From a bacterium (GTDB lineage: Bacteria > ARS69): a DNA stretch of 64,000 bases. The notes below the pieces were generated by a model. It had not been told where the DNA came from. It was given only the letters and a program-made list of their open reading frames with translations, and did no database searches. Of this stretch, positions 1 through 64,000 are shown one piece after another. The position numbers were made by a program, and so were the translations under genes. Where the stretch lies: the NCBI GenBank assembly GCA_046330135.1, contig JAXLTI010000008.1:10302-74301 (forward strand), given 5' to 3'. Position 1 is the first letter of the stretch; the number at the start of each line of letters is the position of its first letter.

Positions 1-427
1 CAACGGCTGGTACGTGTGCGGGGACCGCGCCAGTCTGGATGCGGACGGCTACTTCTGGTTCACCGGCCGCGACGACGACGTCATCAATACCGGCGGGCAC
101 CTCGTGGGGCCCTTCGAGATCGAGAGCGCGCTGCTCGAGCACGAGGCCGTCGCGGAGTCCGCCGCCATCGGCAAGCCCGATCCCATGAACATGGAGGTCG
201 TGAAGGCGTTCGTGGCGCTGAAGCCCGGCTTCGGCGCGTCGTCGGATCTCGAGCTGTCCATCATGAACTTCATCCGCAAGAAGCTCTCCCCGCTCGCGAT
301 GCCGCAGGAGATCGAGTTCGTGGACCATCTCCCCAAGACGCGCAGCGGGAAGATCATGCGGCGCCTGCTCAAGGCCAAGGAATGGGGCCAGGAAGTGGGC
401 GACGTGAGCACGCTGGAGGATGCGTAG
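1..427 (+). CDS. AMP-dependent synthetase/ligase (acyl-CoA or acyl-ACP synthetase), C-terminal fragment; 5' end lies outside the window
   Basis: Frame-2 ORF runs from the window edge to TAG at 425-427. The translation ...[38 protein letters not shown]...[14 protein letters not shown] is the C-terminal subdomain of adenylate-forming enzymes, including the conserved C-terminal Lys. GC3 is high. Confidence 0.8.
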
Positions 428-533
428 GGCGTAGCTTCCGAAGCCCGATCGGCTTCGGCGATGGAGCCCACCCGGCCACGCGCTGCGCGGATGCGCACCG
501 GCGAGCGCCGGGTCCCGGAACGAGGAGCGTGTC

Positions 534-779
534 GTGAAGGACGTGATCCTGGACTACATCCGCAAGGAGTACCTGGACGAGGACGAGGACTTCGAGCTGG
601 ACGAGCACACGCCCCTCATCTCGGGCGGCATCGTGGACAGCTTCAGCATGGTGAGCCTGCTGCGGTTTCTCGAGAGGAAGTACTCGGTCTCCATTCCGGA
701 CGAGGAGGCCACCCCGGAGGCTTTCGACACGGTGGTGAGCATCATCGAGCTCGTGAAGCGCCACCAGAAGGGCAAGTGA
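534..779 (+). CDS. acyl carrier protein (specialised ACP, 81 aa)
   Basis: GTG start preceded by GAGGAG. The acidic protein MKDVILDYIRKEYLDEDEDFELDEHTPLISGGIVDSFSMVSL... has a DSF(S) phosphopantetheine-attachment-like motif. Its stop TGA overlaps the next ATG (TGATG). Confidence 0.75.
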   Translation: MKDVILDYIRKEYLDEDEDFELDEHTPLISGGIVDSFSMVSLLRFLERKYSVSIPDEEATPEAFDTVVSIIELVKRHQKGK

Positions 780-2026
780 TGTCGTACCCCGCCTCGGTGA
801 GGGAAGGCTACCTGACGGAGCTCGGCTCCATCCGCGAGAAGGGCATCTTCAAGGAAGAACGGTTCATCCATTCGCCGCAAGCGGCCGGGATCCGCGTGGA
901 GTTCCCCTCCGGCGCCGCGCTGCAGGACGTGGTGAACCTGTGCTCGAACAACTACCTCGGTCTCTCCAGCCACCCCGACGTGGTCGCGGCCGCCCACCGC
1001 GGCCTCGACGAGCGCGGCTACGGGATGTCCTCGGTCCGCTTCATCTGCGGCACGCAGGACATCCACCGCACGCTGGAGCGCAAGCTGACCGAGTTCCTCG
1101 GGACCGAGGACACCATCCTCTTCCCGAGCTGCATGGACGCGAACGCCGGCGTGTTCGAGGCGATTCTCGGACCCGAGGACATCATCATCTCCGATCGCCT
1201 CGTGCACGCGAGCATCGTGGACGGCATCCGCCTGTGCAAGGCGGAGCGGGACACGTACAAGCACGCGGACGCGGCGCACCTCGAAGAGAAGCTCGTGGAG
1301 CACGCGGGCAAGCGCGTGAAGATGATCGTGACGGACGGCAACTTCAGCATGGACGGGGACCTCGCCCCGCTGAAGGACATCTGCGACCTCGCCGACAAGC
1401 ACGGCGCGCTCGTCTTCGTGGACGACAGCCACGCCACCGGCTTCATCGGCAAGACGGGCCGCGGCACCCACGAGCACCACGGCTGCGTCGGCCGCATCGA
1501 CGTCATCACCACGACGCTCGGCAAGGCGCTGGGCGGCGCGAGCGGCGGCTGCGTGTCGGGCCGTAAGGAGATCGTGGACCTCTGCCGGCAGAAGGCGCGC
1601 CCCTACCTCTTCAGTAACGCGGTCCCGCCGCCGATCGCGTACGCGGCCGTGAAGGTCCTGGAGATCCTCGGCGCCACCACGGAGCGCCGCGACAAGCTCG
1701 AGCGCAACACCACGTTCTGGCGCAAGGCGCTCACGGACGCGGGTCTCGTGATCAAGGACGGCGAGAGCCCGATCGTCCCGGTGATGCTCTACAACGCGAA
1801 GCTCAGCCAGGACATGGCGCGGGACCTCTATCACGAGGGCATCTACGTGGTGGGCTTCTTCTTCCCCGTCGTGGCCGCGGGCCAGGCGCGGATCCGCACC
1901 CAGCTCTCCGCCGACCACGACATCCCGATGCTCCAGCGCGCCGCCGAGTCCTTCAAGAAGGTCGGCGCGAAGTACGGGATTCTCGGCCTCGACAAGAAGG
2001 GGATCCTCGAGAAGTACGGCGTGTGA
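779..2026 (+). CDS. alpha-oxoamine synthase family PLP enzyme (Kbl/glycine C-acetyltransferase-like; possibly acyl-ACP-dependent, SPT-like)
   Basis: ATG at 779 overlaps the ACP stop. The C-terminal ...[27 protein letters not shown]... closely matches the E. coli Kbl motif [27 protein letters not shown]. The PLP-Lys region [12 protein letters not shown] is present. The ORF-track start at 461 is an artefactual upstream extension. Confidence 0.8.
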   Translation: [415 protein letters not shown]

Positions 2027-2179
2027 CCGCCCGCCGTCGCGGCCGGCCCCGCCATCCGAACGAGCGCCTCGCGAACGAGACGCTCTCCGGCTTCCGGCGG
2101 GCCGGGCGGGATTCCCGTCCGGCGCGAAGGTCGAGCCCCCCGCACGAAGGGGCGCCGCCCACCCCGTGTCTCGAAGGTC

Positions 2180-2263
2180 TCAGGCGCGCAGCACGGTCTG
2201 GTTGTGGTTGGCGGACAGTTTGTTCAGCACGAGGTCCAGAATGGCGTTGAAGAGCGCGAGCAT
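2180..2263 (-). CDS. hypothetical 27-aa peptide (MLALFNAILDLVLNKLSANHNQTVLRA)
   Basis: ATG is preceded by a strong SD (cgAAGGAGAct, 4-5 nt spacer). GC3 is high for most codons. There is no recognisable family. It lies in the 440-bp spacer between the lipid module and sigma-1. Confidence 0.25.
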   Translation of the reverse strand: MLALFNAILDLVLNKLSANHNQTVLRA

Positions 2264-2465
2264 GGGAGTCTCCTTCGTTCCAGGGCTCGTCGGGATCCCG
2301 GGGGCCTCGGCCTTCTCGGAGGCCCCGGGGGCGGGCCGCATCGCACCGCTACCCCTCTTGCGCCGTAAGCGGCCCGGACATGACACCGGGCCGGAGGTCG
2401 CCCGCCCCTTTCGCCGCGTCCCCCGGGGGGTGACACCCCACCTCCCCAAGCCCTAGCATCGGGGC

Positions 2466-3056
2466 ATGTCGAGCGATCCCCCTGTCGGCGCTCCTCCGCC
2501 GTCGCCCGCCGAACCCCCCGACACCTTCTTCGCCCGGGTCTACGAGGAGCTCCGGACGATCGCCCACGCCCGGTTGCGGGGCGAGCTGGGCAACCCGTCC
2601 CTGCAGACCACTGAGCTCGTGCACGAGGCGTTCCTCCGGCTGCGCGGGAGGGATGGAGACGCCTGGCCGGGTCGCGGCCAGTTCTTCGCCGCGGCGGCGC
2701 TGGCCATGCGCCGCATCCTCATCGAGCGGGCACGCGCCCGGAGCCGCGTCAAGCGCGGCGGCGACGCCGACGGCCGCGCGGCCGCCCGAGTGCCTCTGGA
2801 TCTGGAAGAGGTGGTGGCTCTCGCCGACGACCGCGACCCCGAGGCGATCCTCGCCATGGACGAGGCCATCGATCGCCTGGCCGAGAAGGACGACCGCGCC
2901 GCGCAAGTCGTGCGGCTCCGCTTCTACGGCGGGTTGGACGTGGAAGAGACGGCCGAGGCGCTGGGGACTTCCACGCGCACGGTGCTGCGCGACTGGGCGT
3001 TCGCGCGCGCGTGGCTCCACGTGGAGCTGACGGGCGGCGAGTCCGCGTCGGCCTGA
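2466..3056 (+). CDS. ECF-type RNA polymerase sigma-70 factor (kinase-associated ECF group)
   Basis: Region-2-like TTELVHEAFLRL and region-4-like RLRFYGGLDVEETAEALGTSTRTVLRDWAFARAWL. Paralog of the sigma at 10782. It is convergent with the TPR-kinase, with tails 2 bp apart. Confidence 0.8.
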   Translation: MSSDPPVGAPPPSPAEPPDTFFARVYEELRTIAHARLRGELGNPSLQTTELVHEAFLRLRGRDGDAWPGRGQFFAAAALAMRRILIERARARSRVKRGGDADGRAAARVPLDLEEVVALADDRDPEAILAMDEAIDRLAEKDDRAAQVVRLRFYGGLDVEETAEALGTSTRTVLRDWAFARAWLHVELTGGESASA

Positions 3057-3058
3057 CG

Positions 3059-5920
3059 CTACCGCGCGGCGGCCAGCGGGTAGTCCGCGCGGGCACGAAG
3101 GGGCGTGAGCTCCGCGTACTTCGCGACATCCGCCGGAGTGGCGCCGTGGCTGGCCGCCTCGGCAAGCTGCTTCACGGCGCCCTCCGTGTCGCCGGCCCGG
3201 GCGCGCACCGCCGCCCAGACGAGATGCGGGTTGCCGAGATCGGGATCGTCCGTCCCTGCGGTTCGCAGCGGCATTCCGACCCGCATCATGGCCTCCGCCT
3301 CCGGATGACGTCCCTGCATGGACCGCAAGTACGCGTGCTCGACGAGACATGCCCCGAGGTACATTCGCAGCGCCGCCTTGGTAGAGTCCATGCCCGCCTC
3401 TGCGCGCACGTAGAAGCTGTCCGCGCGCTGGGTGCGGCCTTGGTCGCGGCAGAGCGTGGCGTAGTCCATGGCCGCCAACGGGGCGAACACGCTGGTGGCC
3501 CTCACGCTGTCGAACACGGCGAAGGCCGCCCGGAACGTGGAGTCCGCTTGCCGCGGCCGCTTGGCCCACGCGTAGGTGCGCGCGAGATTCGCCATGGCTT
3601 CGCCGGTCCGCTCGTGCGCAAGACCCAAGCCCTTCTTACCCACGTCGCAAGCTTCCTGGCTGCGCGCAATGGCCAGATCCGGTTTGTCGGCGGTCCGGTA
3701 GAGCGCGCCGAGGGAGGTCAGGTCGCAAGTGAGGGATAGCGGATCTCCGATCGCTCTCCGGATGCGCACCGCCTCCTCTCGCGCCGTGATGGCTTCTTCG
3801 TAGCGCTTGCGGATCTCGAAAGCGTCGGCCTGACCCCCGAGCGCATCCGCGAGGTTCGGATGAGCCCCGGGATAGACGCTTCTCGCGAGGCGCAGGGCCT
3901 GATCCGCGTGGAGCTGCGTGTTCTGCGCGTCGCCCAGCGCCCGATGCACGTTCGCCAGGCGCCGATGAGCGTAGATGGCCCATCCGGTCAGGTCCGACCC
4001 CTCCGCCAGCTGGAGAGTGCGCGAGTACAAGCGCGCCGCTTCCCGGAGGTCGAACCGTTGGTGCGCGATCGTTGCCCGCGTGGAGTAGATCCGCAGAAGG
4101 GCCGTCGTGTCGGGGACCGCCTCCGCCTCCGCGAGTCGAAGGGCGCGTGTGAGGATCGAGTCCGCCTTCGCGAGCTCGCCGCGGTCGTCCCACCAGCTCC
4201 CTTTCCGGTAGAAGCATCTGGCCAGCAGGCGAGTGTCCGGCTTGGCAGAGCGCTGGAGGACGGCGATGGCGCGGTCCAGAACGACCGCCACGCTGTCGGA
4301 CCCCTGCGCGTCCAAGGCCTGGGCCAGGTTGTAGAGCTGACGCGCGGTCTCCGCTCCGGGGCGCGGCTCGGCCCGCTCCGTCGCGGCCAGCGCCTCGCGC
4401 GCGAGGCGGATCGACTCGTCGAAGCGACCGAGATTCTGATACGACTCCGACATCGCCGCCAGGAGGCGCGCCTGCACGAAGGGATCTTCGATCGTTCGGG
4501 ACTCGATGCGCCGGGTGCCCTCGTCCAAGAGGGTGCGCGCGGTCAGGTCCTTGCCCTTCGCCACGTCGGGATTCGAGGCGCCGAAGAGTCCCACCAGGAA
4601 GTCGGCCACCTGCTTCGACGACGTTGCTTCTCGCTCCGCCGTCCGTTCCGCGCGGACCGCGCGGCGGAGTCCCATGACGGTGGCCACTCCGCCGGCGACG
4701 ACCGCCAGCAGCACGAGTGCCGTGGCGGTGGTCATGACGCGGTGCTTGCGCACGAACTTCCGCAGGCGGTAGGCGGAGCCGGGCGCGGCGGCCAGCACCG
4801 GCTCGTCCGCGAGGTAACGCCGAACGTCGGCCGCCAGCTCCGCCGCGGACCCGTAGCGTCGCTCCGGGTCCTTCTCCAGCGCACGCCCCGCGATCCACTC
4901 CAGCTCGCCGCGCAGGTCTCGGAGCAGAACCCGCGCCTCGCACGAGCGGGCGGCCGCGACGGCGCCGAGAGTCTCCGCGGAGCGAGACAGCCGCGTGGCG
5001 AGCGGAGGAGGATCTTCCTCCCGAACCACCCGCAGCGCTTCGGAGAGCGGGCTCTCCGCGAGCCGGTCGGAGTCGAACGGCAAGACGCCCGTGAGCAGCT
5101 CGTAGAGCAGGACCCCGAGCGAGTACACGTCCGAGCGCGTGTCCACGGCGCCCGCCACGGCGCCCGACTGCTCCGGGCTCATGTAGCCGAGCGTTCCCAC
5201 GATCATGCCTTCGCGCGTGACGAGCGTTTCGCCGCGTCCGGGCGTCGTGGCCTTCACGACGCCGAAGTCGATGACCTTCGGTGAAGGCGCGCCGTCGCGT
5301 CGCGTGACGATCACGTTCGACGGCTTGAGGTCGCGGTGGATCACTCCCTTCTGGTGCGCGTGCTGCACGGCGTCGCAGACCGCAGCGAAGAGCGCCAGGC
5401 GTTCGCGGATGCGGAGGCGCTCCGCGTCGCAGAACTTGGTGATGGGCGAGCCGGGCACGTACTCCATCACGAAGTACGGGCGGCCGGTCTCGGTGGCGCC
5501 GGCCTCGAACACCTGCGCGATCCCGGGGTGCTCCATGAGCGCCAGCGCCTGACGCTCCACTTCGAATCGCGCCACGATCTGCGCCGTATCCATCCCCGGC
5601 TTGATGAGCTTCAGCGCCACGCGGCGGTGGATGGGCTTCTGCTGCTCCGCGAGCCATACGACGCCGAAGCCGCCTTCGCCGAGGATCTCGAGCAGGTGGT
5701 AGGCGCCGATGGTCCCGGCGGCGGGGGCGGAGGGGGCGGTGTCGCGCGGCGCGAGGAAGCGGTCGGCGGTTCCTTCGGAAGCGAGGAGCCGCTCGACGTC
5801 GGCGCGCAGCCTCGGGTCCTCGGCAGTCTCGCGGTCGAGCAACGCGCTCCGCTCGGCGGCGGGGAGATCGCGGGCGCGATCGAAGAGGTCGCGAAGGCGG
5901 TGCCAGCGCTCGTCGGTCAT
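3059..5920 (-). CDS. Ser/Thr protein kinase (Hanks-type) with a TM segment and C-terminal TPR repeats
   Basis: Kinase motifs GEGGFGVVWLA, VALKLIKP, HRDLKPSNV, DFG, SPEQ. A hydrophobic TM segment follows at about residue 400, then TPR-like repeats. The start is chosen at MTDERWHRLRDLF (5920) by analogy with the paralog. The ORF-track start at 6037 is probably an extension. Confidence 0.8.
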   Translation of the reverse strand: MTDERWHRLRDLFDRARDLPAAERSALLDRETAEDPRLRADVERLLASEGTADRFLAPRDTAPSAPAAGTIGAYHLLEILGEGGFGVVWLAEQQKPIHRRVALKLIKPGMDTAQIVARFEVERQALALMEHPGIAQVFEAGATETGRPYFVMEYVPGSPITKFCDAERLRIRERLALFAAVCDAVQHAHQKGVIHRDLKPSNVIVTRRDGAPSPKVIDFGVVKATTPGRGETLVTREGMIVGTLGYMSPEQSGAVAGAVDTRSDVYSLGVLLYELLTGVLPFDSDRLAESPLSEALRVVREEDPPPLATRLSRSAETLGAVAAARSCEARVLLRDLRGELEWIAGRALEKDPERRYGSAAELAADVRRYLADEPVLAAAPGSAYRLRKFVRKHRVMTTATALVLLAVVAGGVATVMGLRRAVRAERTAEREATSSKQVADFLVGLFGASNPDVAKGKDLTARTLLDEGTRRIESRTIEDPFVQARLLAAMSESYQNLGRFDESIRLAREALAATERAEPRPGAETARQLYNLAQALDAQGSDSVAVVLDRAIAVLQRSAKPDTRLLARCFYRKGSWWDDRGELAKADSILTRALRLAEAEAVPDTTALLRIYSTRATIAHQRFDLREAARLYSRTLQLAEGSDLTGWAIYAHRRLANVHRALGDAQNTQLHADQALRLARSVYPGAHPNLADALGGQADAFEIRKRYEEAITAREEAVRIRRAIGDPLSLTCDLTSLGALYRTADKPDLAIARSQEACDVGKKGLGLAHERTGEAMANLARTYAWAKRPRQADSTFRAAFAVFDSVRATSVFAPLAAMDYATLCRDQGRTQRADSFYVRAEAGMDSTKAALRMYLGACLVEHAYLRSMQGRHPEAEAMMRVGMPLRTAGTDDPDLGNPHLVWAAVRARAGDTEGAVKQLAEAASHGATPADVAKYAELTPLRARADYPLAAAR

Positions 5921-6064
5921 CGCCCGCGAGTCTACCGGATATCGCGCCGCCCGGGCGCGGTGCGTGGTGGTGCTTCTCGATGGATCGCCCGGGTTCCCGC
6001 CCTCGAAGTCCGCGCACATGACACGGATCGTCCGCAACCGGGGGGAGCGGGTCCCGCCGACGAA

Positions 6065-6092
6065 GAGGCCGGAACCACCAGGTCCCGGCCTC
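6065..6092. terminator. GC-rich hairpin (GAGGCCGG-N12-CCGGCCTC) in the spacer downstream of the FG-GAP gene
   Basis: Perfect 8-bp inverted repeat read directly from the sequence. There is no U-tract, as expected in a high-GC genome. Function unproven. Confidence 0.2.
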
Positions 6093-6224
6093 TTCCCACA
6101 ACCATCGCGCCATCACGATCTTCCGCGCCTCGCTGCAACCTCCGACCTGCCGCGAACTGACGCCCGGGGAGCCTGGTGCCGTCGGTGAGGCGCCCGGCCG
6201 TCGATCGCTTCCTGCGGACGCAGG

Positions 6225-9200
6225 CTACTTCAGCCGCACCACCCGACGCGTCTGCTGCTGCCCCGCCGCCTGTAGGCGCACGAAGTACACCCCACTCGCC
6301 ACCGACTTGCCCTCCGTGTCGCGACCGTCCCAGCTCATCCGGTAGGAACCAGGATCATGCGCGCCGTGCGCGAGCTCGCGCACCAGCCGGCCAGCGACGT
6401 CGAAGATCCGCACGCTCGCCTCGCCCGCCCTCGGCAGAGCGAACTCGATCACCGTGCTCCCGCGGAACGGGCTCGGCGACGGCGCCTTCAGGCCGAACGC
6501 CAGCGCTCCGACTTCCGGCGCCCCCACTCCCGCTTGCGGTTCCACGATCACGAACGGCGACAGCGATGTGCTTTGCCCGCAAACGATGTTCGCGTTCGTG
6601 TCCAGGGACGACGTGACGTCCACCCACGAGCCCGAAGCGAAGTGGTACATCTTCAGGTTCGCCTCGCTCCCCACGACATCCGTGTCGTTGTAGTGCAGGC
6701 ATACCGTCACCTGCCCCGTGAAAGTCGCCGTCGTCGAGATGTCGTCGTACACCGGCGGAGAGACCGGAACGATCTGGAAGCCCGCCGGCGGCGGCGGACC
6801 TGCGCTCTCCACATTCACCGACGTGATCCCTTCCGAGGTCACCTGGTCGAAGGTCGCGGTCACCGCGGGACCCAGCGTGACCTGCACGTTCGTGCCGGTT
6901 CCCGTGTACGCCGAGTAGACGGACGGATTGTCCAAATGCCCCCGAAGGTCGGCCTCGGAGCCACCGTTTCCCGGCCACCCCCAGACCCAGCGCGAACGCG
7001 GGAAGAACGGCGAGTCGGTGATCACGCGTGCCCGCCAGTGGTACATGTCTCCCGGTGTCAGCCCGCTGACGAGCTGAGTCAACGAGACGGCACTTCCCGA
7101 GGGCCCCGGCGCCCCGGTGTCCGTGCGCGGACCGATCTGCAGGTTGTTCCCGTTGAAGGACGTTCCAAGTCGCTTCTTCTCGACGACCAGACGCACCCTT
7201 CCACGTCCTGCCGGCGTGCGACCGAGCACCTTCGCGCGGAACGCGACCTCCGAGTCCGACTGGCCGAGCAACGCGATGGGAGCGGAGTCGTCGGTACGCA
7301 CCTGGCGGGGAGCGAGGTCGAGGCCGTCACCTCCGTTGCCGTAGTAGACGGCCGCTGTAGCCGGGGCCCCCCCGTAGTACCCGGTGTTCCCGACGATCAC
7401 GTCCGAGTACCCGTCCCCGTTCACGTCCCCCGCCACGCCGACGGCCTCGCCACCCTGAGTCCCGTCTGTCCATGCGGGGCTCGCCCCCAGCCCCGGACCC
7501 AGATACAGGTACGCGCTGCGCGCGCTACGGGTGCCGACGATGACGTCGGAGTATCCGTCTCCGTTCACGTCGCCTGCCGTGCCCACCGCGGTGCCGAAGC
7601 TCGCATTGGTTGGGCCGTCTACTGTCCATTGGGGATTCGTCGATGGACCCGACACGGAACCCATGTACACGCAGGCCCGCCCCGCGAAGTTGTTGCGGCC
7701 CGGGGCGCCGACGATGATGTCCGAGTACCCGCCCCCGTTCACGTCTCCTGCCGTACCCACGGAAGAGCCGAGGTTCGCATTGGGCTGATCGCCCATCGCC
7801 GTCCAGGCGGGCGACGCGGCGAGCCCCGTGGGCGACCCCAAATACACGTAGGCCTTCCCCTCCTGATGTGGGCCGTAGCCGGGGGCGCCCACGATGACGT
7901 CCGAGTACCCGTCCCCGTTCACATCACCCGCGGTGGCCGCGGACGCGCCGAATGCCGAGTCGTACTGGTCATCCTGTGCGGTCCATGCGGGGCTCGCCGC
8001 CAGCCCTGACGACGACCCCAAGTACACGTGTGCGCGTCCCGTTACGCCGAACAAAAGGTCACCCTTCGCGCCCACGACGACGTCGGCATACCCGTCCCCG
8101 TTCACGTCCCCCGCCGTGCCGACCGGGCCCCCGAACCAGGCGTGCTCCCGATCGCTCTCCGCCGTCCAGGCGGGACTCGCCGACAGACCCGACGAGGACC
8201 CCAGATACACGTACGCTCGTCCCTCATCGACCTGGCCGTCGTCGTACGAGTAGGCCCCAACGATGATGTCCGAGTACCCATCCCCGTTCACGTCCCCCGC
8301 GGTACCCGCGGAGACGCCGAATCCCGCTCCGGCTTGATCGCTCTCTGCCGTCCACGCGGGGCTCGCCGACAATCCGGACGAGGACCCCAGGTACAAGTAC
8401 GCTCGTCCTTCGTTTGCTTCGCCATCGTCGTAGTACATGGCGCCCACGATGACGTCCGAGTACCCGTCCCCGTTCACGTCGCCCGCTGTCCCCACGGAGA
8501 CTCCGAAGTACGAATCGGGCTGATCGCTCGCCACCGTCCATCCCGGACTCGCGGCCAATCCCGACGCCGATCCGTGATACACGTAGACTCGCCCCGCGTC
8601 GCTCTGGGCGCCGTCGTACAGCGGAGCCCCGACGATGACGTCCGAGTACCCGTCCCCGTTCACATCCCCCGCCGTACCTGCGGAGGAGCCGAAGAACCCT
8701 ATGGCTTGATCACCCTCGGCGGTCCACGTGGGGCTGACCGCCAGCCCCGACGAGGAACCCAGATACACGTACGCCCGCCCCTGTTCGATCAGGCCGTCGT
8801 CGTATCCGTACGCCCCGATCACGACGTCCGCGAATCCGTCCCCGTTCACGTCTCCCGCCGTGCCCACGGAGCGGCCGAGTCCGGATCCGGATTGACCGGC
8901 GTCGGCCGTCCAGGAAGCGCTCCCGGCCAGTCCCGAAGCAGACCCCAGATACAGGTACGCCTGGCCCACCGTGTCGTCGCCCACGATGACGTCCGAGTAC
9001 CCGTCCCCGTTCACGTCCCCCGCCGTTCCCACGGAGACGGCGAAGTCCGATGCGACGAATTGGGCCTGGGCCGTCCAGGCGGGGCTCCCGGCCAGCCCGG
9101 AGGCGGAACCCAGATACACGTACGCCTGCCCGTGTCTAGTGAGGCCCAGGTCGTAGAGCGGGGCTCCGACGATGACATCCGAGTACCCGTCCCCGTTCAC

Positions 9201-10640
9201 ATCTCCCGCCGTCCCCACGGAGGCGCCGAAGGTCGCGCCCGCCATGTCGCTTTCCGCCGTCCACGCGGCGCTCGCCGCAAGGCCGGACGCGGACCCCAGA
9301 TACACGTACGCTCGCCCTTCGTCGGTTTGGCCGTTGTCGTACCCTCTGGCGCCGACGATGACGTCCGCGTACCCGTCCCCGTTCACGTCCCCCGCGGTAC
9401 CTACGGAGATGCCGAAGTACGCCGAGTCTTGATTACTCTCCGCCGTCCAGGAGGGACTCGCGGCCAGCCCCGAAGCGGACCCGAGGTACACGTACGCCCG
9501 CCCTTCGTCGGTCTGGCCGTTGTCGTACCCGTACGCCCCGACGATGACGTCCGAGTACCCATCGCCGTTCACATCCCCGGCAGCGCCCACGGACCGGCCG
9601 AAGTACGCCGACGCCTGATCACCCTCGGCCGTCCACGCGGGGCTCGCCACCAGCCCGGACGCGGACCCCAGGTACACGAACGCGCGGCCCGCGTCGGTCT
9701 GACCGGTGTCGTACCGATGCGCTCCGACGATGACGTCCGAGTATCCGTCCCCATTCACGTCCCCCGCCGTGCCCACGGAGATCCCGAAGAACTCCGAGGC
9801 CTGATCGCCGTCCGCCGTCCAGGCCGGAGAGGTCATGAGGGGATCGATGGCGATGGGGTAGGTCGCCGCGCCGTCCTCGATCAGGATCGCGAGCTGCTCA
9901 CCCGAAAGCCCCAGTCGCGCGGGGAGCGCGCGCCCGCTCGCATCCACGGCATGTACGTCCGCGTAGCGCAGCACGCGCGCTCCGTGCTCGTCCAGGAAGT
10001 CCACCGCACCGTCCTTCAGTTGAGCGTGGAGCGCGCCCGCCACGTGCCCCTCGAGACGCAGCGCGCCCTCACCCGCGGGTCGCTCGCGCACCGTGAAGCC
10101 CTGCTCGAGACCCTCCTTCTTGTTCTCGTACCACTCGTCGAAGCCTTCGCGCACGTAGCACACGCGAGCGCCGTCGACCTTCGGTTCGAGCGGAGCGGCA
10201 TCGATCACGTGCATCTGCCCCGCCCGGCCAAGCTGCGTCGTCCGCCACGCGAAGCGCCAAGAGGACGCGAGCGGGCTCGGCTGCTGCCGCGGCACTACTT
10301 CGATCCCGCCCGCGCGGAAGTAGGTGCGAAGACCCTGAGCGCGGTTCGGCGCCTGCAACCCCGCCGAGGTGACCGACGCGCGATACTCGCCGCCCTCGAT
10401 CTGGGCGGAGACGGTCTGCCACCAGCCCGCTCCTGCGCCCGCCGTCCGCGCGCCGGGCGTGATGTCCGGCTGCCGCGCGAGCGCGGTGGCGGCCGGCATG
10501 GCGAGTACGCGGGGAGTGAGCGGGCGAACAGTCGAGTCCTTCTGGACGGACGTGCTCGCGATCAGGAGCAGGGGGACGAACACGAAGGAGCGAAGGGCGG
10601 CCAGATGCGGCTCCACCCTCCGGCGGGCGTGCGAGTTCAT
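6225..10640 (-). CDS. giant FG-GAP (integrin-alpha-like) repeat protein with signal peptide and C-terminal Por/T9SS sorting domain
   Basis: ATG at 10640 has an excellent SD (aAAGGAGGcatccc). Signal-peptide-like MNSHARRRVEPHLAALRSFVFVPLLLIAST. About 14 tandem ~60-aa units contain GTAGDVNGDGYSDVIVGA...GRAYVYLGS. The C-terminal tail ...IFDVAGRLVRELAHG...GVYFVRLQAAGQQQTRRVVRLK is typical of the T9SS/FlgD-Ig-like CTD. The ORF-track start at 10745 is an extension. Confidence 0.85.
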   Translation of the reverse strand: MNSHARRRVEPHLAALRSFVFVPLLLIASTSVQKDSTVRPLTPRVLAMPAATALARQPDITPGARTAGAGAGWWQTVSAQIEGGEYRASVTSAGLQAPNRAQGLRTYFRAGGIEVVPRQQPSPLASSWRFAWRTTQLGRAGQMHVIDAAPLEPKVDGARVCYVREGFDEWYENKKEGLEQGFTVRERPAGEGALRLEGHVAGALHAQLKDGAVDFLDEHGARVLRYADVHAVDASGRALPARLGLSGEQLAILIEDGAATYPIAIDPLMTSPAWTADGDQASEFFGISVGTAGDVNGDGYSDVIVGAHRYDTGQTDAGRAFVYLGSASGLVASPAWTAEGDQASAYFGRSVGAAGDVNGDGYSDVIVGAYGYDNGQTDEGRAYVYLGSASGLAASPSWTAESNQDSAYFGISVGTAGDVNGDGYADVIVGARGYDNGQTDEGRAYVYLGSASGLAASAAWTAESDMAGATFGASVGTAGDVNGDGYSDVIVGAPLYDLGLTRHGQAYVYLGSASGLAGSPAWTAQAQFVASDFAVSVGTAGDVNGDGYSDVIVGDDTVGQAYLYLGSASGLAGSASWTADAGQSGSGLGRSVGTAGDVNGDGFADVVIGAYGYDDGLIEQGRAYVYLGSSSGLAVSPTWTAEGDQAIGFFGSSAGTAGDVNGDGYSDVIVGAPLYDGAQSDAGRVYVYHGSASGLAASPGWTVASDQPDSYFGVSVGTAGDVNGDGYSDVIVGAMYYDDGEANEGRAYLYLGSSSGLSASPAWTAESDQAGAGFGVSAGTAGDVNGDGYSDIIVGAYSYDDGQVDEGRAYVYLGSSSGLSASPAWTAESDREHAWFGGPVGTAGDVNGDGYADVVVGAKGDLLFGVTGRAHVYLGSSSGLAASPAWTAQDDQYDSAFGASAATAGDVNGDGYSDVIVGAPGYGPHQEGKAYVYLGSPTGLAASPAWTAMGDQPNANLGSSVGTAGDVNGGGYSDIIVGAPGRNNFAGRACVYMGSVSGPSTNPQWTVDGPTNASFGTAVGTAGDVNGDGYSDVIVGTRSARSAYLYLGPGLGASPAWTDGTQGGEAVGVAGDVNGDGYSDVIVGNTGYYGGAPATAAVYYGNGGDGLDLAPRQVRTDDSAPIALLGQSDSEVAFRAKVLGRTPAGRGRVRLVVEKKRLGTSFNGNNLQIGPRTDTGAPGPSGSAVSLTQLVSGLTPGDMYHWRARVITDSPFFPRSRWVWGWPGNGGSEADLRGHLDNPSVYSAYTGTGTNVQVTLGPAVTATFDQVTSEGITSVNVESAGPPPPAGFQIVPVSPPVYDDISTTATFTGQVTVCLHYNDTDVVGSEANLKMYHFASGSWVDVTSSLDTNANIVCGQSTSLSPFVIVEPQAGVGAPEVGALAFGLKAPSPSPFRGSTVIEFALPRAGEASVRIFDVAGRLVRELAHGAHDPGSYRMSWDGRDTEGKSVASGVYFVRLQAAGQQQTRRVVRLK
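7310..9830. repeat. intragenic tandem repeats (~14 x ~180 bp) encoding FG-GAP units
   Basis: The repeated protein unit is visible in the translation. The opposite strand yields repeated artefactual ORFs (MTSEYPSPFTSPAVPT...). Confidence 0.7.
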
Positions 10641-10781
10641 GGGATGCCTCCTTTTCTCGGCGCGCCCTTCATGCGCCGGAAACGCCCGGACCCCGCCAAC
10701 CGCCGCGCTGGATTGGGCGAATTCGCACCGCGTCCGCGTGGCCACTTGAGGCCGCAGCGGCCCCCCGGTACCATCGCGAGC

Positions 10782-11351
10782 ATGAACGAATCGACCGGGG
10801 AAGAAGCGGGGGACGCCGGCACCACCTCCGACGCCTTCTTCGGCCTCGTCTACGACGAGCTGCGTTCACTCGCGCACGCCAGGATGCAAGGTGAGCGAGC
10901 CGGGCACACCCTTCAGACGACCGAGCTGGTTCACGAGGCCTACCTCCGCCTTTCGCGCGGCGGCGAGGGCTCGTGGCAGAACCGCGGTCACTTCTTCACG
11001 GCCGCGGCCGAGGCGATGCGGCGTATCCTCATCGAGCGGGCGCGCCGAAGGGGGCGCGTGAAGCGCGGTGCCGATTCCGAGGGGCGACCCGTGGAACGCG
11101 TCCCTCTCAACGTCGCCGAGATCGCTGCTCTGGCCGACGACGGGGATCCCGAGACGGTGCTCGCCATGGACGCCGCGATCGAACGCCTCGCTCGGCGGGA
11201 CGAACGCCTGGCGAAGGTCGTGAAGCTCCGCTTCTACGCGGGGTTGACGGTCGAAGAGATCGCGGAGGTCCTCGGGACGTCGCCTCGCACCGTCCAGCGG
11301 AGCTGGGCGTTCGCGAGGGCGTGGCTCTACGGGGCCGTTTCCCGGGAATAA
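10782..11351 (+). CDS. ECF-type RNA polymerase sigma-70 factor, paralog 2
   Basis: ATG at 10782. The protein MNESTGEEAGD...QTTELVHEAYLRL...VVKLRFYAGLTVEEIAEVLGTSPRTVQRSWAFARAWL is a paralog of the sigma at 2466. It is divergent, across a 141-bp spacer, from the FG-GAP gene. Its 3' end overlaps the convergent kinase by 25 bp. The upstream part of the 8028..11351 ORF is antisense artefact. Confidence 0.8.
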   Translation: MNESTGEEAGDAGTTSDAFFGLVYDELRSLAHARMQGERAGHTLQTTELVHEAYLRLSRGGEGSWQNRGHFFTAAAEAMRRILIERARRRGRVKRGADSEGRPVERVPLNVAEIAALADDGDPETVLAMDAAIERLARRDERLAKVVKLRFYAGLTVEEIAEVLGTSPRTVQRSWAFARAWLYGAVSRE

Positions 11352-14185
11352 CCCGCCCGGGCGCGGAGCGGAGCGAGCTCCGGGTAACCGGCTACCGTGG
11401 CGGGGGTGGCACCGCAGCGCTGCGCGCGCCGGAGCTTCTCGATCGCCCCGTCGGGGTCGCCGGCGTTAACCCGCGCGGCGGCCCAACGAACGAGGGCGTC
11501 TCCCAGCTCCTTGCTGTCTTTGGGGGCGTCTCCGAACATGAGCACCATGGAAGTGCTCAGCATGGACTCCGCCTCGACATGGCGACCCTGGAGAGAGCGC
11601 AGGTAGCCGTGATCGCCGAGACAGTCCGCGTAGTGCAGCCTGCTGGGCGCGTGACTCGAGTCCATCGCGGCTTCCCCGCGCGAATACAGTGCATCCGCCT
11701 GCTCGAAGCGTCTCAGCCTCCGACACACCGTTCCGTGGCCCTTGTACGCGTCACCCAGGCGCACTCCGCGCGGCTCGCGATGCTCGAACACCGGAATGGC
11801 CTTCCGGTAGAGCGAATCCGCCCGGGCTTCCGATCCGAGGGCGTCCCAGCAGTAGGCGAGCAAGCTGAGCGCTTCCGCGGTTCGCACGTTGTCCGGCCCC
11901 ACGGTACGCTCCCAGATGACGTACGACTCCTGGAAGCAGTCCCTCGCGCGGGCGAAGTCCTCCGCCTGCAAACAGTACACGCCGACGTTCTTCAGCTCGT
12001 GCGCGAGAGCGGTCGGCATGTCTCGCGCTCGGAAGATCCCCACCGCCTCCTCGTCGACGTCAATCGCCTGCTTGACTTCGCCGCCAGCTCCGAGCGCCGC
12101 GGCCCACGCGGCAAGCGCGTCGGCGTACATGAAGTGGTCCGGCCCGTAGAGCTTCCGCGCGAGGTCCACCGCTTCTTTCGCGTGACGGACCGCCTTCTCG
12201 GGCTCGTTCATCGCCGCGTACACCCAACTCAACCCTCTGTGAGCGCCAGCCGCGCTCATGGGTCGGGCCGTCTGCTCTGCGATCCGGAGCATGCGGAGGT
12301 AGCACTTCTCGGCGGTCGCGCAATCCGATCTGCGTAGAGCGATCATCGCCTTGGTCGCCAGCAGTCTCGGCAGCTGCGAGTTGTCGATCGGGGTCTTCGC
12401 CTCCACTACGCCGAGGGCGCGCGAGATCAGCGAATCTGCGGGCGCGTAGTCCCCGTGCTGCATGAGCCAGACCCCCTTCTCGGTCAAGTACCGCTCGAGG
12501 AAGTCGGAGTCCCCATGACCCAGCGCCGGCAACATCGCTTCCAAGCGACCGAAGAGGGGTTGGGCGACGTCGTCCTTGCCCGCCTGCGTCAGGCCGCTCG
12601 CCAGTCGGAGGGTCTGCTCCGCAACCGCCCGATCCTCCTTCGGCTTGATCGAGTCGACGGTCGCCAGCGCGGCGCGCAGGAGCCGCACACCCTCGTCGGT
12701 GAGCCCAAGGTTCAAGTGCGCCTCCCCAAGGGAAGTGAGCAATCGGGCACGAACCCGTGGATCGCCCGGGCCGCTCGCCTCGATGCGACGTGTGCCCTGT
12801 TCCAGCAGCTCGCGCGCCGTGACGTTCTCGCCTTGAGTGTGTTGGGGAGTCGTGGATTGGAACAGATCCACCAAGAAGTCGCTCACCTGCGAGGCCGTCT
12901 CCGCCTCGCGTCGAGCCACCCGCTCCCCTCGCCGGAAGCCCATCGCGGCGACGATGCTGCCCACGAGCACGGCCAGGAGCACGACGGTGGCGGCGGCCAC
13001 GGCGGCGCGGTGCCGGCGCACGAGCTTGTCGAGTCGGTAGACGGTGCTCGGCGCGGCGGCGGCGAGCGGCTCGCCCGCTAGGAAGCGACGGACGTCCGTC
13101 GCGAGCTCGCCCGCCGACGCGTAGCGGCGATCGGGGTCCTTCTCCAAGGCGCATGTCGTGATCCACCGGACATCGCTTCGAAGGTCCCGCAGCAGGCGGC
13201 GTGGGTCGGTGGAACGGCGCGCGGCAGTCTCGGCCAGAATCTCCGGCTCTCGGGAGGTCCGAGTCACCATCGGCGGTGGATCCTCTTCGCGAATCACACG
13301 CAAGGCTTCCGATGTCGGCATCGCACGCAGGCGGTCCGGGTCGAATGGAGGTGCTCCTGTCAGAAGCTCGTGGAGCATCGCACCGAGCGCGTAGACGTCC
13401 GTTCGAGTATCGACGGCCCCGGGCGCCATGCCCGCCTGCTCCGGACTCATGTACGCGAGCGTACCCAGCACGACGCCCTCCTGTGTCCACGGTGCGGTCT
13501 GCTCCGCGCCCGTCGGCGTCGTCGCTTTCGCGATGCCGAAGTCGATTACCTTGGACGCCACGCCGCGCTCGCGCCGAGCGACGATCACGTTCGACGGCTT
13601 GAGGTCGCGGTGAATGACCCCTCGCTGGTGCGCGTGCTGCACGGCGTCGCAGACGTCGGCGAAGAGCGCGAGACGATCTCGGACATCGAGGCGTTCCCGA
13701 TCGCAGAACGAGGTGATCGGCTCTCCAGGCACGTATTCCATGACGAAATACGGTCGACCGGCTTCCGTCTCGCCCGCCTCGAGGACCTGGGCGATGCCCG
13801 GATGGTCCATCAGCGCCAGCGCCTGGCGCTCGGCCTCGAACCGCGCGACCGTCTGCTTCGTATCCATCCCGGGCTTGATGAGCTTGAGCGCGACGCGCCG
13901 CCGGATGGGTCGAGTCTGCTCGGCCAGGTACACGACGCCGAAGCCGCCTTCACCGAGGGTCTCCACGAGCCGGTAGGGCCCGATCGATCCGAGGTCGCCC
14001 TTCGATTCTCGCGACACCAGGAATTCGACGGCGGACTCGTCCGCGGCGAGCAGGGCGACGAGCTCCGCTCGCAGCGCCGGATCGTCCGCGAGGTCGCGCT
14101 CGAGCAGCGTGCGCCGCTCCTCGAGGGACATGCCCTGGGCGCGGTCGAACAGCTCTTGAAGGCGCTGCCAGCGTTCGTCACTCAC
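11327..14185 (-). CDS. Ser/Thr protein kinase with TM segment and TPR repeats, paralog 2
   Basis: GEGGFGVVYLA, VALKLIKP, HRDLKPSNV, DFG, SPEQ. A TM segment is followed by TPR-like repeats. GTG start at VSDERWQRLQELF (14185) has GGAGGA 8 nt upstream. An alternative ATG lies at 14254. Confidence 0.75.
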   Translation of the reverse strand: MSDERWQRLQELFDRAQGMSLEERRTLLERDLADDPALRAELVALLAADESAVEFLVSRESKGDLGSIGPYRLVETLGEGGFGVVYLAEQTRPIRRRVALKLIKPGMDTKQTVARFEAERQALALMDHPGIAQVLEAGETEAGRPYFVMEYVPGEPITSFCDRERLDVRDRLALFADVCDAVQHAHQRGVIHRDLKPSNVIVARRERGVASKVIDFGIAKATTPTGAEQTAPWTQEGVVLGTLAYMSPEQAGMAPGAVDTRTDVYALGAMLHELLTGAPPFDPDRLRAMPTSEALRVIREEDPPPMVTRTSREPEILAETAARRSTDPRRLLRDLRSDVRWITTCALEKDPDRRYASAGELATDVRRFLAGEPLAAAAPSTVYRLDKLVRRHRAAVAAATVVLLAVLVGSIVAAMGFRRGERVARREAETASQVSDFLVDLFQSTTPQHTQGENVTARELLEQGTRRIEASGPGDPRVRARLLTSLGEAHLNLGLTDEGVRLLRAALATVDSIKPKEDRAVAEQTLRLASGLTQAGKDDVAQPLFGRLEAMLPALGHGDSDFLERYLTEKGVWLMQHGDYAPADSLISRALGVVEAKTPIDNSQLPRLLATKAMIALRRSDCATAEKCYLRMLRIAEQTARPMSAAGAHRGLSWVYAAMNEPEKAVRHAKEAVDLARKLYGPDHFMYADALAAWAAALGAGGEVKQAIDVDEEAVGIFRARDMPTALAHELKNVGVYCLQAEDFARARDCFQESYVIWERTVGPDNVRTAEALSLLAYCWDALGSEARADSLYRKAIPVFEHREPRGVRLGDAYKGHGTVCRRLRRFEQADALYSRGEAAMDSSHAPSRLHYADCLGDHGYLRSLQGRHVEAESMLSTSMVLMFGDAPKDSKELGDALVRWAAARVNAGDPDGAIEKLRRAQRCGATPATVAGYPELAPLRARAGYSRETAP

Positions 14186-14300
14186 GCAGGAGATCCTCCG
14201 CGGATTCCGCCGTCGAGGGGCGGCAGGATGCACCGCCACGACGCGCCGGCGCAAGGGTGGAGGGGAAGCGCGGTCGGCCCCGTCCGTCGCGTCGTGCGAC

Positions 14301-15806
14301 TTGTGCTACCCTGCCCGTTCGTTGCTTTGCACGCGGAACCGACTCACGACCCGAGGAACGGGGCGGGAGGAGCGTTTGGAGACTCCCGAGGCCTGGGCGG
14401 ACGAGATCGTCGGCCGGGCGGCGAGCGCGGCGGAGGCCTTCCTCCAGGTCGACCAGCCGCACGTCGACCGGATCGTCCGCGCCGTGTTCGAGGCGGCGTA
14501 CGCCGCACGATTGGACCTCGCGCGCATGGCCTTCGAAGAGACCGGCATGGGTCTCTACGAGCACAAGGTCATCAAGAACGCGTGGGCCAGCCTCCTCATC
14601 TACGAGGACATCCGCGAGCGGAGGACCGTCGGGCTGATCCGCGAGGACGCCGCACGGGGATTGGCGGAGATCGCGGTTCCCAAGGGGCCGATCCTCGCCA
14701 CGATCCCCGTGACGAACCCCACGTCCACGACGATCTTCAAGGCGCTCATCTGCATGAAGACCCGCAACCCGGTGATCTTCAGCCCGCATCGCGGCGCGCG
14801 GAAGTGCATCCGCGAAGCGGCGCGGATCTGCGCGGAGGCGGCCGCCGCCGCCGGGGCGCCCGACGGTGCCATCCAGTGGATCACGAAGGCGCCCATCGAT
14901 TACGTGAAGGCGGCCATGCGCCACCGCAAGCTCGCGTTGATCCTCGCGACCGGGACCGGCTCGATCGTGCGTCTCGCGCAGGAGTCCGGTACGCCCACGC
15001 TCGGCGTGGGGCCCGGCAACGTGCCCGTGTACGTCCACGCCTCCGCGGACCTCCCGGCCGCCGCCCGCGCGATCGTCCACTCGAAGACGTTCGACAACGG
15101 CGTCGTGTGCGCGAGCGAGCAGGCGCTCGTGGTGGAGCGCGGCCTCCAGGCGGAATTCCGCGCCCTGATGGAGGAGCGCGGCGCGCACTACTGTACGAAG
15201 GAGGAGTCCCGCCTCCTGGAGCCGCAGTGCTTCGATCCTTCTCGGCGCGGCATGCGCGCCGAGGTCGTGGGGCAGCCGGCAGCCGTCATCGCGCAGCGCG
15301 CCGGCTTCCGCGTGCCGAAGAAGACGCGTCTCCTCGTGGCGGAGCCTCTGGGCGTGGGGCCGGAGCACCCGCTCTCGTACGAGATCCTCGCGCCGGTGCT
15401 CGCGTCCTACCCGGTGGACAGCTACGACCAGGCGCTCGCCACGTGCCGGGAGCTGGCCGAGCACGGCGGCCTCGGCCACACCGTGGGTGTGTACGCACGC
15501 GACGAGCGCGTCGTGGCGGACTTCTCGCGGCTGAACGTGGCGCGGATTCTCGTGAATCAGCCCTGCACGGAGGGCGCGATCGGCGGGATCTTCAACTCGC
15601 TGCGGCCGTCCCTCACGCTGGCCTGCGGCTCCGGCGCGGGCAACGCGAACACCGACAACATCACGGTGGAGCACCTCCTGAACATCCACCGCGTGGCCCG
15701 CTTCCACGACAACGGCGGCTGGAGCGCCGTCCCGCGCGAAACCTGGCTCGACCCGGCCACGGGACCCCGCGAGATCGTGGCGCGCTACCGAAGAACCGAG
15801 GGCTAG
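14301..15806 (+). CDS. CoA-acylating aldehyde dehydrogenase (EutE/PduP-like ALDH)
   Basis: ALDH-fold protein with catalytic Cys in DNGVVCASEQ and LGVGPGNVP. The start is uncertain: the first ~25 codons are low-GC3, and an alternative TTG lies at 14375. Confidence 0.65.
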   Translation: MCYPARSLLCTRNRLTTRGTGREERLETPEAWADEIVGRAASAAEAFLQVDQPHVDRIVRAVFEAAYAARLDLARMAFEETGMGLYEHKVIKNAWASLLIYEDIRERRTVGLIREDAARGLAEIAVPKGPILATIPVTNPTSTTIFKALICMKTRNPVIFSPHRGARKCIREAARICAEAAAAAGAPDGAIQWITKAPIDYVKAAMRHRKLALILATGTGSIVRLAQESGTPTLGVGPGNVPVYVHASADLPAAARAIVHSKTFDNGVVCASEQALVVERGLQAEFRALMEERGAHYCTKEESRLLEPQCFDPSRRGMRAEVVGQPAAVIAQRAGFRVPKKTRLLVAEPLGVGPEHPLSYEILAPVLASYPVDSYDQALATCRELAEHGGLGHTVGVYARDERVVADFSRLNVARILVNQPCTEGAIGGIFNSLRPSLTLACGSGAGNANTDNITVEHLLNIHRVARFHDNGGWSAVPRETWLDPATGPREIVARYRRTEG

Positions 15807-15911
15807 TCCGCACGCCGGCAGCGGGCTGCGAAGAGAGCCGCGAGGCGTCGAGCGCTCGAGGGCGCCGCCGCAGGCGACGTCTGGGAACCGAGCCCCACCC
15901 CCTGCGAGCGC

Positions 15912-16001
15912 GGTGAGCTCGGGAGGCGGACTCCCTCCCGCGGGCCTGGGAACGCTGTGAGAAGCCCGGTGAGCCCGGAAGGCGGACTGGCTCCCGCGGG
16001 C
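15912..16001. repeat. two ~34-bp REP-like direct repeats, each able to form a GGGAGG/CCTCCC-type hairpin, in a convergent intergenic spacer
   Basis: ggtgagctcgggaggcggactccctcccgcgggc (15912-15945) and ggtgagcccggaaggcggactggctcccgcgggc (15968-16001), ~28/34 identical, lying between the 3' ends of the ALDH and the secreted-protein gene. Confidence 0.4.
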
Positions 16002-16036
16002 ATTGGAGCACGGATGCCGAGCTCACCAACGCGAGC

Positions 16037-16963
16037 CTAATCGCCGGGGATGTTCACGTAGTAGGTCAGCGCCATGCGGCCCATGAAGCCGGAGTAGTCG
16101 ATGGTGCGGCCGCCGGCCTGTAAGGTCGGCGTGGCCCCGGCCGGAACCGAGTCCGGGATCCCGTCGTTGTTCGCGTCCGGACAGTCCGGGCACACCGCCA
16201 CCGGAACGTCGATGGTGCTGGCTTCGGACAGCTCCGCCGGCCGGAGAGTCTCGAGGCCCGTGATGTCGATGTCCGTGATCTTGGCGCGGCGATAGCCGGC
16301 GAAGAAGTTCACCCAGATGTGCTGGGAGAGCGACGCTTCGAGATACGCGCCGACGTGCGCGCCCAGCGCATGCCCGTCGAGATTGAGCGTCCCGAGCGAC
16401 CGGGTGACCTTGCTGACGTTCGTCTCGGTGATCTCCTGCTTCCCCTTCGCCTTGTAGTAGCCGCCGCCGGCCTCCATGCCGAAGCCCACGGTTCGCTTCT
16501 GGAGCAGGTCGTAGCCCAGGGTGACCAGGTAACCGTCCGCGGGCAGCGAGATCTTCGAGTTGGCGACGATCCCGCCGATGTCCTGCGAGGTCCCGAGGCG
16601 CTCGAGGTCGGCCTGGAAGAGGATCCGCTCCTTGATGATCGCGCGCAGGCCGCCGCCCGCAGAGGGCCCGCCGCTGAACGGATCGAAGCGGACGCCGGGC
16701 TGCTCGATGTCGCGGTTCACGACCGCGAGCGCTTCGTTGACCTGCTGCATGCCGTAGGTGCCGAGACCCCCGAATCCCGTGACGCCGACCACGATGAAGG
16801 AGAAGGGCTCTTCCTCCTCCACGACCGTGGCCGTCGGCGGCTCCAAGGTGGTGATCTGGGCGCGGGCCGGACCGGCGGCCACGAGTGCGGTTAGCAGCAG
16901 GATTGCGGGAAGGCTCCGCCCCGCGGACGAGCCGTGCGGCGAGCCCTTAGGACCGAGCGCCAT
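16037..16963 (-). CDS. hypothetical secreted protein with a TSP3-like Ca-binding motif
   Basis: ATG at 16963 with SD gAAGGAGGct. Signal peptide MALGPKGSPHGSSAGRSLPAILLLTALVAAGPARAQ. CPDCPDANNDGIPD motif. No confident family. Confidence 0.5.
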   Translation of the reverse strand: MALGPKGSPHGSSAGRSLPAILLLTALVAAGPARAQITTLEPPTATVVEEEEPFSFIVVGVTGFGGLGTYGMQQVNEALAVVNRDIEQPGVRFDPFSGGPSAGGGLRAIIKERILFQADLERLGTSQDIGGIVANSKISLPADGYLVTLGYDLLQKRTVGFGMEAGGGYYKAKGKQEITETNVSKVTRSLGTLNLDGHALGAHVGAYLEASLSQHIWVNFFAGYRRAKITDIDITGLETLRPAELSEASTIDVPVAVCPDCPDANNDGIPDSVPAGATPTLQAGGRTIDYSGFMGRMALTYYVNIPGD

Positions 16964-17069
16964 GTCCAGGAGCCTCCTTCGCGGGAGGAATGTGCGGACC
17001 GCGGGGAGCGGACGGTTCATTTTCCACGGAATCGGCGGAAAGACAAGGGCTCGCGTGCGTCCGAGTCGC

Positions 17070-18500
17070 TCAGCCTTTGACGCAGATCAGGGGCTCGAGC
17101 CGGGCGACCTTGCGGGAGAGCCCCGCAGCGTCCGCCGTGTCGACCACGGCCGAGACGTCCTTGTAAGCGCCAGGGGCCTCCTCGGCCACACCGCGGAAGC
17201 TCGGGCTGCGAATGAGGATCCCCCGACTCGCGAGCTCCTGGACCACGGCCCGCCCCTCCCACTGTTTGAGGGCCGCGTGCCGGCTCATCGCCCGCCCGGC
17301 CCCGTGGCACGAGGATGAAAAGGCCCGGTCCGCGCTCGATTTCGTGCCCGCGAGGATGTACGACGCCGTCCCCATCGAGCCCCCGATCAGCACTGGCTGC
17401 CCGCCCGCCCGGAGCGCTTCGGGGACGTCCGCGTGGCCAGGGCCCAGCGCGCGCGTGGCCCCCTTGCGGTGCACGTAGAGGCCGCGCCTCCGTCCCGCCA
17501 CGAAGTACTCCTCCCGTTTGCAGGTGTTGTGGGAGACGTCGTAGAGGAGGCGGAGATCGCCGCGCGGAATGACGCGCTGGAAGGCCTGCCGCGCCAGGTG
17601 CGTGAGGATCTGCCGATTGGCGAGCGCGCAGTTGATGCCGGCGCGCATCGCGCCGAGGTACGCCTCCCCCACGTCGGAGGACAGCGGAGCGCACGCCAGC
17701 TCCCGTTCCGGCAACGGGATGCCGTGCGACTTCGCCGAGACCGTCATCTCCTTCAGGTAATCGGTGCCGATCTGGTGACCGAGACCACGCGATCCGCAGT
17801 GGATGCTCAGCACGACGTCGCCGAGGCGGAGCCCGTAGATCTCCGCCACGGTCTCGTCGTGGATCGCCGTGACCTCCTGCAGCTCGAGGTAGTGATTGCC
17901 CGAGCCGAGGCTGCCCATCTGGTCGCGCTGGCGCTCCTTGGCGCGGTGCGACACCTTCGCGGGTGCCGCGCCGTCCACGCGACCGCCGTCCTCGATCCTT
18001 CCGAGATCGGCGGGCACGCCCCACCCGCGCGCCACGGCCCACTGCGCGCCCCCCTCGAGCATCGCTTCGAGTTCCACGTCCTTCAGCCGGATCGCGCCGC
18101 CCCGTCCCATGCCGGCGGGGATGGCGCCGAAGAGCTCGTCGGCGAGCCGCTCCCGCACGGGCAGGACATCGTCTTTGACGAGCCCCGTGTGCAGCGTGCG
18201 GACGCCGCACGAGATGTCGAAGCCCACGCCGCCCGCCGACACGACCCCGCCCTCCTCGGGATCGAACGCGGCCACGCCGCCGATGGGAAACCCGTATCCC
18301 CAGTGGGCGTCCGGCATGGCGTAGGAGGCCCCCACGATCCCCGGCAGCGCGGCGACGTTGCACGCCTGCTCGAGGACCTTCTCGTCCATGTCGCGCAGGA
18401 GATCCTCGCTGGCGAAGAGGATCGCCGGCACGCGCATGGCCCCCTGCGGATCGATCCGCCACGTATTCTCGTCGTCCCGGTGGAACCGTTTCGGGTCCAT
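17070..18500 (-). CDS. rtcB: RNA-splicing ligase RtcB (3'-phosphate/5'-OH RNA ligase)
   Basis: Start at MDPKRFHRDDENTWRIDPQGAMRVPA (ATG 18500). Hallmarks DAHWGYGFPIGG, GSGNHYLELQ, HNTCK and SCHGAGR. The ORF-track N-terminal extension to 18917 is Arg-rich artefact. Confidence 0.9.
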   Translation of the reverse strand: MDPKRFHRDDENTWRIDPQGAMRVPAILFASEDLLRDMDEKVLEQACNVAALPGIVGASYAMPDAHWGYGFPIGGVAAFDPEEGGVVSAGGVGFDISCGVRTLHTGLVKDDVLPVRERLADELFGAIPAGMGRGGAIRLKDVELEAMLEGGAQWAVARGWGVPADLGRIEDGGRVDGAAPAKVSHRAKERQRDQMGSLGSGNHYLELQEVTAIHDETVAEIYGLRLGDVVLSIHCGSRGLGHQIGTDYLKEMTVSAKSHGIPLPERELACAPLSSDVGEAYLGAMRAGINCALANRQILTHLARQAFQRVIPRGDLRLLYDVSHNTCKREEYFVAGRRRGLYVHRKGATRALGPGHADVPEALRAGGQPVLIGGSMGTASYILAGTKSSADRAFSSSCHGAGRAMSRHAALKQWEGRAVVQELASRGILIRSPSFRGVAEEAPGAYKDVSAVVDTADAAGLSRKVARLEPLICVKG

Positions 18501-18508
18501 GAGAGGCC

Positions 18509-18949
18509 TCACACGTCCACGACAGTCTGCACCATCCACGCGCCGTCCTCTCCGTGCGCTACGGTCAGGAGCGTGTGCGTGGCGCCCTTGATCTCGACGG
18601 CAGGCTCGTGCCGCCGGTCGTCGAGGGGTTCCCCCTGCGCCGTTCCCTCGAGGCGCGTTCCGTGGATCCTCACGCGGAAGGCGCAGAAGACGCTCCGCCG
18701 CGCGGACATCTCCCAGATCACCGCGTCCAGCCAGGCCACGAGCAGAAGCTCCGGGTCCGGAGCATCGCACGAAAGCTCGGTCTCGACGCGAGGGCGTACG
18801 AGCGCGGGATCCACGACGACGGCGCAAAGCGCGCAGGCCGCCTGAGCAAACGCCTCTTCCAAGGTGCGGCCGCGCCCGCGCACTCCGACGTCGGCGCCGT
18901 GCTCGAAGTGTTCCCATCGGGGAAGCGCGTCGTTACGCAAGTGGGTCAC
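18509..18949 (-). CDS. archease (RtcB activator/chaperone)
   Basis: WEHFEHGADVGVRGRGRTLEEAFAQAA...LLVAWLDAVI...WMVQTVVDV matches the archease family. GTG at 18949 is chosen so the protein begins ~10 aa before WEHFEH. Alternatives are TTG at 18940 and the ORF-track ATG at 19045. It lies 8 bp upstream of rtcB on the same strand. Confidence 0.75.
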   Translation of the reverse strand: MTHLRNDALPRWEHFEHGADVGVRGRGRTLEEAFAQAACALCAVVVDPALVRPRVETELSCDAPDPELLLVAWLDAVIWEMSARRSVFCAFRVRIHGTRLEGTAQGEPLDDRRHEPAVEIKGATHTLLTVAHGEDGAWMVQTVVDV

Positions 18950-19107
18950 CCCCCTCGAATTTGTACGACCCGGCGCTCCGAGTCCAGGCCGCTCGACGGT
19001 TGGCGCGGGCGCCCCGGATGGTCTAGGCTTCGCGGTCTCCCGCACGCGCAGCCAAGCCGCGGAAGCTTCGAACGCCGTTCCGGAAAGGACGGAGGGAAAC
19101 AGACGCC

Positions 19108-19362
19108 GTGATGGACCCCATGACGCGGGCCGTGCTCGATTACGTCGCCAACGAGTACCTGGACGACGAGGACGACGTGGAGCTCGGGCCCGAGACGCCG
19201 CTCATTTCTTCGGGGATCGTCGACAGCTTCTCGATGGTCTCGCTCAAGACGTTCCTCGAGAGAAGATACGGTGTGCAGCTGCCGGACGACGAAGCCACTC
19301 CGGAAGCGTTCGACACGGTCAGCTCGGTCGTTGCATTGGTGAGGAAACACGGCGGAAGGTAG
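19108..19362 (+). CDS. acyl carrier protein, paralog 2
   Basis: ~65% identical to the ACP at 534 (…VLDYVANEYLDDEDDVELGPETPLISSGIVDSFSMVSL…EATPEAFDTV…). GGAGGG SD upstream. The start may instead be ATG at 19111. Confidence 0.7.
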   Translation: MMDPMTRAVLDYVANEYLDDEDDVELGPETPLISSGIVDSFSMVSLKTFLERRYGVQLPDDEATPEAFDTVSSVVALVRKHGGR

Positions 19363-19390
19363 GCGCACGGCCCGGTCGGAGAGGACGCGC

Positions 19391-19975
19391 TTGCGCGAGG
19401 AGACGGACCCTCCGGCGTTCGATCCCCCGACGCCGCTCCGGGTGCGGCGGCTTCGGCCGGCGGATTCCGTCGGCGCCCTCACCCTGCTCATTCATCGCGC
19501 GTACGCGCCGCTGCTCGAGAAGGGCCTGCATTTCGTCGCCGCCACGCAGGACGAAGCCACCACGCGCTCGCGGATCGCGGAAGGCGAGTGCTTCGTGGCG
19601 GAGGTGGACGGGAGGATCGTGGGCACGATCCTGCTCCGCCCGCCCACGGCGAGCACGCGCTGCGCCTACTACGCGCGGGCCGGCGTCGCTTCCATCCACC
19701 AGCTCGCCGTCGAGCCGGCGCTGCAGCGTCGCGGCATCGCGCGGCGCTTGGTGGAGGCTGCGGAAGAGCGAGCGAGAGAGATCGGCGCGGAGGAGGTGGC
19801 GCTCGACACCGCGGAGAGCGCGAGCCATCTCCTGGCTCGGTACGAGCGCTGGGGCTACCGGGTCGTGGATGCCGTGGACTGGCGGCCGGAGGTGAACTAC
19901 CGGAGCGTGGTGATGGCGAAGACGCTAAGCCCCGGAATGCGCCGGTCGACGGACCCGGAGCGCGCGGGGGCTTGA
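19391..19975 (+). CDS. GNAT-family N-acyltransferase
   Basis: GNAT core: ...RIVGTILLRP...IHQLAVEPALQRRGIARRLVEAAEERAREIGAEEVALDT...YERWGY. TTG start as in the ORF track. It lies 29 bp downstream of ACP paralog 2. Confidence 0.6.
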   Translation: MREETDPPAFDPPTPLRVRRLRPADSVGALTLLIHRAYAPLLEKGLHFVAATQDEATTRSRIAEGECFVAEVDGRIVGTILLRPPTASTRCAYYARAGVASIHQLAVEPALQRRGIARRLVEAAEERAREIGAEEVALDTAESASHLLARYERWGYRVVDAVDWRPEVNYRSVVMAKTLSPGMRRSTDPERAGA

Positions 19976-20005
19976 CGGCGTCCACGTACCATCCTACCCT
20001 AGGCG

Positions 20006-20023
20006 TTAGTTAGTACTAACTAA
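20006..20023. promoter_or_regulatory. perfect 18-bp AT-rich palindrome TTAGTTAGTACTAACTAA, probable TetR operator
   Basis: Self-complementary over 18/18 positions. It is strikingly AT-rich in a 70% GC context. It lies 24 bp upstream of the TetR start heading the efflux operon. Confidence 0.55.
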
Positions 20024-20046
20024 TAAGGCGGATCGCCGGAGAGAGC

Positions 20047-20664
20047 GTGCAACCCCTCAAAAATCAACATCTTCCAGAATCCTCCGTGCGCGAGGAGGAG
20101 ATCCTCGGCCACGCTTTCGATCTCGTCCGGGAGTCCGGTCTCTCGGGGCTCACGATGAAGAAGGTCGCGGAGCGCGTAGGCTTCACGGAGACCGCGGCTT
20201 ACCGCTACTTCCCCACCAAGGTCGCCCTGATCCAGGCCCTCGCGAGGCGGCTCTTCGGGCCGTTCATCAGCACGGCGCGCTCGATCGCCGCCGACACCGC
20301 TCTCTCGCCTTCCGAGCGCCTCGAGCGCGTCGTCCGCCAGCACGTGGATCTGATCATCCGGACCGACGGGCTACCGGTTCTGATCCTGGCGGAGGCCTGC
20401 GCGGGCGGGAGCGAAGACCTGCTCGGAATGATGCGCACGGGACTCGGCAACTACCTCGGTCTGCTGGAGTCTCTGCTCGCCGACGCGACGCCGCCCGGCC
20501 ACTCCGTACGTCCCGAGGACAAGGCGCTCGTCCTCTTCGGCATCTCCGCCGTCATCGCGGTCCGGCGACGTCTCGGCCTCGAGCCGGAAGCGTCGGACCG
20601 CATCCGCTCCGATCTCCTTCCCTTCGTGGTCCGAAGCCTCACCGCAAAGGAGGGCGCATGCTGA
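20047..20664 (+). CDS. TetR-family transcriptional regulator
   Basis: N-terminal HTH ...LSGLTMKKVAERVGFTETAAYRYFPTKVALIQAL. GTG start with GGAGAGAG upstream. The 3' end overlaps the TolC-like start (ATGCTGA). Confidence 0.8.
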   Translation: MQPLKNQHLPESSVREEEILGHAFDLVRESGLSGLTMKKVAERVGFTETAAYRYFPTKVALIQALARRLFGPFISTARSIAADTALSPSERLERVVRQHVDLIIRTDGLPVLILAEACAGGSEDLLGMMRTGLGNYLGLLESLLADATPPGHSVRPEDKALVLFGISAVIAVRRRLGLEPEASDRIRSDLLPFVVRSLTAKEGAC

Positions 20665-22004
20665 AGAACCTGTTCCCGGCGACCCTCGCTGGCCTCGGCG
20701 TCCTGCTGGTCGCGTCCGCGCAGGCCGAGGAGCCCGCTCGCCTGACGATCGCCGACGCCGCGAAGCGGGCGCTCGCGCAATACCCGTCCATCGCGGCGGC
20801 GCGCTCGCGCGAGGACGTCGCGCGGCGGGAGCTGGGCGAAGCGAACGCCCAGTGGTTCCCCCAGCTCAGCGCGGCCGCGTCCGCCACGCGCTACGAAGAT
20901 CCGATGGTCGTGACCCCGATCCACGGCTTCGGCCCGGGCATCCTCCCGGAGTTCGACGACACGCTCCTCCAGGGCGCCCTCACCGCGGATTGGCTCCTCT
21001 TCGACGGCGGCGGCCGCGGCGCCCGCATCGGGCAGCGCCGCTCCCTCCTGGAAGCGGCGAGCGCGGACGAGACCGCGTCCGAGCAGATGCTCCTCGGGCG
21101 GACCGTGGCGGGCTATCTGCGCGTCGTGGGGTACGCCAGCACGCTCGCCGCGCACGACCGGCGCCTCGAGGCGCTCGAGTCCGAGCAGCATCGCGTGCAG
21201 CAACTGAAGGAGGTCGGGCGCGCGGCGGACGTGGACCTCCGGCGCGTGGACGCGGAGCTCGCCGCCGCGCACGCGGAACGAGTGCGCCTCGCCTCCGCGC
21301 TCGACGTGGCCGAGCGCGACCTCGCGCGCTGGGTGGGCGTGGACGTCGCGGAGACGCGCGCGTCGCGGCTCGGGAGCGTGGCGCTCGCGGACACGTCGCT
21401 GCCGGCGCGCGACGCGCTGCTGGAGGCGGCCCTCGCGGCCAGCCCCGCGGTGCGTGCCGCCGCGCGCCGCGCCGACGCCGCCGGCCGGGCCGTCACCGCC
21501 GCGCGCTCCGCGCGCTGGCCGAACCTGCACGTCGTCGGGAACTACCTGAGCTACGGGAACTCCGACGCGGACTTCAAGAACGAATGGAATGCCGGGCTCA
21601 AGCTCCAGCTGCCCCTCTTCACGGGCGGCGCCCTCTCGAGCCGCATCGCGCAGTCGCAGGCCTCGCGGGAGGCCGCCGACGCGGATCTGCGGCTCGCTCG
21701 CCTGCGCCTCACCGAGGACCTGGATCGCGCACTGGCCTCGCGGGACGAGGCGCGCTCGCGCGTGCAGAGCCTCCGCACGGCGGCGGCCGAGTTCGCCGAG
21801 GTCGCGCGCATCGAGCAGCTCCGGCTGGAGTCCGAGGCGGGCACGCAGACCGACTTCCTCGAGGCCGAAGCGCAGCTGCTCGGCGCGGAGGCGCAGCTGG
21901 TCGAGGCGCGGCACGCGGAGATCGTCGCGCGCGTGGAGATCGCGCGCATCACCGGAACGCTCGATCTCGCCTGGATCGAGAAGACGCTGGAGGCCGAGTC
22001 ATGA
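20658..22004 (+). CDS. TolC-family outer-membrane efflux protein (OMF)
   Basis: Signal peptide MLKNLFPATLAGLGVLLVASAQA and two TolC-like coiled-coil repeats. Its stop overlaps the next start (ATGA). Confidence 0.8.
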   Translation: MLKNLFPATLAGLGVLLVASAQAEEPARLTIADAAKRALAQYPSIAAARSREDVARRELGEANAQWFPQLSAAASATRYEDPMVVTPIHGFGPGILPEFDDTLLQGALTADWLLFDGGGRGARIGQRRSLLEAASADETASEQMLLGRTVAGYLRVVGYASTLAAHDRRLEALESEQHRVQQLKEVGRAADVDLRRVDAELAAAHAERVRLASALDVAERDLARWVGVDVAETRASRLGSVALADTSLPARDALLEAALAASPAVRAAARRADAAGRAVTAARSARWPNLHVVGNYLSYGNSDADFKNEWNAGLKLQLPLFTGGALSSRIAQSQASREAADADLRLARLRLTEDLDRALASRDEARSRVQSLRTAAAEFAEVARIEQLRLESEAGTQTDFLEAEAQLLGAEAQLVEARHAEIVARVEIARITGTLDLAWIEKTLEAES

Positions 22005-22999
22005 GAAGGATCGCCATCGCCGTGGCCGCGCTCGCGCTCGCGGGCTGCGGCCGCCACGATTCGAAGGCGCTCGTCGCGTCGGGCACCGTGGAGGCCACGG
22101 ACGCCCAGCTCGGCTTCCAAGCGCCGGGCCGCATCGCGGAGGTGCGCGCGCACGAAGGCGACGAGGTGGCGGCCGGTGCGCTCCTCGCCGTCCTCGACAC
22201 CACCGAAGTGGCCGCGCGTTGCGCGCAGAGCGACGCGCAGCTCGCCGCAGCGCGGGCGCGCCTGCTGGAGCTTTCGCGCGGCTACCGGGGCGAAGAGGTG
22301 GGGCAGGCCCGCGCCGAGGCCGACGCGGCGCAGCAGCGCTTCGACGAAGCGGACAAGGAGCTGCAGCGCTCCCAGCGCCTCTTCGACGGCGGCGCCATCA
22401 GCCGCGAGTCGCACGACAAGGCGGCCCTCGCGCGGGACGTGGCGAAGAGCCAGCTGGAGAAGGCCCAGCAGGCCCTGCGCCTCGTGGAGCGCGGCTATCG
22501 CAGCGAGCAGGTCGACGCCGCGCAGGCCCAGGTGGCGCAGGCGGAGGCGGGTCTCGCCGCTGCGGACGCCGTACTGCACAACATGAGGATCGAGGCGCCG
22601 TTCGCCGGGGTGGTCACCGTCCGTCATCGCGAGCCGGGCGAAGTGGTGACGGCCGGAGCGCCCATTCTGACGGTGATGAACCCGGCGGATCGCTGGGTGC
22701 GCATCTACGTCAACGAGGATCGAGTGGGCGCGGTGAAGATCGGGGCGAAGGCCGCGATCCGCTGCGACACCTTCCCCGGCAAGAGCTACGACGGCGAGGT
22801 CACGTTCATCGCGTCCGAGGCGGAGTTCACGCCGAAGACCGTGCAGACCACCGAGGAGCGCGTGAAGCTCGTGTACGCGGTGAAGGTGACGGTGAAGGGC
22901 GACGCCGCGCGAGAGCTGAAGCCCGGCATGCCCGCCGACGTCACGATGGATCTGGCGCCCGCGGCCGCTGCCGCGACGCCGGCCAAGGGCGCCTCGTGA
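22001..22999 (+). CDS. HlyD-family membrane-fusion (periplasmic adaptor) lipoprotein
   Basis: Lipobox MRRIAIAVAALALAGC. Biotin-lipoyl-like and coiled-coil segments, with beta-barrel C-terminal ...FTPKTVQTTEERVKLVYAVKV. Start/stop overlap with neighbours on both sides. Confidence 0.8.
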   Translation: MRRIAIAVAALALAGCGRHDSKALVASGTVEATDAQLGFQAPGRIAEVRAHEGDEVAAGALLAVLDTTEVAARCAQSDAQLAAARARLLELSRGYRGEEVGQARAEADAAQQRFDEADKELQRSQRLFDGGAISRESHDKAALARDVAKSQLEKAQQALRLVERGYRSEQVDAAQAQVAQAEAGLAAADAVLHNMRIEAPFAGVVTVRHREPGEVVTAGAPILTVMNPADRWVRIYVNEDRVGAVKIGAKAAIRCDTFPGKSYDGEVTFIASEAEFTPKTVQTTEERVKLVYAVKVTVKGDAARELKPGMPADVTMDLAPAAAAATPAKGAS

Positions 23000-23913
23000 T
23001 TCGTCTCGACGCCCTCACCCGCCACTTCGACGATCTCGTGGCGGTGGACGCGCTCTCCTTCGAGGTGAAGAAGGGCGAGCTGTTCGGGCTCGTGGGCCCG
23101 GACGGCGCCGGCAAGACGACCACGCTGCGCATGCTCGCGGGGGTCCTCGCGCCCACGTCCGGCGACGCGGTCCTGGACGGCACCAGCGTGGCGAAGGACC
23201 CCGAGGCCGTGAAGCACCACCTCGCGTACATGTCGCAGCGGTTCGGGCTCTACACGGACCTCACGGTCCTCGAGAACCTGCACTTCTACGCGGATCTCTA
23301 TCGCGTGCCGCCGAAGGAGCGGGACAGCCGCCTGAAGCGGCTCTTCGAGTTCTCGAACCTCGGCCCCTTCCAGGATCGCCTGGCCGGCAACCTCTCCGGC
23401 GGGATGAAGCAGAAGCTCGGGCTCTCGTGCGCGCTGATCCACCGCCCGGACATCCTCCTCCTCGACGAGCCCACGTTCGGCGTGGATCCCGTGTCGCGGC
23501 GCGAGCTGTGGATCATCGTGCACGAGATGGTGGCGGAGGGCGTCACCGCGCTCGTGAGCACGGCGTACATGGACGAGGCGGAGCGTTTCGACCGGCTCGC
23601 GCTGATCCATCGCGGGAAGCTCCTCGCGCTCGACACTCCGGATACGCTCCGCGGGAGCGTCGACGGCGAGATGCGCGAGATCCGCGTGGCGAAGCCGCGC
23701 GCCGCGAAGGACGTGGCCGCGCGGGTCGCCGGCGTACGGCACGCCACCGTCTTCGGCGATCGCATCCACGTGACGCTGTCCGGCGCCGACGTCGCGCCGC
23801 AGCTCGAGGCGGCGCTGACGCAGGCCGGCGTGGCGCCGCTGGCATCGCGCGTGATCGAGCCGTCCCTCGAGGACGCCTTCGTCAATCGCATCACGGAAGC
23901 GGAGACGGCCTGA
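22996..23913 (+). CDS. ABC transporter ATP-binding protein (first of two)
   Basis: Walker A GPDGAGKTT, signature LSGGMKQKL, Walker B LLLDEPTFGVD. GTG start overlaps the MFP stop (GTGA). Confidence 0.85.
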   Translation: MIRLDALTRHFDDLVAVDALSFEVKKGELFGLVGPDGAGKTTTLRMLAGVLAPTSGDAVLDGTSVAKDPEAVKHHLAYMSQRFGLYTDLTVLENLHFYADLYRVPPKERDSRLKRLFEFSNLGPFQDRLAGNLSGGMKQKLGLSCALIHRPDILLLDEPTFGVDPVSRRELWIIVHEMVAEGVTALVSTAYMDEAERFDRLALIHRGKLLALDTPDTLRGSVDGEMREIRVAKPRAAKDVAARVAGVRHATVFGDRIHVTLSGADVAPQLEAALTQAGVAPLASRVIEPSLEDAFVNRITEAETA

Positions 23914-24842
23914 TGGTCTCCGCGCGCGAGCTCACCCGCACCTTCGGGTCCTTCACGGCCGTGGATCACGTCTCCTTCGACGTGAGCCCGGGCGAGGTCT
24001 TCGGCTTCCTCGGTCCGAACGGCGCGGGCAAGACCACGGCCATCAAGATGCTCGCGGGGCTCCTGCGCCCCACGTCCGGCAGCGGCACCGTGGCCGGCCA
24101 CGACGTGGCCACGGAGTCCGAGGCGATCAAGCGCGACATCGGCTACATGTCGCAGCTCTTCTCGCTCTACGGCGATCTCACCGTGGAAGAGAACATCGCG
24201 TTCTTCTCGGGGCTCTACGGCGTGCCGCAGGTGCGTCGCGCCGCGCGGCGGGACTGGGTCCTGGAGATGGCGCAGCTCGGCGGCCACCGCGGGCGCCTCG
24301 TGCGCGAGCTGTCGCTCGGATGGAAGCAGCGCCTCGCGCTGGGCTGCGCGGCGTTGCACGAGCCGCCGGTGCTGTTCCTGGACGAGCCCACGTCCGGCGT
24401 GGACCCCGTGGCGCGGCGGAGCTTCTGGGATCTCATCTACACGCTCGCGGACGGCGGGACCACCGTGTTCGTGACCACGCACTACATGGAGGAGGCCGAG
24501 TACTGCCATCGGCTGGCCCTCATGAACCGCGGGAAGCTGATCGCGCTGGACTCGCCGGCGGGCCTGAAGGCGTCCATGCACGAGCCGCTGCTGGAGATCG
24601 CCGTGGCGGAGGCTCCGCGCGCCGCGCGCATTCTCTCCGCGCTGCCGGAGGTGCTCGCATGCGGGATGTTCGGGCGGGCGCTGCACGTCACCGTGCACGA
24701 CCCGGAGCGCGGGCGCGCGGCGATCACGACGGCCCTCGAATCGGCGGGACTCCACGCCGGAGCGATCGAGCGCATCGATCCCTCCCTCGAAGACGTCTTC
24801 ATCCACCTCGTCCGCGCCACCGGTGGCGCGCTCGTGAGCTGA
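23913..24842 (+). CDS. ABC transporter ATP-binding protein (second of two)
   Basis: GPNGAGKTT, LSLGWKQRL, LFLDEPTSGVD. TGATG overlap with the upstream gene. Confidence 0.85.
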   Translation: MVSARELTRTFGSFTAVDHVSFDVSPGEVFGFLGPNGAGKTTAIKMLAGLLRPTSGSGTVAGHDVATESEAIKRDIGYMSQLFSLYGDLTVEENIAFFSGLYGVPQVRRAARRDWVLEMAQLGGHRGRLVRELSLGWKQRLALGCAALHEPPVLFLDEPTSGVDPVARRSFWDLIYTLADGGTTVFVTTHYMEEAEYCHRLALMNRGKLIALDSPAGLKASMHEPLLEIAVAEAPRAARILSALPEVLACGMFGRALHVTVHDPERGRAAITTALESAGLHAGAIERIDPSLEDVFIHLVRATGGALVS

Positions 24843-24851
24843 GGAGCCCTG

Positions 24852-25967
24852 ATGAGCTTCCGGCGACTCCTCGCGATCGCCCGCAAGGAAACGCTGCAGC
24901 TGCGGCGGGACCCGCGGAGCCTGGCGCTCGGGTTCGCCTTGCCGCTCCTGCTGCTGCTCCTCTTCGGCTACGCGATCAGCTGGGACATCAAGGACATCGC
25001 CACCGCCGTCCTCGATCAGGACCGCACCGCGCGAAGCCACGACCTGCTCGAGACCTTCCGCTCCTCCGGGTACTTCCGCCTCTCGAAGAACCTCGAGAGC
25101 CCCGCCGAGATCGCGGGGGTGCTCGAGCGCCGGCAGGCCCAGATCGTCCTCGTCATTCCGCCGGACTTCGCGGAGAACCTCGGCACGGGACGGCCGGCGG
25201 AGCTCCAGGCCATCGTGGACGGCAGCGACGCGAACACCGCCACCATCGTCCTGAACTACGCGCGCGCCGTGGTGCGCAGCTACTCGGCGGAGGTGGCGCT
25301 GCGCGGCCGCGTGCGGACGGAGCCCCCCTCCGCCGACGCGCGCGTGTGGTTCAACGAGGAGCTGCGCAGCCGCGACATGATCGTGCCGGGGCTGGTGGCG
25401 GTGGTCATGATGATCGTGGCGGCGATGCTCACGTCCCTGACCATCGCGCGCGAGTGGGAGCGCGGCACGATGGAGCAGCTCGCCGCCACGCCCGTCACGC
25501 GCCTCGAGGTCGTGATCGGGAAGCTCCTCCCGTACATCGTCATCGGCATGGTGGACGTGGCGTCGTGCTCCGCGATGGGCGTCCTCCTCTTCGACGTTCC
25601 GTTCCGCGGCAGCTTCCCGCTCCTCGCCGGACTGTCGTTCTTCTTCCTGGTGGGCTCGCTGGGGCTCGGCATCTTCGTCTCGGCGGTGGCGCGGTCCCAG
25701 CTCCTCGCGATGCAGATGGCGATGCTGACGACGTTCCTGCCGGCCTTCCTGCTCTCCGGGTTCATGTTCGCCACGGAGGTCATGCCGAGGCCGCTGCAGG
25801 CCTTCACGTTCCTCGTCCCGGCGCGCTACTTCCTCGTGGTGACGCGGGGGATCTTCCTCAAGGGCGTGGGCATCGAGGTGCTGTTCGTCCCGGCGCTCCT
25901 CATGATCGCGTACGGGGCGATCGGGCTCGGCATGGCCGCGCACGTCTTCCAGAAGCGACTGACATGA
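24852..25967 (+). CDS. ABC-2 family transporter permease (YbhS/YbhR-like), first
   Basis: N-terminal cytoplasmic ~35 aa, then a large periplasmic loop and 5 C-terminal TM helices. ATGA overlap with the next gene. Confidence 0.8.
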   Translation: MSFRRLLAIARKETLQLRRDPRSLALGFALPLLLLLLFGYAISWDIKDIATAVLDQDRTARSHDLLETFRSSGYFRLSKNLESPAEIAGVLERRQAQIVLVIPPDFAENLGTGRPAELQAIVDGSDANTATIVLNYARAVVRSYSAEVALRGRVRTEPPSADARVWFNEELRSRDMIVPGLVAVVMMIVAAMLTSLTIAREWERGTMEQLAATPVTRLEVVIGKLLPYIVIGMVDVASCSAMGVLLFDVPFRGSFPLLAGLSFFFLVGSLGLGIFVSAVARSQLLAMQMAMLTTFLPAFLLSGFMFATEVMPRPLQAFTFLVPARYFLVVTRGIFLKGVGIEVLFVPALLMIAYGAIGLGMAAHVFQKRLT

Positions 25968-27082
25968 AGCTGCCCTTCGATCCGGAGCGCGTCGGCGAGA
26001 TGGTGCGGAAGGAGTTCCTCCAGCTGAAGCGCGATCCGCGCTTGCGGCGGATCATCTTCGTGGCGCCGATCATCCAGCTCACGATCTTCGGATACGCCGT
26101 ATCCACCGACGTGAAGCGGACGACGCTCTTCCTCGTGGACCACGATCACAGCCGCGCCTCGCGCGACCTCGTCTCGGCGATGACCGCGTCGGACTACTTC
26201 CGCATCATCGGGCGATCGGATCGTCCGGCGGACCTCGTGGACGCGTTGAATCACGGCCGGGCGACCGTGGCGCTCGAGATCCCCCCGCGCTTCGAGACCG
26301 ATCTCCGGAGCGGAGCGGCGCCGAAGGTGCAGATCCTCGTGGACGGCACCAACTCGAACGTGGCCACGGTGGCGCTGGGCCAGGCGGAGCAGATCTATCA
26401 GGAGTTCGCCGCCCGCGCCACGGGCCTCTCGCCCGCCTCGACCGTGGATCTGCGCGAGCGCGCCTGGTACAACCCGAACCTCGAGAGCCGCAACTACAAC
26501 GTGCCGGCGGTGGTGGGGTCGCTCGTCCTCCTGATCTGCCTGTCGCTCACGTCGCTGGCCGTCGTGCGCGAGCGCGAGATCGGCACGCTGGAGCAGCTCA
26601 TGGTCACGCCGCTCAAGCCGAACGAGCTGATGCTGGGCAAAGCGATCCCGTTCTCGATCATCGGCCTGATCGTCCTCACGATCGTCACCACGATCGCGAT
26701 CCTCTGGTTCCGGATCCCGTTCCGCGGCAACTTCCTGAATCTCCTCCTCGCGAGCATCCTCTACATCCTGTCCGCGCTGGGCATCGGCCTCCTCGTGTCC
26801 ACGATCTCGCGAACACAGCAGGAGGCCTTCATGACGACGTTCCTCTTCTTCATGCCCACGCTCCTCCTCTCCGGGTTCATGTTCCCAGTGACCAGCATGC
26901 CGCGGCCGATCCAGCTCGTGACGCTCGGCAACCCGGTGCGCCACTTCCTGGAGATCGTGCGCGCCATCTTCCTCAAGGGCTCCGGTCTGGACGAGCTGTG
27001 GCCGCAGTACCTCTCCCTCGCGGTGCTCGGCTTCGGCATCCTCCGCTTCGCCGCGAGCCGGTTCCACAAGCGCCTCGACTAG
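25964..27082 (+). CDS. ABC-2 family transporter permease (YbhS/YbhR-like), second
   Basis: Paralogous to the previous gene (MKLPFDPERVGEMVRKEFLQLKRDPRLRR...). The ORF-track ORF 24320..27082 is extended upstream. Confidence 0.8.
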   Translation: MKLPFDPERVGEMVRKEFLQLKRDPRLRRIIFVAPIIQLTIFGYAVSTDVKRTTLFLVDHDHSRASRDLVSAMTASDYFRIIGRSDRPADLVDALNHGRATVALEIPPRFETDLRSGAAPKVQILVDGTNSNVATVALGQAEQIYQEFAARATGLSPASTVDLRERAWYNPNLESRNYNVPAVVGSLVLLICLSLTSLAVVREREIGTLEQLMVTPLKPNELMLGKAIPFSIIGLIVLTIVTTIAILWFRIPFRGNFLNLLLASILYILSALGIGLLVSTISRTQQEAFMTTFLFFMPTLLLSGFMFPVTSMPRPIQLVTLGNPVRHFLEIVRAIFLKGSGLDELWPQYLSLAVLGFGILRFAASRFHKRLD

Positions 27083-27090
27083 AATCCTGC

Positions 27091-27259
27091 GACGCCGGTG
27101 AGTCGTGCCGTGGCCCACTGCTTCCGAACGGCGTCGCGAGCCGCGCTCGGCCATGGATGGCCGAGCGCCTGTCGAGCGCCGAGGTCAAGCGAGGCCATGG
27201 ATGGCCGAGCGCACCGTCCGCTGAGGAAGCAGGGGGCCACGGCACGACTCACCGGCGTC
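27091..27259. repeat. large intergenic inverted repeat (35-bp arms, 34/35 match) enclosing two copies of the near-palindromic GGCCATGGATGGCCGAGCGC
   Basis: Left arm 27091-27125 gacgccggtgagtcgtgccgtggcccactgcttcc. Right arm 27225-27259 is its reverse complement with 1 mismatch. It generates mirrored artefactual ORFs on both strands. It lies immediately after the efflux operon stop. Confidence 0.6.
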
Positions 27260-27314
27260 ACCGTCTTCGGGGTCGGCGCTTGACGATCCGGCTCGTCGGC
27301 TCCACCATTCGCCC

Positions 27315-27848
27315 ATGCCGCCGATCCCTCCGTGGAACGCGATCCATCCGCAGATCGTGCACTTCCCGATCGCGCTCCTCATCACGGCTCCGCTCTTCGT
27401 CCTGCTCGCGCTGATCCTGCCTTCGCGGCGCAGCGCCTTCGCCACCTCCGCGTTGATCCTCATGCTCCTCGGAACGATCGGCGCCGTCGTCGCCGTCGAG
27501 TCGGGAGAGGCCGGCGAGGACAACGCGAAGCGCATCCCCGAAGCCGTCTCCACGTTTCACGAGCATGCTGAGCTGGGCGAGCGCACCCGCAACGTCTTCA
27601 TCGCGCTCACCGTCGTGTTCGGCGCGGTGGTGCTCGCCGGGACCAAGCTCTCCCGCCACGCCGTGCCGATGGTCTACGTGGCGTTCCTCGCGATGTATCT
27701 CGGCGGCCTCACGATCCTCGTGAACACGGCGCATCGAGGCGGGCTTCTCGTGCACCACTTCGGCGCGCGCGCTCCGATTCCGGGTGCGCCGGCACCCGCC
27801 CTGGCCACGCCGCCCGATGCCGAGAAGCCCGACGGCGACGGAGACTGA
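27315..27848 (+). CDS. small integral membrane protein (about 4 TM), hypothetical
   Basis: MPPIPPWNAIHPQIVHFPIALLITAPLFVLLALIL..., hydrophobic helices. No confident family assignment. Confidence 0.5.
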   Translation: MPPIPPWNAIHPQIVHFPIALLITAPLFVLLALILPSRRSAFATSALILMLLGTIGAVVAVESGEAGEDNAKRIPEAVSTFHEHAELGERTRNVFIALTVVFGAVVLAGTKLSRHAVPMVYVAFLAMYLGGLTILVNTAHRGGLLVHHFGARAPIPGAPAPALATPPDAEKPDGDGD

Positions 27849-27854
27849 CGCGAC

Positions 27855-29075
27855 GTGAACGCGTACGCCTCGCGCCTTCGCCCCGCGATCCTCTCGGCGA
27901 TCCTCTTCGCGTTTCTTGCTGCGCCCGCGTCGTCGAAGGCCGCGCCGGCGGCCGCGGCCACGGGTGGCGCCGACGCTCCGAAGACGGCGAGCGTCGCCGG
28001 CGCCAAGCGGGCTGCCGAGGTCGCGAAGCCCGCGGGCGTCCCCGGCGCGGTGCCCGCCCGCAAGCTCGTGGTGGCCACGAAGGTGGTGCCGCCCTTCGCG
28101 TTCAAGAAGGGGGACGGCACGTGGACCGGCATCAGCATCGACCTCTGGAACGAGATCGCGCTGGCCCGTCACTGGGACTACGAATGGAAGGAAGCGCCGA
28201 ACACGAACGCGCTCGTGGACATGGTGGCGAAGGGCGAGGCCGACGTGGGCATCGCGGCGATCACGATGAAGCCCTCGCGCGCGGAGATCGTGGACTTCTC
28301 GAACTCCATGTACAAGTCCGGGCTCGGCATCGCGGTCCGCTCCGAGCCGGCGGGCGCCCTGCAGTCCCTGCGGACGTTCCTCTCGGGAAGCTTCCTCGAG
28401 ATGATCGGCGGCCTCATGGCGATCCTCCTGGTGGTGGGCACCCTCATCTGGCTCTTCGAGCACCGCGTCAACGCCGAGCAGTTCGAGCGGAATCCGCTCC
28501 GCGGCGTCTTCTCCGGCGTCTGGTGGTCCGCGGTCACGATGACCACGGTGGGCTACGGCGACAAGGCGCCGCGCAGCGCGGGCGGGAAGGTCGTGGGGTT
28601 GCTCTGGATGTTCGCGGGCGTGGTGATGATCTCGAGCTTCACCGCGGTCGTGGCCTCCAACCTCACGACGCGCCAGATCGCCTCCACCGTGCGCGGCGAA
28701 GAGGATCTTCCGCACGTTCGCGTGGGCGCGAAGACCGGCGAGGCGCCCTTCGACGTCCTGCACGGCAAGGGGATGCGGCCGGTGGCGTTCGCCAGCATCG
28801 AGGAGGGGCTGAAGGCCCTCGCGAGCAACCAGATCGACGCCTTCGTGCACGACCAGCCCGTGCTCAAGTACGAGCTGCTCGAGAACCCGAGTTTCGGCTC
28901 CGCCCTCGAAGTTCTGCCCGAGGCGATGCAGGAGGAAGAGTACGGCATCGCCGTGACGCCCACGCAGCCGCCGTACCGGAACGTGCTGCGCGAGCAGATC
29001 AACACCGCGCTCCTCGACGTCAAGACGACGGGGAAGCTCAAGGAAATCGAGAACCGGTACCTCGGGAAGAGCTAG
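27855..29075 (+). CDS. prokaryotic ionotropic glutamate-receptor-like ligand-gated K+ channel (GluR0-type)
   Basis: Signal peptide, then a periplasmic solute-binding (SBP-3-like) domain split by a pore module with the K+ selectivity-filter motif TMTTVGYGD, flanked by TM helices. GTG start with GGAGA upstream. Confidence 0.75.
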   Translation: MNAYASRLRPAILSAILFAFLAAPASSKAAPAAAATGGADAPKTASVAGAKRAAEVAKPAGVPGAVPARKLVVATKVVPPFAFKKGDGTWTGISIDLWNEIALARHWDYEWKEAPNTNALVDMVAKGEADVGIAAITMKPSRAEIVDFSNSMYKSGLGIAVRSEPAGALQSLRTFLSGSFLEMIGGLMAILLVVGTLIWLFEHRVNAEQFERNPLRGVFSGVWWSAVTMTTVGYGDKAPRSAGGKVVGLLWMFAGVVMISSFTAVVASNLTTRQIASTVRGEEDLPHVRVGAKTGEAPFDVLHGKGMRPVAFASIEEGLKALASNQIDAFVHDQPVLKYELLENPSFGSALEVLPEAMQEEEYGIAVTPTQPPYRNVLREQINTALLDVKTTGKLKEIENRYLGKS

Positions 29076-30349
29076 CGCGCCGCGATCGCCGAGGCCGGGC
29101 GCGCGCTCGGCCGTTCGGCCGCCTTCGGGGGCTCCGCGCCGCCCCGCGCTTGGGCTGACGCCCCGTCCTTCGCCCGCGACGTCCACCACTCCATCGCCTG
29201 CCCCGGCGTCCACGCGGGCCCGACGTCGCACGCGGAGAGCTTCTTCGAAAGCTCCGCGGCCGAGCGCGGGCGATCGTCCGGGCTCTTCGCGAGGCACGCG
29301 AGGATGACGAGATCCAGCTCGCGCGGGATCGCGTGCGGCGCGCGCCGCGACGGCGCTTCCGGGCGCGAGTGGATGTGGTGGCGCAATTGCTCGGGCGTGG
29401 TCTTCCCCGCGAAGACGGTTTGGCCGGTCAGCAGGAAGTTCGCGACGCACCCCAGCGAGTAAAGGTCCGAGCGGCCGTCGCAGCCGTGGCCCGTCACGAT
29501 CTCGGGCGCGATGTAGGCCGGCGTCCCGCCGATGTCCGTAGTCGGCGCCCCGTCCACCTTCCCCGTCAGGTCCGCCACCATCCCGAAGTCCAGCACCTTC
29601 ACGAAGTCGTGCTGGATGCCCTTGCGGCAGGCGTAGATGTTCGCGGGCTTCAGGTCGCGGTGGACCAGTCCCTCCGAGTGCGCCTCCGCGAGCGAGATGC
29701 AGACCTGCCGGAGGAAATGCACTGCGCGCGCGGGCGCGAGCGGACCGTAGCGCTTGACCAGCGTCTGGAGGTCGAGGCCGTCCAGGTACTCCATGACGTA
29801 GGAGAGGGACCCGTCCTCGGCCACGCCGAAGTCGTAGATCTCGATCGTGTGCGGCGAGGTGAGGCTGGCCATGGCGCGCGCCTCGCGGCGGAAGCGCTGG
29901 ATCGCTTTGCGCGCGGACTCGGGATCGCCGCCGCCGAGGGCCTCGGGGCGGATGAACTTGATCGCGGCCGGCCGCGGGAGGAGCACGTGGCTGGCGCGCC
30001 ACACCTCGCCCATGCCGCCGCGGCCCAGCATCTCGTCCAGCTTCCAGTTTCCGATGCGGCGCGAGTCGGCTAGCTCCTGCTCGAGGCGCGTGCGTGTGCG
30101 GGCGAAGATCTGCGTGGCGATGGCGGCGCCGAGGCCGGCCCCCGCAAGAAGCGCGAAGCCCGCCGCCCCGGGCGAGCCGCCGCGCCGGAAGACGAGGACG
30201 AGCGAGGCGACCGCAGCCGCGGCGGACAGTGCGAGAAGAGCGGTGCCGAAGGGGATCCGCGGAGACATCCGTGCGGGCGCGACCGCCGCCTGCACGGGGG
30301 TCTCGCCGTCCTCCCTCCCGCGCAGGGCCACCGTCCTCCCGTTCGCCAT
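29072..30349 (-). CDS. membrane-anchored Hanks-type Ser/Thr protein kinase (2 N-terminal TM helices)
   Basis: Start MANGRT (ATG 30349, SD GGGAGGGG). Two TM helices, then GRGGMGEVWRA, AIKFI, HRDLKPANI, DFG, APE. Its stop shares CTAG with the convergent GluR0-like gene. The ORF-track 1,171-aa ORF is extended far upstream. Confidence 0.75.
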   Translation of the reverse strand: MANGRTVALRGREDGETPVQAAVAPARMSPRIPFGTALLALSAAAAVASLVLVFRRGGSPGAAGFALLAGAGLGAAIATQIFARTRTRLEQELADSRRIGNWKLDEMLGRGGMGEVWRASHVLLPRPAAIKFIRPEALGGGDPESARKAIQRFRREARAMASLTSPHTIEIYDFGVAEDGSLSYVMEYLDGLDLQTLVKRYGPLAPARAVHFLRQVCISLAEAHSEGLVHRDLKPANIYACRKGIQHDFVKVLDFGMVADLTGKVDGAPTTDIGGTPAYIAPEIVTGHGCDGRSDLYSLGCVANFLLTGQTVFAGKTTPEQLRHHIHSRPEAPSRRAPHAIPRELDLVILACLAKSPDDRPRSAAELSKKLSACDVGPAWTPGQAMEWWTSRAKDGASAQARGGAEPPKAAERPSARPASAIAAR

Positions 30350-30457
30350 CCGCCCCTCCCGGTCCGCCTGCCTGACCAACCTATCGGCTTTCCGGGGGTC
30401 CGATCTCAAGTCTTGGCGCTCACTCGTCGATTCTCCACGGATGAAACGGAGGTGAGC

Positions 30458-31414
30458 GTGCGGCTCGTCGCGTGCCCCCAGTGCCACGCGCAGTACGACG
30501 TCGCGACCGTGAACGCGCCGGAGATCCTGTGCCGCTGCGGCGCTCAGGTCCCGACCGCGGCGCGGCCCGGCGTGGATCTGCCGGTGCAGCGTTGCTCCTC
30601 GTGCGGCGCGGTGGCCCGCGAGGGCGCGCGCAGCTGCGAGTACTGCGGCGCCGAGATCGCGTGGAGCGGCGGGCCGGGGGATCTCGTCTGTCCGGAGTGC
30701 TTCGCCCGCAACGCGGACGATGCGCGCTTCTGCGTGGCCTGCGGGGTGAAGTTCGCCCCGCAGCCGACTATGCAGACCTGCGAAACCGTCCAGTGCGTGC
30801 GCTGCGCCCTCCCGATGCCGGGCCGCAGCATCGGCGACGTGCTCGTGCACGAGTGCCCGCGCTGCAACTCGCTCTGGGTGCCCGGCGATCACCTCGACGC
30901 GCTCGTGCAGAAGGCCGCGGCGGGGCCGCGCGGAACTTCGCCCGAAGCGAAGCCCGGTGACGCGTCGAGCGGCACCGCTTCCGGAGCGCCGCCCGGCACG
31001 GCGAATCCTGGCGCGGCGAAGCCCGGCGCGACGGCGCCGCGCGTCCGCGGCGGCAATCCGCTCGCGGAGTCCGTGGAGTACCGGCGCTGCCCTTCGTGCG
31101 GCCAGCTCATGAACCGCGCGAACTTCCGGCGCATCTCGGGCGTGGTGATCGACCGCTGCCCAGATCACGGCACGTGGCTGGACGCCGACGAGCTGGAGGA
31201 GATCGCGGGGTTCGTCGCTTCCGGCGGGCTCGAGCGCGCGGCGGAGCAGGAGGCGAGGGAAGCGGCGCACCTCGCCCGGAAGACGGCGTCCTCGGGCCAC
31301 GTCGAGACCGAGTTCCAGAGGATCCTGGCGGAAGAGCGAAAGCACGGCGACGCGTGGGAGCGACTGAGCCAAATCGTCGGGCGGCTGACGGCGCGCCCGG
31401 AACGTCCGTTCTGA
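30458..31414 (+). CDS. zinc-ribbon domain protein with C-terminal TFIIB-type zinc finger (partner of SPFH protein)
   Basis: Multiple CxxC pairs (CPQC...CRC, CSSC...CEYC, CPEC...CVAC) and a C-terminal CPSCGQLMNRANFRRISGVVIDRCPDHGTWLDADELEEI. GTG at 30458 follows GGAGG. The ORF-track TTG at 30413 has low-GC3 codons. Confidence 0.65.
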   Translation: MRLVACPQCHAQYDVATVNAPEILCRCGAQVPTAARPGVDLPVQRCSSCGAVAREGARSCEYCGAEIAWSGGPGDLVCPECFARNADDARFCVACGVKFAPQPTMQTCETVQCVRCALPMPGRSIGDVLVHECPRCNSLWVPGDHLDALVQKAAAGPRGTSPEAKPGDASSGTASGAPPGTANPGAAKPGATAPRVRGGNPLAESVEYRRCPSCGQLMNRANFRRISGVVIDRCPDHGTWLDADELEEIAGFVASGGLERAAEQEAREAAHLARKTASSGHVETEFQRILAEERKHGDAWERLSQIVGRLTARPERPF

Positions 31415-31444
31415 GAAAGACCTGAGAGAGACCAGGAGGTCATC

Positions 31445-32557
31445 GTGGGAATCTTCGAGAAGCTGCGCTCCGAGCTCGTCGACGTCATCGAGTGGCTGGA
31501 CGACGACCGCCACACGCTCGTGTGGCGCTTCCCGCGCTACCACAGCCAGATCAAGAACGGCGCGAAGCTCGTGGTGCGACCGGCGCAGATGGCGATCTTC
31601 GTCCTCCAGGGCAAGGTGGCCGACATCTTCAGCCCCGGCACGTACACGCTCGAGACGGCGAACCTCCCGATCCTGAGCACGCTCGCCGCCTGGCCGTACG
31701 GCTTCGACAGCCCGTTCAAGGCCGACGTGTACTTCGTCACGACGCGCCAGGTGACCGACCTCAAGTGGGGCACGCCGAACCCCGTGATCCTGCGCGACCC
31801 GGCGTTCGGCCCGATCCGCGTGCGCGCGTTCGGCACGTTCACGCTGAAGGCCACCGATCCGAAGGCGCTCCTCACCGAGCTCGTCGGCACCGACCAGCGA
31901 GTGGATGCGGACGAGATCGGCGAGCTGATGCGCTCCGCGATCTGCTCGTGCTTCGCGGACCTCGTGGCCACGTCGCAGATCAGCGTGGTGGATCTCTCGT
32001 CGAACTACGCGTCGCTCTCCGAGAGCCTGCGGGCGATGGTGGTCGAGCGGATCGGCGCGGAGTTCGGCGTCGACGTCCCGCAGTTCTACATCGTGAACAT
32101 CTCGCTGCCCGAGGAGGTCGAGCGGGCGCTCGATGCGCGCACCAGCCTCAACGTGATCGGCGACATGGTGCAGTTCCAGCAGTACCAGCTCGGGAAGTCC
32201 ATCCCCGCGGCGGCCGCGAATCCGGCGGGCGGGCTCGCGGGCGCCGGCGTGGGACTCGGCATGGGCGTGGCCATCGCGAGCCGCTTCCAGCCGTCCGTGG
32301 TGGCCACGGCTCCTGCACCCGCCCCGGCTCCTGCCCCCGCGCCGGCGCCGGCAGCTCCCGTGAGCTGGTTCGTGGCGGAGGGCGGGCGACCCATCGGTCC
32401 TCTCACGCGCGATCAGCTGGCGGAGTCCGTCGCCACCGGGAGGGTGAGCCCGACCAGCTTGGTGTGGAGCGAAGGCATGTCGGCCTGGACCGCGGCGGGC
32501 AGCATTCCGGCCCTCGCGTCGATCTTCACGCCGTCGCCGCCACCGCTGCCGCGCTGA
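31445..32557 (+). CDS. SPFH/band-7-like domain protein with (AP)n linker and C-terminal GYF-like (DUF4339-type) domain
   Basis: GTG with AGGAGG SD. The N-terminal ~250 aa resemble the SPFH 'virion-core-like' family commonly paired with a zinc-ribbon protein. APAPAPAPAPAPAP linker. C-terminal WFVAEGGRPIGPLTRDQLAESVATGRVSPTSLVWSEGMSAWTAA. Confidence 0.65.
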   Translation: MGIFEKLRSELVDVIEWLDDDRHTLVWRFPRYHSQIKNGAKLVVRPAQMAIFVLQGKVADIFSPGTYTLETANLPILSTLAAWPYGFDSPFKADVYFVTTRQVTDLKWGTPNPVILRDPAFGPIRVRAFGTFTLKATDPKALLTELVGTDQRVDADEIGELMRSAICSCFADLVATSQISVVDLSSNYASLSESLRAMVVERIGAEFGVDVPQFYIVNISLPEEVERALDARTSLNVIGDMVQFQQYQLGKSIPAAAANPAGGLAGAGVGLGMGVAIASRFQPSVVATAPAPAPAPAPAPAPAAPVSWFVAEGGRPIGPLTRDQLAESVATGRVSPTSLVWSEGMSAWTAAGSIPALASIFTPSPPPLPR

Positions 32558-32649
32558 CGGTCGGATTCCACCCCGTCGCCGACGCATCGCGGGGCGCGGC
32601 CTTCCCCTCCGCCTTCCGGACGCGGCGGGGCTCGACTCGGGCTGGTGGA

Positions 32650-33732
32650 GTGGGCGAGAATCTCGTCGTGCTCCGCCGGCCCGCTTCCTTCCTGGACCTC
32701 ACCCTCGCTCTCGCCGCCGTGGCGGTCGGGCTGCTGCACGCCCGCCCCGCGCTCTCTTCGCCGGCCGTGCCCGCGAAGGACGTCGATCCGTACGCCAGGG
32801 TCCGCGGCGTCATGGTCTCCTGCCCGCGCGCCGGGCTCGAGTGGGGCTCGGACGACATGGTGCACACGCTCGGGATCCTGCACGACCTCGGCGTGAACTG
32901 GGTCTCGATCCACCCCTACGGCGGGCTCGCGGACGACGGCACCGTCGGCCACTCGCGCATCGACCGCCTCTATGACGACCCGTCCTGGCTCCAGCGCGCG
33001 ATCCGCGAAGCGCACGCGAAGGGGCTGAAGATCGCGATCACGCCGCACCTCGCGTACTGGCGCACGCGCTTCTCCTATCGTTCCGAGATCTGCTTCGACG
33101 ACGACGCGTCCTGGCGCCGCTTCTTCGACACGTATCAGGAGTTCATCGTGAAGATCGCGGATCTGTCGAAGGACGCCGACGCGCTCGTCGTGGGCAGCGA
33201 GCTGGACGGCACCATCCAGCACGACGCCGAGTGGCGCCACGTGATCGCGGCGGTCCGCGGCACGTTCCATGGCCCCATCACCTACGCGTCGGGCTGGGAC
33301 GCGTACCAGCGCGTGAAGTTCTGGGACGCCCTCGACGTGGTCTGCGTGGACGGCTATTTCCCGCTCGTGGATCACGACGGCATGCCCACCGACGCCGAGC
33401 TGCAGCGCGGCTGGGCGAACGTGGCCGCCGAGCTGGACGCGTTCGGGAAGCGCACCGGCCGCCACGTGGTCCTGGGCGAGCTGGGCTACAACCGGTCCAT
33501 GCAGGCCGCCGTGCGCCCCTGGGACTACCGCGAGGACGACGATCCGCGCGCCGAGCAGCTCCAGACCCGCTGCCTCGACACGGCGCTTCACGCGATCGCG
33601 AAGAGCGACACGGTGGTGGGCGCCTTCCTCTGGAAGTGGCTGCCGGGCGAGGACCCGGACGACAACTTCCTCGCGTCCACGCCGGCGATGCAGAAGGTCA
33701 TCGCGAAGAACTGGGGAGCGCGCTCGCCCTGA
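32650..33732 (+). CDS. putative secreted TIM-barrel glycoside hydrolase (GH5/GH113-like)
   Basis: GTG start is uncertain (alternative at 32665). Signal-like LVVLRRPASFLDLTLALAAVAVGLLHARPALS. ...VNWVSIHPYGG...AHAKGLKIAITPHL...VVLGELGY... is typical of a (beta/alpha)8 hydrolase. The ORF-track ORF is extended upstream to 31492. Confidence 0.5.
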   Translation: MGENLVVLRRPASFLDLTLALAAVAVGLLHARPALSSPAVPAKDVDPYARVRGVMVSCPRAGLEWGSDDMVHTLGILHDLGVNWVSIHPYGGLADDGTVGHSRIDRLYDDPSWLQRAIREAHAKGLKIAITPHLAYWRTRFSYRSEICFDDDASWRRFFDTYQEFIVKIADLSKDADALVVGSELDGTIQHDAEWRHVIAAVRGTFHGPITYASGWDAYQRVKFWDALDVVCVDGYFPLVDHDGMPTDAELQRGWANVAAELDAFGKRTGRHVVLGELGYNRSMQAAVRPWDYREDDDPRAEQLQTRCLDTALHAIAKSDTVVGAFLWKWLPGEDPDDNFLASTPAMQKVIAKNWGARSP

Positions 33733-33736
33733 GCAC

Positions 33737-36106
33737 TCAGCGCTCGCCGCGCGGCTTCAGCTCCCGATCGAAGAACTCCAGGATCCGCGCATGGAGCCGC
33801 CGCGCGACGACCGGGTCCGACGCCATGTGCGTCTGTCCGACCAGCGGCATGAACTCGACCGACTTGCCCGCGCGCGTGAGCGCATCCAGCAGCTTGAGGC
33901 TGTGGACGAAGTAGACGTTGTCATCGGTCGTGCCGTGGATCACGAGCAGCGAACGCGAGAGCCCGTCCACGTACGTGAGGACCGAGCTTCGCTCGTAGGC
34001 CGCCGCCGCGGACGGCGGCACGCCGAGGTAGCGTTCCGTGTAGTACGTGTCGTAGTCGAGCCAATCCGCCACGGGCGCGCAGGCCACGCCGCACTGGAAC
34101 ACGGCAGGCCGCTGCATCACGGCCATCGCGGCGAAGTAGCCGCCGAAGGACCAACCCCAGATCCCCGCGTGCGTCAGGTCCAGCTCCGGGAAGCGCGCGC
34201 CGAGCGCTAGAAGCGCTTCGACCTGATCGGCGAGCGCGGGGCCGATCAGGTCGCCGCGGATCGCGCGCTCCCACTCGCGGCCGCGGCCGGGCGTGCCGCG
34301 TCCGTCGATCAGGACCACGACGTAGCCCTGGTCGGCGAGCCACTGATCCATCGCCAGGCGCCGGCGCGACGCCACGGCCACCTGGCCGTGCGGACCGCCG
34401 TACACGTCGACGATCACGGGGTATTTCCGGGAGGCGTCGAAGCCCTGCGGTCGCACGACCACGGTCCGATAGTCGCGTGCGCCGACCCGAACGATCTCCG
34501 CGCGCGGCACGAAGGACGGCGTCTCGGCGACCGACGTCAGCGCGCCAGCTGCAGAACCATCGCCGCGCCGCACCTCCAGGGAACGCGCGCCTTCCCACGG
34601 ATCGGACGTGAACACGTACGTCGCGCTTCGCTCGGCGAAGGCGCCGCCGTAGATTCCGGGGGCTTGGCTCACTCGCTGCAGCGCGCCGCCGGCCGGATCC
34701 AGCGGCACGCGATAGAGGTGCGTCTCGGTGGGCTCCTCGCTCGCCGTGATCCAGGCCGCATCGCCCTTCGGATCCACGTGCAGCAACGCGCGAACCTCGA
34801 GGCTCGGCGGCGTCAGCGTGCGCGCGAGGGTGCCTGAGCGCGAGCGCCACTCCAGCTGCGGCACGCCCGCGCGCTCGGTGATCCACAGGAACGCGGAGCC
34901 GTCCGCGAGCCAGAGCGGCGCGCCGTCTTGGAGATTGAGCCACGTCGAGTCCTTCTCCACGAGCAGCGGGTGCGTGGCGCCGTCGGCGGTGTCGACTTCG
35001 AGCAGGACCTCCTCGGTCTGCTCGCGATTCTGCACGAGCAATGTCGGCGGCGCGTGCTCCGACCAGCCGACGAACGCCACGTAGGGATAGAGGACACGAT
35101 CCCACTTCACGTCGACGGCAGCGCCGGCGTGCGAACTCTTACCGGCACCTCCCGCCGGCGCACGTGCATCTGAGCGTTTGTCGGTTCGCCCCCCTGCGCC
35201 GGCCGCGCGCCGGGAGCCGCCGGCCGACGAGCCCCCGCCCGCCGCGCCCGCAGAGCCGGCGGCCGCCGCGCCGCCCTCCACCGCGACGAAGCTCAGCGTC
35301 ACCTTCGCATTCTCGTGCCCGGGCCGCGGGTACGGCCACGACTGCGGAGCCTGCTCCGGGTGAAGGGGATCGGAGATGTACATGCGCTCCACACCCCGCG
35401 TGTCCGAGCGCTCCACGAGCAGCGTCTTGCTGTCCGGCGACCACCAGAAGCCGTGGAATCGATCCATCTCCTCCTGCGCCACGAACTCCGCCAGCCCGTA
35501 GGCGACGTCGTCGTTCTCGCGGTGCGTGAGGCGCCGCTCACGGCCGGACGCGATGTCCGTCACGTAGACGTCGCCGTCCCGTACGCACGCCACCTTCGCG
35601 CCGTCGGGCGAGAGCTGAGGATCCTCGGCGGCCGGCGCGTCGCTCTCGAGCTCGACGACCGCGCCGCTCGCGCGCTCCACGACGAAGAGCCGCCCGGAAA
35701 GCGGCACGAGGAGCCGTCGACCGTCCTTCGAGATCTGGAACGACGCGATGCCGCGCGCGGCCATGCGCAGGCGCTCGCGGTGCGCGCGCTCCTCCGGCGT
35801 GAGGCTCTCCGCGGCGCCGGCCAGCAACGTCTCCGCGGAGAGGAGCTTGGTCTCGGTCCCGCTCGCCACGTCGAAGGAGTAGAGATCCTGCACGAAGCTG
35901 CGCGGCCCGGAGCGGAGGAAGAGCACCGCGTCGCCGTCGGGCGCCACCGTCACGCTCGCAGGAAACCCGAGGCGAAAGCCCCACGTTTCCGAGTACTGCG
36001 CGAGAAACGAGGTGTCGGCGGGGGCTTCGGCAGCCGCCGCATCCGCGCTCGCGAGGGTCGTCAGGGCGGCCGCCGCGACGGGAAGCCACTGGGTACGGAG
36101 TCTCAT
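33737..36106 (-). CDS. S9-family dipeptidyl-peptidase IV-like serine peptidase with signal peptide
   Basis: ATG at 36106 (MRLRTQWLPVAAAALTTLASA). N-terminal propeller region. The C-terminal alpha/beta hydrolase carries GWSFGG nucleophile elbow, Asp and His. Contains a Gly/Ala-rich insertion. Confidence 0.8.
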   Translation of the reverse strand: MRLRTQWLPVAAAALTTLASADAAAAEAPADTSFLAQYSETWGFRLGFPASVTVAPDGDAVLFLRSGPRSFVQDLYSFDVASGTETKLLSAETLLAGAAESLTPEERAHRERLRMAARGIASFQISKDGRRLLVPLSGRLFVVERASGAVVELESDAPAAEDPQLSPDGAKVACVRDGDVYVTDIASGRERRLTHRENDDVAYGLAEFVAQEEMDRFHGFWWSPDSKTLLVERSDTRGVERMYISDPLHPEQAPQSWPYPRPGHENAKVTLSFVAVEGGAAAAGSAGAAGGGSSAGGSRRAAGAGGRTDKRSDARAPAGGAGKSSHAGAAVDVKWDRVLYPYVAFVGWSEHAPPTLLVQNREQTEEVLLEVDTADGATHPLLVEKDSTWLNLQDGAPLWLADGSAFLWITERAGVPQLEWRSRSGTLARTLTPPSLEVRALLHVDPKGDAAWITASEEPTETHLYRVPLDPAGGALQRVSQAPGIYGGAFAERSATYVFTSDPWEGARSLEVRRGDGSAAGALTSVAETPSFVPRAEIVRVGARDYRTVVVRPQGFDASRKYPVIVDVYGGPHGQVAVASRRRLAMDQWLADQGYVVVLIDGRGTPGRGREWERAIRGDLIGPALADQVEALLALGARFPELDLTHAGIWGWSFGGYFAAMAVMQRPAVFQCGVACAPVADWLDYDTYYTERYLGVPPSAAAAYERSSVLTYVDGLSRSLLVIHGTTDDNVYFVHSLKLLDALTRAGKSVEFMPLVGQTHMASDPVVARRLHARILEFFDRELKPRGER

Positions 36107-36192
36107 GAGGGCCTCGTCCGCGCGACCGGATCGCCGCGCGCGGGCCCACGGTAGAGCCGACCGCGGTGCTCGGGCAAGGACCGTGCGGCAGC

Positions 36193-36921
36193 TCAGTTGC
36201 TGCGCGCGCCCTGATCGATCCAATCGGAAATGAGCTGGATCTCGGCGTCCGACATGTAGAAGGGGACCGTGGACTGCGGCATGCGCGACCCCACGGGCGT
36301 CGTGGGGAGAAGCACCTGGATGAGCCGGCTCGACGCGCTTCGCCGCGGGATGACGACGATGCCGGTGGCGGAGCCCTGCATGAGCCGGTCGTAGGGGAGG
36401 ATCTCGAAGCCCCCGGTGCAGGCGGGCTCGCAGAACCCGTGGCAGCTCACGCAGTCGTGTCCCCCGTTGACCTGGAAATCGAAGAGGGGCGTGACGTCGC
36501 GCCCGAAGAGGACCTCCGGCACGGTGGAGAACTCCGCGCCCTGCGAGATGATCCCGCCGGCCTGCACGCGGATCGGCCCGCTCGCGGCGGCTGGGACGAG
36601 GGCCGTGATCTTGTCGTCCGCCCAGGACACGATCGTGGCCTCGACGTCGCCGCGGAGCGCCGTCCCGGTGAAGAGGACGTGCCCGGCAGTCGCGCCGAAG
36701 CGGACGCCGGCGACCTGCACGGTGTCGCCCGAGAACGTGCGCATGGGAAGGACGTCGGAGATCACCGGCGCGTCGCCGGTGGGGGGCGGCGGCCCGGTCT
36801 CGTTGGGCAGGTCCTTCCCGAGATCCGCGCACCCATGGAGGAACGCCGGCACCCCGAAGAGCGCCGCGCCGACTGCGACGATCAGACGCGCACGCACGGA
36901 GCGCGGGCAAGCGTTCGACAT
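36193..36921 (-). CDS. lipoprotein with a CxxCH haem-binding motif (putative c-type cytochrome domain)
   Basis: ATG at 36921 with SD AAGGTGA. Lipobox ...AFLHGC. DCVSCHGFCEPAC contains CVSCH. It lies ~180 bp downstream of the copA-like gene on the same strand. Confidence 0.5.
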   Translation of the reverse strand: MSNACPRSVRARLIVAVGAALFGVPAFLHGCADLGKDLPNETGPPPPTGDAPVISDVLPMRTFSGDTVQVAGVRFGATAGHVLFTGTALRGDVEATIVSWADDKITALVPAAASGPIRVQAGGIISQGAEFSTVPEVLFGRDVTPLFDFQVNGGHDCVSCHGFCEPACTGGFEILPYDRLMQGSATGIVVIPRRSASSRLIQVLLPTTPVGSRMPQSTVPFYMSDAEIQLISDWIDQGARSN

Positions 36922-37102
36922 CGGAGTCACCTTGGGGGGAGTCGGCGGCGAGGAGGCGCAGTATAGCCCAGGAAGCGTCCGGCGGGACCAGCGGAAGCCG
37001 CTGCCGAGGCGAATCCACGAACAGCCCGGCGGAAGCCACGGCCGCAGCGAACTCATGTCCGGCTGGCGGAAGCCTGGCCGCCGGACCGGACTCGCGGCCA
37101 CC

Positions 37103-39514
37103 CTAGCGGAAGCCTCGCAGCCGGAGCGAATTGGTGACTACCGAGACCGAGCTGAGCGCCATCGCCGCGCTGGCGAAGACCGGCGAGAGCAACCAGCCGG
37201 TCCACGGGTAGAACACGCCGGCGGCGAGCGGAATCCCCAGGGCGTTGTACCCGAACGCCCACGCGAGATTCTGCCGGATGATGCCGATCGCGCTCCGGGC
37301 GAGTCGAATCACGGCCGGCAGCGACGTCAACCGGCCGCCGATCAGCGCCACGTCCGCCGCCTCGAGCGCCACGTCCGTGCCCGAGCCCATCGCGATCGAG
37401 AGATCCGCAGCGGCGAGCGCGGCGGCGTCGTTCACGCCGTCGCCGGCCATCGCGACGACCGCGCCCTCCTCGCGCAGCCGCCGCACGCGCGCGATCTTCT
37501 CTTCCGGCGACGCCTCCGCGATCACCTCGTCGATGCCCACCTCGCGCGCCGCCGCTTCCGCGCTCGCCTTTCGATCGCCGCTCAGCAGCAAGACCCGGAG
37601 TCCCATCGCGCGAAGCGCCGACACCGCTTCGCGCGCGTCCTTGCGCAACGGATCCCGCACGGCGAGCGCCGCCAGCGCGCGCCCCTCCACCGCGACGCAG
37701 ACCGGCGTGGCGCCGCGCTCCTCGATCGAGCGCACCGCCGCCGAAAGCCCCGCGAGCTCCGCGCCCTGCTCCACGAGGAACGCCGCCGTGCCGACACGCA
37801 CGCGCTTCCCGTCCGCGCGCCCGAGCACGCCGCCGCCCGGCTGCGCGAACACGGTCTCCGCCGTCACGTCACGCGCGCCCCGTGTCTCCGCGAAGCGCAC
37901 GATCGCCCCGGCCAGCGGATGCTCCGAGCGTCGCTCGAGGGCGGCCGCGAGCGCGAGGACTTCGCCCTCGGCGAGCCCCGCGTCCGGCGCGAACGTGGCC
38001 TCGACCACCTCCGGCCGTCCCTCGGTGAGCGTCCCCGTCTTGTCGAGCACGACGACGTTCACGCGATGCGCCGTCTCCAGCACCGCCGCGTTGCGCACGA
38101 GAATTCCGAGCGCGGCCGCGCGGCCCGTGGCCACCGCCACCGCCGCCGGCACCGCGAGGCCCATCGCGCACGGACACGCGATGATGAGGATCGTGACGAA
38201 GACGTGCAATCCGAACGCGACGCCGTGCCCCAGCGCGATCCACACGACGAGCGCCGCGAGCGCCGCGGCGAGCACCGCCGGCACGAACACCGCCGCCACC
38301 TGATCCGCCAGGCGCTGTACCGCCGGCTTCGCGGCCATCGCCGCCTCGAGAAGGCGCACGATGCGCGCGAGCGTGGTGTGCTCGCCCACGGCGGTGGCGC
38401 GGTACGTGATGGCGCCGTTCCCGTTCACGGTGCCCGCGGCCACGAGGCCGCCCTGCGACTTCTCCACGGGAATCGCTTCCCCGGTGAGCATGGACTCGTC
38501 GATCGCGGTGCGACCGGTCTCGACCACGCCGTCCACGGCCACCTTCTCGCCGGGGCGGAGCACGACGCGATCGCCGAGAGCGACGACCTCGATCGGGACG
38601 TCGACCTCACGGCCGTCCCGGAGCACGCGCGCCGTGCTCGGCGCCCGAGCCGCGAGCGCGCGCACCGCTTCGCCCGCGCGCCGCTTCGCCCGCTCCTCCA
38701 GCAAGCGCCCGAGGGTGACGAGCGAGACGACCCACGGGATCGCCTCGTACCAGACGTCGGCCGGAAGGCCCCATGCGCGCACGCGGTCCGGCGCGATCGT
38801 CACGATCGCCGAGGCCACGAAGGCCGTGCCGGTGCCGATGGCCACGAGCGAGTCCATGTCCAGGTATCCGTGACGCAGCCCGCGCCAGGTGCGATCGAAG
38901 AAGTGCCGGCCGGACCACAGGAGGATCGGGAGCGTGAGCGCGAAGAGGATCCAGCGGAGCAGCGAGGGCGACGCGCTCTCGAGGCCGGGCACGAGACGAG
39001 CGATCGCGTCCACGGGGCGCATGGCCGCGTGCATCAGATCGGGCACGCGCGAGGCCTCCGCGTGCATGAGCGGCGCGGAGAGGAGCATCGCCACCCAGGC
39101 TGCCGCGAACGTGTACGTGAAGCGCGCGCCGAGCTGCCCTTCGCTCGGCGTCCCGCGCACGTGGGCGGCGTGATGCTCCGGAAGAGCGCGCTCGCGGACG
39201 TGCGCGTCGTAGCCGGCCGTGCGCACGGCCTCCACCAGCGTCTCCGCCGACGGGCCCGAGTCCACGTGCGCGATCTCGGCGCGCTGCGAGAGGAGGTCCA
39301 CGCTGGCGTGCGTCACGCCCGGGACGGCGGCGAGCGCCTTCTCCACGCGCGCTACGCAGCTGGCGCAGTGCATCCCGGTCACGTCGAGCTTCGTGAGCCC
39401 GGCCTTCGCGCGGTCCGCCTTCGTGCGCTCCGTCTTCGCGTGCTCCGTCTTCGTACGCTCCTCCTTCGTGTCCTTCGTATTATGGGCTCCATTCGATCCG
39501 CTCGGTTCCGACAA
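37103..39514 (-). CDS. copA: copper-translocating P1B-type ATPase (CopA-like) with one N-terminal HMA domain
   Basis: GMHCASC HMA. TGES, CPC (TM6), DKTGTLT, GDGVNDAAAL. TM7-8 GYNALGIP and MALSSVSV are typical of Cu+ ATPases. The start is ambiguous: no in-frame ATG lies just upstream of the HMA, so TTG 39514 is used. A farther ATG at 39658 would require a low-GC3 stretch that looks intergenic. Confidence 0.8.
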   Translation of the reverse strand: MSEPSGSNGAHNTKDTKEERTKTEHAKTERTKADRAKAGLTKLDVTGMHCASCVARVEKALAAVPGVTHASVDLLSQRAEIAHVDSGPSAETLVEAVRTAGYDAHVRERALPEHHAAHVRGTPSEGQLGARFTYTFAAAWVAMLLSAPLMHAEASRVPDLMHAAMRPVDAIARLVPGLESASPSLLRWILFALTLPILLWSGRHFFDRTWRGLRHGYLDMDSLVAIGTGTAFVASAIVTIAPDRVRAWGLPADVWYEAIPWVVSLVTLGRLLEERAKRRAGEAVRALAARAPSTARVLRDGREVDVPIEVVALGDRVVLRPGEKVAVDGVVETGRTAIDESMLTGEAIPVEKSQGGLVAAGTVNGNGAITYRATAVGEHTTLARIVRLLEAAMAAKPAVQRLADQVAAVFVPAVLAAALAALVVWIALGHGVAFGLHVFVTILIIACPCAMGLAVPAAVAVATGRAAALGILVRNAAVLETAHRVNVVVLDKTGTLTEGRPEVVEATFAPDAGLAEGEVLALAAALERRSEHPLAGAIVRFAETRGARDVTAETVFAQPGGGVLGRADGKRVRVGTAAFLVEQGAELAGLSAAVRSIEERGATPVCVAVEGRALAALAVRDPLRKDAREAVSALRAMGLRVLLLSGDRKASAEAAAREVGIDEVIAEASPEEKIARVRRLREEGAVVAMAGDGVNDAAALAAADLSIAMGSGTDVALEAADVALIGGRLTSLPAVIRLARSAIGIIRQNLAWAFGYNALGIPLAAGVFYPWTGWLLSPVFASAAMALSSVSVVTNSLRLRGFR

Positions 39515-39565
39515 TACCCGGCACCCCCTTGACGGAGAAGGGACGCGGGGTTTCCCTAAGGGTCT

Positions 39566-39865
39566 ATGTTGCGTCGACGCTTCGGGGCCGCATTCGCGCT
39601 CTTCATCCTCCTCGCGGGGCCACTCGGGCTCCTCGCGGCGGAGCATGGCGCCTTCCATCACCCCGGGGCCGCGGACGAGCACGGCGCTCCGTGTCCCGTC
39701 TGCCAATTCCTGAGCACCACCTCCATCGAGGCGCCGCTCCCTGCGGCGTACCTCCCCGTGCTCGTGCTCGTCCACGACGAGCCGAGCGTCCAGGTCACCA
39801 CTCCGGCGGCCGCGCCCACCTTCGCGCCCCGCCAGTCCCGCGCTCCACCCTCCCTCCTCTCCTGA
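39566..39865 (+). CDS. small secreted His-rich/CxxC protein (possible periplasmic metal-binding protein)
   Basis: Signal peptide MLRRRFGAAFALFILLAGPLGLLAAEHG, then HHPGAADEHGAPCPVCQF. High GC3. AAGGG SD. TTGACG -35-like hexamer at 39528. Confidence 0.45.
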   Translation: MLRRRFGAAFALFILLAGPLGLLAAEHGAFHHPGAADEHGAPCPVCQFLSTTSIEAPLPAAYLPVLVLVHDEPSVQVTTPAAAPTFAPRQSRAPPSLLS

Positions 39866-39960
39866 GTCGGTCCTAGGTCGGGGCGCTCCGCGTCCCGTCG
39901 TCTGCGTGCCCGCCCGCCGGCGTTGCGCGCCGAACCGTCTTCCCGGAGAGGAGACCCTCC

Positions 39961-41112
39961 ATGCCTCGCATGGGTTCCGTCGGCGCCGCGGTCGCCGCGG
40001 TGCTGATCTGCATCGTCCCCCGCCCCGCTCGGGCGGGAGTCGTGAATCCGAACATCTCCGTGCTCGGCCAGCCGTTCCTGCGCTGGACCAACGACCCCGC
40101 GGATCCTTCCGCAAAGCGCGTGACGTTGAACCAGGGGGAAGTCGAAGCCGTCTTCGACGCGTACCTGAATCCCTACGCCACGGGCATGTTCGTGCTCTCG
40201 GTGGCGGACCACGGCATCGACGTCGAAGAGGGCTACTTCACGCTCTTGCGCGGGTTGCCGGGCGGGCTCGTCCTGAAGGGCGGCAAGTACCGCGTCAACT
40301 TCGGGAAGTTCAACGTCATGCACCCGCACGCGGTCCCCTTCATGGACCGGCCGAGGGTGCTCGCCGCCTACCTCCCCGGCGAGGAGTCGTTGAACGAGAC
40401 CGGCGTCTCCCTGTCCGAGCGGATTCCCGTGCCGGGCACGTTCTCGCTGACGGTCTCGGGAGACTGGTTGCAAGGAGACTCGTACCGCATCGCGCGCCAT
40501 CCGAGCCTCGCGCCGGATGATCCCCTGAGCCTGGACCCCGAGGGCGACGACCGCGCGGACGAAGCGCGTCCGGCCTTCGTGGGACACCTCTCGGGCTTCG
40601 GCTCGATCGGGGACCGATCCGGCTACGAGCTCACGCTCTCCGCCACGGGCGGGACCAACAACGTCGCGGCGGGGACGCTCACGAAGGTCTACGACGCGGG
40701 CGGGAAGCTGAAGCTCTGGACCGCGCCGAACTCGTATCTGCTCGTGCAAGGCGAAGTCTTGAAGCTGGACCGCGAGGACGCGGGCTGGGATGAAGCCCGG
40801 TCCACCTACACGAGCACCTCCGTGGAGCCTCTCGGGGGCTACGCCTACGCGGACTACAACTTCAACCCGCGCTGGGACGCCGGCGCGCTCTACGAGGGCT
40901 TCGAGGAGCCCACGACCGACAAGACCTCCGACCAATCGGTCGGTGCGTTCGTGGGTCTCTCGCTCCTCGAAGAGACCACGGTCTTCCGGCTCGACGTGAC
41001 GCACTTCATGCCCGGTACGCCGCCCGGTGCGTCCGAGTCTCCGGACGCCGTGGATACGGTCAATCTGCGCGTCATCTTCTCGATGGGCCCGCACAAGGCC
41101 CACCAGTTCTAG
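39961..41112 (+). CDS. putative outer-membrane beta-barrel protein/porin associated with metal uptake genes
   Basis: Signal peptide. Alternating amphipathic segments. C-terminal aromatic residue (...GPHKAHQF), typical of OM beta-barrels. Lies immediately upstream of ZnuA-like. Confidence 0.5.
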   Translation: MPRMGSVGAAVAAVLICIVPRPARAGVVNPNISVLGQPFLRWTNDPADPSAKRVTLNQGEVEAVFDAYLNPYATGMFVLSVADHGIDVEEGYFTLLRGLPGGLVLKGGKYRVNFGKFNVMHPHAVPFMDRPRVLAAYLPGEESLNETGVSLSERIPVPGTFSLTVSGDWLQGDSYRIARHPSLAPDDPLSLDPEGDDRADEARPAFVGHLSGFGSIGDRSGYELTLSATGGTNNVAAGTLTKVYDAGGKLKLWTAPNSYLLVQGEVLKLDREDAGWDEARSTYTSTSVEPLGGYAYADYNFNPRWDAGALYEGFEEPTTDKTSDQSVGAFVGLSLLEETTVFRLDVTHFMPGTPPGASESPDAVDTVNLRVIFSMGPHKAHQF

Positions 41113-41124
41113 GAGAGCGAATCG

Positions 41125-42042
41125 ATGAGAGCCATCCTGCAGACCCTGAGTGCGGCCGTCCTCGTGTCGGCGGCCGCCGGCACCACGCAGCCCGCCGCCG
41201 CGAAGATCCGCGTGGCGGCGTCCCTGACCGACCTCGCGTCGATCGCCAGCTCCGTCGGCGGCGACCAGGTGGAGACCTTCTCCATCGCGCGGCCGAACGC
41301 CGACCCGCACCACGTGGAAGTGCTGCCGTCGTACATGGTCAAGGTGTCGCGCGCGGATCTGTACCTCAAGGTGGGCCTCGGCCTCGATCAGTGGGCCGAC
41401 GGCATCGTGGACGGGTCGCGCAACGCGAAGCTCAAGGTGGTGGACTGCAGCGAGAACGTCCCGGTGCTCGACAAGCCCACCGAGACCGCCAATCTCGCGA
41501 AGCTCGGCGACGTGCACCCCTTCGGCAATCCGCACTACTGGCTGGACCCGCGCAACGGCGTGATCGTGGCCGCGCATCTCGCCGACGCCTTCGCGGACTT
41601 CGATCCCGCCCACGCCGCCGACTACCGCGCGCGCGCCGACGCGTTCGCGAAGGACGTCGACGCGGCGTACGCGCGGGAGAAGGCCGTCGCCGACGCGCTC
41701 CCGGTGAAGGCGATCTTCACGTACCACGCGTCCTGGGTGTACTTCGCCCACGCGTTCGGACTCGAGACCGTGGGCACCGCGGAGCCCGTGCCCGGCCTTC
41801 CGCCCACCGCCAATCACCTGGCCGAGCTGGTCAGGATCGCGAAAGAGCGCAAGGTGGCGGTGCTGATCCAGGAACCCTACTTCTCCGACGACGCGGGTCA
41901 GTTCCTCGCGCGCGAGACGGGGCTGCGCCCCGTGAAGGTCGCGCCGTCCTGCGACGGGACGGAAGCGGGGAGCTACCTCGCGCACTTCGACGACGTCTTG
42001 AAGCAGGTCGCCGGCCCCTCGCCGGCGGCCGCTCTTCACTAG
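41125..42042 (+). CDS. metal (Zn/Mn) ABC transporter periplasmic substrate-binding protein, TroA/ZnuA family
   Basis: Signal peptide. HHVEVLPSY, HPFGNPHYWLDP, YHASWVYFAHAFGL, typical cluster-9 SBP. Confidence 0.8.
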   Translation: MRAILQTLSAAVLVSAAAGTTQPAAAKIRVAASLTDLASIASSVGGDQVETFSIARPNADPHHVEVLPSYMVKVSRADLYLKVGLGLDQWADGIVDGSRNAKLKVVDCSENVPVLDKPTETANLAKLGDVHPFGNPHYWLDPRNGVIVAAHLADAFADFDPAHAADYRARADAFAKDVDAAYAREKAVADALPVKAIFTYHASWVYFAHAFGLETVGTAEPVPGLPPTANHLAELVRIAKERKVAVLIQEPYFSDDAGQFLARETGLRPVKVAPSCDGTEAGSYLAHFDDVLKQVAGPSPAAALH

Positions 42043-42051
42043 GAGCCCATC

Positions 42052-43035
42052 ATGATGGCGGCCTTCGCGCTTCCGTTCTTCCGCACGGCCCTCTTGGCGA
42101 GCCTCGTGCTGGCCGGCATCCACGCGTATCTGGGCTTCCACATCGTGCGTCGCGGCGTGATCTTCGTGGACCTCGCGCTCGCGCAGATGGCGGCGCTCGG
42201 CGTGGCGCTCGCGCTCGTGCTGAACGTGCACGAGAACGAGCACTTCACCTACGCGCTCGCGCTGGGCATGACGTTCGTGGGCGCCGCGGTGTTCGCGTGG
42301 CTCCGCGGGCAGGAGCAGCGCAACGTCCCGCTGGAAGCGTTCATCGGGATCGTGTTCGCCACCGCGCAGGCCGCCGTGTTCCTCATCCTCGAGAAGAGCC
42401 CGTCCGGACCGGAGCACCTGAAGGAGACGCTGGCGGGGAGTCTCTTCACCGTGGCGCCCCGTCACGTCCTCTACACGGCCATTCTCTATGCGGTCATCGG
42501 GACCGCGCACTTCCTGCTCCGGAAGCCCTTCTTCGAGATCACGAACGATCCGAAGGGAGCCGAGGCGCGCGGGCGGAAGCTCTTCTGGTGGGACCTCGCC
42601 TTCTACGGAATGTTCGGCTTCGTGGTGACGTCGAGCGTGCAGATCGCGGGCGTCCTGCTCGTGTTCGGATTCCTGGTGATTCCCGCGGTGGCCGGTCTCA
42701 TGGCCACGCAGCGTCCGGGGGTCGCGCTCGCCATCGGCTGGATCTTCGGCTTCCTCGGGAGCCTCCTCGGGTTGCTCGGCTCCGTGCAGCTCGACCTGCC
42801 GGCGGCGCCCAGCATTCTCGTGGCCCTCACGTTGCTCCTCGCGGTGTTGGGGGCGGCGCTGGCTCTGCGGAAGACGCAGGGCCGCGAGACCGCCCCCGCG
42901 GCGAGCGCGCGGCCGTCACGCGAGCGACCAGGCTCCGTACCCCACGACGGCGTCGCGGCTGCCGGCCGTGTCGCCGGAGTTGCGCAGGTCGAGCGTGCTC
43001 GACGCGAGACCGCGGCGGTGCGCAGCGACGAGTAG
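42052..43035 (+). CDS. metal ABC transporter permease, ABC-3 (ZnuB-like) family
   Basis: 8 predicted TM helices with the ABC-3 pattern. The C-terminal ~40 codons overlap the convergent Memo-like gene and may be non-functional tail. No cognate ATPase gene is adjacent. Confidence 0.75.
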   Translation: MMAAFALPFFRTALLASLVLAGIHAYLGFHIVRRGVIFVDLALAQMAALGVALALVLNVHENEHFTYALALGMTFVGAAVFAWLRGQEQRNVPLEAFIGIVFATAQAAVFLILEKSPSGPEHLKETLAGSLFTVAPRHVLYTAILYAVIGTAHFLLRKPFFEITNDPKGAEARGRKLFWWDLAFYGMFGFVVTSSVQIAGVLLVFGFLVIPAVAGLMATQRPGVALAIGWIFGFLGSLLGLLGSVQLDLPAAPSILVALTLLLAVLGAALALRKTQGRETAPAASARPSRERPGSVPHDGVAAAGRVAGVAQVERARRETAAVRSDE

Positions 43036-43725
43036 CCCGGCGATCGCGCGACATCCGCACGCGCAGCCGTCGTCCAGCTCGCCGGCGGCGAGGCGCTCGA
43101 TGCGGGCGGCCGTGGTGGCGTCGAGCCGCCGGGCCGTGGCGTAGTCCTCGTAGTGGCTCAGATCGGAGCTCACCACGATCAGCGTCTCCGGCCCGCCCCA
43201 CAAGGCCTCGAGCGCCGCCGCCACCTCGTCCGGCCGGCCTTCGCCCACGAGCGCCGGCACGACCGCGAACTCCTCGAGCACGTGCTGAAGGAAGGGGAGC
43301 TGCACCTCCAGGCAGTGCTCGCGGGCGTGGGCGCGATCGTCGACGCTCACGAAGGGCAGCGCGGTCAGCGCGGACGTCGCGGCGTGATCCACGGGCACGT
43401 CGCCGAGCGGCGTGGCGAACGCGTCGTGGGAGGAGAGGGCCAGGCCGCGCACGAACGCGAAGTGCGTGGGCCCGAGCAGCACGACGCGCCGGATGACGTC
43501 GCGCGAGGCGGCCAGGCGAGCGTAGGCCGAAGCGGCGATGGGTCCGGAGTAGACGTAACCCGCGTGGGGCGCGATGAGCGCCTTCGGAGGCGCCGCCACG
43601 CCCACGTGCGCCTCGTGGCACGCGCCGGCGAGCAGCTCCGCCACGACGCGGCGCAGCTCTTCGCAGCTCGCGGGATAGAAGCTGCCCGCGACGGCAGGGG
43701 GTCTCGTGCGAGCCATCTGGGTCAT
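42916..43725 (-). CDS. Memo1-family protein (AmmeMemoRadiSam system protein B)
   Basis: AGSFYPA...LIAPHAGYVYSG...VVLLGPTH...REHCLEVQLPFLQ...IVVSSDLSHY...NSGDTAGSRDAVVGYGAW. ATG at 43725 (or 43716). The ORF-track start at 43818 is an extension. Confidence 0.85.
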   Translation of the reverse strand: MTQMARTRPPAVAGSFYPASCEELRRVVAELLAGACHEAHVGVAAPPKALIAPHAGYVYSGPIAASAYARLAASRDVIRRVVLLGPTHFAFVRGLALSSHDAFATPLGDVPVDHAATSALTALPFVSVDDRAHAREHCLEVQLPFLQHVLEEFAVVPALVGEGRPDEVAAALEALWGGPETLIVVSSDLSHYEDYATARRLDATTAARIERLAAGELDDGCACGCRAIAGLLVAAHRRGLASSTLDLRNSGDTAGSRDAVVGYGAWSLA

Positions 43726-43891
43726 CGCCGCGCGACAGCCTAGCAGATCGCCCCGCCGCGCTTCCAGACGCCGCGGCCTTCGGCTTTGATGACTTCGAGT
43801 CGCCCTCTGCGCCGTCAAAGCCCACCCCTTGGCCCGCGCCCGCCGCCGGGTCTATCTTGGTACGAGCCTCCGCAGCCCCGCGAGGACCTCG

Positions 43892-44974
43892 ATGGTCACC
43901 AGCATCGTCCCCACGAAGCACTGGCATGCGCTCCCCGACGGGCGCGTGCAATGCGACCTCTGCCCGCGCGGCTGCCGCCTGCACGAGGGACAGCGTGGCC
44001 TCTGCTTCGTGCGCGCTCGGCAAGACGACGCGATCGTCCTCACCACGTGGGGTCGCTCGAGCGGGTTCTGCGTGGATCCCATCGAGAAGAAGCCGCTGAA
44101 TCACTTCCTGCCCGGGACCGCCGTGCTGTCGTTCGGCACGGCCGGCTGCAATCTCGCCTGCAAGTTCTGCCAGAACTGGGACATCTCGAAGTCGCGCGAG
44201 ATCGACACGCTCGCGGACGGCGCCACGCCCGACGAGATCGCCGCCGCGGCCGTGCGCCTGGACTGCCGGAGCGTGGCCTTCACCTACAACGATCCCGTCG
44301 TGTTCCACGAATGGGCCATCGACGTGGCGCAGGCGTGCCGCACGCGCGGGCTGCGCACCGTCGCCGTGACCGCGGGCTACCAGAGCCCTGAGCCGCGCGC
44401 GGAGATGTACCGCTGGATCGACGCCGCGAACGTGGACCTGAAGGCGTTCACGGAGGACTTCTACTTCAAGGTCACGGGCGCGCACTTGCAACCCGTGCTC
44501 GAGACGCTCGAGTACCTGAGGCGAGAGACCGACGTCTGGCTGGAGATCACCACGCTCCTGATCCCCGGCCTGAACGACTCGGACGCGGAACTCGACGCGC
44601 TCGCCCGCTGGGTCGCCGAGAAGCTCGGAGTGGACGTGCCGCTCCATTTCACCGCGTTCCATCCGGACTGGAGGATGCTCGACGTCCCGTCCACGTCCCC
44701 GGCCGCGCTGACGCGCGCGCGGCGCCTCGCGCTCGCGAACGGGCTCCGCTACGTGTACACGGGGAACGTGCACGACGAGGAAGGCGGCAGCACCTTCTGT
44801 GCGAGCTGCGGTGCGAAGCTCATCGGGCGGGACTGGTATCACCTGACGGCCTGGAACCTGGACGGGGCCGGCCGCTGCTGCGCATGCGGCGCCGCCCTGC
44901 CGGGTGTCCTCGAGGCGCGCCCCGGGGGCTGGGGTCCGCGCCGGCAGCCGGTGAGGCTCGGCGGCGCCGAGTAG
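43892..44974 (+). CDS. AmmeMemoRadiSam-system radical SAM enzyme
   Basis: CNLACKFCQNW radical-SAM cluster motif. N-terminal CDLCPRGCRL...GLCFVR and C-terminal CASCGAKL...CCACGA Cys clusters typical of this family. ATG at 43892 with GAGGA SD. Divergent from the Memo gene across 166 bp. Confidence 0.85.
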   Translation: MVTSIVPTKHWHALPDGRVQCDLCPRGCRLHEGQRGLCFVRARQDDAIVLTTWGRSSGFCVDPIEKKPLNHFLPGTAVLSFGTAGCNLACKFCQNWDISKSREIDTLADGATPDEIAAAAVRLDCRSVAFTYNDPVVFHEWAIDVAQACRTRGLRTVAVTAGYQSPEPRAEMYRWIDAANVDLKAFTEDFYFKVTGAHLQPVLETLEYLRRETDVWLEITTLLIPGLNDSDAELDALARWVAEKLGVDVPLHFTAFHPDWRMLDVPSTSPAALTRARRLALANGLRYVYTGNVHDEEGGSTFCASCGAKLIGRDWYHLTAWNLDGAGRCCACGAALPGVLEARPGGWGPRRQPVRLGGAE

Positions 44975-45013
44975 GTCGCCTGCGCCGGCCTGTGCTAGGC
45001 TTCGCCGGTGAGC

Positions 45014-47800
45014 ATGGACGATCCGACGAGGTTCGGCGGGCCCCCCCCGGACAAGCGACACCGCCCCCGCCCCCGGCACCCGCTGGGCCCGCGGCCGTCG
45101 GATGCTCCGGGCGGCGACAGCCCCACCCTTCCCGCCCTGGGACCCGCGCTCCCGCCGGAGATCTTCGTCTCCGCCGCACCCGACGACGTCATCGGCAACT
45201 ACCGCCTCGTGGAGCGCATCGGCATGGGCGGCATGGGCGAGGTCTGGATCGCCGACCAGGTACGACCCGTCCGCCGGCGCGTCGCGCTGAAGCTGATCCG
45301 CTCGGGCATGAGCACCGGGCAGTTCATCGCGCGCTTCGAGGCCGAGCGGCAGGCGCTCGCCCTGATGGATCATCCGAACATCGCGAAGGTGCTCGACGCC
45401 GGCGCCACCGATCGCGGGCTCCCCTACTTCGTGATGGAGTACGTGCCGGGCGTCCCCATCACGCAGTACTGCGTGGAGAACGCGCTCGACCCGCGCGAGC
45501 GGCTGCGGCTCTTCGCGCAGGCGTGCGACGGCGTCCAGCACGCGCACGAGAAGGCGATCATCCACCGGGACATCAAGCCGTCGAACGTGCTCGTGACCAC
45601 GATCGACGGCCGGCCCGTGCCGAAGATCATCGACTTCGGCGTGGCCAAGGCGCTCGAGCAGCCGCTCACGGACACCGCGATGTACACGCAGGCGGGCGCG
45701 CTGGTCGGCACGCTCGAGTACATGAGCCCCGAGCAGCTGGACCTCTCGGGCAACGTCGATACGCGCACCGACGTCTACTCGCTCGGCGTCCTCCTCTACG
45801 AGCTGCTCGTGGGCGCGCTGCCCTTCGACGTGAAGGACATCCCCACGACCGGGCTCGACGAGTTCCGCCGCAAGGTCCGCGAGGACGAGCCCGTCCGTCC
45901 GAGCACGCGCGTGACGCGCCTGGGCGGGGCCGCGGCGGCCGGGGCGCGCGCGGAACAGGTGGCAGCCGCGGGATGGCGTCGCCTCCTGAAAGGCGAGCTC
46001 GACTGGATCGTGATGAAGGCGCTCGAGAAGGAGCGCGCGCGGCGGTACGGGACGCCGCGCGAGCTGGCGGCGGACATCGAGCGCTATCTGCACAACGAGC
46101 CGGTGATCGCCGCCCCGCCGGGCCACGTGTACCGCATGCGGAAGTTCGTGCGGCGCCATTGGGCGGGGGTAGCGCTCGCCTCGCTCGGCCTCGTCACCAT
46201 CCTGCTCACCGTGGGCGGGCTCTGGTACGGCCTCCAGCGCGCGCATCGCGCCGAAGCGGACGCCCAGCGCGAGGCCGCCAAGGCGAAGGCGGTGAACTCC
46301 TTCCTGCAGGACATGCTGGCGTCGGCGAGCCCGGAGCAAACGCAAGGCCGCGAGCTCACGGTGCGCGAGATGCTGGACGAGGCGGCGGCCCACGGTGACT
46401 CCTCCCTGGCGGGACAGTGGGACCTCCAGGCCGCGGTGCGCGCCACGATCGGCAACACGTACGAAGCGCTCGGGCTCTTCGACAAGGCGGCCGCCCACCT
46501 CGAGGCGGCCCTCGATCTCCGGAAGAAGCACCTGTCCCCGGACGATCGCGAAGTGGCGCAGAGCCTGCACGACCTCGGGAAGCTCCGCTGGGAGGCGAGC
46601 GATTTGCCGGGGGCGGAGAAGCTGATGGAGCAGGCCCTCGCGATCTACCGGCGCCATCCCGGCGACGCCGACCAGCAGATCGCGCTGTGTCTGAACGACC
46701 TCGGCGTGGTCTACCAGAGCAACGGCGACCTCGGCAAGGCGGAGACCGCCTTCCGGAGCGCGCTCGACACCCAGCGCAAGCTGCACCCCGGGGAGAGCAC
46801 GGATGTCACCGACGCGATGAACAACCTCGCGTGGGTGCTGCGCGGCGAAGGCCACGTCGACGAGGCCGAGCGGATCCTCCGCGACGCGCTGGCCACGAAC
46901 CGGAAGCTGCTCGGCGCGCGACACCCGTCCGTGCTCGCGTCCGAGGTGAACTTCGCCGCGGCGCTCCAGCAGCAGCGCGAGTACAAGGACGCGGAGTCCC
47001 TCTACCGCGAAGCCATCGACGGCATGCGCACCGTCCTCGGCTCCGACCACCCGAACACGCTGCGCGCGCAGACCGCGCTCGGCGAGATGTACCTGGATCT
47101 CGGTCGCGGCGACGACGCGGAGCCCGTGGTGAACGAGGCGCTGGCCAGCGCGGAGAAGACGCTCGGGCCGGATCACGCGGTCACGATCCGCCTCCTCGCC
47201 GACCTGGGTTGGGTGCATCGCGTGCGCGGCGATCTCGCGCAATCCGAGGCCGACTATCGCGAAGTGCTCGCCCGCCGCGCTCGCACGCTCGGCCCGGACA
47301 ACCCCGACACGATCCGCGCGCGCTGGCAGCTCGCGCGCGCGCTCGTGGATCGCGGTCGGTGCGCGGAGGGCGAGCGGCTGGCCCGCGAAGCGCTGGCCGC
47401 GAGCCGTCGCGCGACTCCGGCAGGACCGGAGAACACCTCGCAGAGCCTGCTCTTCCTCGGGACGGCGCTCCTCGGCCAGAAGAAGCCCGCGGACGCCGAG
47501 CGCGCGCTCCGCGAGTGCGTGGAGCTGCGCAGCACGCCGCCCGCGGCCGAGACCTGGGACACCGCGTACGCGCGGAACGCCCTCGGCGCGGCCCTGGCAG
47601 CGCAGGGCCGATTCGCGGAGGCGGAGTCGCTTCTCGTGGCGAGCGGCGAAGCGCTGGCGAAGCTGGCCGCGCCGCACGACCGGCTCCGCGAAGCGCTCTC
47701 CCGAGTCGTCGCCTACTACGAAACCCGGGAGGCCGCCGACCCCGAAGCCAGGTCGGCTCGTCGCTCCGCCCACTGGCGCGATCTCCTGGCCAAGCTCTGA
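45014..47800 (+). CDS. Ser/Thr protein kinase with TM segment and TPR repeats (third paralog, no adjacent sigma)
   Basis: GMGGMGEVWIA, VALKLIR, HRDIKPSNV, DFG, SPEQ. A TM helix (WAGVALASLGLVTILLTVGGLWY) is followed by TPRs. Starts 40 bp after the radical SAM gene. Confidence 0.8.
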   Translation: MDDPTRFGGPPPDKRHRPRPRHPLGPRPSDAPGGDSPTLPALGPALPPEIFVSAAPDDVIGNYRLVERIGMGGMGEVWIADQVRPVRRRVALKLIRSGMSTGQFIARFEAERQALALMDHPNIAKVLDAGATDRGLPYFVMEYVPGVPITQYCVENALDPRERLRLFAQACDGVQHAHEKAIIHRDIKPSNVLVTTIDGRPVPKIIDFGVAKALEQPLTDTAMYTQAGALVGTLEYMSPEQLDLSGNVDTRTDVYSLGVLLYELLVGALPFDVKDIPTTGLDEFRRKVREDEPVRPSTRVTRLGGAAAAGARAEQVAAAGWRRLLKGELDWIVMKALEKERARRYGTPRELAADIERYLHNEPVIAAPPGHVYRMRKFVRRHWAGVALASLGLVTILLTVGGLWYGLQRAHRAEADAQREAAKAKAVNSFLQDMLASASPEQTQGRELTVREMLDEAAAHGDSSLAGQWDLQAAVRATIGNTYEALGLFDKAAAHLEAALDLRKKHLSPDDREVAQSLHDLGKLRWEASDLPGAEKLMEQALAIYRRHPGDADQQIALCLNDLGVVYQSNGDLGKAETAFRSALDTQRKLHPGESTDVTDAMNNLAWVLRGEGHVDEAERILRDALATNRKLLGARHPSVLASEVNFAAALQQQREYKDAESLYREAIDGMRTVLGSDHPNTLRAQTALGEMYLDLGRGDDAEPVVNEALASAEKTLGPDHAVTIRLLADLGWVHRVRGDLAQSEADYREVLARRARTLGPDNPDTIRARWQLARALVDRGRCAEGERLAREALAASRRATPAGPENTSQSLLFLGTALLGQKKPADAERALRECVELRSTPPAAETWDTAYARNALGAALAAQGRFAEAESLLVASGEALAKLAAPHDRLREALSRVVAYYETREAADPEARSARRSAHWRDLLAKL

Positions 47801-47893
47801 GCACCTTGCGGCACCCGACGCCGTCGCGTTACTGTGGACACCGTCTCGGCGGTGCAGCCGCCGACCCCCTTCCTTCTCCCCGTCGAGGTCCTC

Positions 47894-48451
47894 ATGCGCC
47901 GACTCCTCCGCCTCGCACCCTGCCTCGCGTTCGTCCTCGCCGGGACGGCCCGCGCCGGCGTCGTCACGGTCCCTTACGACTTCCTGCCGCGGACCTGCCC
48001 GAACTACTTCCGGCCGCCTCACGAGACGGCGGTCGGGGATACCGTCCCCACGGCCATCCTCGGAACGGCCGACCTCGACGTCCGTATCCTGCGGCAGAGC
48101 TCGCTCGTGCTCATCGTGCCGGGCGGCGGCGGATTGCTCGGCGAGAGCACCACGCTCAAGCCCATCGGGTTCTTCTTCAAGGACGTCGCCCGGCCGGTGG
48201 ACGACCCCACGAACTGCAAGTGCACGGGCGAAGGCGCCGACGGCTACGAGGACCTCGTGGCGCTGTTCGACGCGGAGGATCTCGGGAAGGCGCTGAAGGA
48301 CGCGCACGACGGGGACCGCATCCCGGTCTGCATGGAGGGCGCCTTCGAGGACGAGACCAAGCTCCAGGGCTGCGATTGCATCTTCGTGCAGCTCGGGCCG
48401 CTCGCCGTCGACTCGGACACGTGGGGGCGCGTGAAGGCGACGTACCGGTAG
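47894..48451 (+). CDS. hypothetical secreted Cys-containing protein
   Basis: Signal peptide MRRLLRLAPCLAFVLAGTARAG. No family recognised. High GC3. Confidence 0.45.
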   Translation: MRRLLRLAPCLAFVLAGTARAGVVTVPYDFLPRTCPNYFRPPHETAVGDTVPTAILGTADLDVRILRQSSLVLIVPGGGGLLGESTTLKPIGFFFKDVARPVDDPTNCKCTGEGADGYEDLVALFDAEDLGKALKDAHDGDRIPVCMEGAFEDETKLQGCDCIFVQLGPLAVDSDTWGRVKATYR

Positions 48452-48461
48452 GAACCGCGGA

Positions 48462-49937
48462 TCAGCCCGGCACGTTCACGAACGCGCGCAGGGCGAGCAG
48501 CACCAGGAGCTGACCCGTCGCGAGCGGAAGGACGCCGGCCGCGTCGCGTGACGCGGCGCCGCCGGCCGCCGCCGCCGCGAGGGGCATCAGGAACATCCAG
48601 ACGCGGCCGGTCTCTCCGAGGATGGTTCCGGAGAGATCGAGCGCCACGACGCCCGCCAGCAGCGCGATCCCGAACGGGATCTCCACCGACGGCTTCGCCC
48701 GCCCGAACAGCTCCTTCAGCTCCCCCGGCACGCGGGCGAGCCAGGCGACCACGAGCGGCGGTCCCAGGAAGAGCGCGAAGTCCCAGAGGTTCCAGCGCAC
48801 CCACGTGGAGTAGTCGCGGTGGTGCACGAGCCCCTGCACCACCTGCGCCGCCCGGAAGCACTCGCGCGTGACGCTCGGCCAATCCAGCCCGCCCCAGGCC
48901 GCCGCGCCGGGCACGGCCGCGAAACCTGCGAGCGCGGCGATGGCGAGGCTGACGGTGCGGATCGGCGTGGGCATCGGCGCGCCGCGGCGCGCCGCCAGCA
49001 CCACCATGCCGGCGAACGCGATCCCCCAGGCGAGCAGGGCGGCGAACGTCGTGAGCGAGACGAGAACGGCCGCACCCGCGAAGAGCCCTGCGCCGAGCGC
49101 GCAGGCCGCCGCCCAGGGTCGGCTCGCGTAGCGCATCGCCTCCGTGAGGAACGCCGCCGACGTCAGCGTCAGCAAGAGCAGGAGATGGTCGGTCTCCGGA
49201 GTGAACAGGAGGAAGCTCGGCACCGTGCCCATGAGCAGCACCGCGGCCGCCACCGTGGCCGGGTCTCCGCGCCCGCCTGCGAGGACGATCAGCGGAAGGA
49301 CCGTGAGTGCCCCGATCGCGAGCAAGAGCCACCCCGCCACGAACGCTCCCGCGCGCTCCCCGTCCGATTGGCGGAGATTGCTCTCCGGCACGCCCCCGAG
49401 CCGGTCCGCGAGCGCGAGGATCCGTTCGGGCCGCCCGGCCTTCGACGCCCAGAGGTCCACCGCGTCGAAGAAGAGGACGCGCCCCGGCGGTTGCGAGGCG
49501 CCGTGGACGGGGAAGGTCCGCTGCAGCCTCGGGTACTCGCGCAGGAGCTGGCGCACCTCGCCGACGTCGCGGGCGATCCAATGATAGGTGGTGAACGAAG
49601 GATCGATCACGCGACGCGGGATGTTCGACAGGCCGCCGGGCTCGATCGCGGTCAACGTGACCATCTGCGCGAAGATCACCACGACCGCCGCCACGAGGAG
49701 CGGGAAGCGCGCGCGGTTCGGCCGTGCGCCCCACGCGCGACGGATCCCGCCGGCAACGAGCACGAGCAGGACGAAAAGCCCCACGACGAGGAGCAGCCCC
49801 GGCCAGGCCCCGAGCACGCGACGTCCCCATCGCCAGCTCTCCGGTCCGCGGATCGCCGGCCAGACGTCGAGGGCCAGAAGCGCCGACGTGGCCAGCCCGG
49901 CCAGCAGCGCGATCGCCGGCACGCGCGACGTCTTCAC
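48462..49937 (-). CDS. polytopic integral membrane protein (unknown function), 4th gene of the CHAT operon
   Basis: GTG at 49937 with perfect GGAGGAAG SD 7 nt upstream. The start overlaps the GT39 stop (GTGA). It has 10 or more TM helices with one large periplasmic loop. The ORF-track extends it to 51488 in an overlapping frame. Confidence 0.65.
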   Translation of the reverse strand: MKTSRVPAIALLAGLATSALLALDVWPAIRGPESWRWGRRVLGAWPGLLLVVGLFVLLVLVAGGIRRAWGARPNRARFPLLVAAVVVIFAQMVTLTAIEPGGLSNIPRRVIDPSFTTYHWIARDVGEVRQLLREYPRLQRTFPVHGASQPPGRVLFFDAVDLWASKAGRPERILALADRLGGVPESNLRQSDGERAGAFVAGWLLLAIGALTVLPLIVLAGGRGDPATVAAAVLLMGTVPSFLLFTPETDHLLLLLTLTSAAFLTEAMRYASRPWAAACALGAGLFAGAAVLVSLTTFAALLAWGIAFAGMVVLAARRGAPMPTPIRTVSLAIAALAGFAAVPGAAAWGGLDWPSVTRECFRAAQVVQGLVHHRDYSTWVRWNLWDFALFLGPPLVVAWLARVPGELKELFGRAKPSVEIPFGIALLAGVVALDLSGTILGETGRVWMFLMPLAAAAAGGAASRDAAGVLPLATGQLLVLLALRAFVNVPG

Positions 49938-51559
49938 TTGCGCTTCCTCCAGATCTCGACGCGCGGATGATCGAACACGCGGAAGAGCACCTCCGCCCCA
50001 TCGTCCTTCCATGACCATCGACCGAGCGCAGGGTAGCTCTTGAACTCGGCGACCTTCTCGAAGGCGAGCCGCCCGGCGTCGAGATCGCGGTAGAACGCGG
50101 CCTCCACCGGCCGGAGCTCCGGCGCGGCGGTGAACTCCGCGCGGTGCCCCTCCGAGAGCGCGAGCCAATCCGAGCGGTCGAGGACGTCCTGCAGGCGACG
50201 GCGGCGCTCGCTCTCCTCCAGATGCTCGTGGATCTGGTAGAAGCCGCGCCAGAGAATCTCGACGTTCATCGGCGGCCGCGTCAGGAGCGGGGTCGGCGAG
50301 CCGATCGGCGGGCCGTAGCCCGGCGGGTCCTCGATGCCCACGACCTCGCGCGGCCCCACGTGGTCGTCGAGCCAGCGCGCGGCGGCCACGCGCGCGTCGG
50401 GCGCGGCGTAGATCGCGGTGAAGGCCGCGCCCTGCAGGATCACCGCCGCGGAGACGGCGGCCGCCAGCGTGGCGCGCGCGGGCGGCGCCAGCCGAGCCGT
50501 CAGCGCGGCGAGCCCCTCCGCCGCGAGCACGGCGAGGGCGGGCAGGGCCGGAACGAGGAAGCGCACCGTCTTCAGGTGCGCCGCGAAGAGCAGAAGGAGA
50601 AGCGGCGCGGCCACGAGGAGCAGGCGCACGTCGCGCGCCGCGCGGCGCCGGAAGAGCGCCGCGAGCCCCACGAGCGCGAGCGCTTCGGGAAGAACGCCTG
50701 CCGCGTACGGCAGGAGCTTCCGCGCCTCGGTGAGCACCGGAACGTCGTGCGCGTAGGGCAGAGTCCAGTCGTGGAAGTCCCGCGAGAAGGCGCGGTGCAG
50801 GTTCCCGGCGAGGGTCGTGTGCTCGCCCGTGTCCGCGCCCGCGCTTCCTCCGAGAAGCAGCGTGGGATTCACCACGAAGACGACGGCGGCCGCGACCAGA
50901 GCGATCAGCGCGAGACGCGCGCCGCGTCCGACCCTCTCTCCCCACGCCGCGTGCGCGATCGGCAACGCGAGGACCGCGCCCGGCGCCTTCACGGACGTCG
51001 CGATCCCGAGGAGGAGACCCGCGCGCGCAGCCCGCCCCCACGTGGGCCGCTCCGCGAGTCGCTCCGCCCAGAGCATGCCCGCCGCGATCGCCGCCACGAG
51101 GAGAGACTCCACCGTGCCGAAGTGCCCCGCCTGCACGAGCGCCGGAAACCCCGCGACCATCGCCGCCGCCACGAGCGACGTGGCCGGCCCGAAGCGTCGC
51201 GCCCAGAGGCCGGTGAACACCACGGCGAGGGCCCCGGCAAGCGCAGAGATCCACCGGGCGAGAAGCGCGGTCGCCGCGAACTCGTCGCCGTAGGCGGGCG
51301 GGCCGGTCCCCGCCGCGACGTGGAGGAACAGCCTCCGCGCGAGGACCAAGAGCCAGAGCGGCAGGATCCCGTACGAGGTGATGCCGGGATCCGGCAGCCC
51401 GCCGCTCTCGAGGCTGCGCTCCAGTCGAATCGCCTTCGCGCAGACGAAGAGCCGCTCGTCGATGTGCAACGTCCAGGGAAGGCCCCACGCCAGCCCGCGC
51501 ACGCGGAGCGCGAGGCCGATCAGCGCGAGCGCGCCGAGGAAGAAGGCATGGCGTCGCAC
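49934..51559 (-). CDS. GT39/GT83-family (PMT/ArnT-like) polyprenyl-phosphate-sugar-dependent glycosyltransferase
   Basis: GTG at 51559 (VRRHAFFLGALALIGLALRVRGLAWGLPWTLHIDERLFVCAKA...), matching the N-terminal loop with D-E of PMT/ArnT-type enzymes. Multi-TM with a C-terminal soluble domain. Starts 1 nt after the dipeptidase stop. Confidence 0.7.
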   Translation of the reverse strand: MRRHAFFLGALALIGLALRVRGLAWGLPWTLHIDERLFVCAKAIRLERSLESGGLPDPGITSYGILPLWLLVLARRLFLHVAAGTGPPAYGDEFAATALLARWISALAGALAVVFTGLWARRFGPATSLVAAAMVAGFPALVQAGHFGTVESLLVAAIAAGMLWAERLAERPTWGRAARAGLLLGIATSVKAPGAVLALPIAHAAWGERVGRGARLALIALVAAAVVFVVNPTLLLGGSAGADTGEHTTLAGNLHRAFSRDFHDWTLPYAHDVPVLTEARKLLPYAAGVLPEALALVGLAALFRRRAARDVRLLLVAAPLLLLLFAAHLKTVRFLVPALPALAVLAAEGLAALTARLAPPARATLAAAVSAAVILQGAAFTAIYAAPDARVAAARWLDDHVGPREVVGIEDPPGYGPPIGSPTPLLTRPPMNVEILWRGFYQIHEHLEESERRRRLQDVLDRSDWLALSEGHRAEFTAAPELRPVEAAFYRDLDAGRLAFEKVAEFKSYPALGRWSWKDDGAEVLFRVFDHPRVEIWRKRK

Positions 51560-51560
51560 G

Positions 51561-52634
51561 TCATACCGGGGGAAGAGAGCGCGCAAGGAAGCGGATCCAG
51601 TTGCCGCCGAGGATGCCGTGGATCGCCTCGTCCGGGAAGGCGAGATCCGCGAGCGCGTCGGCGAGGCGCGGGAGGTCGGCGATCGTGTCGAGACCCACGG
51701 GCGCCGCCTCCGCACCGAAGCCGCCGTCGAAGTCGCTGCCGATCGCCACGACGTCCGCGGTGCCCGCGACCTGCGCCACGTGCTGGATGGCGTCCGCGAC
51801 CCGCGAGAGCGGCACGGCCGGCCGCCCGCGATCCGCCCAGCCTTCCACGAGGAGACGGTTGAAGGGGACGACCCCCATGACCCCGCCGCGTTCCGCAAGC
51901 CGGCGGATCATCTCGTCCGAGAGCTGCCGGTCCCCCGGGCAGAGCGCGCGCGGGTTCGAGTGCGACGCGATCACCGGGCCTTCGGACAGATCGAGCGCCT
52001 CGAAGAAGGACTCCTCGGCCGCGTGCGAGAGGTCGAGGATGAGACCGGCCTCGCCCAGCGCGGGCACGAGGCGCCGGCCTTCCGGCGTGAGCGGCCCCGG
52101 CGCGCCGGTTCCTCCCGCGTAGCGCGTCCGTCGCCACGCGAGCCCCACGATGCGCACGCCGCGCTCGAGCCACTCCGCCACGTCGTCGATCTCGCGGATG
52201 GGATCCGCGCCTTCCATGAGGGGAACGAGACCCACCGAGCCCGTGGCGCCGTCCTTCCACCCCTCGAGCACCGCCTCGAGATCCGCGCGGGTGCCGATCA
52301 GCCGGAAGCCGCTCTCGGCGTCCTCCGCGAGCCGGCGATAGAAGTCCATCTGGAGCGCGCCGAGCTGCGCGGCCTCCGCGGACGTGCCGTAGCTGACCGC
52401 GGACGGGTTCCCGCCCTCGATCCCCGCGGATTCCGGCGCGAGGAAGATCGTGGAGAAGACGACGCCCACGCGGCCCCGGCGCAGCTCCGGCAGCCCCACC
52501 ATGCACGCGCCGCGCCAGCGCTCGTGCGCCTTCTCCCCTTCGCGAGCGCGCGTCACGAGCGCGGAGTCGCGCGGGTCGCGGCCGAAGCAGAAGTGGTTGA
52601 ACGCGACGTCGATGTGTCCGTCGACGAGGATCAT
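51561..52634 (-). CDS. M19-family membrane dipeptidase (renal dipeptidase-like)
   Basis: MILVDGHIDVAFN..., SHSNPRALC and GSDFDGG metal-ligand motifs. Confidence 0.85.
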   Translation of the reverse strand: MILVDGHIDVAFNHFCFGRDPRDSALVTRAREGEKAHERWRGACMVGLPELRRGRVGVVFSTIFLAPESAGIEGGNPSAVSYGTSAEAAQLGALQMDFYRRLAEDAESGFRLIGTRADLEAVLEGWKDGATGSVGLVPLMEGADPIREIDDVAEWLERGVRIVGLAWRRTRYAGGTGAPGPLTPEGRRLVPALGEAGLILDLSHAAEESFFEALDLSEGPVIASHSNPRALCPGDRQLSDEMIRRLAERGGVMGVVPFNRLLVEGWADRGRPAVPLSRVADAIQHVAQVAGTADVVAIGSDFDGGFGAEAAPVGLDTIADLPRLADALADLAFPDEAIHGILGGNWIRFLARSLPPV

Positions 52635-52638
52635 GAGG

Positions 52639-55600
52639 TCATCGCCAGTCCCCGGCGGCCACGAAGGACGCCCACCGGAACGGATGCGGGTACTTGCCGC
52701 GCTCGCGCAGCGCCTTCAAGCACGCGAGGCTCGCCGCGCTGACCGCGCGATCCGTCGAGAGGCCGTGACCGAGTCGTGCGGCGTACAGCTCGCGGATCCA
52801 GCGCCGAGCGGACTCGTCTTCCACCGGCCAGAGGCTCAGAAGAAGCGTGCGCACCCCTGCCACGCGGAACGCGCGGCACAGCCCGATCACGCCTTCCCCG
52901 TCCACGATCTCCCCCGTTCCGCTGTCGCACGCGGAGAGCACGGCCCACTCGCAGCCGCGCAAGTCGAGCGACGCGATCTCCTCCGCGGTGAGGATACCGT
53001 CTTCCTCGCCGGGCGCAACCGAAGCGCGCACGTTCGCGCCCGCGAGAGCGAGGCCGGCGCGGAGCAGCGGGTTCGCGGCGAAGGCGTCGTCGCCCGGCGC
53101 GAGGACGAACCCGTGCGTGGCGAGGTGCACCACGCGACGCCCCCGCACGTTCTCCTTGAACGCGGCCTCGCTCGCAGCCGCGCCGGAGAGCCGCACGATG
53201 GACCCGGCGTCGCGGCGCAGCCAGCGTCGCCAGCCCCCGGCCGTGGACCACGCCTCCACGACCACGTCGCCTTCGCTCTGCGCGCCGGGGAGAGGATCGA
53301 AGCGGAGGCGCGCGAGGTCCGCCGCGCCCGGCGCCCCGCGGAGGGAAGCGATCTTCGCCGGCATCGCGGCGCGTGCGGCGACCCCGCCGACCGCGCCCCC
53401 GCCGGCGGCGTTCCCACCGCCCGCCGCGACCGCTCGGTCGAAGTTCGGCGCATCCACCACGAGTAGTCCGTGGCCCGGGTCGCCTTCGCTCGCGGCCGCG
53501 AAGAGGTCTCGCTCCGACCCCAGGTAGTGGAGCACTGGAATGCGCTCCACGAGGAACTCCCGCTCGCCGACCGGCAGGGCCGCGAAGTTCACGAGGTGCA
53601 CGGCGCCGTCGGGGACGAAGAAGACGCGCTCGACGTCGCCGACCGCCGCCTCGAGCGGATCCCACACCAGCTTGCGCAGCGCGACGCCTGCCGCGCGCTC
53701 CGCCGCGACGTTCGCCGTCGAGGGATCCAGCATGGAACGCTCCAGCTCGCGACTCCATCGATGCACCGCGGAGTCCACGTCGGCGCAGGCGCCGAGCGGG
53801 AGCGTGGCCGGCGTGCGCTCGCCCCCGCGCAACACGAAGGCCAGCAGCGAGCGCGTGCGCTGCGGCCGGTCGGCGAGCACGCGGTCGTACGACACGAAGC
53901 CCACGAGCGCGCTCCGCTCGGGCAACGCCGCCGCGACCTGGTCGAAGCCGCGCGCGAACGCCTCCCGCTCGTGGCGGAAAGGCGCGCTCTTCGCCGCCAG
54001 ATCGCGCTCCGCGCGCTCCTTCGCCAGCCGCGCTTCGTCCAGGGCGTGCGCGTCCGCCACGCCCTGGGAGCGGGAGAAGTCCCGGACGGCGAGTCGCGCG
54101 AGCTTCTCGCGCGCTGCGCGGAGCCGCTCGGCCAGCTCCGCGATCCGCGGATCGGACGACTCCACCACCGTGCGCTGGCGCGACGCGAGCTCGTCGAGCA
54201 CGAGCGCGCGGGAACGGATCACGGCGTCCCATGCGTCGCGCGCGGACGCCGGGTCCGCGCCCGCCGCCGCGATCGTGAGGGCCAGGCTCTCCCCCGACGC
54301 CCGCACCGCCTCGTAGCGCAGCGCCTGACGCTCGGGGAGCACGCGCGCGGTCAGCTCGAGGTGGCGGCGCCCCACGTCCTCGGCGCGGAGCGCGGTGGCG
54401 AACGCCGTGCGCGCGTCGCCGGCGCGGTACTTCGCCACGGCGAGGCTGGCGAGCACGGTGGCCACGTCCGGATGATCGCGGCCGAGCCACTTCTCCAGCA
54501 CGTTGACGGCCTCGGCGAGGTCGTCCCCGGCGGGCGCCGTCTGCCCCTCGTCGGAGAGCACTTCGCCGAGGCGCGCGAGCGCGAGCGCCGTGAAGGGGTT
54601 GTCGGCGCCGAGCTTCGAGCGCCGGATGGCCACGGCCCGCTCGAGGGACTTCCGCGCTTCATCGTGGCGGCCGAGGCGCTCCTGGACGGACGCGAGGTCG
54701 TACAGGCTGGACGCCACCTGCATGTCCTCGGGTCCGATGACCTTCTCCTGGATCGCGAGCGCGGCTTCCAGGTGCTGCCTCGCGTCGTCGAGGCGGCCCA
54801 ACTCTCCCTCCGCCGATCCCAGGTTCTGCATCCCGCGGGCCACGCGCGGGTGGTCGTGGCCGTAGGCCTTCTCCCAGATGCGCAACGCTCGCTCGAAGCC
54901 GGCCCGCGCGGTCTCGTAGTCCCCGGCGTCCAGGTCGATGGAGGCGAGCGCGTTCGCGGCGCTGCCGACCTCCGGGTTCTCGCTCCCCTGCTGCTTCTCC
55001 TGGAGGGCGAGCGATCGCTCCGCACACGCGCGCGCGGCGCCGAGATCGCCCGACAGCTCCAGCACGATCGCGAGATGGCTGTTCGCCTTCGCGACGTTCG
55101 CGCCGTCCGGACCCTCGGCCTTCTCGAAGATCGAACGCTCCCGCTCGTACGCCGCCCTCGCCTTCGCGTATTCCCCGAGATAGACGAGAGCGTGGCCCAC
55201 CCCGGCCAGCCCGGCCGCCACCTGCACGTGGTCCGGGCCGAGCAGCTTCTCGCGGATGGCCAGGGCCTTCTCCTGGAGCGCGAGCGAGCCCGCGAAGTCG
55301 TCCTGGTCGCGCAGCACGTTCGCGACGTTGCTCATCGCCAAGGCGACGCCGTCGCTCTCGTCGCCGTCGGTCTTCCGGAGGATCGCCTCGGCGCGCTCGA
55401 ACGTCTTGCGCGCGTCGGCGTAGTGACCGGTGCGGTGCTGGAGCTGCCCGTATCCGATCAGCGTCCGTCCGACCGCCGAGGACGCAGGACCGAGCTTCTT
55501 CTCCTGGATCGCGAGCGCGCGCTCGTAGTCCGCGCGCGAGGAGTCGAAGGCCGCGGAGAGTCGAAGGAGGGTGGCGAGATTGACGAGGCTCGCCGCCACG

Positions 55601-55953
55601 TCGGGATGGTCGGCGCCTTGGAGGCGCTCCCGGATCGCGACCGCGCGCTCGGCGTCGCGGCGCGCTTCGGGATCTTTCGTCTTCTCGAGCCGGGTGAGCG
55701 TCCGTACCAGCGCGTCGAGGGCGTCGGCGACGGCGAGCGAGTCCGCCCCCGGATGATCGCGTGCGGCGAGGACCTCCCGCGCCAGGGCCTCCGCCTCGCG
55801 GAGCTTGGAAGCGCGGAGAAGCGCGTCGACGTCCGCCGGCGTCCGCCCCGTAGCGGGTGACGGGGGTGCCGAGGGCGAAAGCGCCGCGAAGGCCGACGGC
55901 GGCCTCGGCCCCAGCGACAGGGCGAAGACGAGAAGGGGGATCCACCGGGACAT
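52639..55953 (-). CDS. secreted TPR-repeat protein with C-terminal CHAT (caspase-like) protease domain
   Basis: Signal peptide MSRWIPLLVFALSLGPRPPSAFA. Ten or more TPR units (e.g. YERALAIQEKKLGP..., LERAVAIRRSKLGADNP...). The CHAT domain has His in VVHLATHG and Cys in LSACDSG. Confidence 0.85.
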   Translation of the reverse strand: MSRWIPLLVFALSLGPRPPSAFAALSPSAPPSPATGRTPADVDALLRASKLREAEALAREVLAARDHPGADSLAVADALDALVRTLTRLEKTKDPEARRDAERAVAIRERLQGADHPDVAASLVNLATLLRLSAAFDSSRADYERALAIQEKKLGPASSAVGRTLIGYGQLQHRTGHYADARKTFERAEAILRKTDGDESDGVALAMSNVANVLRDQDDFAGSLALQEKALAIREKLLGPDHVQVAAGLAGVGHALVYLGEYAKARAAYERERSIFEKAEGPDGANVAKANSHLAIVLELSGDLGAARACAERSLALQEKQQGSENPEVGSAANALASIDLDAGDYETARAGFERALRIWEKAYGHDHPRVARGMQNLGSAEGELGRLDDARQHLEAALAIQEKVIGPEDMQVASSLYDLASVQERLGRHDEARKSLERAVAIRRSKLGADNPFTALALARLGEVLSDEGQTAPAGDDLAEAVNVLEKWLGRDHPDVATVLASLAVAKYRAGDARTAFATALRAEDVGRRHLELTARVLPERQALRYEAVRASGESLALTIAAAGADPASARDAWDAVIRSRALVLDELASRQRTVVESSDPRIAELAERLRAAREKLARLAVRDFSRSQGVADAHALDEARLAKERAERDLAAKSAPFRHEREAFARGFDQVAAALPERSALVGFVSYDRVLADRPQRTRSLLAFVLRGGERTPATLPLGACADVDSAVHRWSRELERSMLDPSTANVAAERAAGVALRKLVWDPLEAAVGDVERVFFVPDGAVHLVNFAALPVGEREFLVERIPVLHYLGSERDLFAAASEGDPGHGLLVVDAPNFDRAVAAGGGNAAGGGAVGGVAARAAMPAKIASLRGAPGAADLARLRFDPLPGAQSEGDVVVEAWSTAGGWRRWLRRDAGSIVRLSGAAASEAAFKENVRGRRVVHLATHGFVLAPGDDAFAANPLLRAGLALAGANVRASVAPGEEDGILTAEEIASLDLRGCEWAVLSACDSGTGEIVDGEGVIGLCRAFRVAGVRTLLLSLWPVEDESARRWIRELYAARLGHGLSTDRAVSAASLACLKALRERGKYPHPFRWASFVAAGDWR

Positions 55954-56072
55954 GGCCGACGATCCTACCAGAGGCGGACCGGAACGCCCGGAAGTCGTGA
56001 AAGGTCCGCGGGCGTAGCCAAACGGAGAGGCATCGGTCCCGATCCCGGCCCGAATCTCCCGGAGGTTGCCTC

Positions 56073-58496
56073 GTGACGCGCTCTCGCCTTCTCTTCTGGA
56101 CCCGTTCCGTGCGCCGCTGCCGCGGCGGCGTGCTGCTTCTCACCCTCGCCGCTTCGTGGATGGGCGGCGCGGCCCGGGCGGCCACGCTCAACTGGACCAA
56201 CGGCTCGGGTGGGAGCGCCGACGTGCCGACGAACTGGACCCCGAACGCGATTCCCGCCTCCACGGACCTCCTCCTCTTCACGCTGGGGAACTCGTATCCG
56301 GTCACGTTCACGTCGAACACGACCCAGTCCCACGAGATGCGCTTCCGCGCCGGCTCCGTGCAGCTGCTCTTCACCTCGCTGCACACCGTGGGAACGGCCA
56401 TCCAGTTCTCCGATCTCGCCCACGACACCTCGACGGCCACGATCACGGGCGGAACGCTCCGGTCCAACGGACAGGTCCTGATCGGTGTGGTCGCCACCAG
56501 CAAGGGCACGCTCAACCTGCAGACGGCCGGGGCGCTCCTCGAGATCCCGGGCACGGTCAACGACCTCAACGTGGGCGTGGTCGGTCTCGGCACCTTGCAT
56601 GCGCAGGTCGGCGGGCGCGTGCAGGTGGGAGACGACCTCCTGGTCGGGGCGCAGTCGGGCGGCGTGGGGCACGTGCTCGTGGACGGGCACCAGACCTCGC
56701 CGATCGTCGTCGGCTCGAGCCTCTACACCCTGGGAGGGGCCACGTCCGATGCCCGCATCGGCGACCTCGGCTACGGCGACATGATCGTCAGCAACTTCGG
56801 AATCGCGCACGTCGACGGGAGCGTCTACGTGGCGCCCACGGACCGGCCGCTCTTCGACGGGAACGGTTTCCTCACCGTCGGCGGCGCGGGCGGGCTGGCC
56901 GCCATGAGCGTGGGGCAGAACTTGTGGATCGGCGCCGGCGGCGGCGGCGCGGGCGGCATCGGGACCGTCAACGTCCTCGACAACGGCAACCTCGCGGTGA
57001 CCGGCACGACCACGCTCGGCACGAACGGGAACGCCAACGCGATCCTCCAGATCGCGTCCGGCGTGACGGGCGGCGTCTTCAGCACGGGCAGCTTCGTCTG
57101 GGACGACGACGCCACGCTCACGTTCACGGGCGGCACGCTCACCGTGGACGGCGGCACCTTCGATCCCGGCACGATTTCGCGCACGATCTCGGGCACCGTT
57201 CCGAACGCAACCACCGGGCCCGTCTTCATTCTCGAGAACGGCGCCACGGCCACGCTGCCGGCCACGCCGATCTCCCTGCACCTCGGCACCACCGGATTCG
57301 GGGCCGCGCGTGCCCTGACCGGCGCCGCGTGGACGCTGAACGGCGATCTGCAGCTCGGCGAGGTCGCGGGCGGCACGGGCGTCTTGACGCTCACGGGCGG
57401 CAGCCTGTCGGCGAGCTTCGTCAAGGTCGGCCTCGCCGGGAGCGGGCAGCTCGGCGTCACGCAGAACGGCGCGCTGACGGGCTCGTCCCTCTCGATCGCC
57501 GCGAACACCACGGGCACCGGCACGGTCAACGTCTCGGACACGGGGTCGCACATCACCGTGAACAGCGTCACGATCGGCCGCAACGTGGCCTCGCCGGCGC
57601 CGGTCAACACGCTGGACATCGCGAACCACGGCCTCGTCACGGCCAACGGGACCGTGACGGGCGGCACCGTCAACGCCAACGGCGGCCTGATCGTCCACTC
57701 GACCGGGAAGTTCACCACGCCGGGCGACATCTTCGACATGGGCGTGGTCGATCTCGAAGGCGGCGAGGTGGACGCCGACACCGTGAGCCTGGGCGTCTCC
57801 GGCCGGTTGGACGGAGCCGGAGCCGTCGTCGCCGACGTCGTGAACGGCGGCCAGGTGCGACCCGGCGCGTCCACGGGCACGGCGAAGCGGATCGCCATCT
57901 CCGGCCTCTATGCGCAGACCGCCGGGGGGTTCTACCGAGCGGGCCTGGGCAATCACGCGACGTCGGAGTGGGACACCGTCACGGTGACGGGCGCGGCGAC
58001 ACTGTCCGGCACGCTGGACATCACGCGTCTCGGGACGTTCACGCCCCATGTCGGCGACGTGTACCGCATCATGACGTTCGCGTCGCGGACGGGCACGTTC
58101 TCGACGGTCACGCTGGAAGGCGGACCGCTGCTCGGCTTCTCGGTCACGTACAACGCCACCTCCGTGGACGTGGTCGTGACGGGAGCCACGGGGGTCGACG
58201 GGCCTCTCGCGTCCGCGTTGCCCGGCTCGATCGAGCTCCTCGGCCGCCGCACGGCGGGCGGCTCCGAGATCGAGCTGGCGCTCCCGCGCGCGTCGAGCGT
58301 CCGTCTCTCGGTCTACGACGTGGCGGGGCGAGAGGTAGCGGTGCTGCGCGACGGGATCGTCCCGGCAGGGCACAACCGATATGACTTCGGACGCGGCGCG
58401 AGCGCGGTTCCGAGCGGCATCTACTTCGCCCGCGCGCGGGTCACCTCTCCGGACGGCTCGACCGTCCGCACCGCACGGGTTCCGGTCGTACGCTGA
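56073..58496 (+). CDS. secreted autotransporter-repeat-like adhesin with C-terminal Por/T9SS sorting domain
   Basis: GTG with GGAGG SD. Signal peptide. Many degenerate G-x-L-x-x-x-G repeats. CTD ...LSVYDVAGREVAVLRDG...GIYFARARVTSPDGSTVRTARVPVVR. Confidence 0.75.
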   Translation: MTRSRLLFWTRSVRRCRGGVLLLTLAASWMGGAARAATLNWTNGSGGSADVPTNWTPNAIPASTDLLLFTLGNSYPVTFTSNTTQSHEMRFRAGSVQLLFTSLHTVGTAIQFSDLAHDTSTATITGGTLRSNGQVLIGVVATSKGTLNLQTAGALLEIPGTVNDLNVGVVGLGTLHAQVGGRVQVGDDLLVGAQSGGVGHVLVDGHQTSPIVVGSSLYTLGGATSDARIGDLGYGDMIVSNFGIAHVDGSVYVAPTDRPLFDGNGFLTVGGAGGLAAMSVGQNLWIGAGGGGAGGIGTVNVLDNGNLAVTGTTTLGTNGNANAILQIASGVTGGVFSTGSFVWDDDATLTFTGGTLTVDGGTFDPGTISRTISGTVPNATTGPVFILENGATATLPATPISLHLGTTGFGAARALTGAAWTLNGDLQLGEVAGGTGVLTLTGGSLSASFVKVGLAGSGQLGVTQNGALTGSSLSIAANTTGTGTVNVSDTGSHITVNSVTIGRNVASPAPVNTLDIANHGLVTANGTVTGGTVNANGGLIVHSTGKFTTPGDIFDMGVVDLEGGEVDADTVSLGVSGRLDGAGAVVADVVNGGQVRPGASTGTAKRIAISGLYAQTAGGFYRAGLGNHATSEWDTVTVTGAATLSGTLDITRLGTFTPHVGDVYRIMTFASRTGTFSTVTLEGGPLLGFSVTYNATSVDVVVTGATGVDGPLASALPGSIELLGRRTAGGSEIELALPRASSVRLSVYDVAGREVAVLRDGIVPAGHNRYDFGRGASAVPSGIYFARARVTSPDGSTVRTARVPVVR

Positions 58497-58562
58497 GCCG
58501 CGACGTCGGGAGCCTGGGGGGCGCGTCTCCACGTGAGGCGCGCCCCTTCGCGCGTGGAGGCG

Positions 58563-59618
<1,056 letters not shown>

Positions 59619-59680
59619 GGAGCCTCCAGGCGGGAGAAGCGATGCGGCGCGTCGCGGCCGTCGCGACGTCGTCGCCGGGA

Positions 59681-60016
59681 TCACATCGAGATCTTCGCCA
59701 GCGCGTTCTTCATCTGCACGCCGTGCACGAGCGACGATCCGCCGCGGATCGCGTTCGCCACGTGGATCGCCTCGGTCATCTGCTCCAGATTCGAGCCCTT
59801 CTCGAGGCAGGCCTGCGTGTACGCGTCGATGCAGTAGGGGCACTGCACGGCCGACGCCACCGCGAGCGCGATGAGCGCCTTCTCGCGCTCGGTCAGCGCG
59901 CCCTCTTCGAACACCGCGCTGTAGTACGCCAGGAACTTCTTCCAGAGCTCCGGGCTTCCCTCGGCCATTTCCGGGAAGCGCGGGAGATCCTTGGGGTCGT
60001 AGTAGGTCTCCGTCAT
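59681..60016 (-). CDS. AhpD-like (carboxymuconolactone decarboxylase family) arsenosugar-biosynthesis-associated peroxidase-like protein
   Basis: CPYCID CxxC motif in an AhpD-fold-sized (111 aa) protein. GGAGGA SD. Lies 62 bp upstream of arsS on the same strand. Confidence 0.7.
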   Translation of the reverse strand: MTETYYDPKDLPRFPEMAEGSPELWKKFLAYYSAVFEEGALTEREKALIALAVASAVQCPYCIDAYTQACLEKGSNLEQMTEAIHVANAIRGGSSLVHGVQMKNALAKISM

Positions 60017-60143
60017 GGTGTCCTCCGGACGCGATGGGCGTGGAGTCTACACGGTCGAGGATGCGGATGGGGTGGAGACCGTCCCGAAGAGCTGCCGGAG
60101 CGCGCCGGTGCCGAGGGCCGCGGAGGGCGGAGCGCGGCGAACG

Positions 60144-62525
60144 CTAGCGAAGGACGAGGAGCTTCCGCGACTGGACGTGGTCCCCGGCGCGCAGCCGAAC
60201 GAAATAGACGCCGGGAGAGACCGACGCCCCCGACGTCCCTCGCCCGTCCCACCGGACGGAATGCCACCCCGCGTCGAGCCCCGCGTGAACGAGGGTGCGC
60301 ACGAGGCGGCCCGTGACGTCGAAGACGGCGAGGGTGACCGGCTCGGACTCCGGCAGCGTGAAGCGGAGCGTGGTCTCGCCGGAGCGAGTCGGGTTCGGCG
60401 CCGGCGAGTCGAGACGCGCACGATCGGGACCCAGGACGTCCACGTGGACGAGGTCGGCGGCGGGCGCGGTCCACGACGCGAGATGGACGATCGCCTTCCC
60501 GCCCGCGCTCGAGAGATCCCCGCCCACCCACAGTCGCGCTCCCACCACGGCGAGCGTCGCGGGCGACCCCACGAGCCCGCTCTCCAGCGGCGACCACGCG
60601 CTCCCGTTCCATCGACCGACGCCCGCGAGCGGTACCCCGTCGATCGTCGTGAAAAGCCCGGCCGCGAGAAGATCGCCACGGTAGACCGTGAGCGCGGTGA
60701 CGGGTCGGTTCGGCCCGCTGCCGAACCCGTGCCAGGCGGTCCCGTCCCACCGCGCGAGATACGGCGCCGGAACGCCGCCGGCCGCCGTGAACGTTCCGCC
60801 GACGACGAGGTCGCCGCCGTAGAGGGCGAGGCCGCTCACCGGGAGATTCGCGCCGCCGCCGAGCGACGCCCACGCCGCGCCGTCCCATCGGCCGACGTTC
60901 CTCACCGGCGTCGTGCCGGAGTAGCTGAATGCGCCGGCCGCGACGAGGGCGCCGCCGTGGGAAGCGAGACCCGTGATGGACGCGGCCGTGAGACCGACCC
61001 CGAGGGACTCCCACGCGGCTCCGTTCCACCGAGCGACGCCCCGAACGACGTGCCCGCCCGCATCGCTGAACGATCCGCCCGCGAAGAGCGCGTCGTCGAC
61101 CTCGGTCAGGCACGTGACCTGACCGTTCGCGAAGCCTTCCCCCAGGTTCGTCCACGCGGCGCCGTCCCAACGCGCCACGCGACGCACGAGCGTCGTGCCG
61201 CCGGAGCCGTTGAACGAGCCGCCCGCGATCAGGTCGCCCTCGAAGGAGGTCAGCGCGCCGACGGCGCCGTTGAGCCCCGCGCCGAGCGACTCCCACGCCG
61301 CTCCGTTCCATTTCGCGATGCGCCCGATGGACCTCTCCCCGAGGAAACCGAAGCCGCCCGCGACGACGAGAGAGCCGTCCCACTCCGTCGAGGCCACGAG
61401 CGGGCGGTCCGGCGCGAGACCGAGCGGATGCGCGGGCGACCACGCCGCGCCGTCCCACCGGGCGAGGTCGTGCGCGGGACGCCCGCCCGCGGCGGCGAAC
61501 GATCCGCCGGCGAAGGCCTCCGAGGCGGTGCTCGCGAGCGTGTAGACGGGACCGCCGATCTCGCCCCATCGCGTCCACGTCACGGCGTTCCACGCCACCA
61601 CGGCTTGCGCGTTCTGGAAGAGACCCGCGGCGATCAACTGGCCGCGGAACTCGCCGAGCGCGTTCACGTTGGTGGGGGAGCCGGAGAACCCCAGCCAGAC
61701 TCCGCCGTTCCAGGCGGCCAAGTCCGCCAACGGCGGGCCGTTGACGTGGAAGCTCCCGGCGGCGACGAGCTTGCCGGTCCAAGAGCGCAGCGCGCGAACG
61801 TCGGAGCCCTGCGTGAGACCGGGACCGACCGTCGCCCACTCCGTTCCGGTCCACCGCACCACGCCGCCTCCCGACGTGAAGTTGCCGCCGACGTACAACG
61901 TTCCGTCGAGCGTGGCCGCGCAGCGCACGATCTTCTGGTAGAAGGGGTAGTGAGGGAACCTCGAGAGCGTGGTGCCGTCCCACCATCCGACGTCGTAGGT
62001 GGACATGACGCCGATCCGATCGAAGTAGCCCACGATCACGAGCAGTCCGTTCCACTCGACCAAGCCGTAGACCGGTCCGTTCGTGCCGGTGGCGAGCGGT
62101 CGCCAGCGGGAGCCGTCCCAGGCGGCGAGATGACCCGCGGGCTCCCCGTCGATGGTCGTGAACTTCCCGCCCGCGACGAGATCGTTGCCGTACGTGGCGA
62201 GCGCGTCCACTTCGTCGGCGAGACCGGTGCCGAGCGGCACCCAGGTGTCGCCGTCCTGCATGGCGACGTAGTTGACCGTGACGCCGTTGACCGATGCGAA
62301 GCGTCCCCCCACGACCAAGTGGCCTTGCCACCACGTCGAGGCGAGGACGGTGCCGTCGAAGCCGACCGGCGCGAACTCCGTGCTCCATCGGGAATCGCTC
62401 GCGAGAGCGGGCCCGGCGGCCGACCCCACGCCGAGCAGGACGAGGGACGCCATCGCGACGGAGAGCGTCTCCCGGATCGTGCGCAGAACGGTGAGACCGA
62501 GGATCACGGCCGATCCTCCGAGCAC
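60144..62525 (-). CDS. secreted repeat (beta-propeller-like, ~50-aa units) protein with C-terminal Por/T9SS sorting domain
   Basis: 14 or more units of ...LARWDGxxWxxLGxGxNGxVxALxxxxGxLxxGGxF.... CTD ...LAVFDVTGRLVRTLVHAGLDAGWHSVRWDGRGTSGASVSPGVYFVRLRAGDHVQSRKLLVLR. Starts at GTG 62525 or ATG 62453. Confidence 0.75.
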   Translation of the reverse strand: MLGGSAVILGLTVLRTIRETLSVAMASLVLLGVGSAAGPALASDSRWSTEFAPVGFDGTVLASTWWQGHLVVGGRFASVNGVTVNYVAMQDGDTWVPLGTGLADEVDALATYGNDLVAGGKFTTIDGEPAGHLAAWDGSRWRPLATGTNGPVYGLVEWNGLLVIVGYFDRIGVMSTYDVGWWDGTTLSRFPHYPFYQKIVRCAATLDGTLYVGGNFTSGGGVVRWTGTEWATVGPGLTQGSDVRALRSWTGKLVAAGSFHVNGPPLADLAAWNGGVWLGFSGSPTNVNALGEFRGQLIAAGLFQNAQAVVAWNAVTWTRWGEIGGPVYTLASTASEAFAGGSFAAAGGRPAHDLARWDGAAWSPAHPLGLAPDRPLVASTEWDGSLVVAGGFGFLGERSIGRIAKWNGAAWESLGAGLNGAVGALTSFEGDLIAGGSFNGSGGTTLVRRVARWDGAAWTNLGEGFANGQVTCLTEVDDALFAGGSFSDAGGHVVRGVARWNGAAWESLGVGLTAASITGLASHGGALVAAGAFSYSGTTPVRNVGRWDGAAWASLGGGANLPVSGLALYGGDLVVGGTFTAAGGVPAPYLARWDGTAWHGFGSGPNRPVTALTVYRGDLLAAGLFTTIDGVPLAGVGRWNGSAWSPLESGLVGSPATLAVVGARLWVGGDLSSAGGKAIVHLASWTAPAADLVHVDVLGPDRARLDSPAPNPTRSGETTLRFTLPESEPVTLAVFDVTGRLVRTLVHAGLDAGWHSVRWDGRGTSGASVSPGVYFVRLRAGDHVQSRKLLVLR

Positions 62526-62634
62526 CCACTGTAGGACCGAGATCGGCGGAAATCAAGAGCCGCCACTCCGGATTCTCTTGACGTTGCGGCCTCGGGGCGC
62601 CCAGAGTGGAAGCGCCCCCACCGGGAGATTGAAA

Positions 62635-64000
62635 ATGGCGCTCCCGCGCGCTGGGGCATGGGCGCTGTCGCTGTTGCTTTGGCCGGCGGCGGCGCATGCT
62701 CCCGGCTTCCTCGGTCCCTGGACCTCCCTACCCGTCGTCGATCGAGCTGCGTTCCGGGCGGTCGCCTTCAGTGCGGCCCAACCGGGCCGGCTCTTCGCAG
62801 CCGGCCCCGTCGGCGTGTGGCGCTCCGACAACCACGGGGACAGCTGGGTCCGCATCGGCCGCGAGCTTCCCCCCGACCTGGCCTTCTCGATTCTCGCCGC
62901 CTCGGCCGCCGACGCCGATCTCGCGTTCGCGACCACCTGCGCCGATTCCGTGCTCTACCGGACCACGGACGCCGGCGCCCATTGGGCGCGGACCGCCGGG
63001 CCGCCGGGCGGCGGTCCACCCGCGGCGTTCCTGCTGGACGCGACGGATCCGCTCACGCTGTGGGCCGGGACGCGCGCGGGGCCGCTGCGCGGCGCGTGGC
63101 GGAGCACCGACGGCGGCGGGTCGTGGACCCAGCGGAGCGCGGGACTGCTCGCCTCCGCCGTCGACGCGCTGGCGGCGCACCCGACGAACCCGTCCCTCCT
63201 CCTGGCCGGAACCGGCGACGGAATCGCCCGATCCACCGACGCCGGCGCCTCGTGGAGCTGGGTCTACGTGGGCTCCGCAGTGCTCGAGCTGGACTGGAAT
63301 GTCGCGCAACCGGATGTCGTGTGGGCCCGGCCGCAGGCGATGTCGCTGCTGCGATCCACGGACGCCGGTCGAACCTGGTCGAGCATCCCGCAACCGGAGT
63401 TCCCGCGGCACCTCGCGGCGGACCCCGCGAATCCTCAGACGCTGCTCGCCGGGCTCGCGCTCCTCGGCTGCGGCCCCGACGGCTACGGGTACTTCGGGAG
63501 CGTGAGTCGTTCGACGGACGCCGGGACGAGCTGGACGGCGGTGAGACGCAGCACCGCCTGCGACGGCGGAACGACTGCCGTGGCTTTCGACCCCTCGAGC
63601 CCGAACCGCGCCTATGCCGTGTTCGGAGAAGGGTTCTGGCGCTCCGACGCGGGCGGAGCCGCCGGGTCGTGGGTGGAGCACGCCGGCGGCGTGCACGCCG
63701 TTCCTTGCAACCGCGTCCGCGTCGGCGCGGGGGACCACTGGTACGTCCGTGCCGAGGTGGACCGCGGGCTCTTCGTGTCCACCGATGCCGGATCCTCGTG
63801 GGTCTTGCATCCACCCGCCCGCGGGCGCACCCTCAACTTGACCGCTTTCGACGTCAGCGCGGTCACGCCCGGCCTCGTCTACGAGGCGGGCTATGGCCGG
63901 GATCCCGGCTGGTGCGGCACACCCTGGCCGTACGCCGTCCTCAGCCCCGACGACGGCGCGACTTGGGCTCCCCTCAACCCCGAGCTCTTCTACGACCTCC
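62635..64000 (+). CDS. BNR/Asp-box repeat protein (Ycf48/sialidase-like beta-propeller), 3' end outside the window
   Basis: Frame-1 ORF is absent from the ORF track because there is no stop before the window end. ATG at 62635 with GGGAGA SD. Signal peptide MALPRAGAWALSLLLWPAAAHA. Nine or more S-x-D-x-G-x-(T/S)-W motifs (RSDNHGDSW, RTTDAGAHW, RSTDGGGSW, RSTDAGASW, RSTDAGRTW...). High GC3 and no stops through 64000. Confidence 0.7.
   Translation, partial: MALPRAGAWALSLLLWPAAAHAPGFLGPWTSLPVVDRAAFRAVAFSAAQPGRLFAAGPVGVWRSDNHGDSWVRIGRELPPDLAFSILAASAADADLAFATTCADSVLYRTTDAGAHWARTAGPPGGGPPAAFLLDATDPLTLWAGTRAGPLRGAWRSTDGGGSWTQRSAGLLASAVDALAAHPTNPSLLLAGTGDGIARSTDAGASWSWVYVGSAVLELDWNVAQPDVVWARPQAMSLLRSTDAGRTWSSIPQPEFPRHLAADPANPQTLLAGLALLGCGPDGYGYFGSVSRSTDAGTSWTAVRRSTACDGGTTAVAFDPSSPNRAYAVFGEGFWRSDAGGAAGSWVEHAGGVHAVPCNRVRVGAGDHWYVRAEVDRGLFVSTDAGSSWVLHPPARGRTLNLTAFDVSAVTPGLVYEAGYGRDPGWCGTPWPYAVLSPDDGATWAPLNPELFYDL

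Follow-up and report, generated by a model that had tools for sequence, protein, structure and literature searches.

A putative carrier protein-dependent acetyl-CoA synthetase/Kbl module in bacteria

The left end of a 64-kb stretch of bacterial DNA, referred to here as the window, holds three consecutive genes encoding an adenylate-forming ligase, a small acyl carrier protein (ACP), as well as a PLP-dependent 2-oxoamine synthase (AOS), an order that raises the question of what such a trio assembles. A first-pass annotation of the sequence had likened the arrangement to that of serine palmitoyltransferase (SPT) loci, which is correct as far as the architecture goes, since the AasR/AcpR/SPT trio of Caulobacter is organized along the same lines (PMC9386255), and had proposed from it a sphingoid base or another amino lipid as the product. 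The analysis below leads to a different answer, in that what the module handles is almost certainly a two-carbon unit, not a membrane lipid.

Gene layout and the ligase-ACP spacer

The features of the window that concern the module are the following.

2-427, + strand: 3' end of an acetyl-CoA synthetase-type (Acs) ligase gene, a frame-2 ORF whose gene is cut by the left window edge
428-533, + strand: ligase-ACP spacer of 106 nt, containing an 8-bp hairpin at 438-458
534-779, + strand: dedicated carrier protein (ACP) of 81 aa, GTG start
779-2026, + strand: PLP-dependent 2-oxoamine synthase (AOS) of 415 aa, Kbl clade, ACP-linked subclade
14376-15788, + strand, inside an ORF of 14301-15806: acylating aldehyde dehydrogenase (ALDH) homologue, tentatively tied to the module

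The ORF coordinates confirm that the three genes are co-directional and that the last two overlap. The ligase fragment comprises 141 codons and a TAG stop at 425-427, the GTG start of the ACP is preceded at 7 nt by GAGGAG, and at the TGATG junction the ACP stop (TGA, 777-779) and the synthase ATG (779-781) have one A in common. Neither a threonine dehydrogenase gene (tdh) nor an AcpS gene nor a second kbl is present in the 64 kb of the window, which begins inside the ligase gene; the earlier remark that the synthase is not next to tdh is therefore true within the window, with the DNA upstream of the ligase falling outside it.

The hairpin noted earlier between the ligase and the ACP, CCGAAGCC-CGATC-GGCTTCGG, is indeed found at 438-458 with that sequence, but hairpins of this kind are no more frequent here than chance allows: the window, at 71% G+C, contains 30 perfect 8-bp hairpins with loops of 3-8 nt, compared with ~22 in shuffled versions. 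Folding of the spacer is no more stable than that of shuffled sequence (z = -0.68), there is no U-tract 3' of the hairpin, and a terminator scan returned no terminator-like site. In the close relative L088 this spacer sequence is not conserved, the ligase-ACP spacer has no Rfam match, and no riboswitch was detected upstream of the operon in nine relatives. On the basis of its chance frequency, the missing U-tract, the lack of conservation, and the lack of an Rfam match, we rejected the hairpin as a regulatory element.

Affinities of the synthase, ligase, and carrier protein

The synthase scores 567 bits on the TIGR01822 glycine C-acetyltransferase (Kbl) model (cut-off 493) and 560 bits on NF005394 (cut-off 460), and its alignment to E. 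coli Kbl (1FC4) over residues 13-402 scores 458 bits with ~54% identity, so that the previously noted likeness to Kbl holds but is not restricted to the C-terminus. Its scores against solved SPTs are about 195-209 bits, and on the SPT models it reaches 298 bits for NF047600 (cut-off 640), 254 bits for NF047599 (cut-off 500), and 228 bits for NF047603 (cut-off 670). A neighbor-joining tree, the phylogenetic check that had been suggested for this enzyme, places it inside Kbl, where the module synthases form a monophyletic subclade. In E. coli Kbl numbering, the active-site residues H136, S185, D210, H213, T241, K244, and R368, which include the PLP lysine, are invariant in 64 module synthases and in the window protein, and the substitutions A168H, L264C, and L298R are fixed in the module clade. 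Residue N135, which adjoins the PLP-stacking histidine, is Val or Ile in the module synthases, whereas the other Kbl-type proteins examined all retain the Asn; E. coli BioF has Ser there. The module synthases also carry a 12-aa basic C-terminal tail, which we considered as a possible mark of ACP docking and found weak, because the canonical Kbl paralogue of L057 has such an extension too and it is thus no clean signature. An AlphaFold model of the synthase was set aside, with a pLDDT of 62.5 from a shallow alignment.

In the case of the ligase, the first-pass annotation had described an acyl-ACP-synthetase-like enzyme, and the profile searches point instead to the acetyl-CoA synthetase type. 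The last ~140 residues, which are all that the window contains, score 223 bits on the acetate--CoA ligase model NF003313 as a C-terminal part alone, and they share 91% identity with the C-terminus of the ligase from L007, an enzyme that at full length scores 765 bits on this equivalog model (cut-off 729). The full-length orthologues, with scores of 765 and 760 bits, are 82-91% identical to the window part; orthologue length is 567-571 aa, and the closest solved structure is 9g79, an entry named acetyl-coenzyme A synthetase, at 561 bits. The acetate-pocket residues V310, T311, V386, and W414 are invariant in 62 of 62 ligase sequences, which suggests a pocket with space for approximately C2-C3 and not for a fatty acid. 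The catalytic lysine (K609 of Acs) is likewise invariant in all 62 and is present in the window fragment. Module ligases keep R194 and R584, the arginines that bind the CoA 3'-phosphate in Salmonella Acs, and since these CoA-contacting residues are kept, CoA may still be an acceptor. Within the module clade W413 has become F or Y, S523 has become G or A, and R526 has become L; the window fragment itself retains R584 and has Leu at the position of R526. The R526L change was a candidate signature of ACP loading that we rejected, for it is invariant in the module yet is common to sister ligases without an ACP, and it is consequently uninformative about the acyl acceptor.

Judged from AlphaFold and Foldseek, the 81-residue protein has the helical carrier-protein fold, with the Ser of a DSx motif placed where helix II starts. 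The model (pLDDT 92) has helices at 2-13, 39-50, and 67-79, one of which begins just after Ser36, the predicted phosphopantetheine site, and this serine sits within the invariant motif GIVDSFSMVSL, which includes the invariant D35-S36. The Pfam PP-binding score of 18.8 falls just under the gathering score of 20.8, and the best NCBIfam model, the ornithine-lipid carrier OlsHI ACP, is a weak match (59.5 bits, cut-off 130). The top Foldseek structures are the carrier proteins PigG, PltL, and DltC (TM 0.82-0.87), so that the nearest structures are stand-alone carrier proteins loaded by adenylating enzymes. Identity within the ACP family across phyla is 60-94%.

Distribution and gene neighborhood

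A scan of a one-genome-per-species collection seeded with the ACP found no fewer than 550 matching stretches, distributed over more than 10 named lineages, and the neighborhood counts that follow rest on the best 80 of these loci. The synthase lies directly downstream of the ACP in 75 of the 80, the ligase directly upstream in 63 (70 if a ligase anywhere in the locus is counted), and an AcpS-type phosphopantetheinyl transferase (PPTase) is found upstream in 33. The gap between ACP and synthase is 7 nt or less in ~32 of 73 loci. An independent metagenome scan seeded with the ligase divided the ligases sharply, in that every ligase at least 58% identical to a module ligase has an ACP within 600 nt (39/39) and nearly every one has a synthase downstream (27/28), whereas only one of 33 sister ligases at 56% identity or less is accompanied by an ACP. 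The ligase, the dedicated ACP, and the oxoamine synthase are one conserved and widespread unit, occurring in Acidobacteriota, Zixibacteria, Ignavibacteria, Aminicenantes, Gemmatimonadota, Eisenbacteria, and others, as well as in lineages named Terriglobales and Vicinamibacterales. Departures from the arrangement include four loci lacking the module synthase, where a TIGR01825-type Kbl adjoins the ligase instead, and L090, where 3.5 kb separates the synthase from the ACP and no ligase is nearby. Genes inserted between ligase and ACP in L037, L063, L080, and L081 (toxin-antitoxin and HAD-type by eye) were uninformative.

Beyond the trio, threonine dehydrogenase (Tdh) genes join the operon in 10 of the 80 loci and are of two unrelated types, an SDR-type in seven (461 bits to solved TDH) and a Zn-type in three, of which the copy in L057 scores 382.5 on NF003808, just over the cut-off of 380. 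These operons belong to Ignavibacteria, Zixibacteria, Planctomycetota, and others; the nearest relatives of the window locus (L088, L090, and the P0011 contig) have no tdh. In L057, from Zixibacteria, the gene order is tdh-ligase-ACP-AOS-kbl, the last gene being a canonical kbl, and a canonical kbl also directly follows the module synthase in the same orientation in L062 and L028. Canonical Kbl paralogues are encoded within 10 kb of the module in 11 loci, and judging by this coexistence and by the clade's own fixed substitutions, the module synthase is not redundant with ordinary Kbl. CoA-transferase genes are among the module neighbors, and fusion proteins with a Pat-type GNAT acetyltransferase domain are encoded near the module in several loci; regulation of Acs is a known role of Pat enzymes. 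De novo ORF clustering over ~8 kb in the 80 loci found no recurrent reductase, ceramide-synthase-like, or acyltransferase gene, and no other conserved partner gene emerged from the 80 neighborhoods. An Iso_dh gene beside the synthase in L001 and L002 was dismissed as a pathway enzyme, since by eye its N-terminus resembles that of an ordinary isocitrate dehydrogenase and it is not a conserved neighbor. In Ignavibacteria and Zixibacteria the module is followed by a third AOS-like gene, a distant one (L041, 12020-13255).

The surroundings of the window locus can be compared with those of its nearest relatives. In L088 and the P0011 contig, genes for a LytS-type histidine kinase and a LytTR regulator lie divergently upstream of the ligase, and in L090 a LytS-type kinase lies directly upstream of the synthase. 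L088 and L090 have in common a synthase-then-ALDH order, and the window ALDH is 83% identical to the one directly downstream of the synthase in L088, which is AdhE-N/EutE-like but below model cut-offs; homologous ALDH genes occur in 16 of the 80 loci. In the window, ~12 kb of ECF-sigma and kinase genes lie between synthase and ALDH, and the link of this ALDH to the module is tentative.

A carrier-dependent route, its competitors, and known relatives

We consider the module to be a carrier protein-dependent version of the acetyl-CoA synthetase/Kbl pair with a C4 amino-keto acid as product, a reading drawn from sequence to which we assign a probability of about 0.5. In the proposed sequence of events, an AcpS-type transferase, encoded in the operons of many relatives, would convert the 81-aa ACP to its holo form, as gene linkage and fold suggest. 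The Acs-type ligase would then adenylate acetate and move the acetyl group to the ACP thiol, instead of or besides CoA, with the invariant pocket residues pointing to the substrate and the obligate gene linkage to the acceptor. The Kbl-clade enzyme would interconvert acetyl-S-ACP and glycine with 2-amino-3-oxobutanoate and HS-ACP, a step for which the Kbl clade and the intact catalytic residues suggest the chemistry and translational coupling suggests the thioester partner; indeed, the obligate ACP linkage suggests that acetyl-ACP, instead of acetyl-CoA, is the partner of this enzyme. Finally, 2-amino-3-oxobutanoate may be interconverted with L-threonine by threonine dehydrogenase, as the tdh genes in some operons imply, or may decarboxylate spontaneously to aminoacetone. 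The net reaction would be acetate + ATP + glycine <-> 2-amino-3-oxobutanoate + AMP + PPi. Because the carrier is private, the ratio of acetyl-thioester to thiol could be set independently of the acetyl-CoA/CoA pool. The broader proposition, of an unrecognized node of central metabolism in which the C2 unit passes between acetate and glycine/threonine on a private ACP instead of on CoA, is a tentative one that we hold at somewhat less than even odds.

As for direction, we lean modestly toward ATP-driven condensation, because an ATP-using ligase is obligately linked and because cultured members of Terriglobales and Vicinamibacterales are mostly aerobes, for which converting an acetyl thioester to free acetate gains nothing. 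The characterized AasR-AcpR-SPT trio, which runs in the condensing direction, is a further reason for this lean (PMC9386255). Against it, the tdh linkage and the canonical kbl in the operon of L057 fit the catabolic direction better.

The same parts run in reverse would constitute a threonine catabolic pathway, in which Tdh oxidizes threonine, the Kbl-clade enzyme and holo-ACP cleave 2-amino-3-oxobutanoate to glycine and acetyl-ACP, and the ligase either runs backward (acetyl-ACP + AMP + PPi to acetate + ATP) or passes the acetyl group to CoA via acetyl-AMP, with a highly acetylated private ACP pool driving ATP formation. Characterized tdh-kbl operons are catabolic, an AMP-forming Acs of Syntrophus aciditrophicus reportedly makes ATP, and the presence of two unrelated tdh types in operons of several phyla, together with acylating ALDH and CoA-transferase neighbors typical of acetyl-thioester catabolism, is consistent with this direction, as is the co-oriented canonical kbl after the module synthase in three loci, which gives the appearance of parallel rather than opposing branches. 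Nevertheless we regard this pathway as rather unlikely, in that it needs an AMP-forming ligase whose main job is the reverse reaction, it would release acetate wastefully from a thioester in the mostly aerobic Terriglobales and Vicinamibacterales, no tdh lies nearby in 70 of the 80 loci, and canonical Kbl already does the job with CoA. It is less probable again that ligase and synthase work with CoA as ordinary Acs and Kbl, the ACP and PPTase being co-located for regulation, scaffolding, or an unseen third partner. Both enzymes pass NCBIfam equivalog cut-offs for CoA-dependent enzymes (the ligase by way of its full-length orthologues), the CoA-contacting R194 and R584 are kept, Pat-like GNAT fusions are nearby in several loci, and the public annotation of the synthase is glycine C-acetyltransferase. 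This would, however, leave an ACP that lies between both enzymes and is translationally coupled to one of them, whose linkage marks discrete clades of both ligase (39/39 versus 1/33) and synthase, the latter with substitutions fixed beside the PLP-stacking histidine and coexisting with canonical Kbl, and no other conserved partner was found among the 80 neighborhoods.

A third possibility keeps the assembly logic but changes the small substrates, with for example propionate or glycolate as the acyl donor or alanine or serine as the amino acid, and possibly a decarboxylation, to yield a small amino-ketone that would be a signal or a precursor of a cofactor or a pyrazine. Specificity for substrate or reaction could be altered by the N135V change beside the PLP-stacking histidine and by the other fixed changes, the module ligases have F or Y in place of W413, and the distant third AOS-like gene of Ignavibacteria and Zixibacteria could be accommodated here; we nonetheless judge it distinctly improbable, since the four acetate-pocket residues and the glycine-carboxylate arginine R368 are invariant, the C4 skeleton of threonine is what the linkage to tdh indicates, and the very high cross-phylum conservation resembles that of core metabolism, not of signaling. 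The original lipid proposal, a fatty acyl-ACP synthetase with an ACP and an SPT-like enzyme making a sphingoid base or other long-chain amino lipid, is largely refuted and we give it very little credence. It draws on the architecture shared with AasR/AcpR/SPT (PMC9386255) and on the weak match of the ACP to the ornithine-lipid carrier, but the synthase lies far under all SPT cut-offs and within the Kbl clade, and the ligase, whose orthologues pass the acetate--CoA ligase model, has an intact acetate pocket (W414 in 62/62). The ketosphinganine reductase or ceramide synthase neighbors that had been anticipated do not recur, nor do acyltransferases, among the 80 neighborhoods, where the recurrent neighbor is instead tdh, in 10 loci. 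The first-pass annotation had itself set against its proposal the case of a Kbl-clade synthase with tdh upstream and an ACP and ligase from an unrelated pathway; the Kbl placement is clear and several lineages do carry tdh in the operon, but an unrelated pathway for the ACP and ligase is contradicted by the trio forming a single conserved unit.

Acs and Kbl are textbook CoA-dependent enzymes. The synthase resembles that of the E. coli kbl-tdh operon in its ~54% identity over the full length, its catalytic residues, and the tdh of 10 of the 80 operons, but it adjoins a dedicated ACP (coupled in the window) and an Acs-type ligase, it belongs to its own clade (N135V, A168H, L264C, L298R, 12-aa basic tail), it coexists with canonical Kbl, and its thiol partner would be the ACP rather than CoA. 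The ligase resembles the short (PRK04319) AMP-forming acetyl-CoA synthetases in model score, acetate pocket, catalytic lysine, and nearby Pat-like GNAT fusions, and it differs in forming a discrete clade obligately followed by an ACP, with F or Y at W413 and G or A at S523; its R526L is also found in ACP-less sister ligases. A precedent for ATP-dependent acetylation of a dedicated carrier-protein thiol in central carbon metabolism is the citrate lyase ligase CitC, although CitC is of a different protein family, the citrate lyase ACP bears phosphoribosyl-dephospho-CoA in place of phosphopantetheine, and it works with a lyase instead of a PLP enzyme. In Caulobacter and other Rhodobacteria, the clustered AasR/AcpR/SPT genes encode an adenylate-forming ligase that specifically loads a specialized ACP; SPT, itself a PLP-dependent oxoamine synthase, prefers the resulting acyl thioester as substrate, and long-chain fatty acid and serine are thereby converted to 3-oxosphinganine (PMC9386255). 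The present module differs in its Acs-type ligase with an acetate pocket, its Kbl-type synthase, and its lack of conserved downstream lipid genes.

A search of open-access and bioRxiv full text found no prior description of an Acs/ACP/Kbl or acetyl-ACP/threonine system. If the proposed chemistry is correct, carrier-protein channeling would extend beyond lipids and natural products to small-molecule C2 and amino-acid metabolism, in many poorly studied soil and sediment phyla, providing either an ATP-driven, glycine-assimilating route from glycine and acetate through 2-amino-3-oxobutanoate to threonine or, in the other direction, a threonine fermentation that recovers ATP from acetyl-ACP. Genes annotated as ordinary Acs and Kbl would then be mis-modeled in genome-scale reconstructions of the phyla that carry them. 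Indeed, the module is everywhere annotated as acetate--CoA ligase, acyl carrier protein, and glycine C-acetyltransferase, and as a result metabolic models count it as acetate assimilation together with threonine degradation, perhaps wrongly; the window synthase itself is identical to NCBI MFN8179611.1, which is annotated as glycine C-acetyltransferase.

The three genes and their products

The first 2026 positions of the window hold three genes in one direction:

up to 427, plus strand: 3' end of the Acs-type ligase (last 141 codons), in an ORF open at the left edge, stop TAG at 425-427
534-779, plus strand: ACP, 81 aa, GTG start with GAGGAG 7 nt upstream
779-2026, plus strand: oxoamine synthase, 415 aa, its ATG sharing one base with the preceding TGA (TGATG)

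The sequence thus agrees with the first-pass annotation that the trio is co-directional and that the ACP stop overlaps the synthase start. The inverted repeat that it had pointed out between ligase and ACP, CCGAAGCC/GGCTTCGG, is present at 438-458, but its significance is not supported, since perfect 8-bp hairpins occur at a chance-level frequency (30 in the 71% G+C window, compared with about 22 in shuffles). No U-tract lies behind this hairpin and a terminator scan returned no terminator-like site, and the 106-nt spacer has no more tendency to fold than shuffled versions of it (z = -0.68), differs in sequence in the close relative L088, and gave no match in an Rfam search.

The gene arrangement had been likened to that of serine palmitoyltransferase (SPT) loci, and the resemblance of the synthase to Kbl placed at the C-terminus; the protein itself does not match SPT, and its likeness to Kbl is not confined to that end. 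It scores 567 bits with the TIGR01822 glycine C-acetyltransferase model (cut-off 493), stays below the cut-offs of three SPT models (298, 254 and 228, with cut-offs of 640, 500 and 670), and fails the BioF, ALAS and CqsA models; among solved structures, E. coli Kbl gives 458 bits, ahead of SPTs (about 195-209) and BioF (about 187). Judged by these matches it is a Kbl over its full length, and in phylogeny the synthases of the ligase-ACP-synthase module are monophyletic within Kbl. The public annotation is likewise "glycine C-acetyltransferase" (MFN8179611.1). All catalytic residues are retained in module synthases, with N135V/I, A168H, L264C and L298R fixed (E. coli Kbl numbering). Residue 135 adjoins the PLP-stacking His, and Asn135 is kept by every other Kbl-type protein in the comparison, canonical Kbl paralogues of the same loci among them; E. 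coli BioF has Ser at this position.

Against the NF003313 acetate--CoA ligase model, the ligase fragment aligns to the final 140 positions with 223 bits; two full-length orthologues, which share 82-91% identity with it in that region, reach 765 and 760, where the cut-off is 729. The closest solved structure is 9g79, an entry titled acetyl-coenzyme A synthetase (561 bits). All 62 module ligases compared are unchanged at the four residues shaping the acetate pocket of Acs (V310, T311, V386 and W414, which closes the pocket) and at the catalytic K609. This invariance makes acetate, or at most propionate, almost certainly the acyl group, and the proposal of a fatty acyl-ACP synthetase is abandoned.

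The ACP falls slightly under the Pfam PP-binding threshold (18.8, threshold 20.8). Its AlphaFold model (pLDDT 92) begins a helix directly after Asp35-Ser36, a pair invariant in the family, and the nearest structures are PigG, PltL and DltC (TM 0.82-0.87), which are stand-alone carriers loaded by adenylating enzymes. As modelled, the 81-aa ORF is a genuine carrier protein. More than 8000 clusters at 60-94% identity make this a very large family with unusually strong conservation.

Linkage across genomes

Scanning one genome per species with the ACP alignment gave at least 550 matching stretches, with host names from Acidobacteriota (Vicinamibacterales, Terriglobales), Zixibacteria, Ignavibacteria, Aminicenantes, Planctomycetota, Polyangia, Gemmatimonadota, Eisenbacteria, KSB1, Calditrichaeota, Chrysiogenales and others. 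Among the best 80 of these, a Kbl-type synthase is the next gene after the ACP in 75, an Acs-type ligase directly precedes it in 63 and lies within the locus in 70, and an AcpS-type phosphopantetheinyl transferase (PPTase) is found upstream in 33; de novo clustering of neighbouring ORFs in these 80 loci found no further widely shared partner. An independent, ligase-seeded scan of metagenome contigs gave a sharp boundary. At 58% identity or more to a module ligase, all 39 of 39 ligases have the ACP no further than 600 nt away, and 27 of 28 have a synthase downstream; at 56% or less, 1 of 33 has an ACP. The ligases with a linked ACP thus form a clade of their own, and conserved linkage in both scans upholds the earlier suggestion that ligase, dedicated ACP and oxoamine synthase act as one unit.

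Threonine dehydrogenase (Tdh) genes occur in the operon in 10 of the best 80 loci, either as a GalE-like SDR (461 bits to a solved TDH; Planctomycetales, Ignavibacteria, one Zixibacterium and two unclassified bins) or as an unrelated Zn-dependent enzyme (three Zixibacteria, of which L057 narrowly passes NF003808 with 382.5, cut-off 380). That the operon can carry either of two unrelated families is a good reason to count the Tdh reaction as part of the pathway. Further genes that recur near the module also encode proteins dealing with acetyl groups, namely an acylating aldehyde dehydrogenase (ALDH; 16 of the 80 loci) and CoA-transferases or ADP-forming ACS proteins with a fused Pat-like GNAT domain. 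Four Vicinamibacterales loci have no module synthase, and in them a TIGR01825-type Kbl adjoins the ligase.

Proposed reaction and its direction

The acetate pocket and the Kbl-clade synthase together point to the reversible reaction of an acetyl thioester and glycine to 2-amino-3-oxobutanoate. Among the conserved enzymes, PPTase, ligase and synthase are the only candidates for acting on the carrier, and the simplest closed scheme would have three steps, in which AcpS forms holo-ACP, the ligase makes acetyl-AMP and then acetyl-S-ACP, and the Kbl-clade enzyme converts acetyl-S-ACP and glycine reversibly to 2-amino-3-oxobutanoate and HS-ACP. The net reaction would be acetate + ATP + glycine <-> 2-amino-3-oxobutanoate + AMP + PPi, which Tdh would connect to threonine. 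Gene linkage, clade structure, pocket and catalytic residues and the fold are what the analysis establishes; we infer acetyl-ACP as the intermediate, and such a private carrier may let the ratio of acetyl thioester to thiol be set independently of that of acetyl-CoA to CoA in the cell.

Several points argue against the ACP being the acyl carrier. The ligase retains R194 and R584, the CoA 3'-phosphate contacts of Salmonella Acs; one canonical paralogue shares the synthase's basic extension at the C-terminus; and in L090, a close relative, the ACP lies 3.5 kb from the synthase with no ligase in view. The otherwise striking R526L of the module ligase gives the ACP no support, because sister ligases that lack an ACP have it too. 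Set against these is the linkage found in both scans.

As to direction, the same module could run catabolically, as would suit the presence of tdh inside the operon and the order tdh, ligase, ACP, module synthase, canonical kbl in L057. We nevertheless lean to condensation, at roughly 60:40, because an ATP-using ligase is obligately linked, because the module is present in Terriglobales and Vicinamibacterales, whose cultured members are mostly aerobes, and because a LytS/LytTR two-component system, reminiscent of carboxylate-scavenging regulons, lies upstream in the nearest relatives. The characterised AasR-AcpR-SPT trio of Caulobacter, in which ligase and ACP are both specialised and the one charges the other for use by an oxoamine synthase, also runs towards condensation (PMC9386255). 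The module, known here from its genes, shares that logic but by sequence is not a member of the system, since the synthase fails the SPT models, the pocket is one for acetate and no lipid-pathway gene recurs in the 80 clustered neighbourhoods; on the same three findings we reject the sphingoid or amino-lipid product first proposed. By sequence it belongs to both the Kbl and short-Acs families, from which the obligate carrier protein sets it apart. The ligase/ACP/oxoamine synthase idea thus extends to a widespread C2/glycine/threonine module, of which our search of the open-access literature found no description, though prior work is possible.

Other features around the module

Downstream of the trio, the window contains:

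2466-3056: PF07638-type ECF sigma factor; a second is the 3' part of ORF 8028-11351
3059-6037 and 11327-14254, both minus strand: Ser/Thr kinase-TPR proteins, divergent from the ECF sigma genes
6225-10745, minus strand: 1506-aa repeat protein with GDVNGDGYxDVIVGA repeats, FG-GAP-like by eye
14376-15788: ALDH homologue, 12 kb downstream of the synthase, 83% identical to the L088 ALDH

Two sigma/kinase pairs thus flank the repeat protein, and the 12-kb block at 2466-14254 looks like an insertion, because the ALDH directly follows the synthase in L088 and L090. In the window's closest relatives a divergent LytS-type histidine kinase faces away from the ligase or synthase (L088 194-1345, minus; L090 204-1346, minus; the P0011/P0123 contig), with a LytTR response regulator beside it on the P0011 contig, and is a possible operon regulator.

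Some genomes carry two ACP copies in differing contexts (L019 and L050 of one MAG, SMAG_U2999; also L061 and L069), one adjoining ligase, TIGR01825-type Kbl, CoA-transferase-GNAT fusion and ALDH, and the other AcpS and the module synthase. At L170 (4944-6864) a distant ACP (36%) comes after a ligase with 43% identity to that of the module, and no Kbl-type gene is nearby, so other Acs-like ligase/ACP pairs exist. A third, distant AOS-family gene lies just downstream of the module synthase in Ignavibacteria and one Zixibacterium (L041 12020-13255, L054, L077), with 31-35% identity to that synthase and scores under every NCBIfam cut-off. The 815-aa synthase-isocitrate dehydrogenase fusion called at L001 10254-12701 probably stems from a frameshift or an error in assembly; the near-identical L002 has separate genes (10254-11501 and 11504-12700). 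In the 949-aa P0263, an Acs-type ligase is split between "...YWCV" and "CTADPGWVTG" by an intein-like insertion of about 390 aa with HNC as its last residues. Finally, a 27-codon ORF (MLALFNAILDLVLNKLSANHNQTVLRA; 2180-2263, minus strand) between the synthase and ECF sigma genes has a strong Shine-Dalgarno AAGGAG 7 nt before its ATG and is a candidate small protein.

Follow-up and report, generated by a model that had tools for sequence, protein, structure and literature searches.

To our knowledge, how phosphorylation activates a sigma factor has been elucidated for just two pairs, both proteobacterial. EcfP/PknT of Vibrio parahaemolyticus is an ECF43 system of the polymyxin response, and EcfK/PknS of Xanthomonas citri consists of an ECF43 sigma factor and a Hanks receptor kinase and controls the type VI secretion system (T6SS). 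The hallmark of ECF43 is co-occurrence with a Hanks kinase, and 88% of its members contain a conserved threonine as part of a QTTA consensus (PMC13147305, PMC8999054). EcfP and EcfK are phosphorylated at the matching threonine position of region 2.2 (PMC13147305, PMC8999054). In the case of EcfP, this phosphorylation by PknT leads to binding of core RNA polymerase (PMC8999054, PMC8103513). The T51A mutant of EcfK, which carries QATE at this place, is still functional (PMC13147305).

Here, we describe a 64-kb stretch of DNA (the window) in which two such pairs lie side by side. The kind of system is already known; what the locus adds is its layout, a kinase module, the sigma gene promoters and a shared motif. 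It bears on how a kinase selects its sigma factor and on which promoters such sigma factors read, and it extends the system, convergently rearranged, to a poorly known candidate phylum (Eiseniibacteriota-like). The overall model that we regard as probable is that of two ancient paralogous ECF43/Hanks kinase modules with a kinase-activated sigma factor, a motif-driven output and a rearranged convergent layout. Should all of the inferred steps fail, the region would simply comprise two more ECF43/kinase pairs.

Two paralogous pairs of sigma factor and receptor kinase

The sigma and kinase genes and the FG-GAP gene reported by the first-pass annotation were all confirmed with their coordinates and are listed here together with the elements between them.

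2180..2263, minus strand: small ORF of 27 aa, MLALFNAILDLVLNKLSANHNQTVLRA, divergent from sigma-1, AAGGAG ribosome-binding site before the start
2359..2388, minus strand: bipartite motif CGGTGTC-N13-TTACGGCGCA, 95 nt before the small ORF
2430..2459, plus strand: sigma-70-like promoter GTGACA-18-TAGCAT, 3' edge 6 nt before the sigma-1 ATG
2466..3056, plus strand: sigma-1, ECF43-type sigma factor, 196 aa, stop TGA at 3054-3056
3059..5920, minus strand: kinase-1, PknS-type receptor Ser/Thr kinase, 953 aa, stop antisense of CTA at 3059-3061
5747-5920 and about 4787-5701, minus strand: N-terminal module and kinase domain of kinase-1
About 4667-4735 and about 3062-4603, minus strand: putative transmembrane helix and TPR region of kinase-1
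6062..6095, minus strand: hairpin with 15-bp stem, about 130 nt past the FG-GAP stop codon
6225..10640, minus strand: FG-GAP repeat protein, 1471 aa, GGAGG preceding the ATG
10672..10701, minus strand: bipartite motif GGTTGGC-N13-TTCCGGCGCA, 3' edge 32 nt before the FG-GAP ATG
10746..10774, plus strand: sigma-70-like promoter TTGAGG-17-TACCAT, 3' edge 7 nt before the sigma-2 ATG
10782..11351, plus strand: sigma-2, ECF43-type sigma factor, 189 aa
11327..14185, minus strand: kinase-2, PknS-type receptor Ser/Thr kinase, 952 aa, N-terminal module at 14012-14185, stop at 11327-11329

The start of kinase-2 is better placed at GTG 14185 (MSDERW...) than at TTG 14254, since kinase-1 and the homologues at locus L001 all begin at that position. 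The 3' ends of sigma-1 and kinase-1 are separated by a 2-bp gap, those of sigma-2 and kinase-2 overlap by 25 bp (11327-11351), and the spacer between the FG-GAP gene and sigma-2 spans 141 bp (10641-10781). Neighbours of the pairs are an aminotransferase gene, the FG-GAP gene and an aldehyde dehydrogenase-like gene. The pairs are paralogous, as had been proposed, with 62% identity between the sigma factors and 51% between the kinases over their full length of ~950 aa.

Both sigma factors exceed the curated cut-offs of PF07638 (156.4 bits for sigma-1 and 173 for sigma-2; cut-off 21.1) and TIGR02999 (171.2 and 189.1 bits; cut-off 126.15), two models that we take to represent ECF43, also in view of the common region 2.2 motif. 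This region reads LQTTELVHEA in both proteins: the acidic DAED is replaced, as in EcfP, which has its threonine at the same place, and one Glu is retained (QTTE). Of 168 relatives, 165 share the threonine at this position, and the predicted phospho-acceptors are Thr49 in sigma-1 (codon 2610-2612) and Thr47 in sigma-2 (codon 10920-10922). The expectation that the sigma factors belong to a Ser/Thr kinase-associated ECF class was thus borne out. Kinases abut both sigma genes, and a domain search revealed no anti-sigma domain or gene among the immediate neighbours of sigma-1 and sigma-2. Judged from family match, threonine and adjoining Hanks kinase, we assign both to the ECF43 type. The terminal Glu of region 2.2 is shared with EcfK (QATE), in contrast to EcfP, in which STTA is without an acidic residue at this place and whose sensor domain and regulon differ as well. 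Since EcfK T51A is functional and the acidic residue is kept in QTTE, the threonine may not be the sole switch.

Both kinases begin with an N-terminal extension, which is followed by a Hanks kinase domain (Pkinase, E = 3e-38 and 9.7e-39), a single putative membrane-spanning helix and TPR repeats. The catalytic motifs GEGGFG, VALK, HRDLKPSN, DFG and SPE are intact in both, and a single hydrophobic stretch, TTATALVLLAVVAGGVATVMGL, is followed by repeats matching TPR_12. The best match among solved structures is PknS of X. citri (9eed, E = 8.7e-54), at only moderate identity; in PknS, an N-terminal extension of ~60-80 aa precedes the Hanks domain, a single membrane-spanning helix and TPR repeats located in the periplasm, and by analogy with it we infer a periplasmic TPR region here. 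By analogy with EcfP/PknT and EcfK/PknS, unphosphorylated sigma factor would bind core RNA polymerase poorly. The partner, a putative membrane kinase with its N-terminal module and kinase domain in the cytoplasm and its TPR sensor in the periplasm, would then phosphorylate it at Thr49 (sigma-1) or Thr47 (sigma-2), and possibly at linker residues too.

Convergent layout and transcription of the sigma genes

Among the ~168 related sigma genes, 116 have a kinase gene directly downstream and co-directional with them. The convergent form was found only in this window, in three Eiseniibacteriota-like relatives and at one acidobacterial locus (four cases in the main tally, to which loci L081 and L165 add two more). 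The wording of the first-pass annotation might suggest that the duplicated convergent geometry is the norm, but it is a rare variant of the normally co-directional sigma-kinase operon. It is best explained as a lineage-specific rearrangement of this operon in Eiseniibacteriota-like genomes. Typical operons of Planctomycetota, Verrucomicrobiota and Acidobacteriota encode the same sigma family (45-55% identity) and kinases with the same N-terminal module, but there the kinase gene follows co-directionally, with its start at or close to the stop codon of the sigma gene. EcfK/PknS differs from the present locus as well, in which two paralogous pairs are arranged convergently with touching or overlapping 3' ends.

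Sigma-70-like promoter geometry is common to sigma-1, sigma-2 and the sigma genes of L001, L165 and L081. A promoter scan of 2100-14600 returned GTGACA-18-TAGCAT, upstream of sigma-1, as its sole promoter-like match; the promoter of sigma-2 recurs identically at L165 (TTGAGG-17-TACCAT-7-ATG) and as TTGAGC-17-TACCAT at L001. As these promoters end 6-7 nt before the sigma ATGs, the sigma-1 and sigma-2 transcripts are predicted to be leaderless. Each sigma gene would be transcribed alone from a housekeeping-type promoter of its own, so that the sigma factor would be made constitutively, and the convergent layout would uncouple the transcription of sigma and kinase genes.

The convergent 3' ends themselves could be regulatory, with polymerase collision or antisense 3' ends rendering sigma and kinase expression mutually antagonistic, a reading that we consider improbable. 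It would agree with the 25-bp overlap, which is kept unchanged in the window, L001 and L081 and in which the kinase stop codon is antisense to the sigma codons CTC-TAC. The junction folds are unremarkable and no better than those of shuffled sequences, and no terminator-like site was found in 2100-14600, so transcripts probably continue into the opposite gene. However, the overlap is not required, since gaps take its place in pair 1 (2 bp), L165 (31 bp) and L004 (39 bp), and its conservation can be explained by constraint on the codons of the C-terminal WLY of the sigma factor together with common descent. The transcriptional interference between sigma and kinase raised by the first-pass annotation is, in our opinion, speculation.

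The N-terminal module of sigma-linked kinases

The common N-terminal motif reported for the two kinases is present (TDERWHRLRDLFDRA and SDERWQRLQELFDRA) and corresponds to helix 1 of a three-helix N-terminal module. In the phmmer alignment to PknS, query residues 5-369 are matched with residues 8-363 of 9eed, a span that includes this motif (RWQRLQELFDRA vs AWQRLEALFHRA), and at the sequence level the module is homologous to the N-terminal extension of PknS. It matches no Pfam family. Its AlphaFold2 model consists of three helices (mean pLDDT 80), for which Foldseek returned no informative structural match (best E-value 3.2).

The module is closely associated with sigma genes: 116 of the 124 kinases bearing it adjoin an ECF43-type sigma gene, and nine of the 11 kinases lacking it are not sigma-adjacent (Fisher p = 4e-8 for the association). 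The two other kinases of the window have neither the module nor a sigma neighbour. Moreover, the divergence of the module correlates with that of the sigma factor (r = 0.81) and with that of its own kinase domain (r = 0.63), and the partial correlation between module and sigma factor is 0.66 (permutation p = 0.001), although such a correlation of distances can arise from a common rate of evolution, without physical contact. On this basis, we propose that the three-helix module may recruit the cognate sigma factor to its kinase.

Alternatively, the module might serve autoinhibition or dimerisation in a kinase subfamily, with sigma adjacency as a trait of that subfamily and not a sign of sigma docking. 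We consider this rather unlikely, even though the modelled fold is simple, consisting of three helices for which no informative structural match was obtained, the N-terminal segment is disordered in the PknS crystal (PMC13147305) and there are no stand-alone module proteins. Apparent cases of the latter were rejected as frameshift fragments. Against it stand the closer tracking of sigma distances than of attached kinase-domain distances by the module, and a paralogous TPR kinase in the window, 39% identical in its kinase and TPR parts, which lacks both the module and a sigma partner. The module offers a handle on how the sigma factor is recruited, and the two paralogous pairs side by side represent a natural test of pair specificity.

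A bipartite motif and the FG-GAP gene as candidate output

The FG-GAP protein is adhesin-like and belongs with the FG-GAP / integrin-alpha-like beta-propeller proteins. Its signal-anchor-like N-terminus and N-terminal domain are followed by at least 14 FG-GAP repeats (about 7251-9743; 14 stretches matched by PF01839, E = 1.3e-105). Its C-terminus (6237-6476) matches FlgD_ig with 45.9 bits (cut-off 27) and the T9SS type A sorting domain TIGR04183 with 29.5 bits (cut-off 23), and it reaches 19.4 bits for PF18962 (Por_Secre_tail), below the cut-off of 27. Two further ORFs of the window carry similar C-terminal domains. The hairpin at 6062..6095 likely represents the transcript end that parts the FG-GAP gene from kinase-1; six of 200 shuffled sequences fold as well (z = -2.5), and the hairpin is followed by no U-tract.

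A bipartite motif, GTTGGC-N16-CGGCGCA, is located upstream of both the FG-GAP gene and the 27-aa small gene and recurs in relatives. When the whole window was scanned with a position weight matrix (PWM) built exclusively from sigma-adjacent sites of other genomes, the site at 10672..10701 scored highest (23.6 bits; the highest score among 40 random windows was 20.8). The second-best distinct site, at 2359..2388, is one of only three exact TTNCGGCGCA sites in the window (0.81 expected). Matching sites also adjoin ECF43 sigma genes of Verrucomicrobiota and Phycisphaerae, and the motif is missing from most of the 160 related loci. The motif resembles neither element of a canonical ECF promoter (GGAAC / CGTC). 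The motif can be read in two directions, and the opposite-strand reading points at the sigma genes. We regard the site at 10672..10701 as a candidate sigma-dependent promoter. The small ORF has no match in Pfam or NCBIfam. Homologues of the same length are divergent from the sigma gene at L001, two more are found upstream of the L165 kinases, and the alignment is free of indels from ATG to TGA.

In our model, the activated sigma factor would read the GTTGGC-N16-CGGCGCA promoter and thereby switch on the FG-GAP surface or secreted protein beside sigma-2 and the 27-aa gene beside sigma-1. Such a candidate promoter, common to a large, putatively secreted protein and a tiny conserved gene, offers a handle on the output. 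Whereas EcfK/PknS controls a T6SS cluster, the candidate target here is an FG-GAP protein whose sorting domain is putatively of the T9SS type. The proposal that the FG-GAP gene is a target of the sigma/kinase signalling is plausible but unproven. The best match of the foreign-trained PWM lies 32 nt upstream of the gene, and the FG-GAP, kinase, sigma synteny, with the sigma gene facing the other two, recurs at L165, one of three FG-GAP orthologue contexts. This conserved synteny ties the FG-GAP gene to pair 1, whose kinase is on the same strand, and not only to sigma-2. On the other hand, sigma and kinase genes are absent within 7 kb of the orthologues at L164 and L166, and L001 and L081, the nearest sigma relatives, have other genes upstream and no FG-GAP gene beside the sigma gene.

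The same orthologue contexts and relatives would fit a reading to which we give appreciable but less than even weight, namely that the FG-GAP gene is a mere neighbour, that the pairs control genes elsewhere and that the motif is an autoregulatory sigma promoter on the opposite strand or the site of another regulator. Read on the plus strand, the motif is TGCGCCGGAAAC; it includes GGAAC, the sequence characteristic of ECF -35 elements, and is located 85-110 nt ahead of the sigma start codons. However, the 32 nt between motif and FG-GAP ATG, with a ribosome-binding site in between, fit an FG-GAP promoter, and the recurrent synteny at L165 speaks against this reading. Furthermore, in copy 1 at L165 the motif has no gene on its other strand and directly precedes a small ORF followed by the kinase gene, and at L074 the motif faces the sigma gene in the GTGGC...CGGCGCA orientation. 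Keeping to the FG-GAP gene as candidate target, we advance the steps jointly only as a tentative and rather doubtful scenario: the kinase-activated ECF43 sigma factors of this lineage would read the hitherto undescribed GTTGGC-N16-CGGCGCA promoter, the giant FG-GAP T9SS protein and the 27-aa 'NHNQT' peptide would belong to the regulon, and the module, found in nearly all ECF43-partner kinases including PknS, would recruit the sigma factor and set pair specificity.

Also in favour of a link to FG-GAP genes, at an Ignavibacteriales locus an FG-GAP_2/T9SS cargo gene is located between the sigma gene and its module-bearing kinase.

Paired ECF43-type sigma factors and Hanks kinases

When the features were re-read in the window sequence, all coordinates of the first-pass annotation held, giving two sigma/kinase pairs with an FG-GAP gene between them.

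Genes of the two pairs and the intervening region
2466-3056, plus strand: sigma-1, stop codon 2 bp from the kinase-1 stop
3059-5920, minus strand: kinase-1
6225-10640, minus strand: FG-GAP gene (1471 aa), GGAGG six nt 5' of the ATG
10641-10781: spacer of 141 bp between the FG-GAP gene and sigma-2
10782-11351, plus strand: sigma-2
Stop at 11327: kinase-2, 25-bp overlap with sigma-2

For kinase-2, we prefer the GTG at 14185 over position 14254 as the start, because kinase-1 and the relatives start at the aligned MSDERW position. Since the two sigmas are 62% identical and the two kinases 51% identical over about 950 aa, the pairs are old paralogues and do not stem from a recent duplication. Among the genome matches of sigma-2, the closest comes from a Candidatus Eiseniibacteriota MAG (locus L001, 66% identity), all others being near 50%; the sigma of the metagenome contig L081 is 72% identical. 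The GC content of the window is ~70%, and no Rfam families were found in positions 1-16000.

Sigmas of the ECF43 group are distinguished by co-occurrence with a Hanks kinase, by a region 2.2 without the acidic DAED motif and by a conserved threonine in a QTTA consensus (PMC13147305, PMC8999054, PMC7826278, PMC8103513). This threonine is the phosphorylation target of PknT in EcfP of Vibrio parahaemolyticus (PMC8999054, PMC8103513), and in EcfK of Xanthomonas citri it is phosphorylated by PknS together with linker residues (PMC13147305). Against PF07638 (Sigma70_ECF) and TIGR02999, both window sigmas score far beyond the curated cut-offs. Both contain the sequence LQTTELVHEA, and 165 of 168 sigma relatives have T in the threonine column. 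In both kinases, a Hanks kinase domain whose catalytic motifs are intact is accompanied by a single hydrophobic helix and an extended TPR region. Among solved structures, kinase-2 residues 1-380 matched X. citri PknS(1-364) best (9eed, E = 8.7e-54), followed by PknB (3.9e-45). PknS combines an N-terminal extension with a kinase domain, a transmembrane helix and, in the periplasm, TPR repeats (PMC13147305), the architecture predicted for the window kinases too. The family models, the LQTTELVHEA threonine and the PknS-like kinases thus bear out the earlier expectation that the sigmas fall in a Ser/Thr-kinase-associated ECF group. At its core, the finding belongs to an already known kind of system; what is new is the convergence of sigma and kinase genes, the kinase module linked to sigmas, the candidate promoter and the small gene.

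The N-terminal module of the kinases

The kinase motif noticed in the first-pass annotation turned out to be helix 1 of a ~55-aa module with the consensus xxxLFxxALxLxxxERxAFLDxxCxxDxxLRxxVExLLxAxxxxxxFL, for which no Pfam family was found even at E = 10. The module can be aligned to the N-terminal extension of PknS, which the PknS authors report to be conserved, to have a possible function and to be disordered in the crystal (PMC13147305). According to an HMM, 124 kinases carry the module and 116 of these adjoin an ECF43-type sigma; among the kinases without it, 9 of 11 are not adjacent to a sigma (Fisher p = 4e-8). Two further kinases of the window (45008-47800 and near 29258-30058) lack the module, and no sigma gene adjoins them. 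Across 51 non-redundant sigma/module/kinase-domain triplets, module distances correlated with sigma distances at r = 0.81 and with those of the attached kinase domain at r = 0.63, and the module-sigma partial correlation was 0.66 (permutation p = 0.001). This correlation is only suggestive, because shared evolutionary rates can give the same pattern. We infer that the module may act as a sigma-recruitment domain. AlphaFold2 modelled it as three helices (mean pLDDT 80); an anti-sigma-like fold was rejected, as Foldseek against the PDB yielded only generic three-helix matches (best E-value 3.2).

Stand-alone module proteins were also rejected, the short matches being pieces of kinases broken by frameshifts in error-rich assemblies. 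In several long ENA contigs (L161-L163; ERZ250394xx, ERZ250395xx), genes are split into many short calls, as usually happens in long-read assemblies rich in frameshifts, and this puts false 'stand-alone' domain proteins into the protein database.

The kinase at 45008-47800 (plus strand) is the third TPR receptor kinase of the window; it shares 39% identity with kinase-1, and its N-terminus is proline-rich and disordered-looking in place of the three-helix module. The gene just 5' of it (43829-44974) is presumably radical-SAM-like, by the look of its translation. The fourth Hanks kinase domain lies at about 29258-30058 (minus strand), and its longest ORF (29072-32587, minus strand) overlaps plus-strand ORFs with better codon bias, so that these gene limits are only tentative. 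In the Eiseniibacteriota relative L001, a kinase fused to FGE-sulfatase-like and PETase-like hydrolase domains (2813-5695, plus strand) lacks the module and is flanked by two PknS-type kinases.

Convergent layout and sigma gene promoters

The convergent geometry described for both pairs was confirmed, with a 2-bp gap in pair 1 and a 25-bp overlap in pair 2. Among about 168 sigma genes (from the window and 160 loci retrieved for the similarity of their sigmas), the kinase lies directly 3' on the same strand in 116; sigma and kinase are convergent and adjacent in four (both window pairs, L001 and the Thermoanaerobaculia locus L004) and divergent and adjacent in another four. L081, whose kinase runs off the contig, and L165, a locus found via the FG-GAP protein, are likewise convergent. 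The overlap of pair 2 is identical in L001 and L081, with the kinase stop TAG antisense, in all three, to sigma codons CTC-TAC of '...AWLY'; a gap takes its place in pair 1, in L165 (31 bp) and in L004 (39 bp). The convergent layout, which recurs in L001, L081 and L165, is thus a conserved lineage trait. The 3' overlap is not required, and the proposed transcriptional interference, like any regulatory role of the overlap, is speculative. Terminators or unusual structures at the convergent junctions were rejected: the scan found no terminator-like sites in 2100-14600, and the junctions folded no better than shuffles.

The sole sigma-70-like promoter match in the 12.5 kb scanned ends 6 nt 5' of the sigma-1 ATG, and the other sigma genes compared show the same promoter-to-start geometry.

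Promoter-like sequences upstream of sigma genes
Window sigma-1: GTGACA-18-TAGCAT-6-ATG
Window sigma-2: TTGAGG-17-TACCAT-7-ATG
L165 sigma: TTGAGG-17-TACCAT-7-ATG
L001 sigma: TTGAGC-17-TACCAT
L081 sigma: TTGTGC-17-TAGCTT-6-GTG

This geometry fits constitutive, leaderless expression: the sigma would be made constitutively from a leaderless transcript and be inactive until phosphorylated. A general ECF43 autoregulatory promoter was rejected, as a search for dyads upstream of 144 sigma genes gave no motif above the reverse-strand control, and no published ECF43 promoter motif was found in the literature searched.

A bipartite motif upstream of the FG-GAP gene and a small gene

Alignment of the sigma-upstream spacers, including 10641-10781, where a search for ECF-type promoters had been suggested, exposed a common block. 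Read towards the divergent genes, it is GTTGGC-N16-CGGCGCA (fuller form nGTTGGC-N13-TTnCGGCGCA), a bipartite motif that does not resemble canonical ECF elements.

Motif sites and small ORFs
10672-10701, minus strand: motif, 32 nt 5' of the FG-GAP ATG
2359-2388, minus strand: motif, 95 nt 5' of the small ORF divergent from sigma-1
2180-2263, minus strand: small ORF encoding MLALFNAILDLVLNKLSANHNQTVLRA, with an AAGGAG ribosome-binding site
L001 5768-5851, minus strand: homologue of equal length, divergent from sigma
L165 11123-11206, plus strand: homologue of equal length, directly 5' of a kinase gene
L165 14975-15058, plus strand: homologue of equal length, directly 5' of a kinase gene

The motif also precedes the homologous small ORFs in L001 and L165 (two copies) and, in two loci of Verrucomicrobiota (L042, L046), a divergent ORF that is conserved; in L074, a Phycisphaerales locus, it faces the sigma. 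The only arguments for its strand come from L165 copy 1, where the other strand has no gene, and from L074. Exact TTNCGGCGCA occurs three times in the window (0.81 expected), two of these sites falling in the two sigma-upstream spacers. With a PWM trained on non-window sites only, the FG-GAP site ranked first in the whole window (23.6 bits, compared to a maximum of 20.8 in 40 random windows) and the small-ORF site was the second distinct match. As a general feature of ECF43 loci the motif was rejected, with only two weak extra matches across these loci. In L165, a ~37-bp tandem duplication (GGGATGGCCGTTCGTCCGAGCGGCCTTCTCGCAACGG, two copies; 14885-14960, plus strand) separates the motif from the second small ORF, and the first small-ORF copy has a single unit of this repeat.

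From ATG to TGA, the small-ORF homologues align free of indels, while their flanks diverge, and they share a C-terminal NHNQ(T/S) motif; all copies adjoin an ECF43-type sigma or its kinase. The product of 27 aa is below the size handled by most gene callers. A family search with it gave no match, and no mention of the NHNQ(T/S) motif was found in the literature. Acidobacterial 'NHNQT'-repeat proteins do form a family (154 matches), but a link to the small gene was rejected, as only the pentapeptide is in common and the contexts are unrelated. These contexts are varied (C39-ABC exporter, MauG, TonB receptors), so that a case beside a sigma in L060 is probably a coincidence. In L167 (4001-8219), such acidobacterial small proteins lie 5' of an RND-adaptor-like gene and a Peptidase_C39/ABC transporter, which suggests that the family comprises exported peptides.

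The first-pass annotation had proposed the FG-GAP gene as a target of the signalling. Orthologues of the FG-GAP N-terminal domain were found, and the order FG-GAP -> kinase <- sigma in L165 is that of the FG-GAP gene, kinase-1 and sigma-1, to which the L165 kinase and sigma are 53% and 66% identical, respectively. The Ignavibacteriales locus L055 has two cargo genes, one of them of the FG-GAP_2/T9SS kind, between the sigma and its module-bearing kinase. This synteny, the L055 cargo and the top-ranking PWM site argue for the proposal; however, two other FG-GAP orthologue contexts contain neither sigma nor kinase, and other genes take its place upstream of the sigma in L001 and L081. We therefore regard regulation of the FG-GAP gene by these sigmas as plausible, if slightly on the doubtful side. 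FG-GAP genes as general neighbours of ECF43 sigmas were rejected, since tblastn of the 160 sigma-similarity loci gave no FG-GAP repeat match, the sole findings being C-terminal domains of T9SS type in L001, L049 and L055. A strong hairpin 3' of the FG-GAP stop codon (6062-6095, z = -2.5) suggests that the gene forms a transcription unit of its own, to which kinase-1 does not belong. The C-terminal domain of the FG-GAP protein has counterparts at the ends of two more ORFs, at 58170-58433 (plus strand) and 60147-60413 (minus strand), with 37% and 46% identity, and the putative sorting domain is thus recurrent in this genome.

Follow-up and report, generated by a model that had tools for sequence, protein, structure and literature searches.

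A conserved M19–GT-C gene block with a clade-specific TPR-CHAT gene at its 5' end in Candidatus Eiseniibacteriota

Four genes on the minus strand of a Candidatus Eiseniibacteriota MAG probably form a mosaic operon, in which a conserved, coupled pair of GT-C glycosyltransferase genes and an M19 dipeptidase gene were joined recently by a TPR-CHAT gene at the 5' end. The phylum is uncultured and associated with soil, and the whole stretch of DNA analysed, here called the window, is 64,000 nt long. In the initial annotation, the four genes were regarded as a novel CHAT–M19–GT39–membrane protein system. This view is only partly upheld, as the conserved operon comprises three genes only and CHAT is confined to the clade of the window. 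With CHAT added late, the locus would be an ordinary envelope-glycosylation operon rather than a new four-part system.

Gene organisation

The list of open reading frames (ORFs) and the sequence place all four genes on the minus strand at their initially annotated coordinates (Table 1). The described run with junctions of 1 to 4 nt was confirmed, with spacings of +4, +1, and -4 nt. As read from the sequence, the stop codon TGA of CHAT is followed by CCTC (4 nt) and the ATG of M19, and the TGA of M19 by a single C (1 nt) and the GTG of gene 3. The TGA of gene 3 lies within the start of ORF4 (GTGA, a 4-nt overlap), and GGAGGA is located 8 nt 5' of the ORF4 GTG, in agreement with the overlapping, SD-preceded start described before. 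Alignment to homologs sets the start of ORF4 at this GTG (49937), and the 1008-aa ORF listed at 48462-51488 was accordingly discarded as a high-GC shadow extension.

The intergenic region 5' of CHAT is the sole non-coding gap able to hold a promoter for the four genes. A scan for the sigma-70 consensus gave no match, a result that carries no information in this phylum. Judging by their spacing, the four genes would share one transcript.

Table 1. Features of the CHAT–M19–GT-C locus and its upstream flank in the window.
Feature	Coordinates	Strand	Description	Basis
CHAT	52639-55953	-	exported TPR-CHAT protein (predicted), 1104 aa	Pfam
M19	51561-52634	-	binuclear-zinc dipeptidase family, 357 aa	Pfam, motifs
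GT-C (gene 3)	49934-51559	-	PMT_2/ArnT/PMT clan glycosyltransferase, 541 aa	Pfam, fold
ORF4	48462-49937	-	second GT-C-fold glycosyltransferase, 491 aa	structure comparison; without Pfam model
Divergent intergenic region	55954-56072	.	119 bp, between CHAT start and plus-strand 807-aa gene	
ArsS-type radical SAM	58563-59618	-		TIGR04167 419 bits, cut-off 300
AhpD/CMD-like ArsS partner	59681-60016	-	111 aa	TIGR04169 188 bits, cut-off 120; Pfam CMD

Conservation across related loci

The locus was compared across 13 related loci. The comparison genomes are all MAGs of one phylum, Candidatus Eiseniibacteriota, and part of the conservation could therefore reflect common ancestry of the gene order and not selection. 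Gene 3 and ORF4 are adjacent in 12/12 loci, and in nine of these they overlap by 4 nt (-4 nt). M19 lies directly 5' of gene 3 in 11 of the 12 loci readable at that position, with a gap of +1 nt in 8/11; L010 contains the GT-C pair without M19. The families of gene 3 and of ORF4 cover the same narrow range, and each numbers about 50 members within one MAG lineage. The genes flanking the block vary by locus and include FIST/histidine kinase, HMA ATPase, ABC-3/ZnuA, ECF sigma factor, and Ser/Thr kinase genes. Synteny outside the block has thus eroded while the block persists. The gene order initially expected to be kept across genomes, and open to refutation had it never recurred elsewhere, is accordingly found for M19, gene 3, and ORF4, and for CHAT only within the window's own clade.

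The tight spacing exceeds what chance would give, because orthologous loci repeat these junctions at protein identities of 45-75%. This bears on the explanation by genome compaction only, according to which M19, the GT-C pair, and CHAT are functionally unrelated and the short junctions are those typical of compact same-strand runs. Such an origin is unlikely. It would agree with the unrelated housekeeping contexts of M19 homologs in other phyla, with the pair lacking M19 in L010, and with the slot 5' of M19, which takes very different genes equally tightly, for example a sulfatase gene at 4 nt in L004. It does not account for the 4-nt overlap between gene 3 and ORF4 and the 1-nt gap between M19 and gene 3, both of which persist at 45-75% identity in reshuffled surroundings, nor for the identical, narrow distributions of the two GT-C families. 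Since the junctions persist amid reshuffling and the family distributions are identical, these patterns argue that at least the two GT-C enzymes function together.

CHAT shows a different distribution. Apart from the window, it adjoins M19 in just two loci, the close relatives L018 (CHAT 91% identical to that of the window) and L015 (63%). Of the 12 related loci with a readable upstream slot, which span the phylum, 10 lack it. Outside the window clade, the slot 5' of M19 contains an ArsS radical-SAM gene, a sulfatase gene, or unrelated genes. In a neighbour-joining tree of gene 3 and ORF4, the window, L015, and L017 group together with 100% bootstrap support, and ArsS-adjacent loci are found in the sister clade and at basal positions. 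By this tree, the loci with CHAT belong to one derived clade. On this comparison, CHAT joined the 5' end of the operon recently and in this clade alone, and is not a conserved member.

The GT-C pair

Gene 3 matches the Pfam models PMT_2 (34.2 bits, cut-off 26.1) and PMT (30.8 bits, cut-off 22.7), which is valid and marginal. Structure comparison with a high-confidence model identifies a polytopic GT-C fold, and the model includes a small periplasmic C-terminal α/β domain at about residues 400-541. D34-E35 in the first periplasmic loop are invariant in an alignment of 20 orthologs. No MIR domain was matched by Pfam, and an NCBIfam scan gave no match, and thus no equivalog, for gene 3 or ORF4. 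The initial GT39 assignment is therefore supported by the marginal PMT/PMT_2 scores, the loop-1 Asp-Glu, and the fold, and weakened by the lack of a MIR domain and an equivalog match. The label being loose in these respects, protein O-glycosylation would be only one among several possible activities of gene 3.

ORF4 has no Pfam family at E<=0.01 and does not directly match PMT_2 (PF13231), the clan of which it joins only transitively, via distant homologs. A high-confidence model again indicates a polytopic GT-C fold in structure comparison. In the homolog alignment, D24 at the end of TM1 and the start of periplasmic loop 1 is nearly invariant, and the motifs VHGxSQPPGR, TPxTDH, and SGxILGETGRxWMF are conserved. 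A distant homolog (32% identity) is located within a glycan cluster with YfhO, PMT_2, GT2, and GT4 genes. ORF4 had first been described as a dedicated membrane partner; the modelled fold and the distant homologs instead point to a second GT-C glycosyltransferase.

Two known types of GT-C enzyme are comparable. The pair resembles ArnT (GT83) and the bacterial PMT_2-type enzymes in the score of gene 3 above the PMT_2 cut-off and in the acidic residue at the start of periplasmic loop 1, and by analogy a polyprenyl-phosphate sugar is expected as the donor. It differs in that two dissimilar, apparently translationally coupled GT-C genes are present. An identity as the lipid A Ara4N transferase ArnT was rejected, given that neither gene has an ArnT equivalog match in NCBIfam and that none of ArnA, ArnB, ArnC, ArnD, and ArnE/F was found among the called neighbours in the related loci examined. 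With the GT39 protein O-mannosyltransferases (PMTs; yeast Pmt1-Pmt2 and Pmt4, actinobacterial Pmt), gene 3 shares the PMT score and the invariant loop-1 Asp-Glu. PMTs are dimers built of two GT-C subunits, a possible analogue of the coupled pair. In contrast to the solved yeast chains of about 700-750 aa, gene 3 encodes 541 aa; it lacks the MIR domain, a feature of eukaryotic PMTs, and ORF4 is no PMT paralog (hhalign probability 5%). A full GT39 identity of gene 3 was rejected on account of the missing MIR domain and the modelled small α/β fold at the C-terminus.

In the mosaic operon proposed here, the selected core would be this translationally coupled pair of unrelated GT-C-fold enzymes. 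By analogy to all characterised GT-C enzymes, the donors are presumed to be polyprenyl-phosphate-linked sugars at the periplasmic face of the inner membrane. The two enzymes would probably add sugars in two successive steps or act as a heteromeric complex, and a lipid A/LPS-type glycolipid, a glycan, or a protein of the envelope is a candidate acceptor; a GT-C fold by itself does not point to a particular substrate.

The M19 dipeptidase

The dipeptidase call of the initial annotation holds: M19 matches PF01244 over its full length (2.8e-60, 204.6 bits, cut-off 26) and contains all motifs (GH7ID9, ME141G, DLSH204, SH225SN, and SD301FD303G). By motif, besides an alignment to 2i5g, these presumably correspond to the binuclear-zinc ligands (HxD, a bridging Glu, and two His) and the catalytic Asp of DPEP1. 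The protein thereby resembles the M19 dipeptidases DPEP1, Streptomyces Sco3058, and GliJ, although the members of the family with solved structures in the PDB are only distantly related (E about 1e-19). Unlike these dipeptidases, it has no membrane anchor, and neither a signal peptide nor a TM segment was found by motif and hydropathy reading; the enzyme is therefore probably cytoplasmic. We know of no characterised M19 member for which a conserved adjacency to two GT-C genes has been reported.

In other phyla, the subfamily is, by its gene neighbourhoods, widespread in ordinary peptidase contexts. Chloroflexota homologs with 53-55% identity are located beside M42/M20 peptidases, without GT-C genes. 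The conserved +1-nt junction with gene 3 speaks against M19 being a mere passenger. A zinc dipeptidase with an active site that is intact by its motifs would be co-transcribed with the GT-C pair across the phylum, as judged by spacing, and its connection with the glycosyltransferases may lie in regulation or metabolism rather than in mechanism.

The ArsS–CMD pair

An ArsS-type radical-SAM gene, the start of which (59618) was chosen by homolog length, and its CMD-like partner are found upstream in the window. The 5.9 kb between ArsS and M19 hold CHAT and the divergent plus-strand gene of a secreted 807-aa protein. ArsS directly adjoins M19 in the basal loci L002 and L003 (-4 or +4 nt), is found 91-152 nt upstream of it in L005, L007, and L013, and in the window and L004 still precedes it on the same strand. 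The CMD-ArsS pair also occurs in L003, L004, and L005.

These positions allow a reading in which CMD, ArsS, M19, and the two GT-C genes represent the ancestral unit. ArsS would make a 5'-deoxyadenosyl-derived (arseno)sugar-type intermediate, M19 would process it as an amidohydrolase-superfamily hydrolase, and the GT-C enzymes would transfer it to an acceptor in the membrane or envelope, with CHAT as an irrelevant later insertion. Both TIGR04167 and TIGR04169 exceed their curated cut-offs, and the ArsS–M19 spacings and the same-strand position in the window and L004 are in line with such a unit. However, ArsS was not detected in the available flank of L001, L008, L009, and L010, and opposite-strand genes part it from M19 in the window and L004, where co-transcription is therefore excluded. 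Moreover, the Chloroflexota members of the M19 subfamily are found beside other peptidases, and a literature search revealed no link of ArsS to M19 or GT-C genes. The reading is thus very unlikely. To our knowledge, no enzymes have been assigned to the steps of arsenosugar synthesis that follow ArsS (adenine removal and glycosidation). It is conceivable, though highly improbable, that the CMD-ArsS, M19, and GT-C genes are remnants of one ancestral pathway for a 5'-deoxyadenosyl-derived head group, for example of the arsenosugar type, which is installed on an envelope lipid or glycan via polyprenyl-phosphate chemistry, CHAT having been recruited to the transcript later. If true, this pathway would account for the late steps still missing from arsenosugar or arsenolipid biosynthesis.

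In the favoured mosaic operon, TPR-CHAT and the divergent secreted-protein gene appear to have been inserted between the ancestral CMD-ArsS pair and M19.

The TPR-CHAT protein

The CHAT protein matches PF12770, the model of a caspase-like domain of clan CD, at residues 755-1102 (1.3e-62, 212.4 bits, cut-off 24), covering profile positions 3-289 of 289, and contains eight TPR_12 stretches. A putative Sec signal peptide (1-23) is followed by the TPR region (about 70-520), a helical linker, and the CHAT domain. The His/Cys dyad, initially described as intact, is indeed represented by the motifs HLATHG at 943 (H947) and SACDS at 1007 (C1009), and both are kept in the L015 ortholog. The N-terminus, MSRWIPLLVFALSLGPRPPSAFA followed by A, consists of MSR, an 11-residue hydrophobic core, and a site between AFA and A, and resembles a Sec signal peptide with cleavage at AxA. 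Of the secreted protease claimed before, the signal peptide is thus plausible, as read by eye, and export of CHAT would follow from it. No PDB chain showed sequence similarity to the protein at E<0.01.

DdvA of Myxococcus xanthus, a periplasmic TPR-CHAT anti-sigma factor, likewise combines an extracytoplasmic location, in the window a predicted one, with a His-Cys dyad (PMC11506125). In DdvA, a zinc-binding anti-sigma domain lies at the N-terminus and a TM helix is present, whereas only three residues precede a hydrophobic, cleavable-looking segment in the window protein. The latter has no anti-sigma Pfam match and no adjacent ECF sigma gene, its neighbours being M19 and the secreted 807-aa protein. 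A DdvA-type anti-sigma factor was rejected for lack of the anti-sigma domain, TM helix, and ECF partner. The order of TPR and CHAT domains is shared with Csx29 of the type III-E CRISPR system (Craspase). Csx29 is cytoplasmic and associated with Cas7-11. This identity was also rejected, in view of the predicted signal peptide, the neighbouring M19, GT-C, ArsS, and Ser/Thr kinase genes without cas genes, and a PADLOC scan that matched no defence model except generic TPR.

A four-protein envelope module would require TPR-CHAT to cleave or mature proteins or a toxin glycosylated by the GT-C enzymes, with M19 recycling the peptides. The apparently intact dyad, the plausible signal peptide together with the presumably periplasmic active sites of the GT-C enzymes, by which the proteins could meet, and the precedent of DdvA (PMC11506125) are in favour of it, as is the tight CHAT–M19 spacing. 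Even so, the module is quite unlikely: ten other loci with the GT-C pair lack CHAT and have ArsS, sulfatase, or unrelated genes in its slot, and all loci with CHAT fall into one derived clade. Furthermore, M19 appears to be cytoplasmic, the wrong compartment for periplasmic peptides unless these are imported, and the contig of a 41% identical CHAT homolog (L019) reaches about 2.7 kb downstream without an M19 or GT match. As CHAT joined the unit only in the window clade, it would be co-expressed with the glycosylation genes in the window organism and not be an obligate component, in keeping with the mosaic operon. The CHAT–M19 spacing is +4, +4, and -4 nt in the three CHAT-bearing genomes, and this tight coupling, retained down to 63% identity, is compatible with a real functional recruitment.

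Operon architecture

The locus is best read as an operon for envelope glycosylation that is confined to one lineage and whose members belong to known families. It comprises an M19 peptidase, the PMT-like membrane protein GT and the polytopic membrane protein ORF4, preceded in the window by a TPR-CHAT protein. The initial annotation described four tightly coupled minus-strand genes, and every observed detail of that description is correct, the junctions having been read directly from the sequence. Between CHAT and M19, the stop codon TGA is followed by CCTC and the start codon ATG (+4 nt), and a single C lies between the TGA of M19 and the GTG of GT (+1 nt). GT and ORF4 meet in the motif GTGA, in which the TGA stop of GT overlaps the GTG start of ORF4, with GGAGGA located 8 nt upstream.

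Alignment with 19 homologs places the ORF4 start at 49937, and a 1008-aa ORF in the same frame is accordingly a high-GC shadow extension. This is one of several long minus-strand ORFs (950-1826 aa) with a high content of Arg, Ala, Gly and Pro. In this window of ~72% GC they overlap real genes on the opposite strand or in another frame, and are shadow ORFs, not genes. No sigma-70 promoter was found in a scan of 47500-56300, and a terminator scan of the same region returned five weak intrinsic-terminator-like matches, all intragenic and near the shuffled expectation; neither outcome is informative. The TPR-CHAT protein of the window, predicted to be exported, is probably co-transcribed from the divergent region.

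Coordinates of features in the window and in loci of other genomes or assemblies (L numbers)
Feature	Locus	Position	Strand
TPR-CHAT protein, 1104 aa	window	52639-55953	-
M19 peptidase, 357 aa	window	51561-52634	-
GT, PMT-like membrane protein, 541 aa, GTG start	window	49934-51559	-
ORF4, polytopic membrane protein, 491 aa, GTG start	window	48462-49937	-
Divergent region, 119 bp	window	55954-56072	
Secreted-type protein, 807 aa	window	56073-58496	+
CMD-ArsS pair	window	58563-60016	-
CMD-ArsS pair	L002	6209-7258	
CMD-ArsS pair	L003	5881-7262	
CMD-ArsS pair	L004	3111-4486	
CMD-ArsS pair	L005	5744-7119	
Sulfo-group gene (sulfatase)	L004	5929-7293	+
Sulfo-group gene (arylsulfotransferase)	L008	4128-5573	+
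Sulfo-group gene	L001	5526-6269	-
Small gene, ~185 aa	window	47834-48451	+
Small gene, as called independently	L025	1696-2253	-
184-aa gene in same position	L017	3946-4500	-
Ser/Thr kinase-TPR protein, 930 aa	window	45008-47800	+
Ser/Thr kinase-TPR homolog	L008	11574-15508	
Ser/Thr kinase-TPR homolog	L003	16537-18790	
AmmeMemoRadiSam radical SAM gene	window	43829-44974	+
ABC-3 permease	window	42052-43035	+
Region of an ORF4-like family member	L006	835-4685	
Proteins with sorting domains	L009	3848-4591, 4625-7264	
Shadow ORF, 1008 aa	window	48462-51488	-
Shadow ORF, 1826 aa	window	42827-48307	-
Shadow ORF	window	39658-42510	-

Conservation of the operon

Thirteen distinct related loci were gathered and compared by tblastn. 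GT and ORF4 are adjacent in all 12 loci that have both, and nine of these keep the 4-nt overlap. Among 12 readable loci, 11 have M19 immediately before GT, eight of them with the +1 nt junction; in L010 no M19 was found at its expected position, even at E=10. The genes outside the block vary from locus to locus and include FIST/histidine kinase, HMA ATPase, ABC-3/ZnuA, ECF sigma factor and Ser/Thr kinase genes. That the block is kept while its surroundings are reshuffled is a standard argument for selection on the operon. The interpretation offered initially, a coupled module of periplasmic CHAT protease, dipeptidase, GT39 enzyme and membrane partner, holds in part: the M19-GT-ORF4 order recurs elsewhere, whereas CHAT is not a conserved member.

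An NCBI MAG encodes a protein identical to the window ORF4 (locus tag U0167_17095). All full-length orthologs of ORF4 (about 50, with at least 42% identity) come from MAGs that carry the label Candidatus Eiseniibacteriota, Gemmatimonadota or "bacterium". The GT family matches this in size and distribution, after which identity falls abruptly from 53% to 31%. Literature searches on Eisenbacteria, periplasmic CHAT proteins and ArsS and arsenosugars turned up no description of this gene combination. Eiseniibacteriota are an uncultured soil phylum. If the present reading is true, a conserved dipeptidase and double-GT-C operon probably shapes their cell envelope, and the value of the locus lies mainly in cataloguing; it would become more important only with a functional linkage to CHAT or ArsS.

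Two GT-C glycosyltransferases

GT matches PMT_2 with 34.2 bits (cut-off 26.1) and PMT with 30.8 bits (cut-off 22.7), which is valid but marginal; against PDB sequences only a chance match to PsaK was obtained. ORF4 has no match in Pfam or NCBIfam. GT-C enzymes carry a catalytic acidic residue just after TM1, and in ORF4 the nearly invariant D24 directly follows TM1. ORF4 is a second glycosyltransferase of the GT-C type. When 1.84 billion cluster representatives were searched with a profile, 2998 relatives were found with E<=1e-3, 395 of them with E<=1e-30. Ten distant relatives were scanned, and two of these reach the cut-off of PMT_2, with 31.2 and 28.5 bits. ORF4 therefore belongs to a large GT-C family of ~3000 sequence clusters without a Pfam model of its own. 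GT and ORF4 were also considered as recent paralogs, and this was rejected at a profile-profile hhalign probability of 5%.

Members of the ORF4-like family include P0367 (1308 aa), P0282 (710 aa) and a protein in L006. In one distant relative there is an additional match to the C-terminal end of the YfhO model, and a second one carries a PA14 carbohydrate-binding domain at its N-terminus. The gene of a 32%-identical member is followed directly by a YfhO gene within a glycan cluster of GT2, GT4 and PMT_2 genes.

Characterised GT-C enzymes universally take their sugars from polyprenyl-phosphate donors on the periplasmic side of the membrane. GT and ORF4 would do the same, acting sequentially or as a complex to glycosylate some envelope acceptor; this proposal draws on GT-C chemistry, the folds and the conserved acidic loop-1 residues. 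Their tight translational coupling suggests that both are made in stoichiometric amounts, for which dimeric PMTs may serve as an analogy.

The M19 dipeptidase

M19 matches its Pfam family over the full length (2.8e-60) and keeps all metal-binding and catalytic motifs, namely GH7ID9, ME141G, DLSH204, SH225SN and SD301FD303G. No hydrophobic segment was found in M19, which in all likelihood is a zinc hydrolase that is active in the cytoplasm. Unlike GT and ORF4, it has homologs in the thousands, including 53-55% identical ones in Thermoflexus and Anaerolineae. Two of these homologs were inspected; they adjoin M42/M20 peptidases and genes of ordinary metabolism, and their surroundings contain no PMT-type GT-C gene. 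The simplest view of M19 is therefore that a general cytoplasmic dipeptidase was fixed as the first gene of the GT-C operon in Eiseniibacteriota. The conserved 1-nt junction with GT nevertheless leaves room for a functional tie to the GT-C pair. Co-transcription without any shared function is an unlikely account of the locus overall; it is plausible for M19 and CHAT and unlikely for the GT-C pair.

The CHAT protein and its proposed insertion

The CHAT domain (Pfam 1.3e-62) spans residues 755-1102 and is accompanied by eight TPR_12 stretches. Both dyad motifs are present, HLATHG with H947 and SACDS with C1009. Read by eye, the N-terminus (MSR/WIPLLVFALSL/GPRPPSAFA-A) looks like a Sec signal peptide. 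The C-terminal half found no match in a PDB sequence search. No PADLOC defence-system model matched the four proteins or the 807-aa neighbour, so a defence-island reading was rejected, and there are no cas genes near CHAT. DdvA, the anti-sigma factor of Myxococcus xanthus, is the only characterised extracytoplasmic TPR-CHAT protein (PMC11506125). It has a cytoplasmic anti-sigma domain and a TM helix, both of which are lacking in the window protein.

The CHAT domain is absent from ten related loci spanning the phylum, and beyond the window CHAT adjoins M19 only in L018 and L015. In L018, CHAT and M19 are 91% and 95.5% identical to those of the window and keep the +4 nt spacing. In L015, CHAT is 63% identical over 700 aa and overlaps M19 by 4 nt, followed by GT and ORF4. 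A metagenome scan with the CHAT half returned five loci, of which L018 is informative for linkage and L019 carries an unlinked homolog (41% identity), with no M19 or GT match on its contig, ~2.7 kb of which lies downstream. In a neighbour-joining tree of concatenated GT and ORF4 (936 ungapped columns), the window, L015 and L017 form one clade with 100% bootstrap; the L017 contig ends before the gene upstream of M19. The integrated four-protein module first proposed is quite unlikely: the CHAT-M19 coupling persists down to 63% identity, but the phylogenetic restriction of CHAT speaks against an obligate role. The association is real in the window organism and its closest relatives, but recent and narrow. 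As a caution, the tight 1-4-nt coupling in a single genome did not foretell a conserved functional partnership for CHAT.

In the sister clade (L004, L005, L007, L013) and in the basal L002 and L003, the gene for ArsS, a radical SAM protein, is found by M19. For L002 and L003 the distance is -4 or +4 nt, for L005, L007 and L013 it is 91-152 nt; in L004 the upstream slot itself holds a sulfatase 4 nt from M19. L008 has a 648-aa protein without a family in this slot, preceded by an arylsulfotransferase, and L001 and L009 have divergently oriented genes. A CMD/AhpD-like gene (TIGR04169) and the ArsS gene (TIGR04167) form a conserved CMD-ArsS pair, both above cut-off in the window, which retains the pair upstream of M19 on the same strand, with 5.9 kb between ArsS and M19 containing the plus-strand 807-aa gene and CHAT. 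The simplest history is that the ancestor from which the clade of the window descends gained these two genes there by insertion. Because ArsS abuts M19 in L002 and L003, an ancestral five-gene operon (CMD-ArsS-M19-GT-ORF4) is suggested, broken in the window by the CHAT insertion. That these five genes once formed a single pathway is intriguing but very unlikely, as ArsS is missing from four loci and the M19 subfamily is widespread.

Neighbouring genes

The 807-aa protein, divergent from CHAT and apparently inserted together with it, has a signal-like segment at its N-terminus; searches of Pfam, NCBIfam and PADLOC gave no match for it. By eye, its last ~80 residues resemble FlgD_ig/Por_Secre_tail sorting domains, which are common on secreted proteins of related loci such as L009. 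Sulfo-group enzymes (a sulfatase in L004, an arylsulfotransferase (ASST) in L008 and a Sulfotransfer_5 protein in L001) recur in the variable slot beside M19-GT-ORF4. This may hint at a sulfated glycoconjugate, or be coincidence.

Immediately downstream of ORF4 and convergent to it lies a small gene without a family, also called in L025, an independent assembly of the same organism. The 70%-identical relative L017 has a 184-aa gene at the corresponding place. Also convergent to the operon is a gene for a Ser/Thr kinase with fused TPR_10 and TPR_12 repeats, Pfam types that the TPRs of the CHAT protein share; homologs occur near the block in L008 and L003. Further genes of the window encode a radical SAM enzyme of the AmmeMemoRadiSam system, which matches TIGR04337 with 634 bits, and a ZnuB-like permease of the ABC-3 type. 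Downstream of the block, ABC-3/ZnuA genes are found again in L001, L003, L005, L007 and L013, while L001 and L002 have genes for HMA P-type ATPases.
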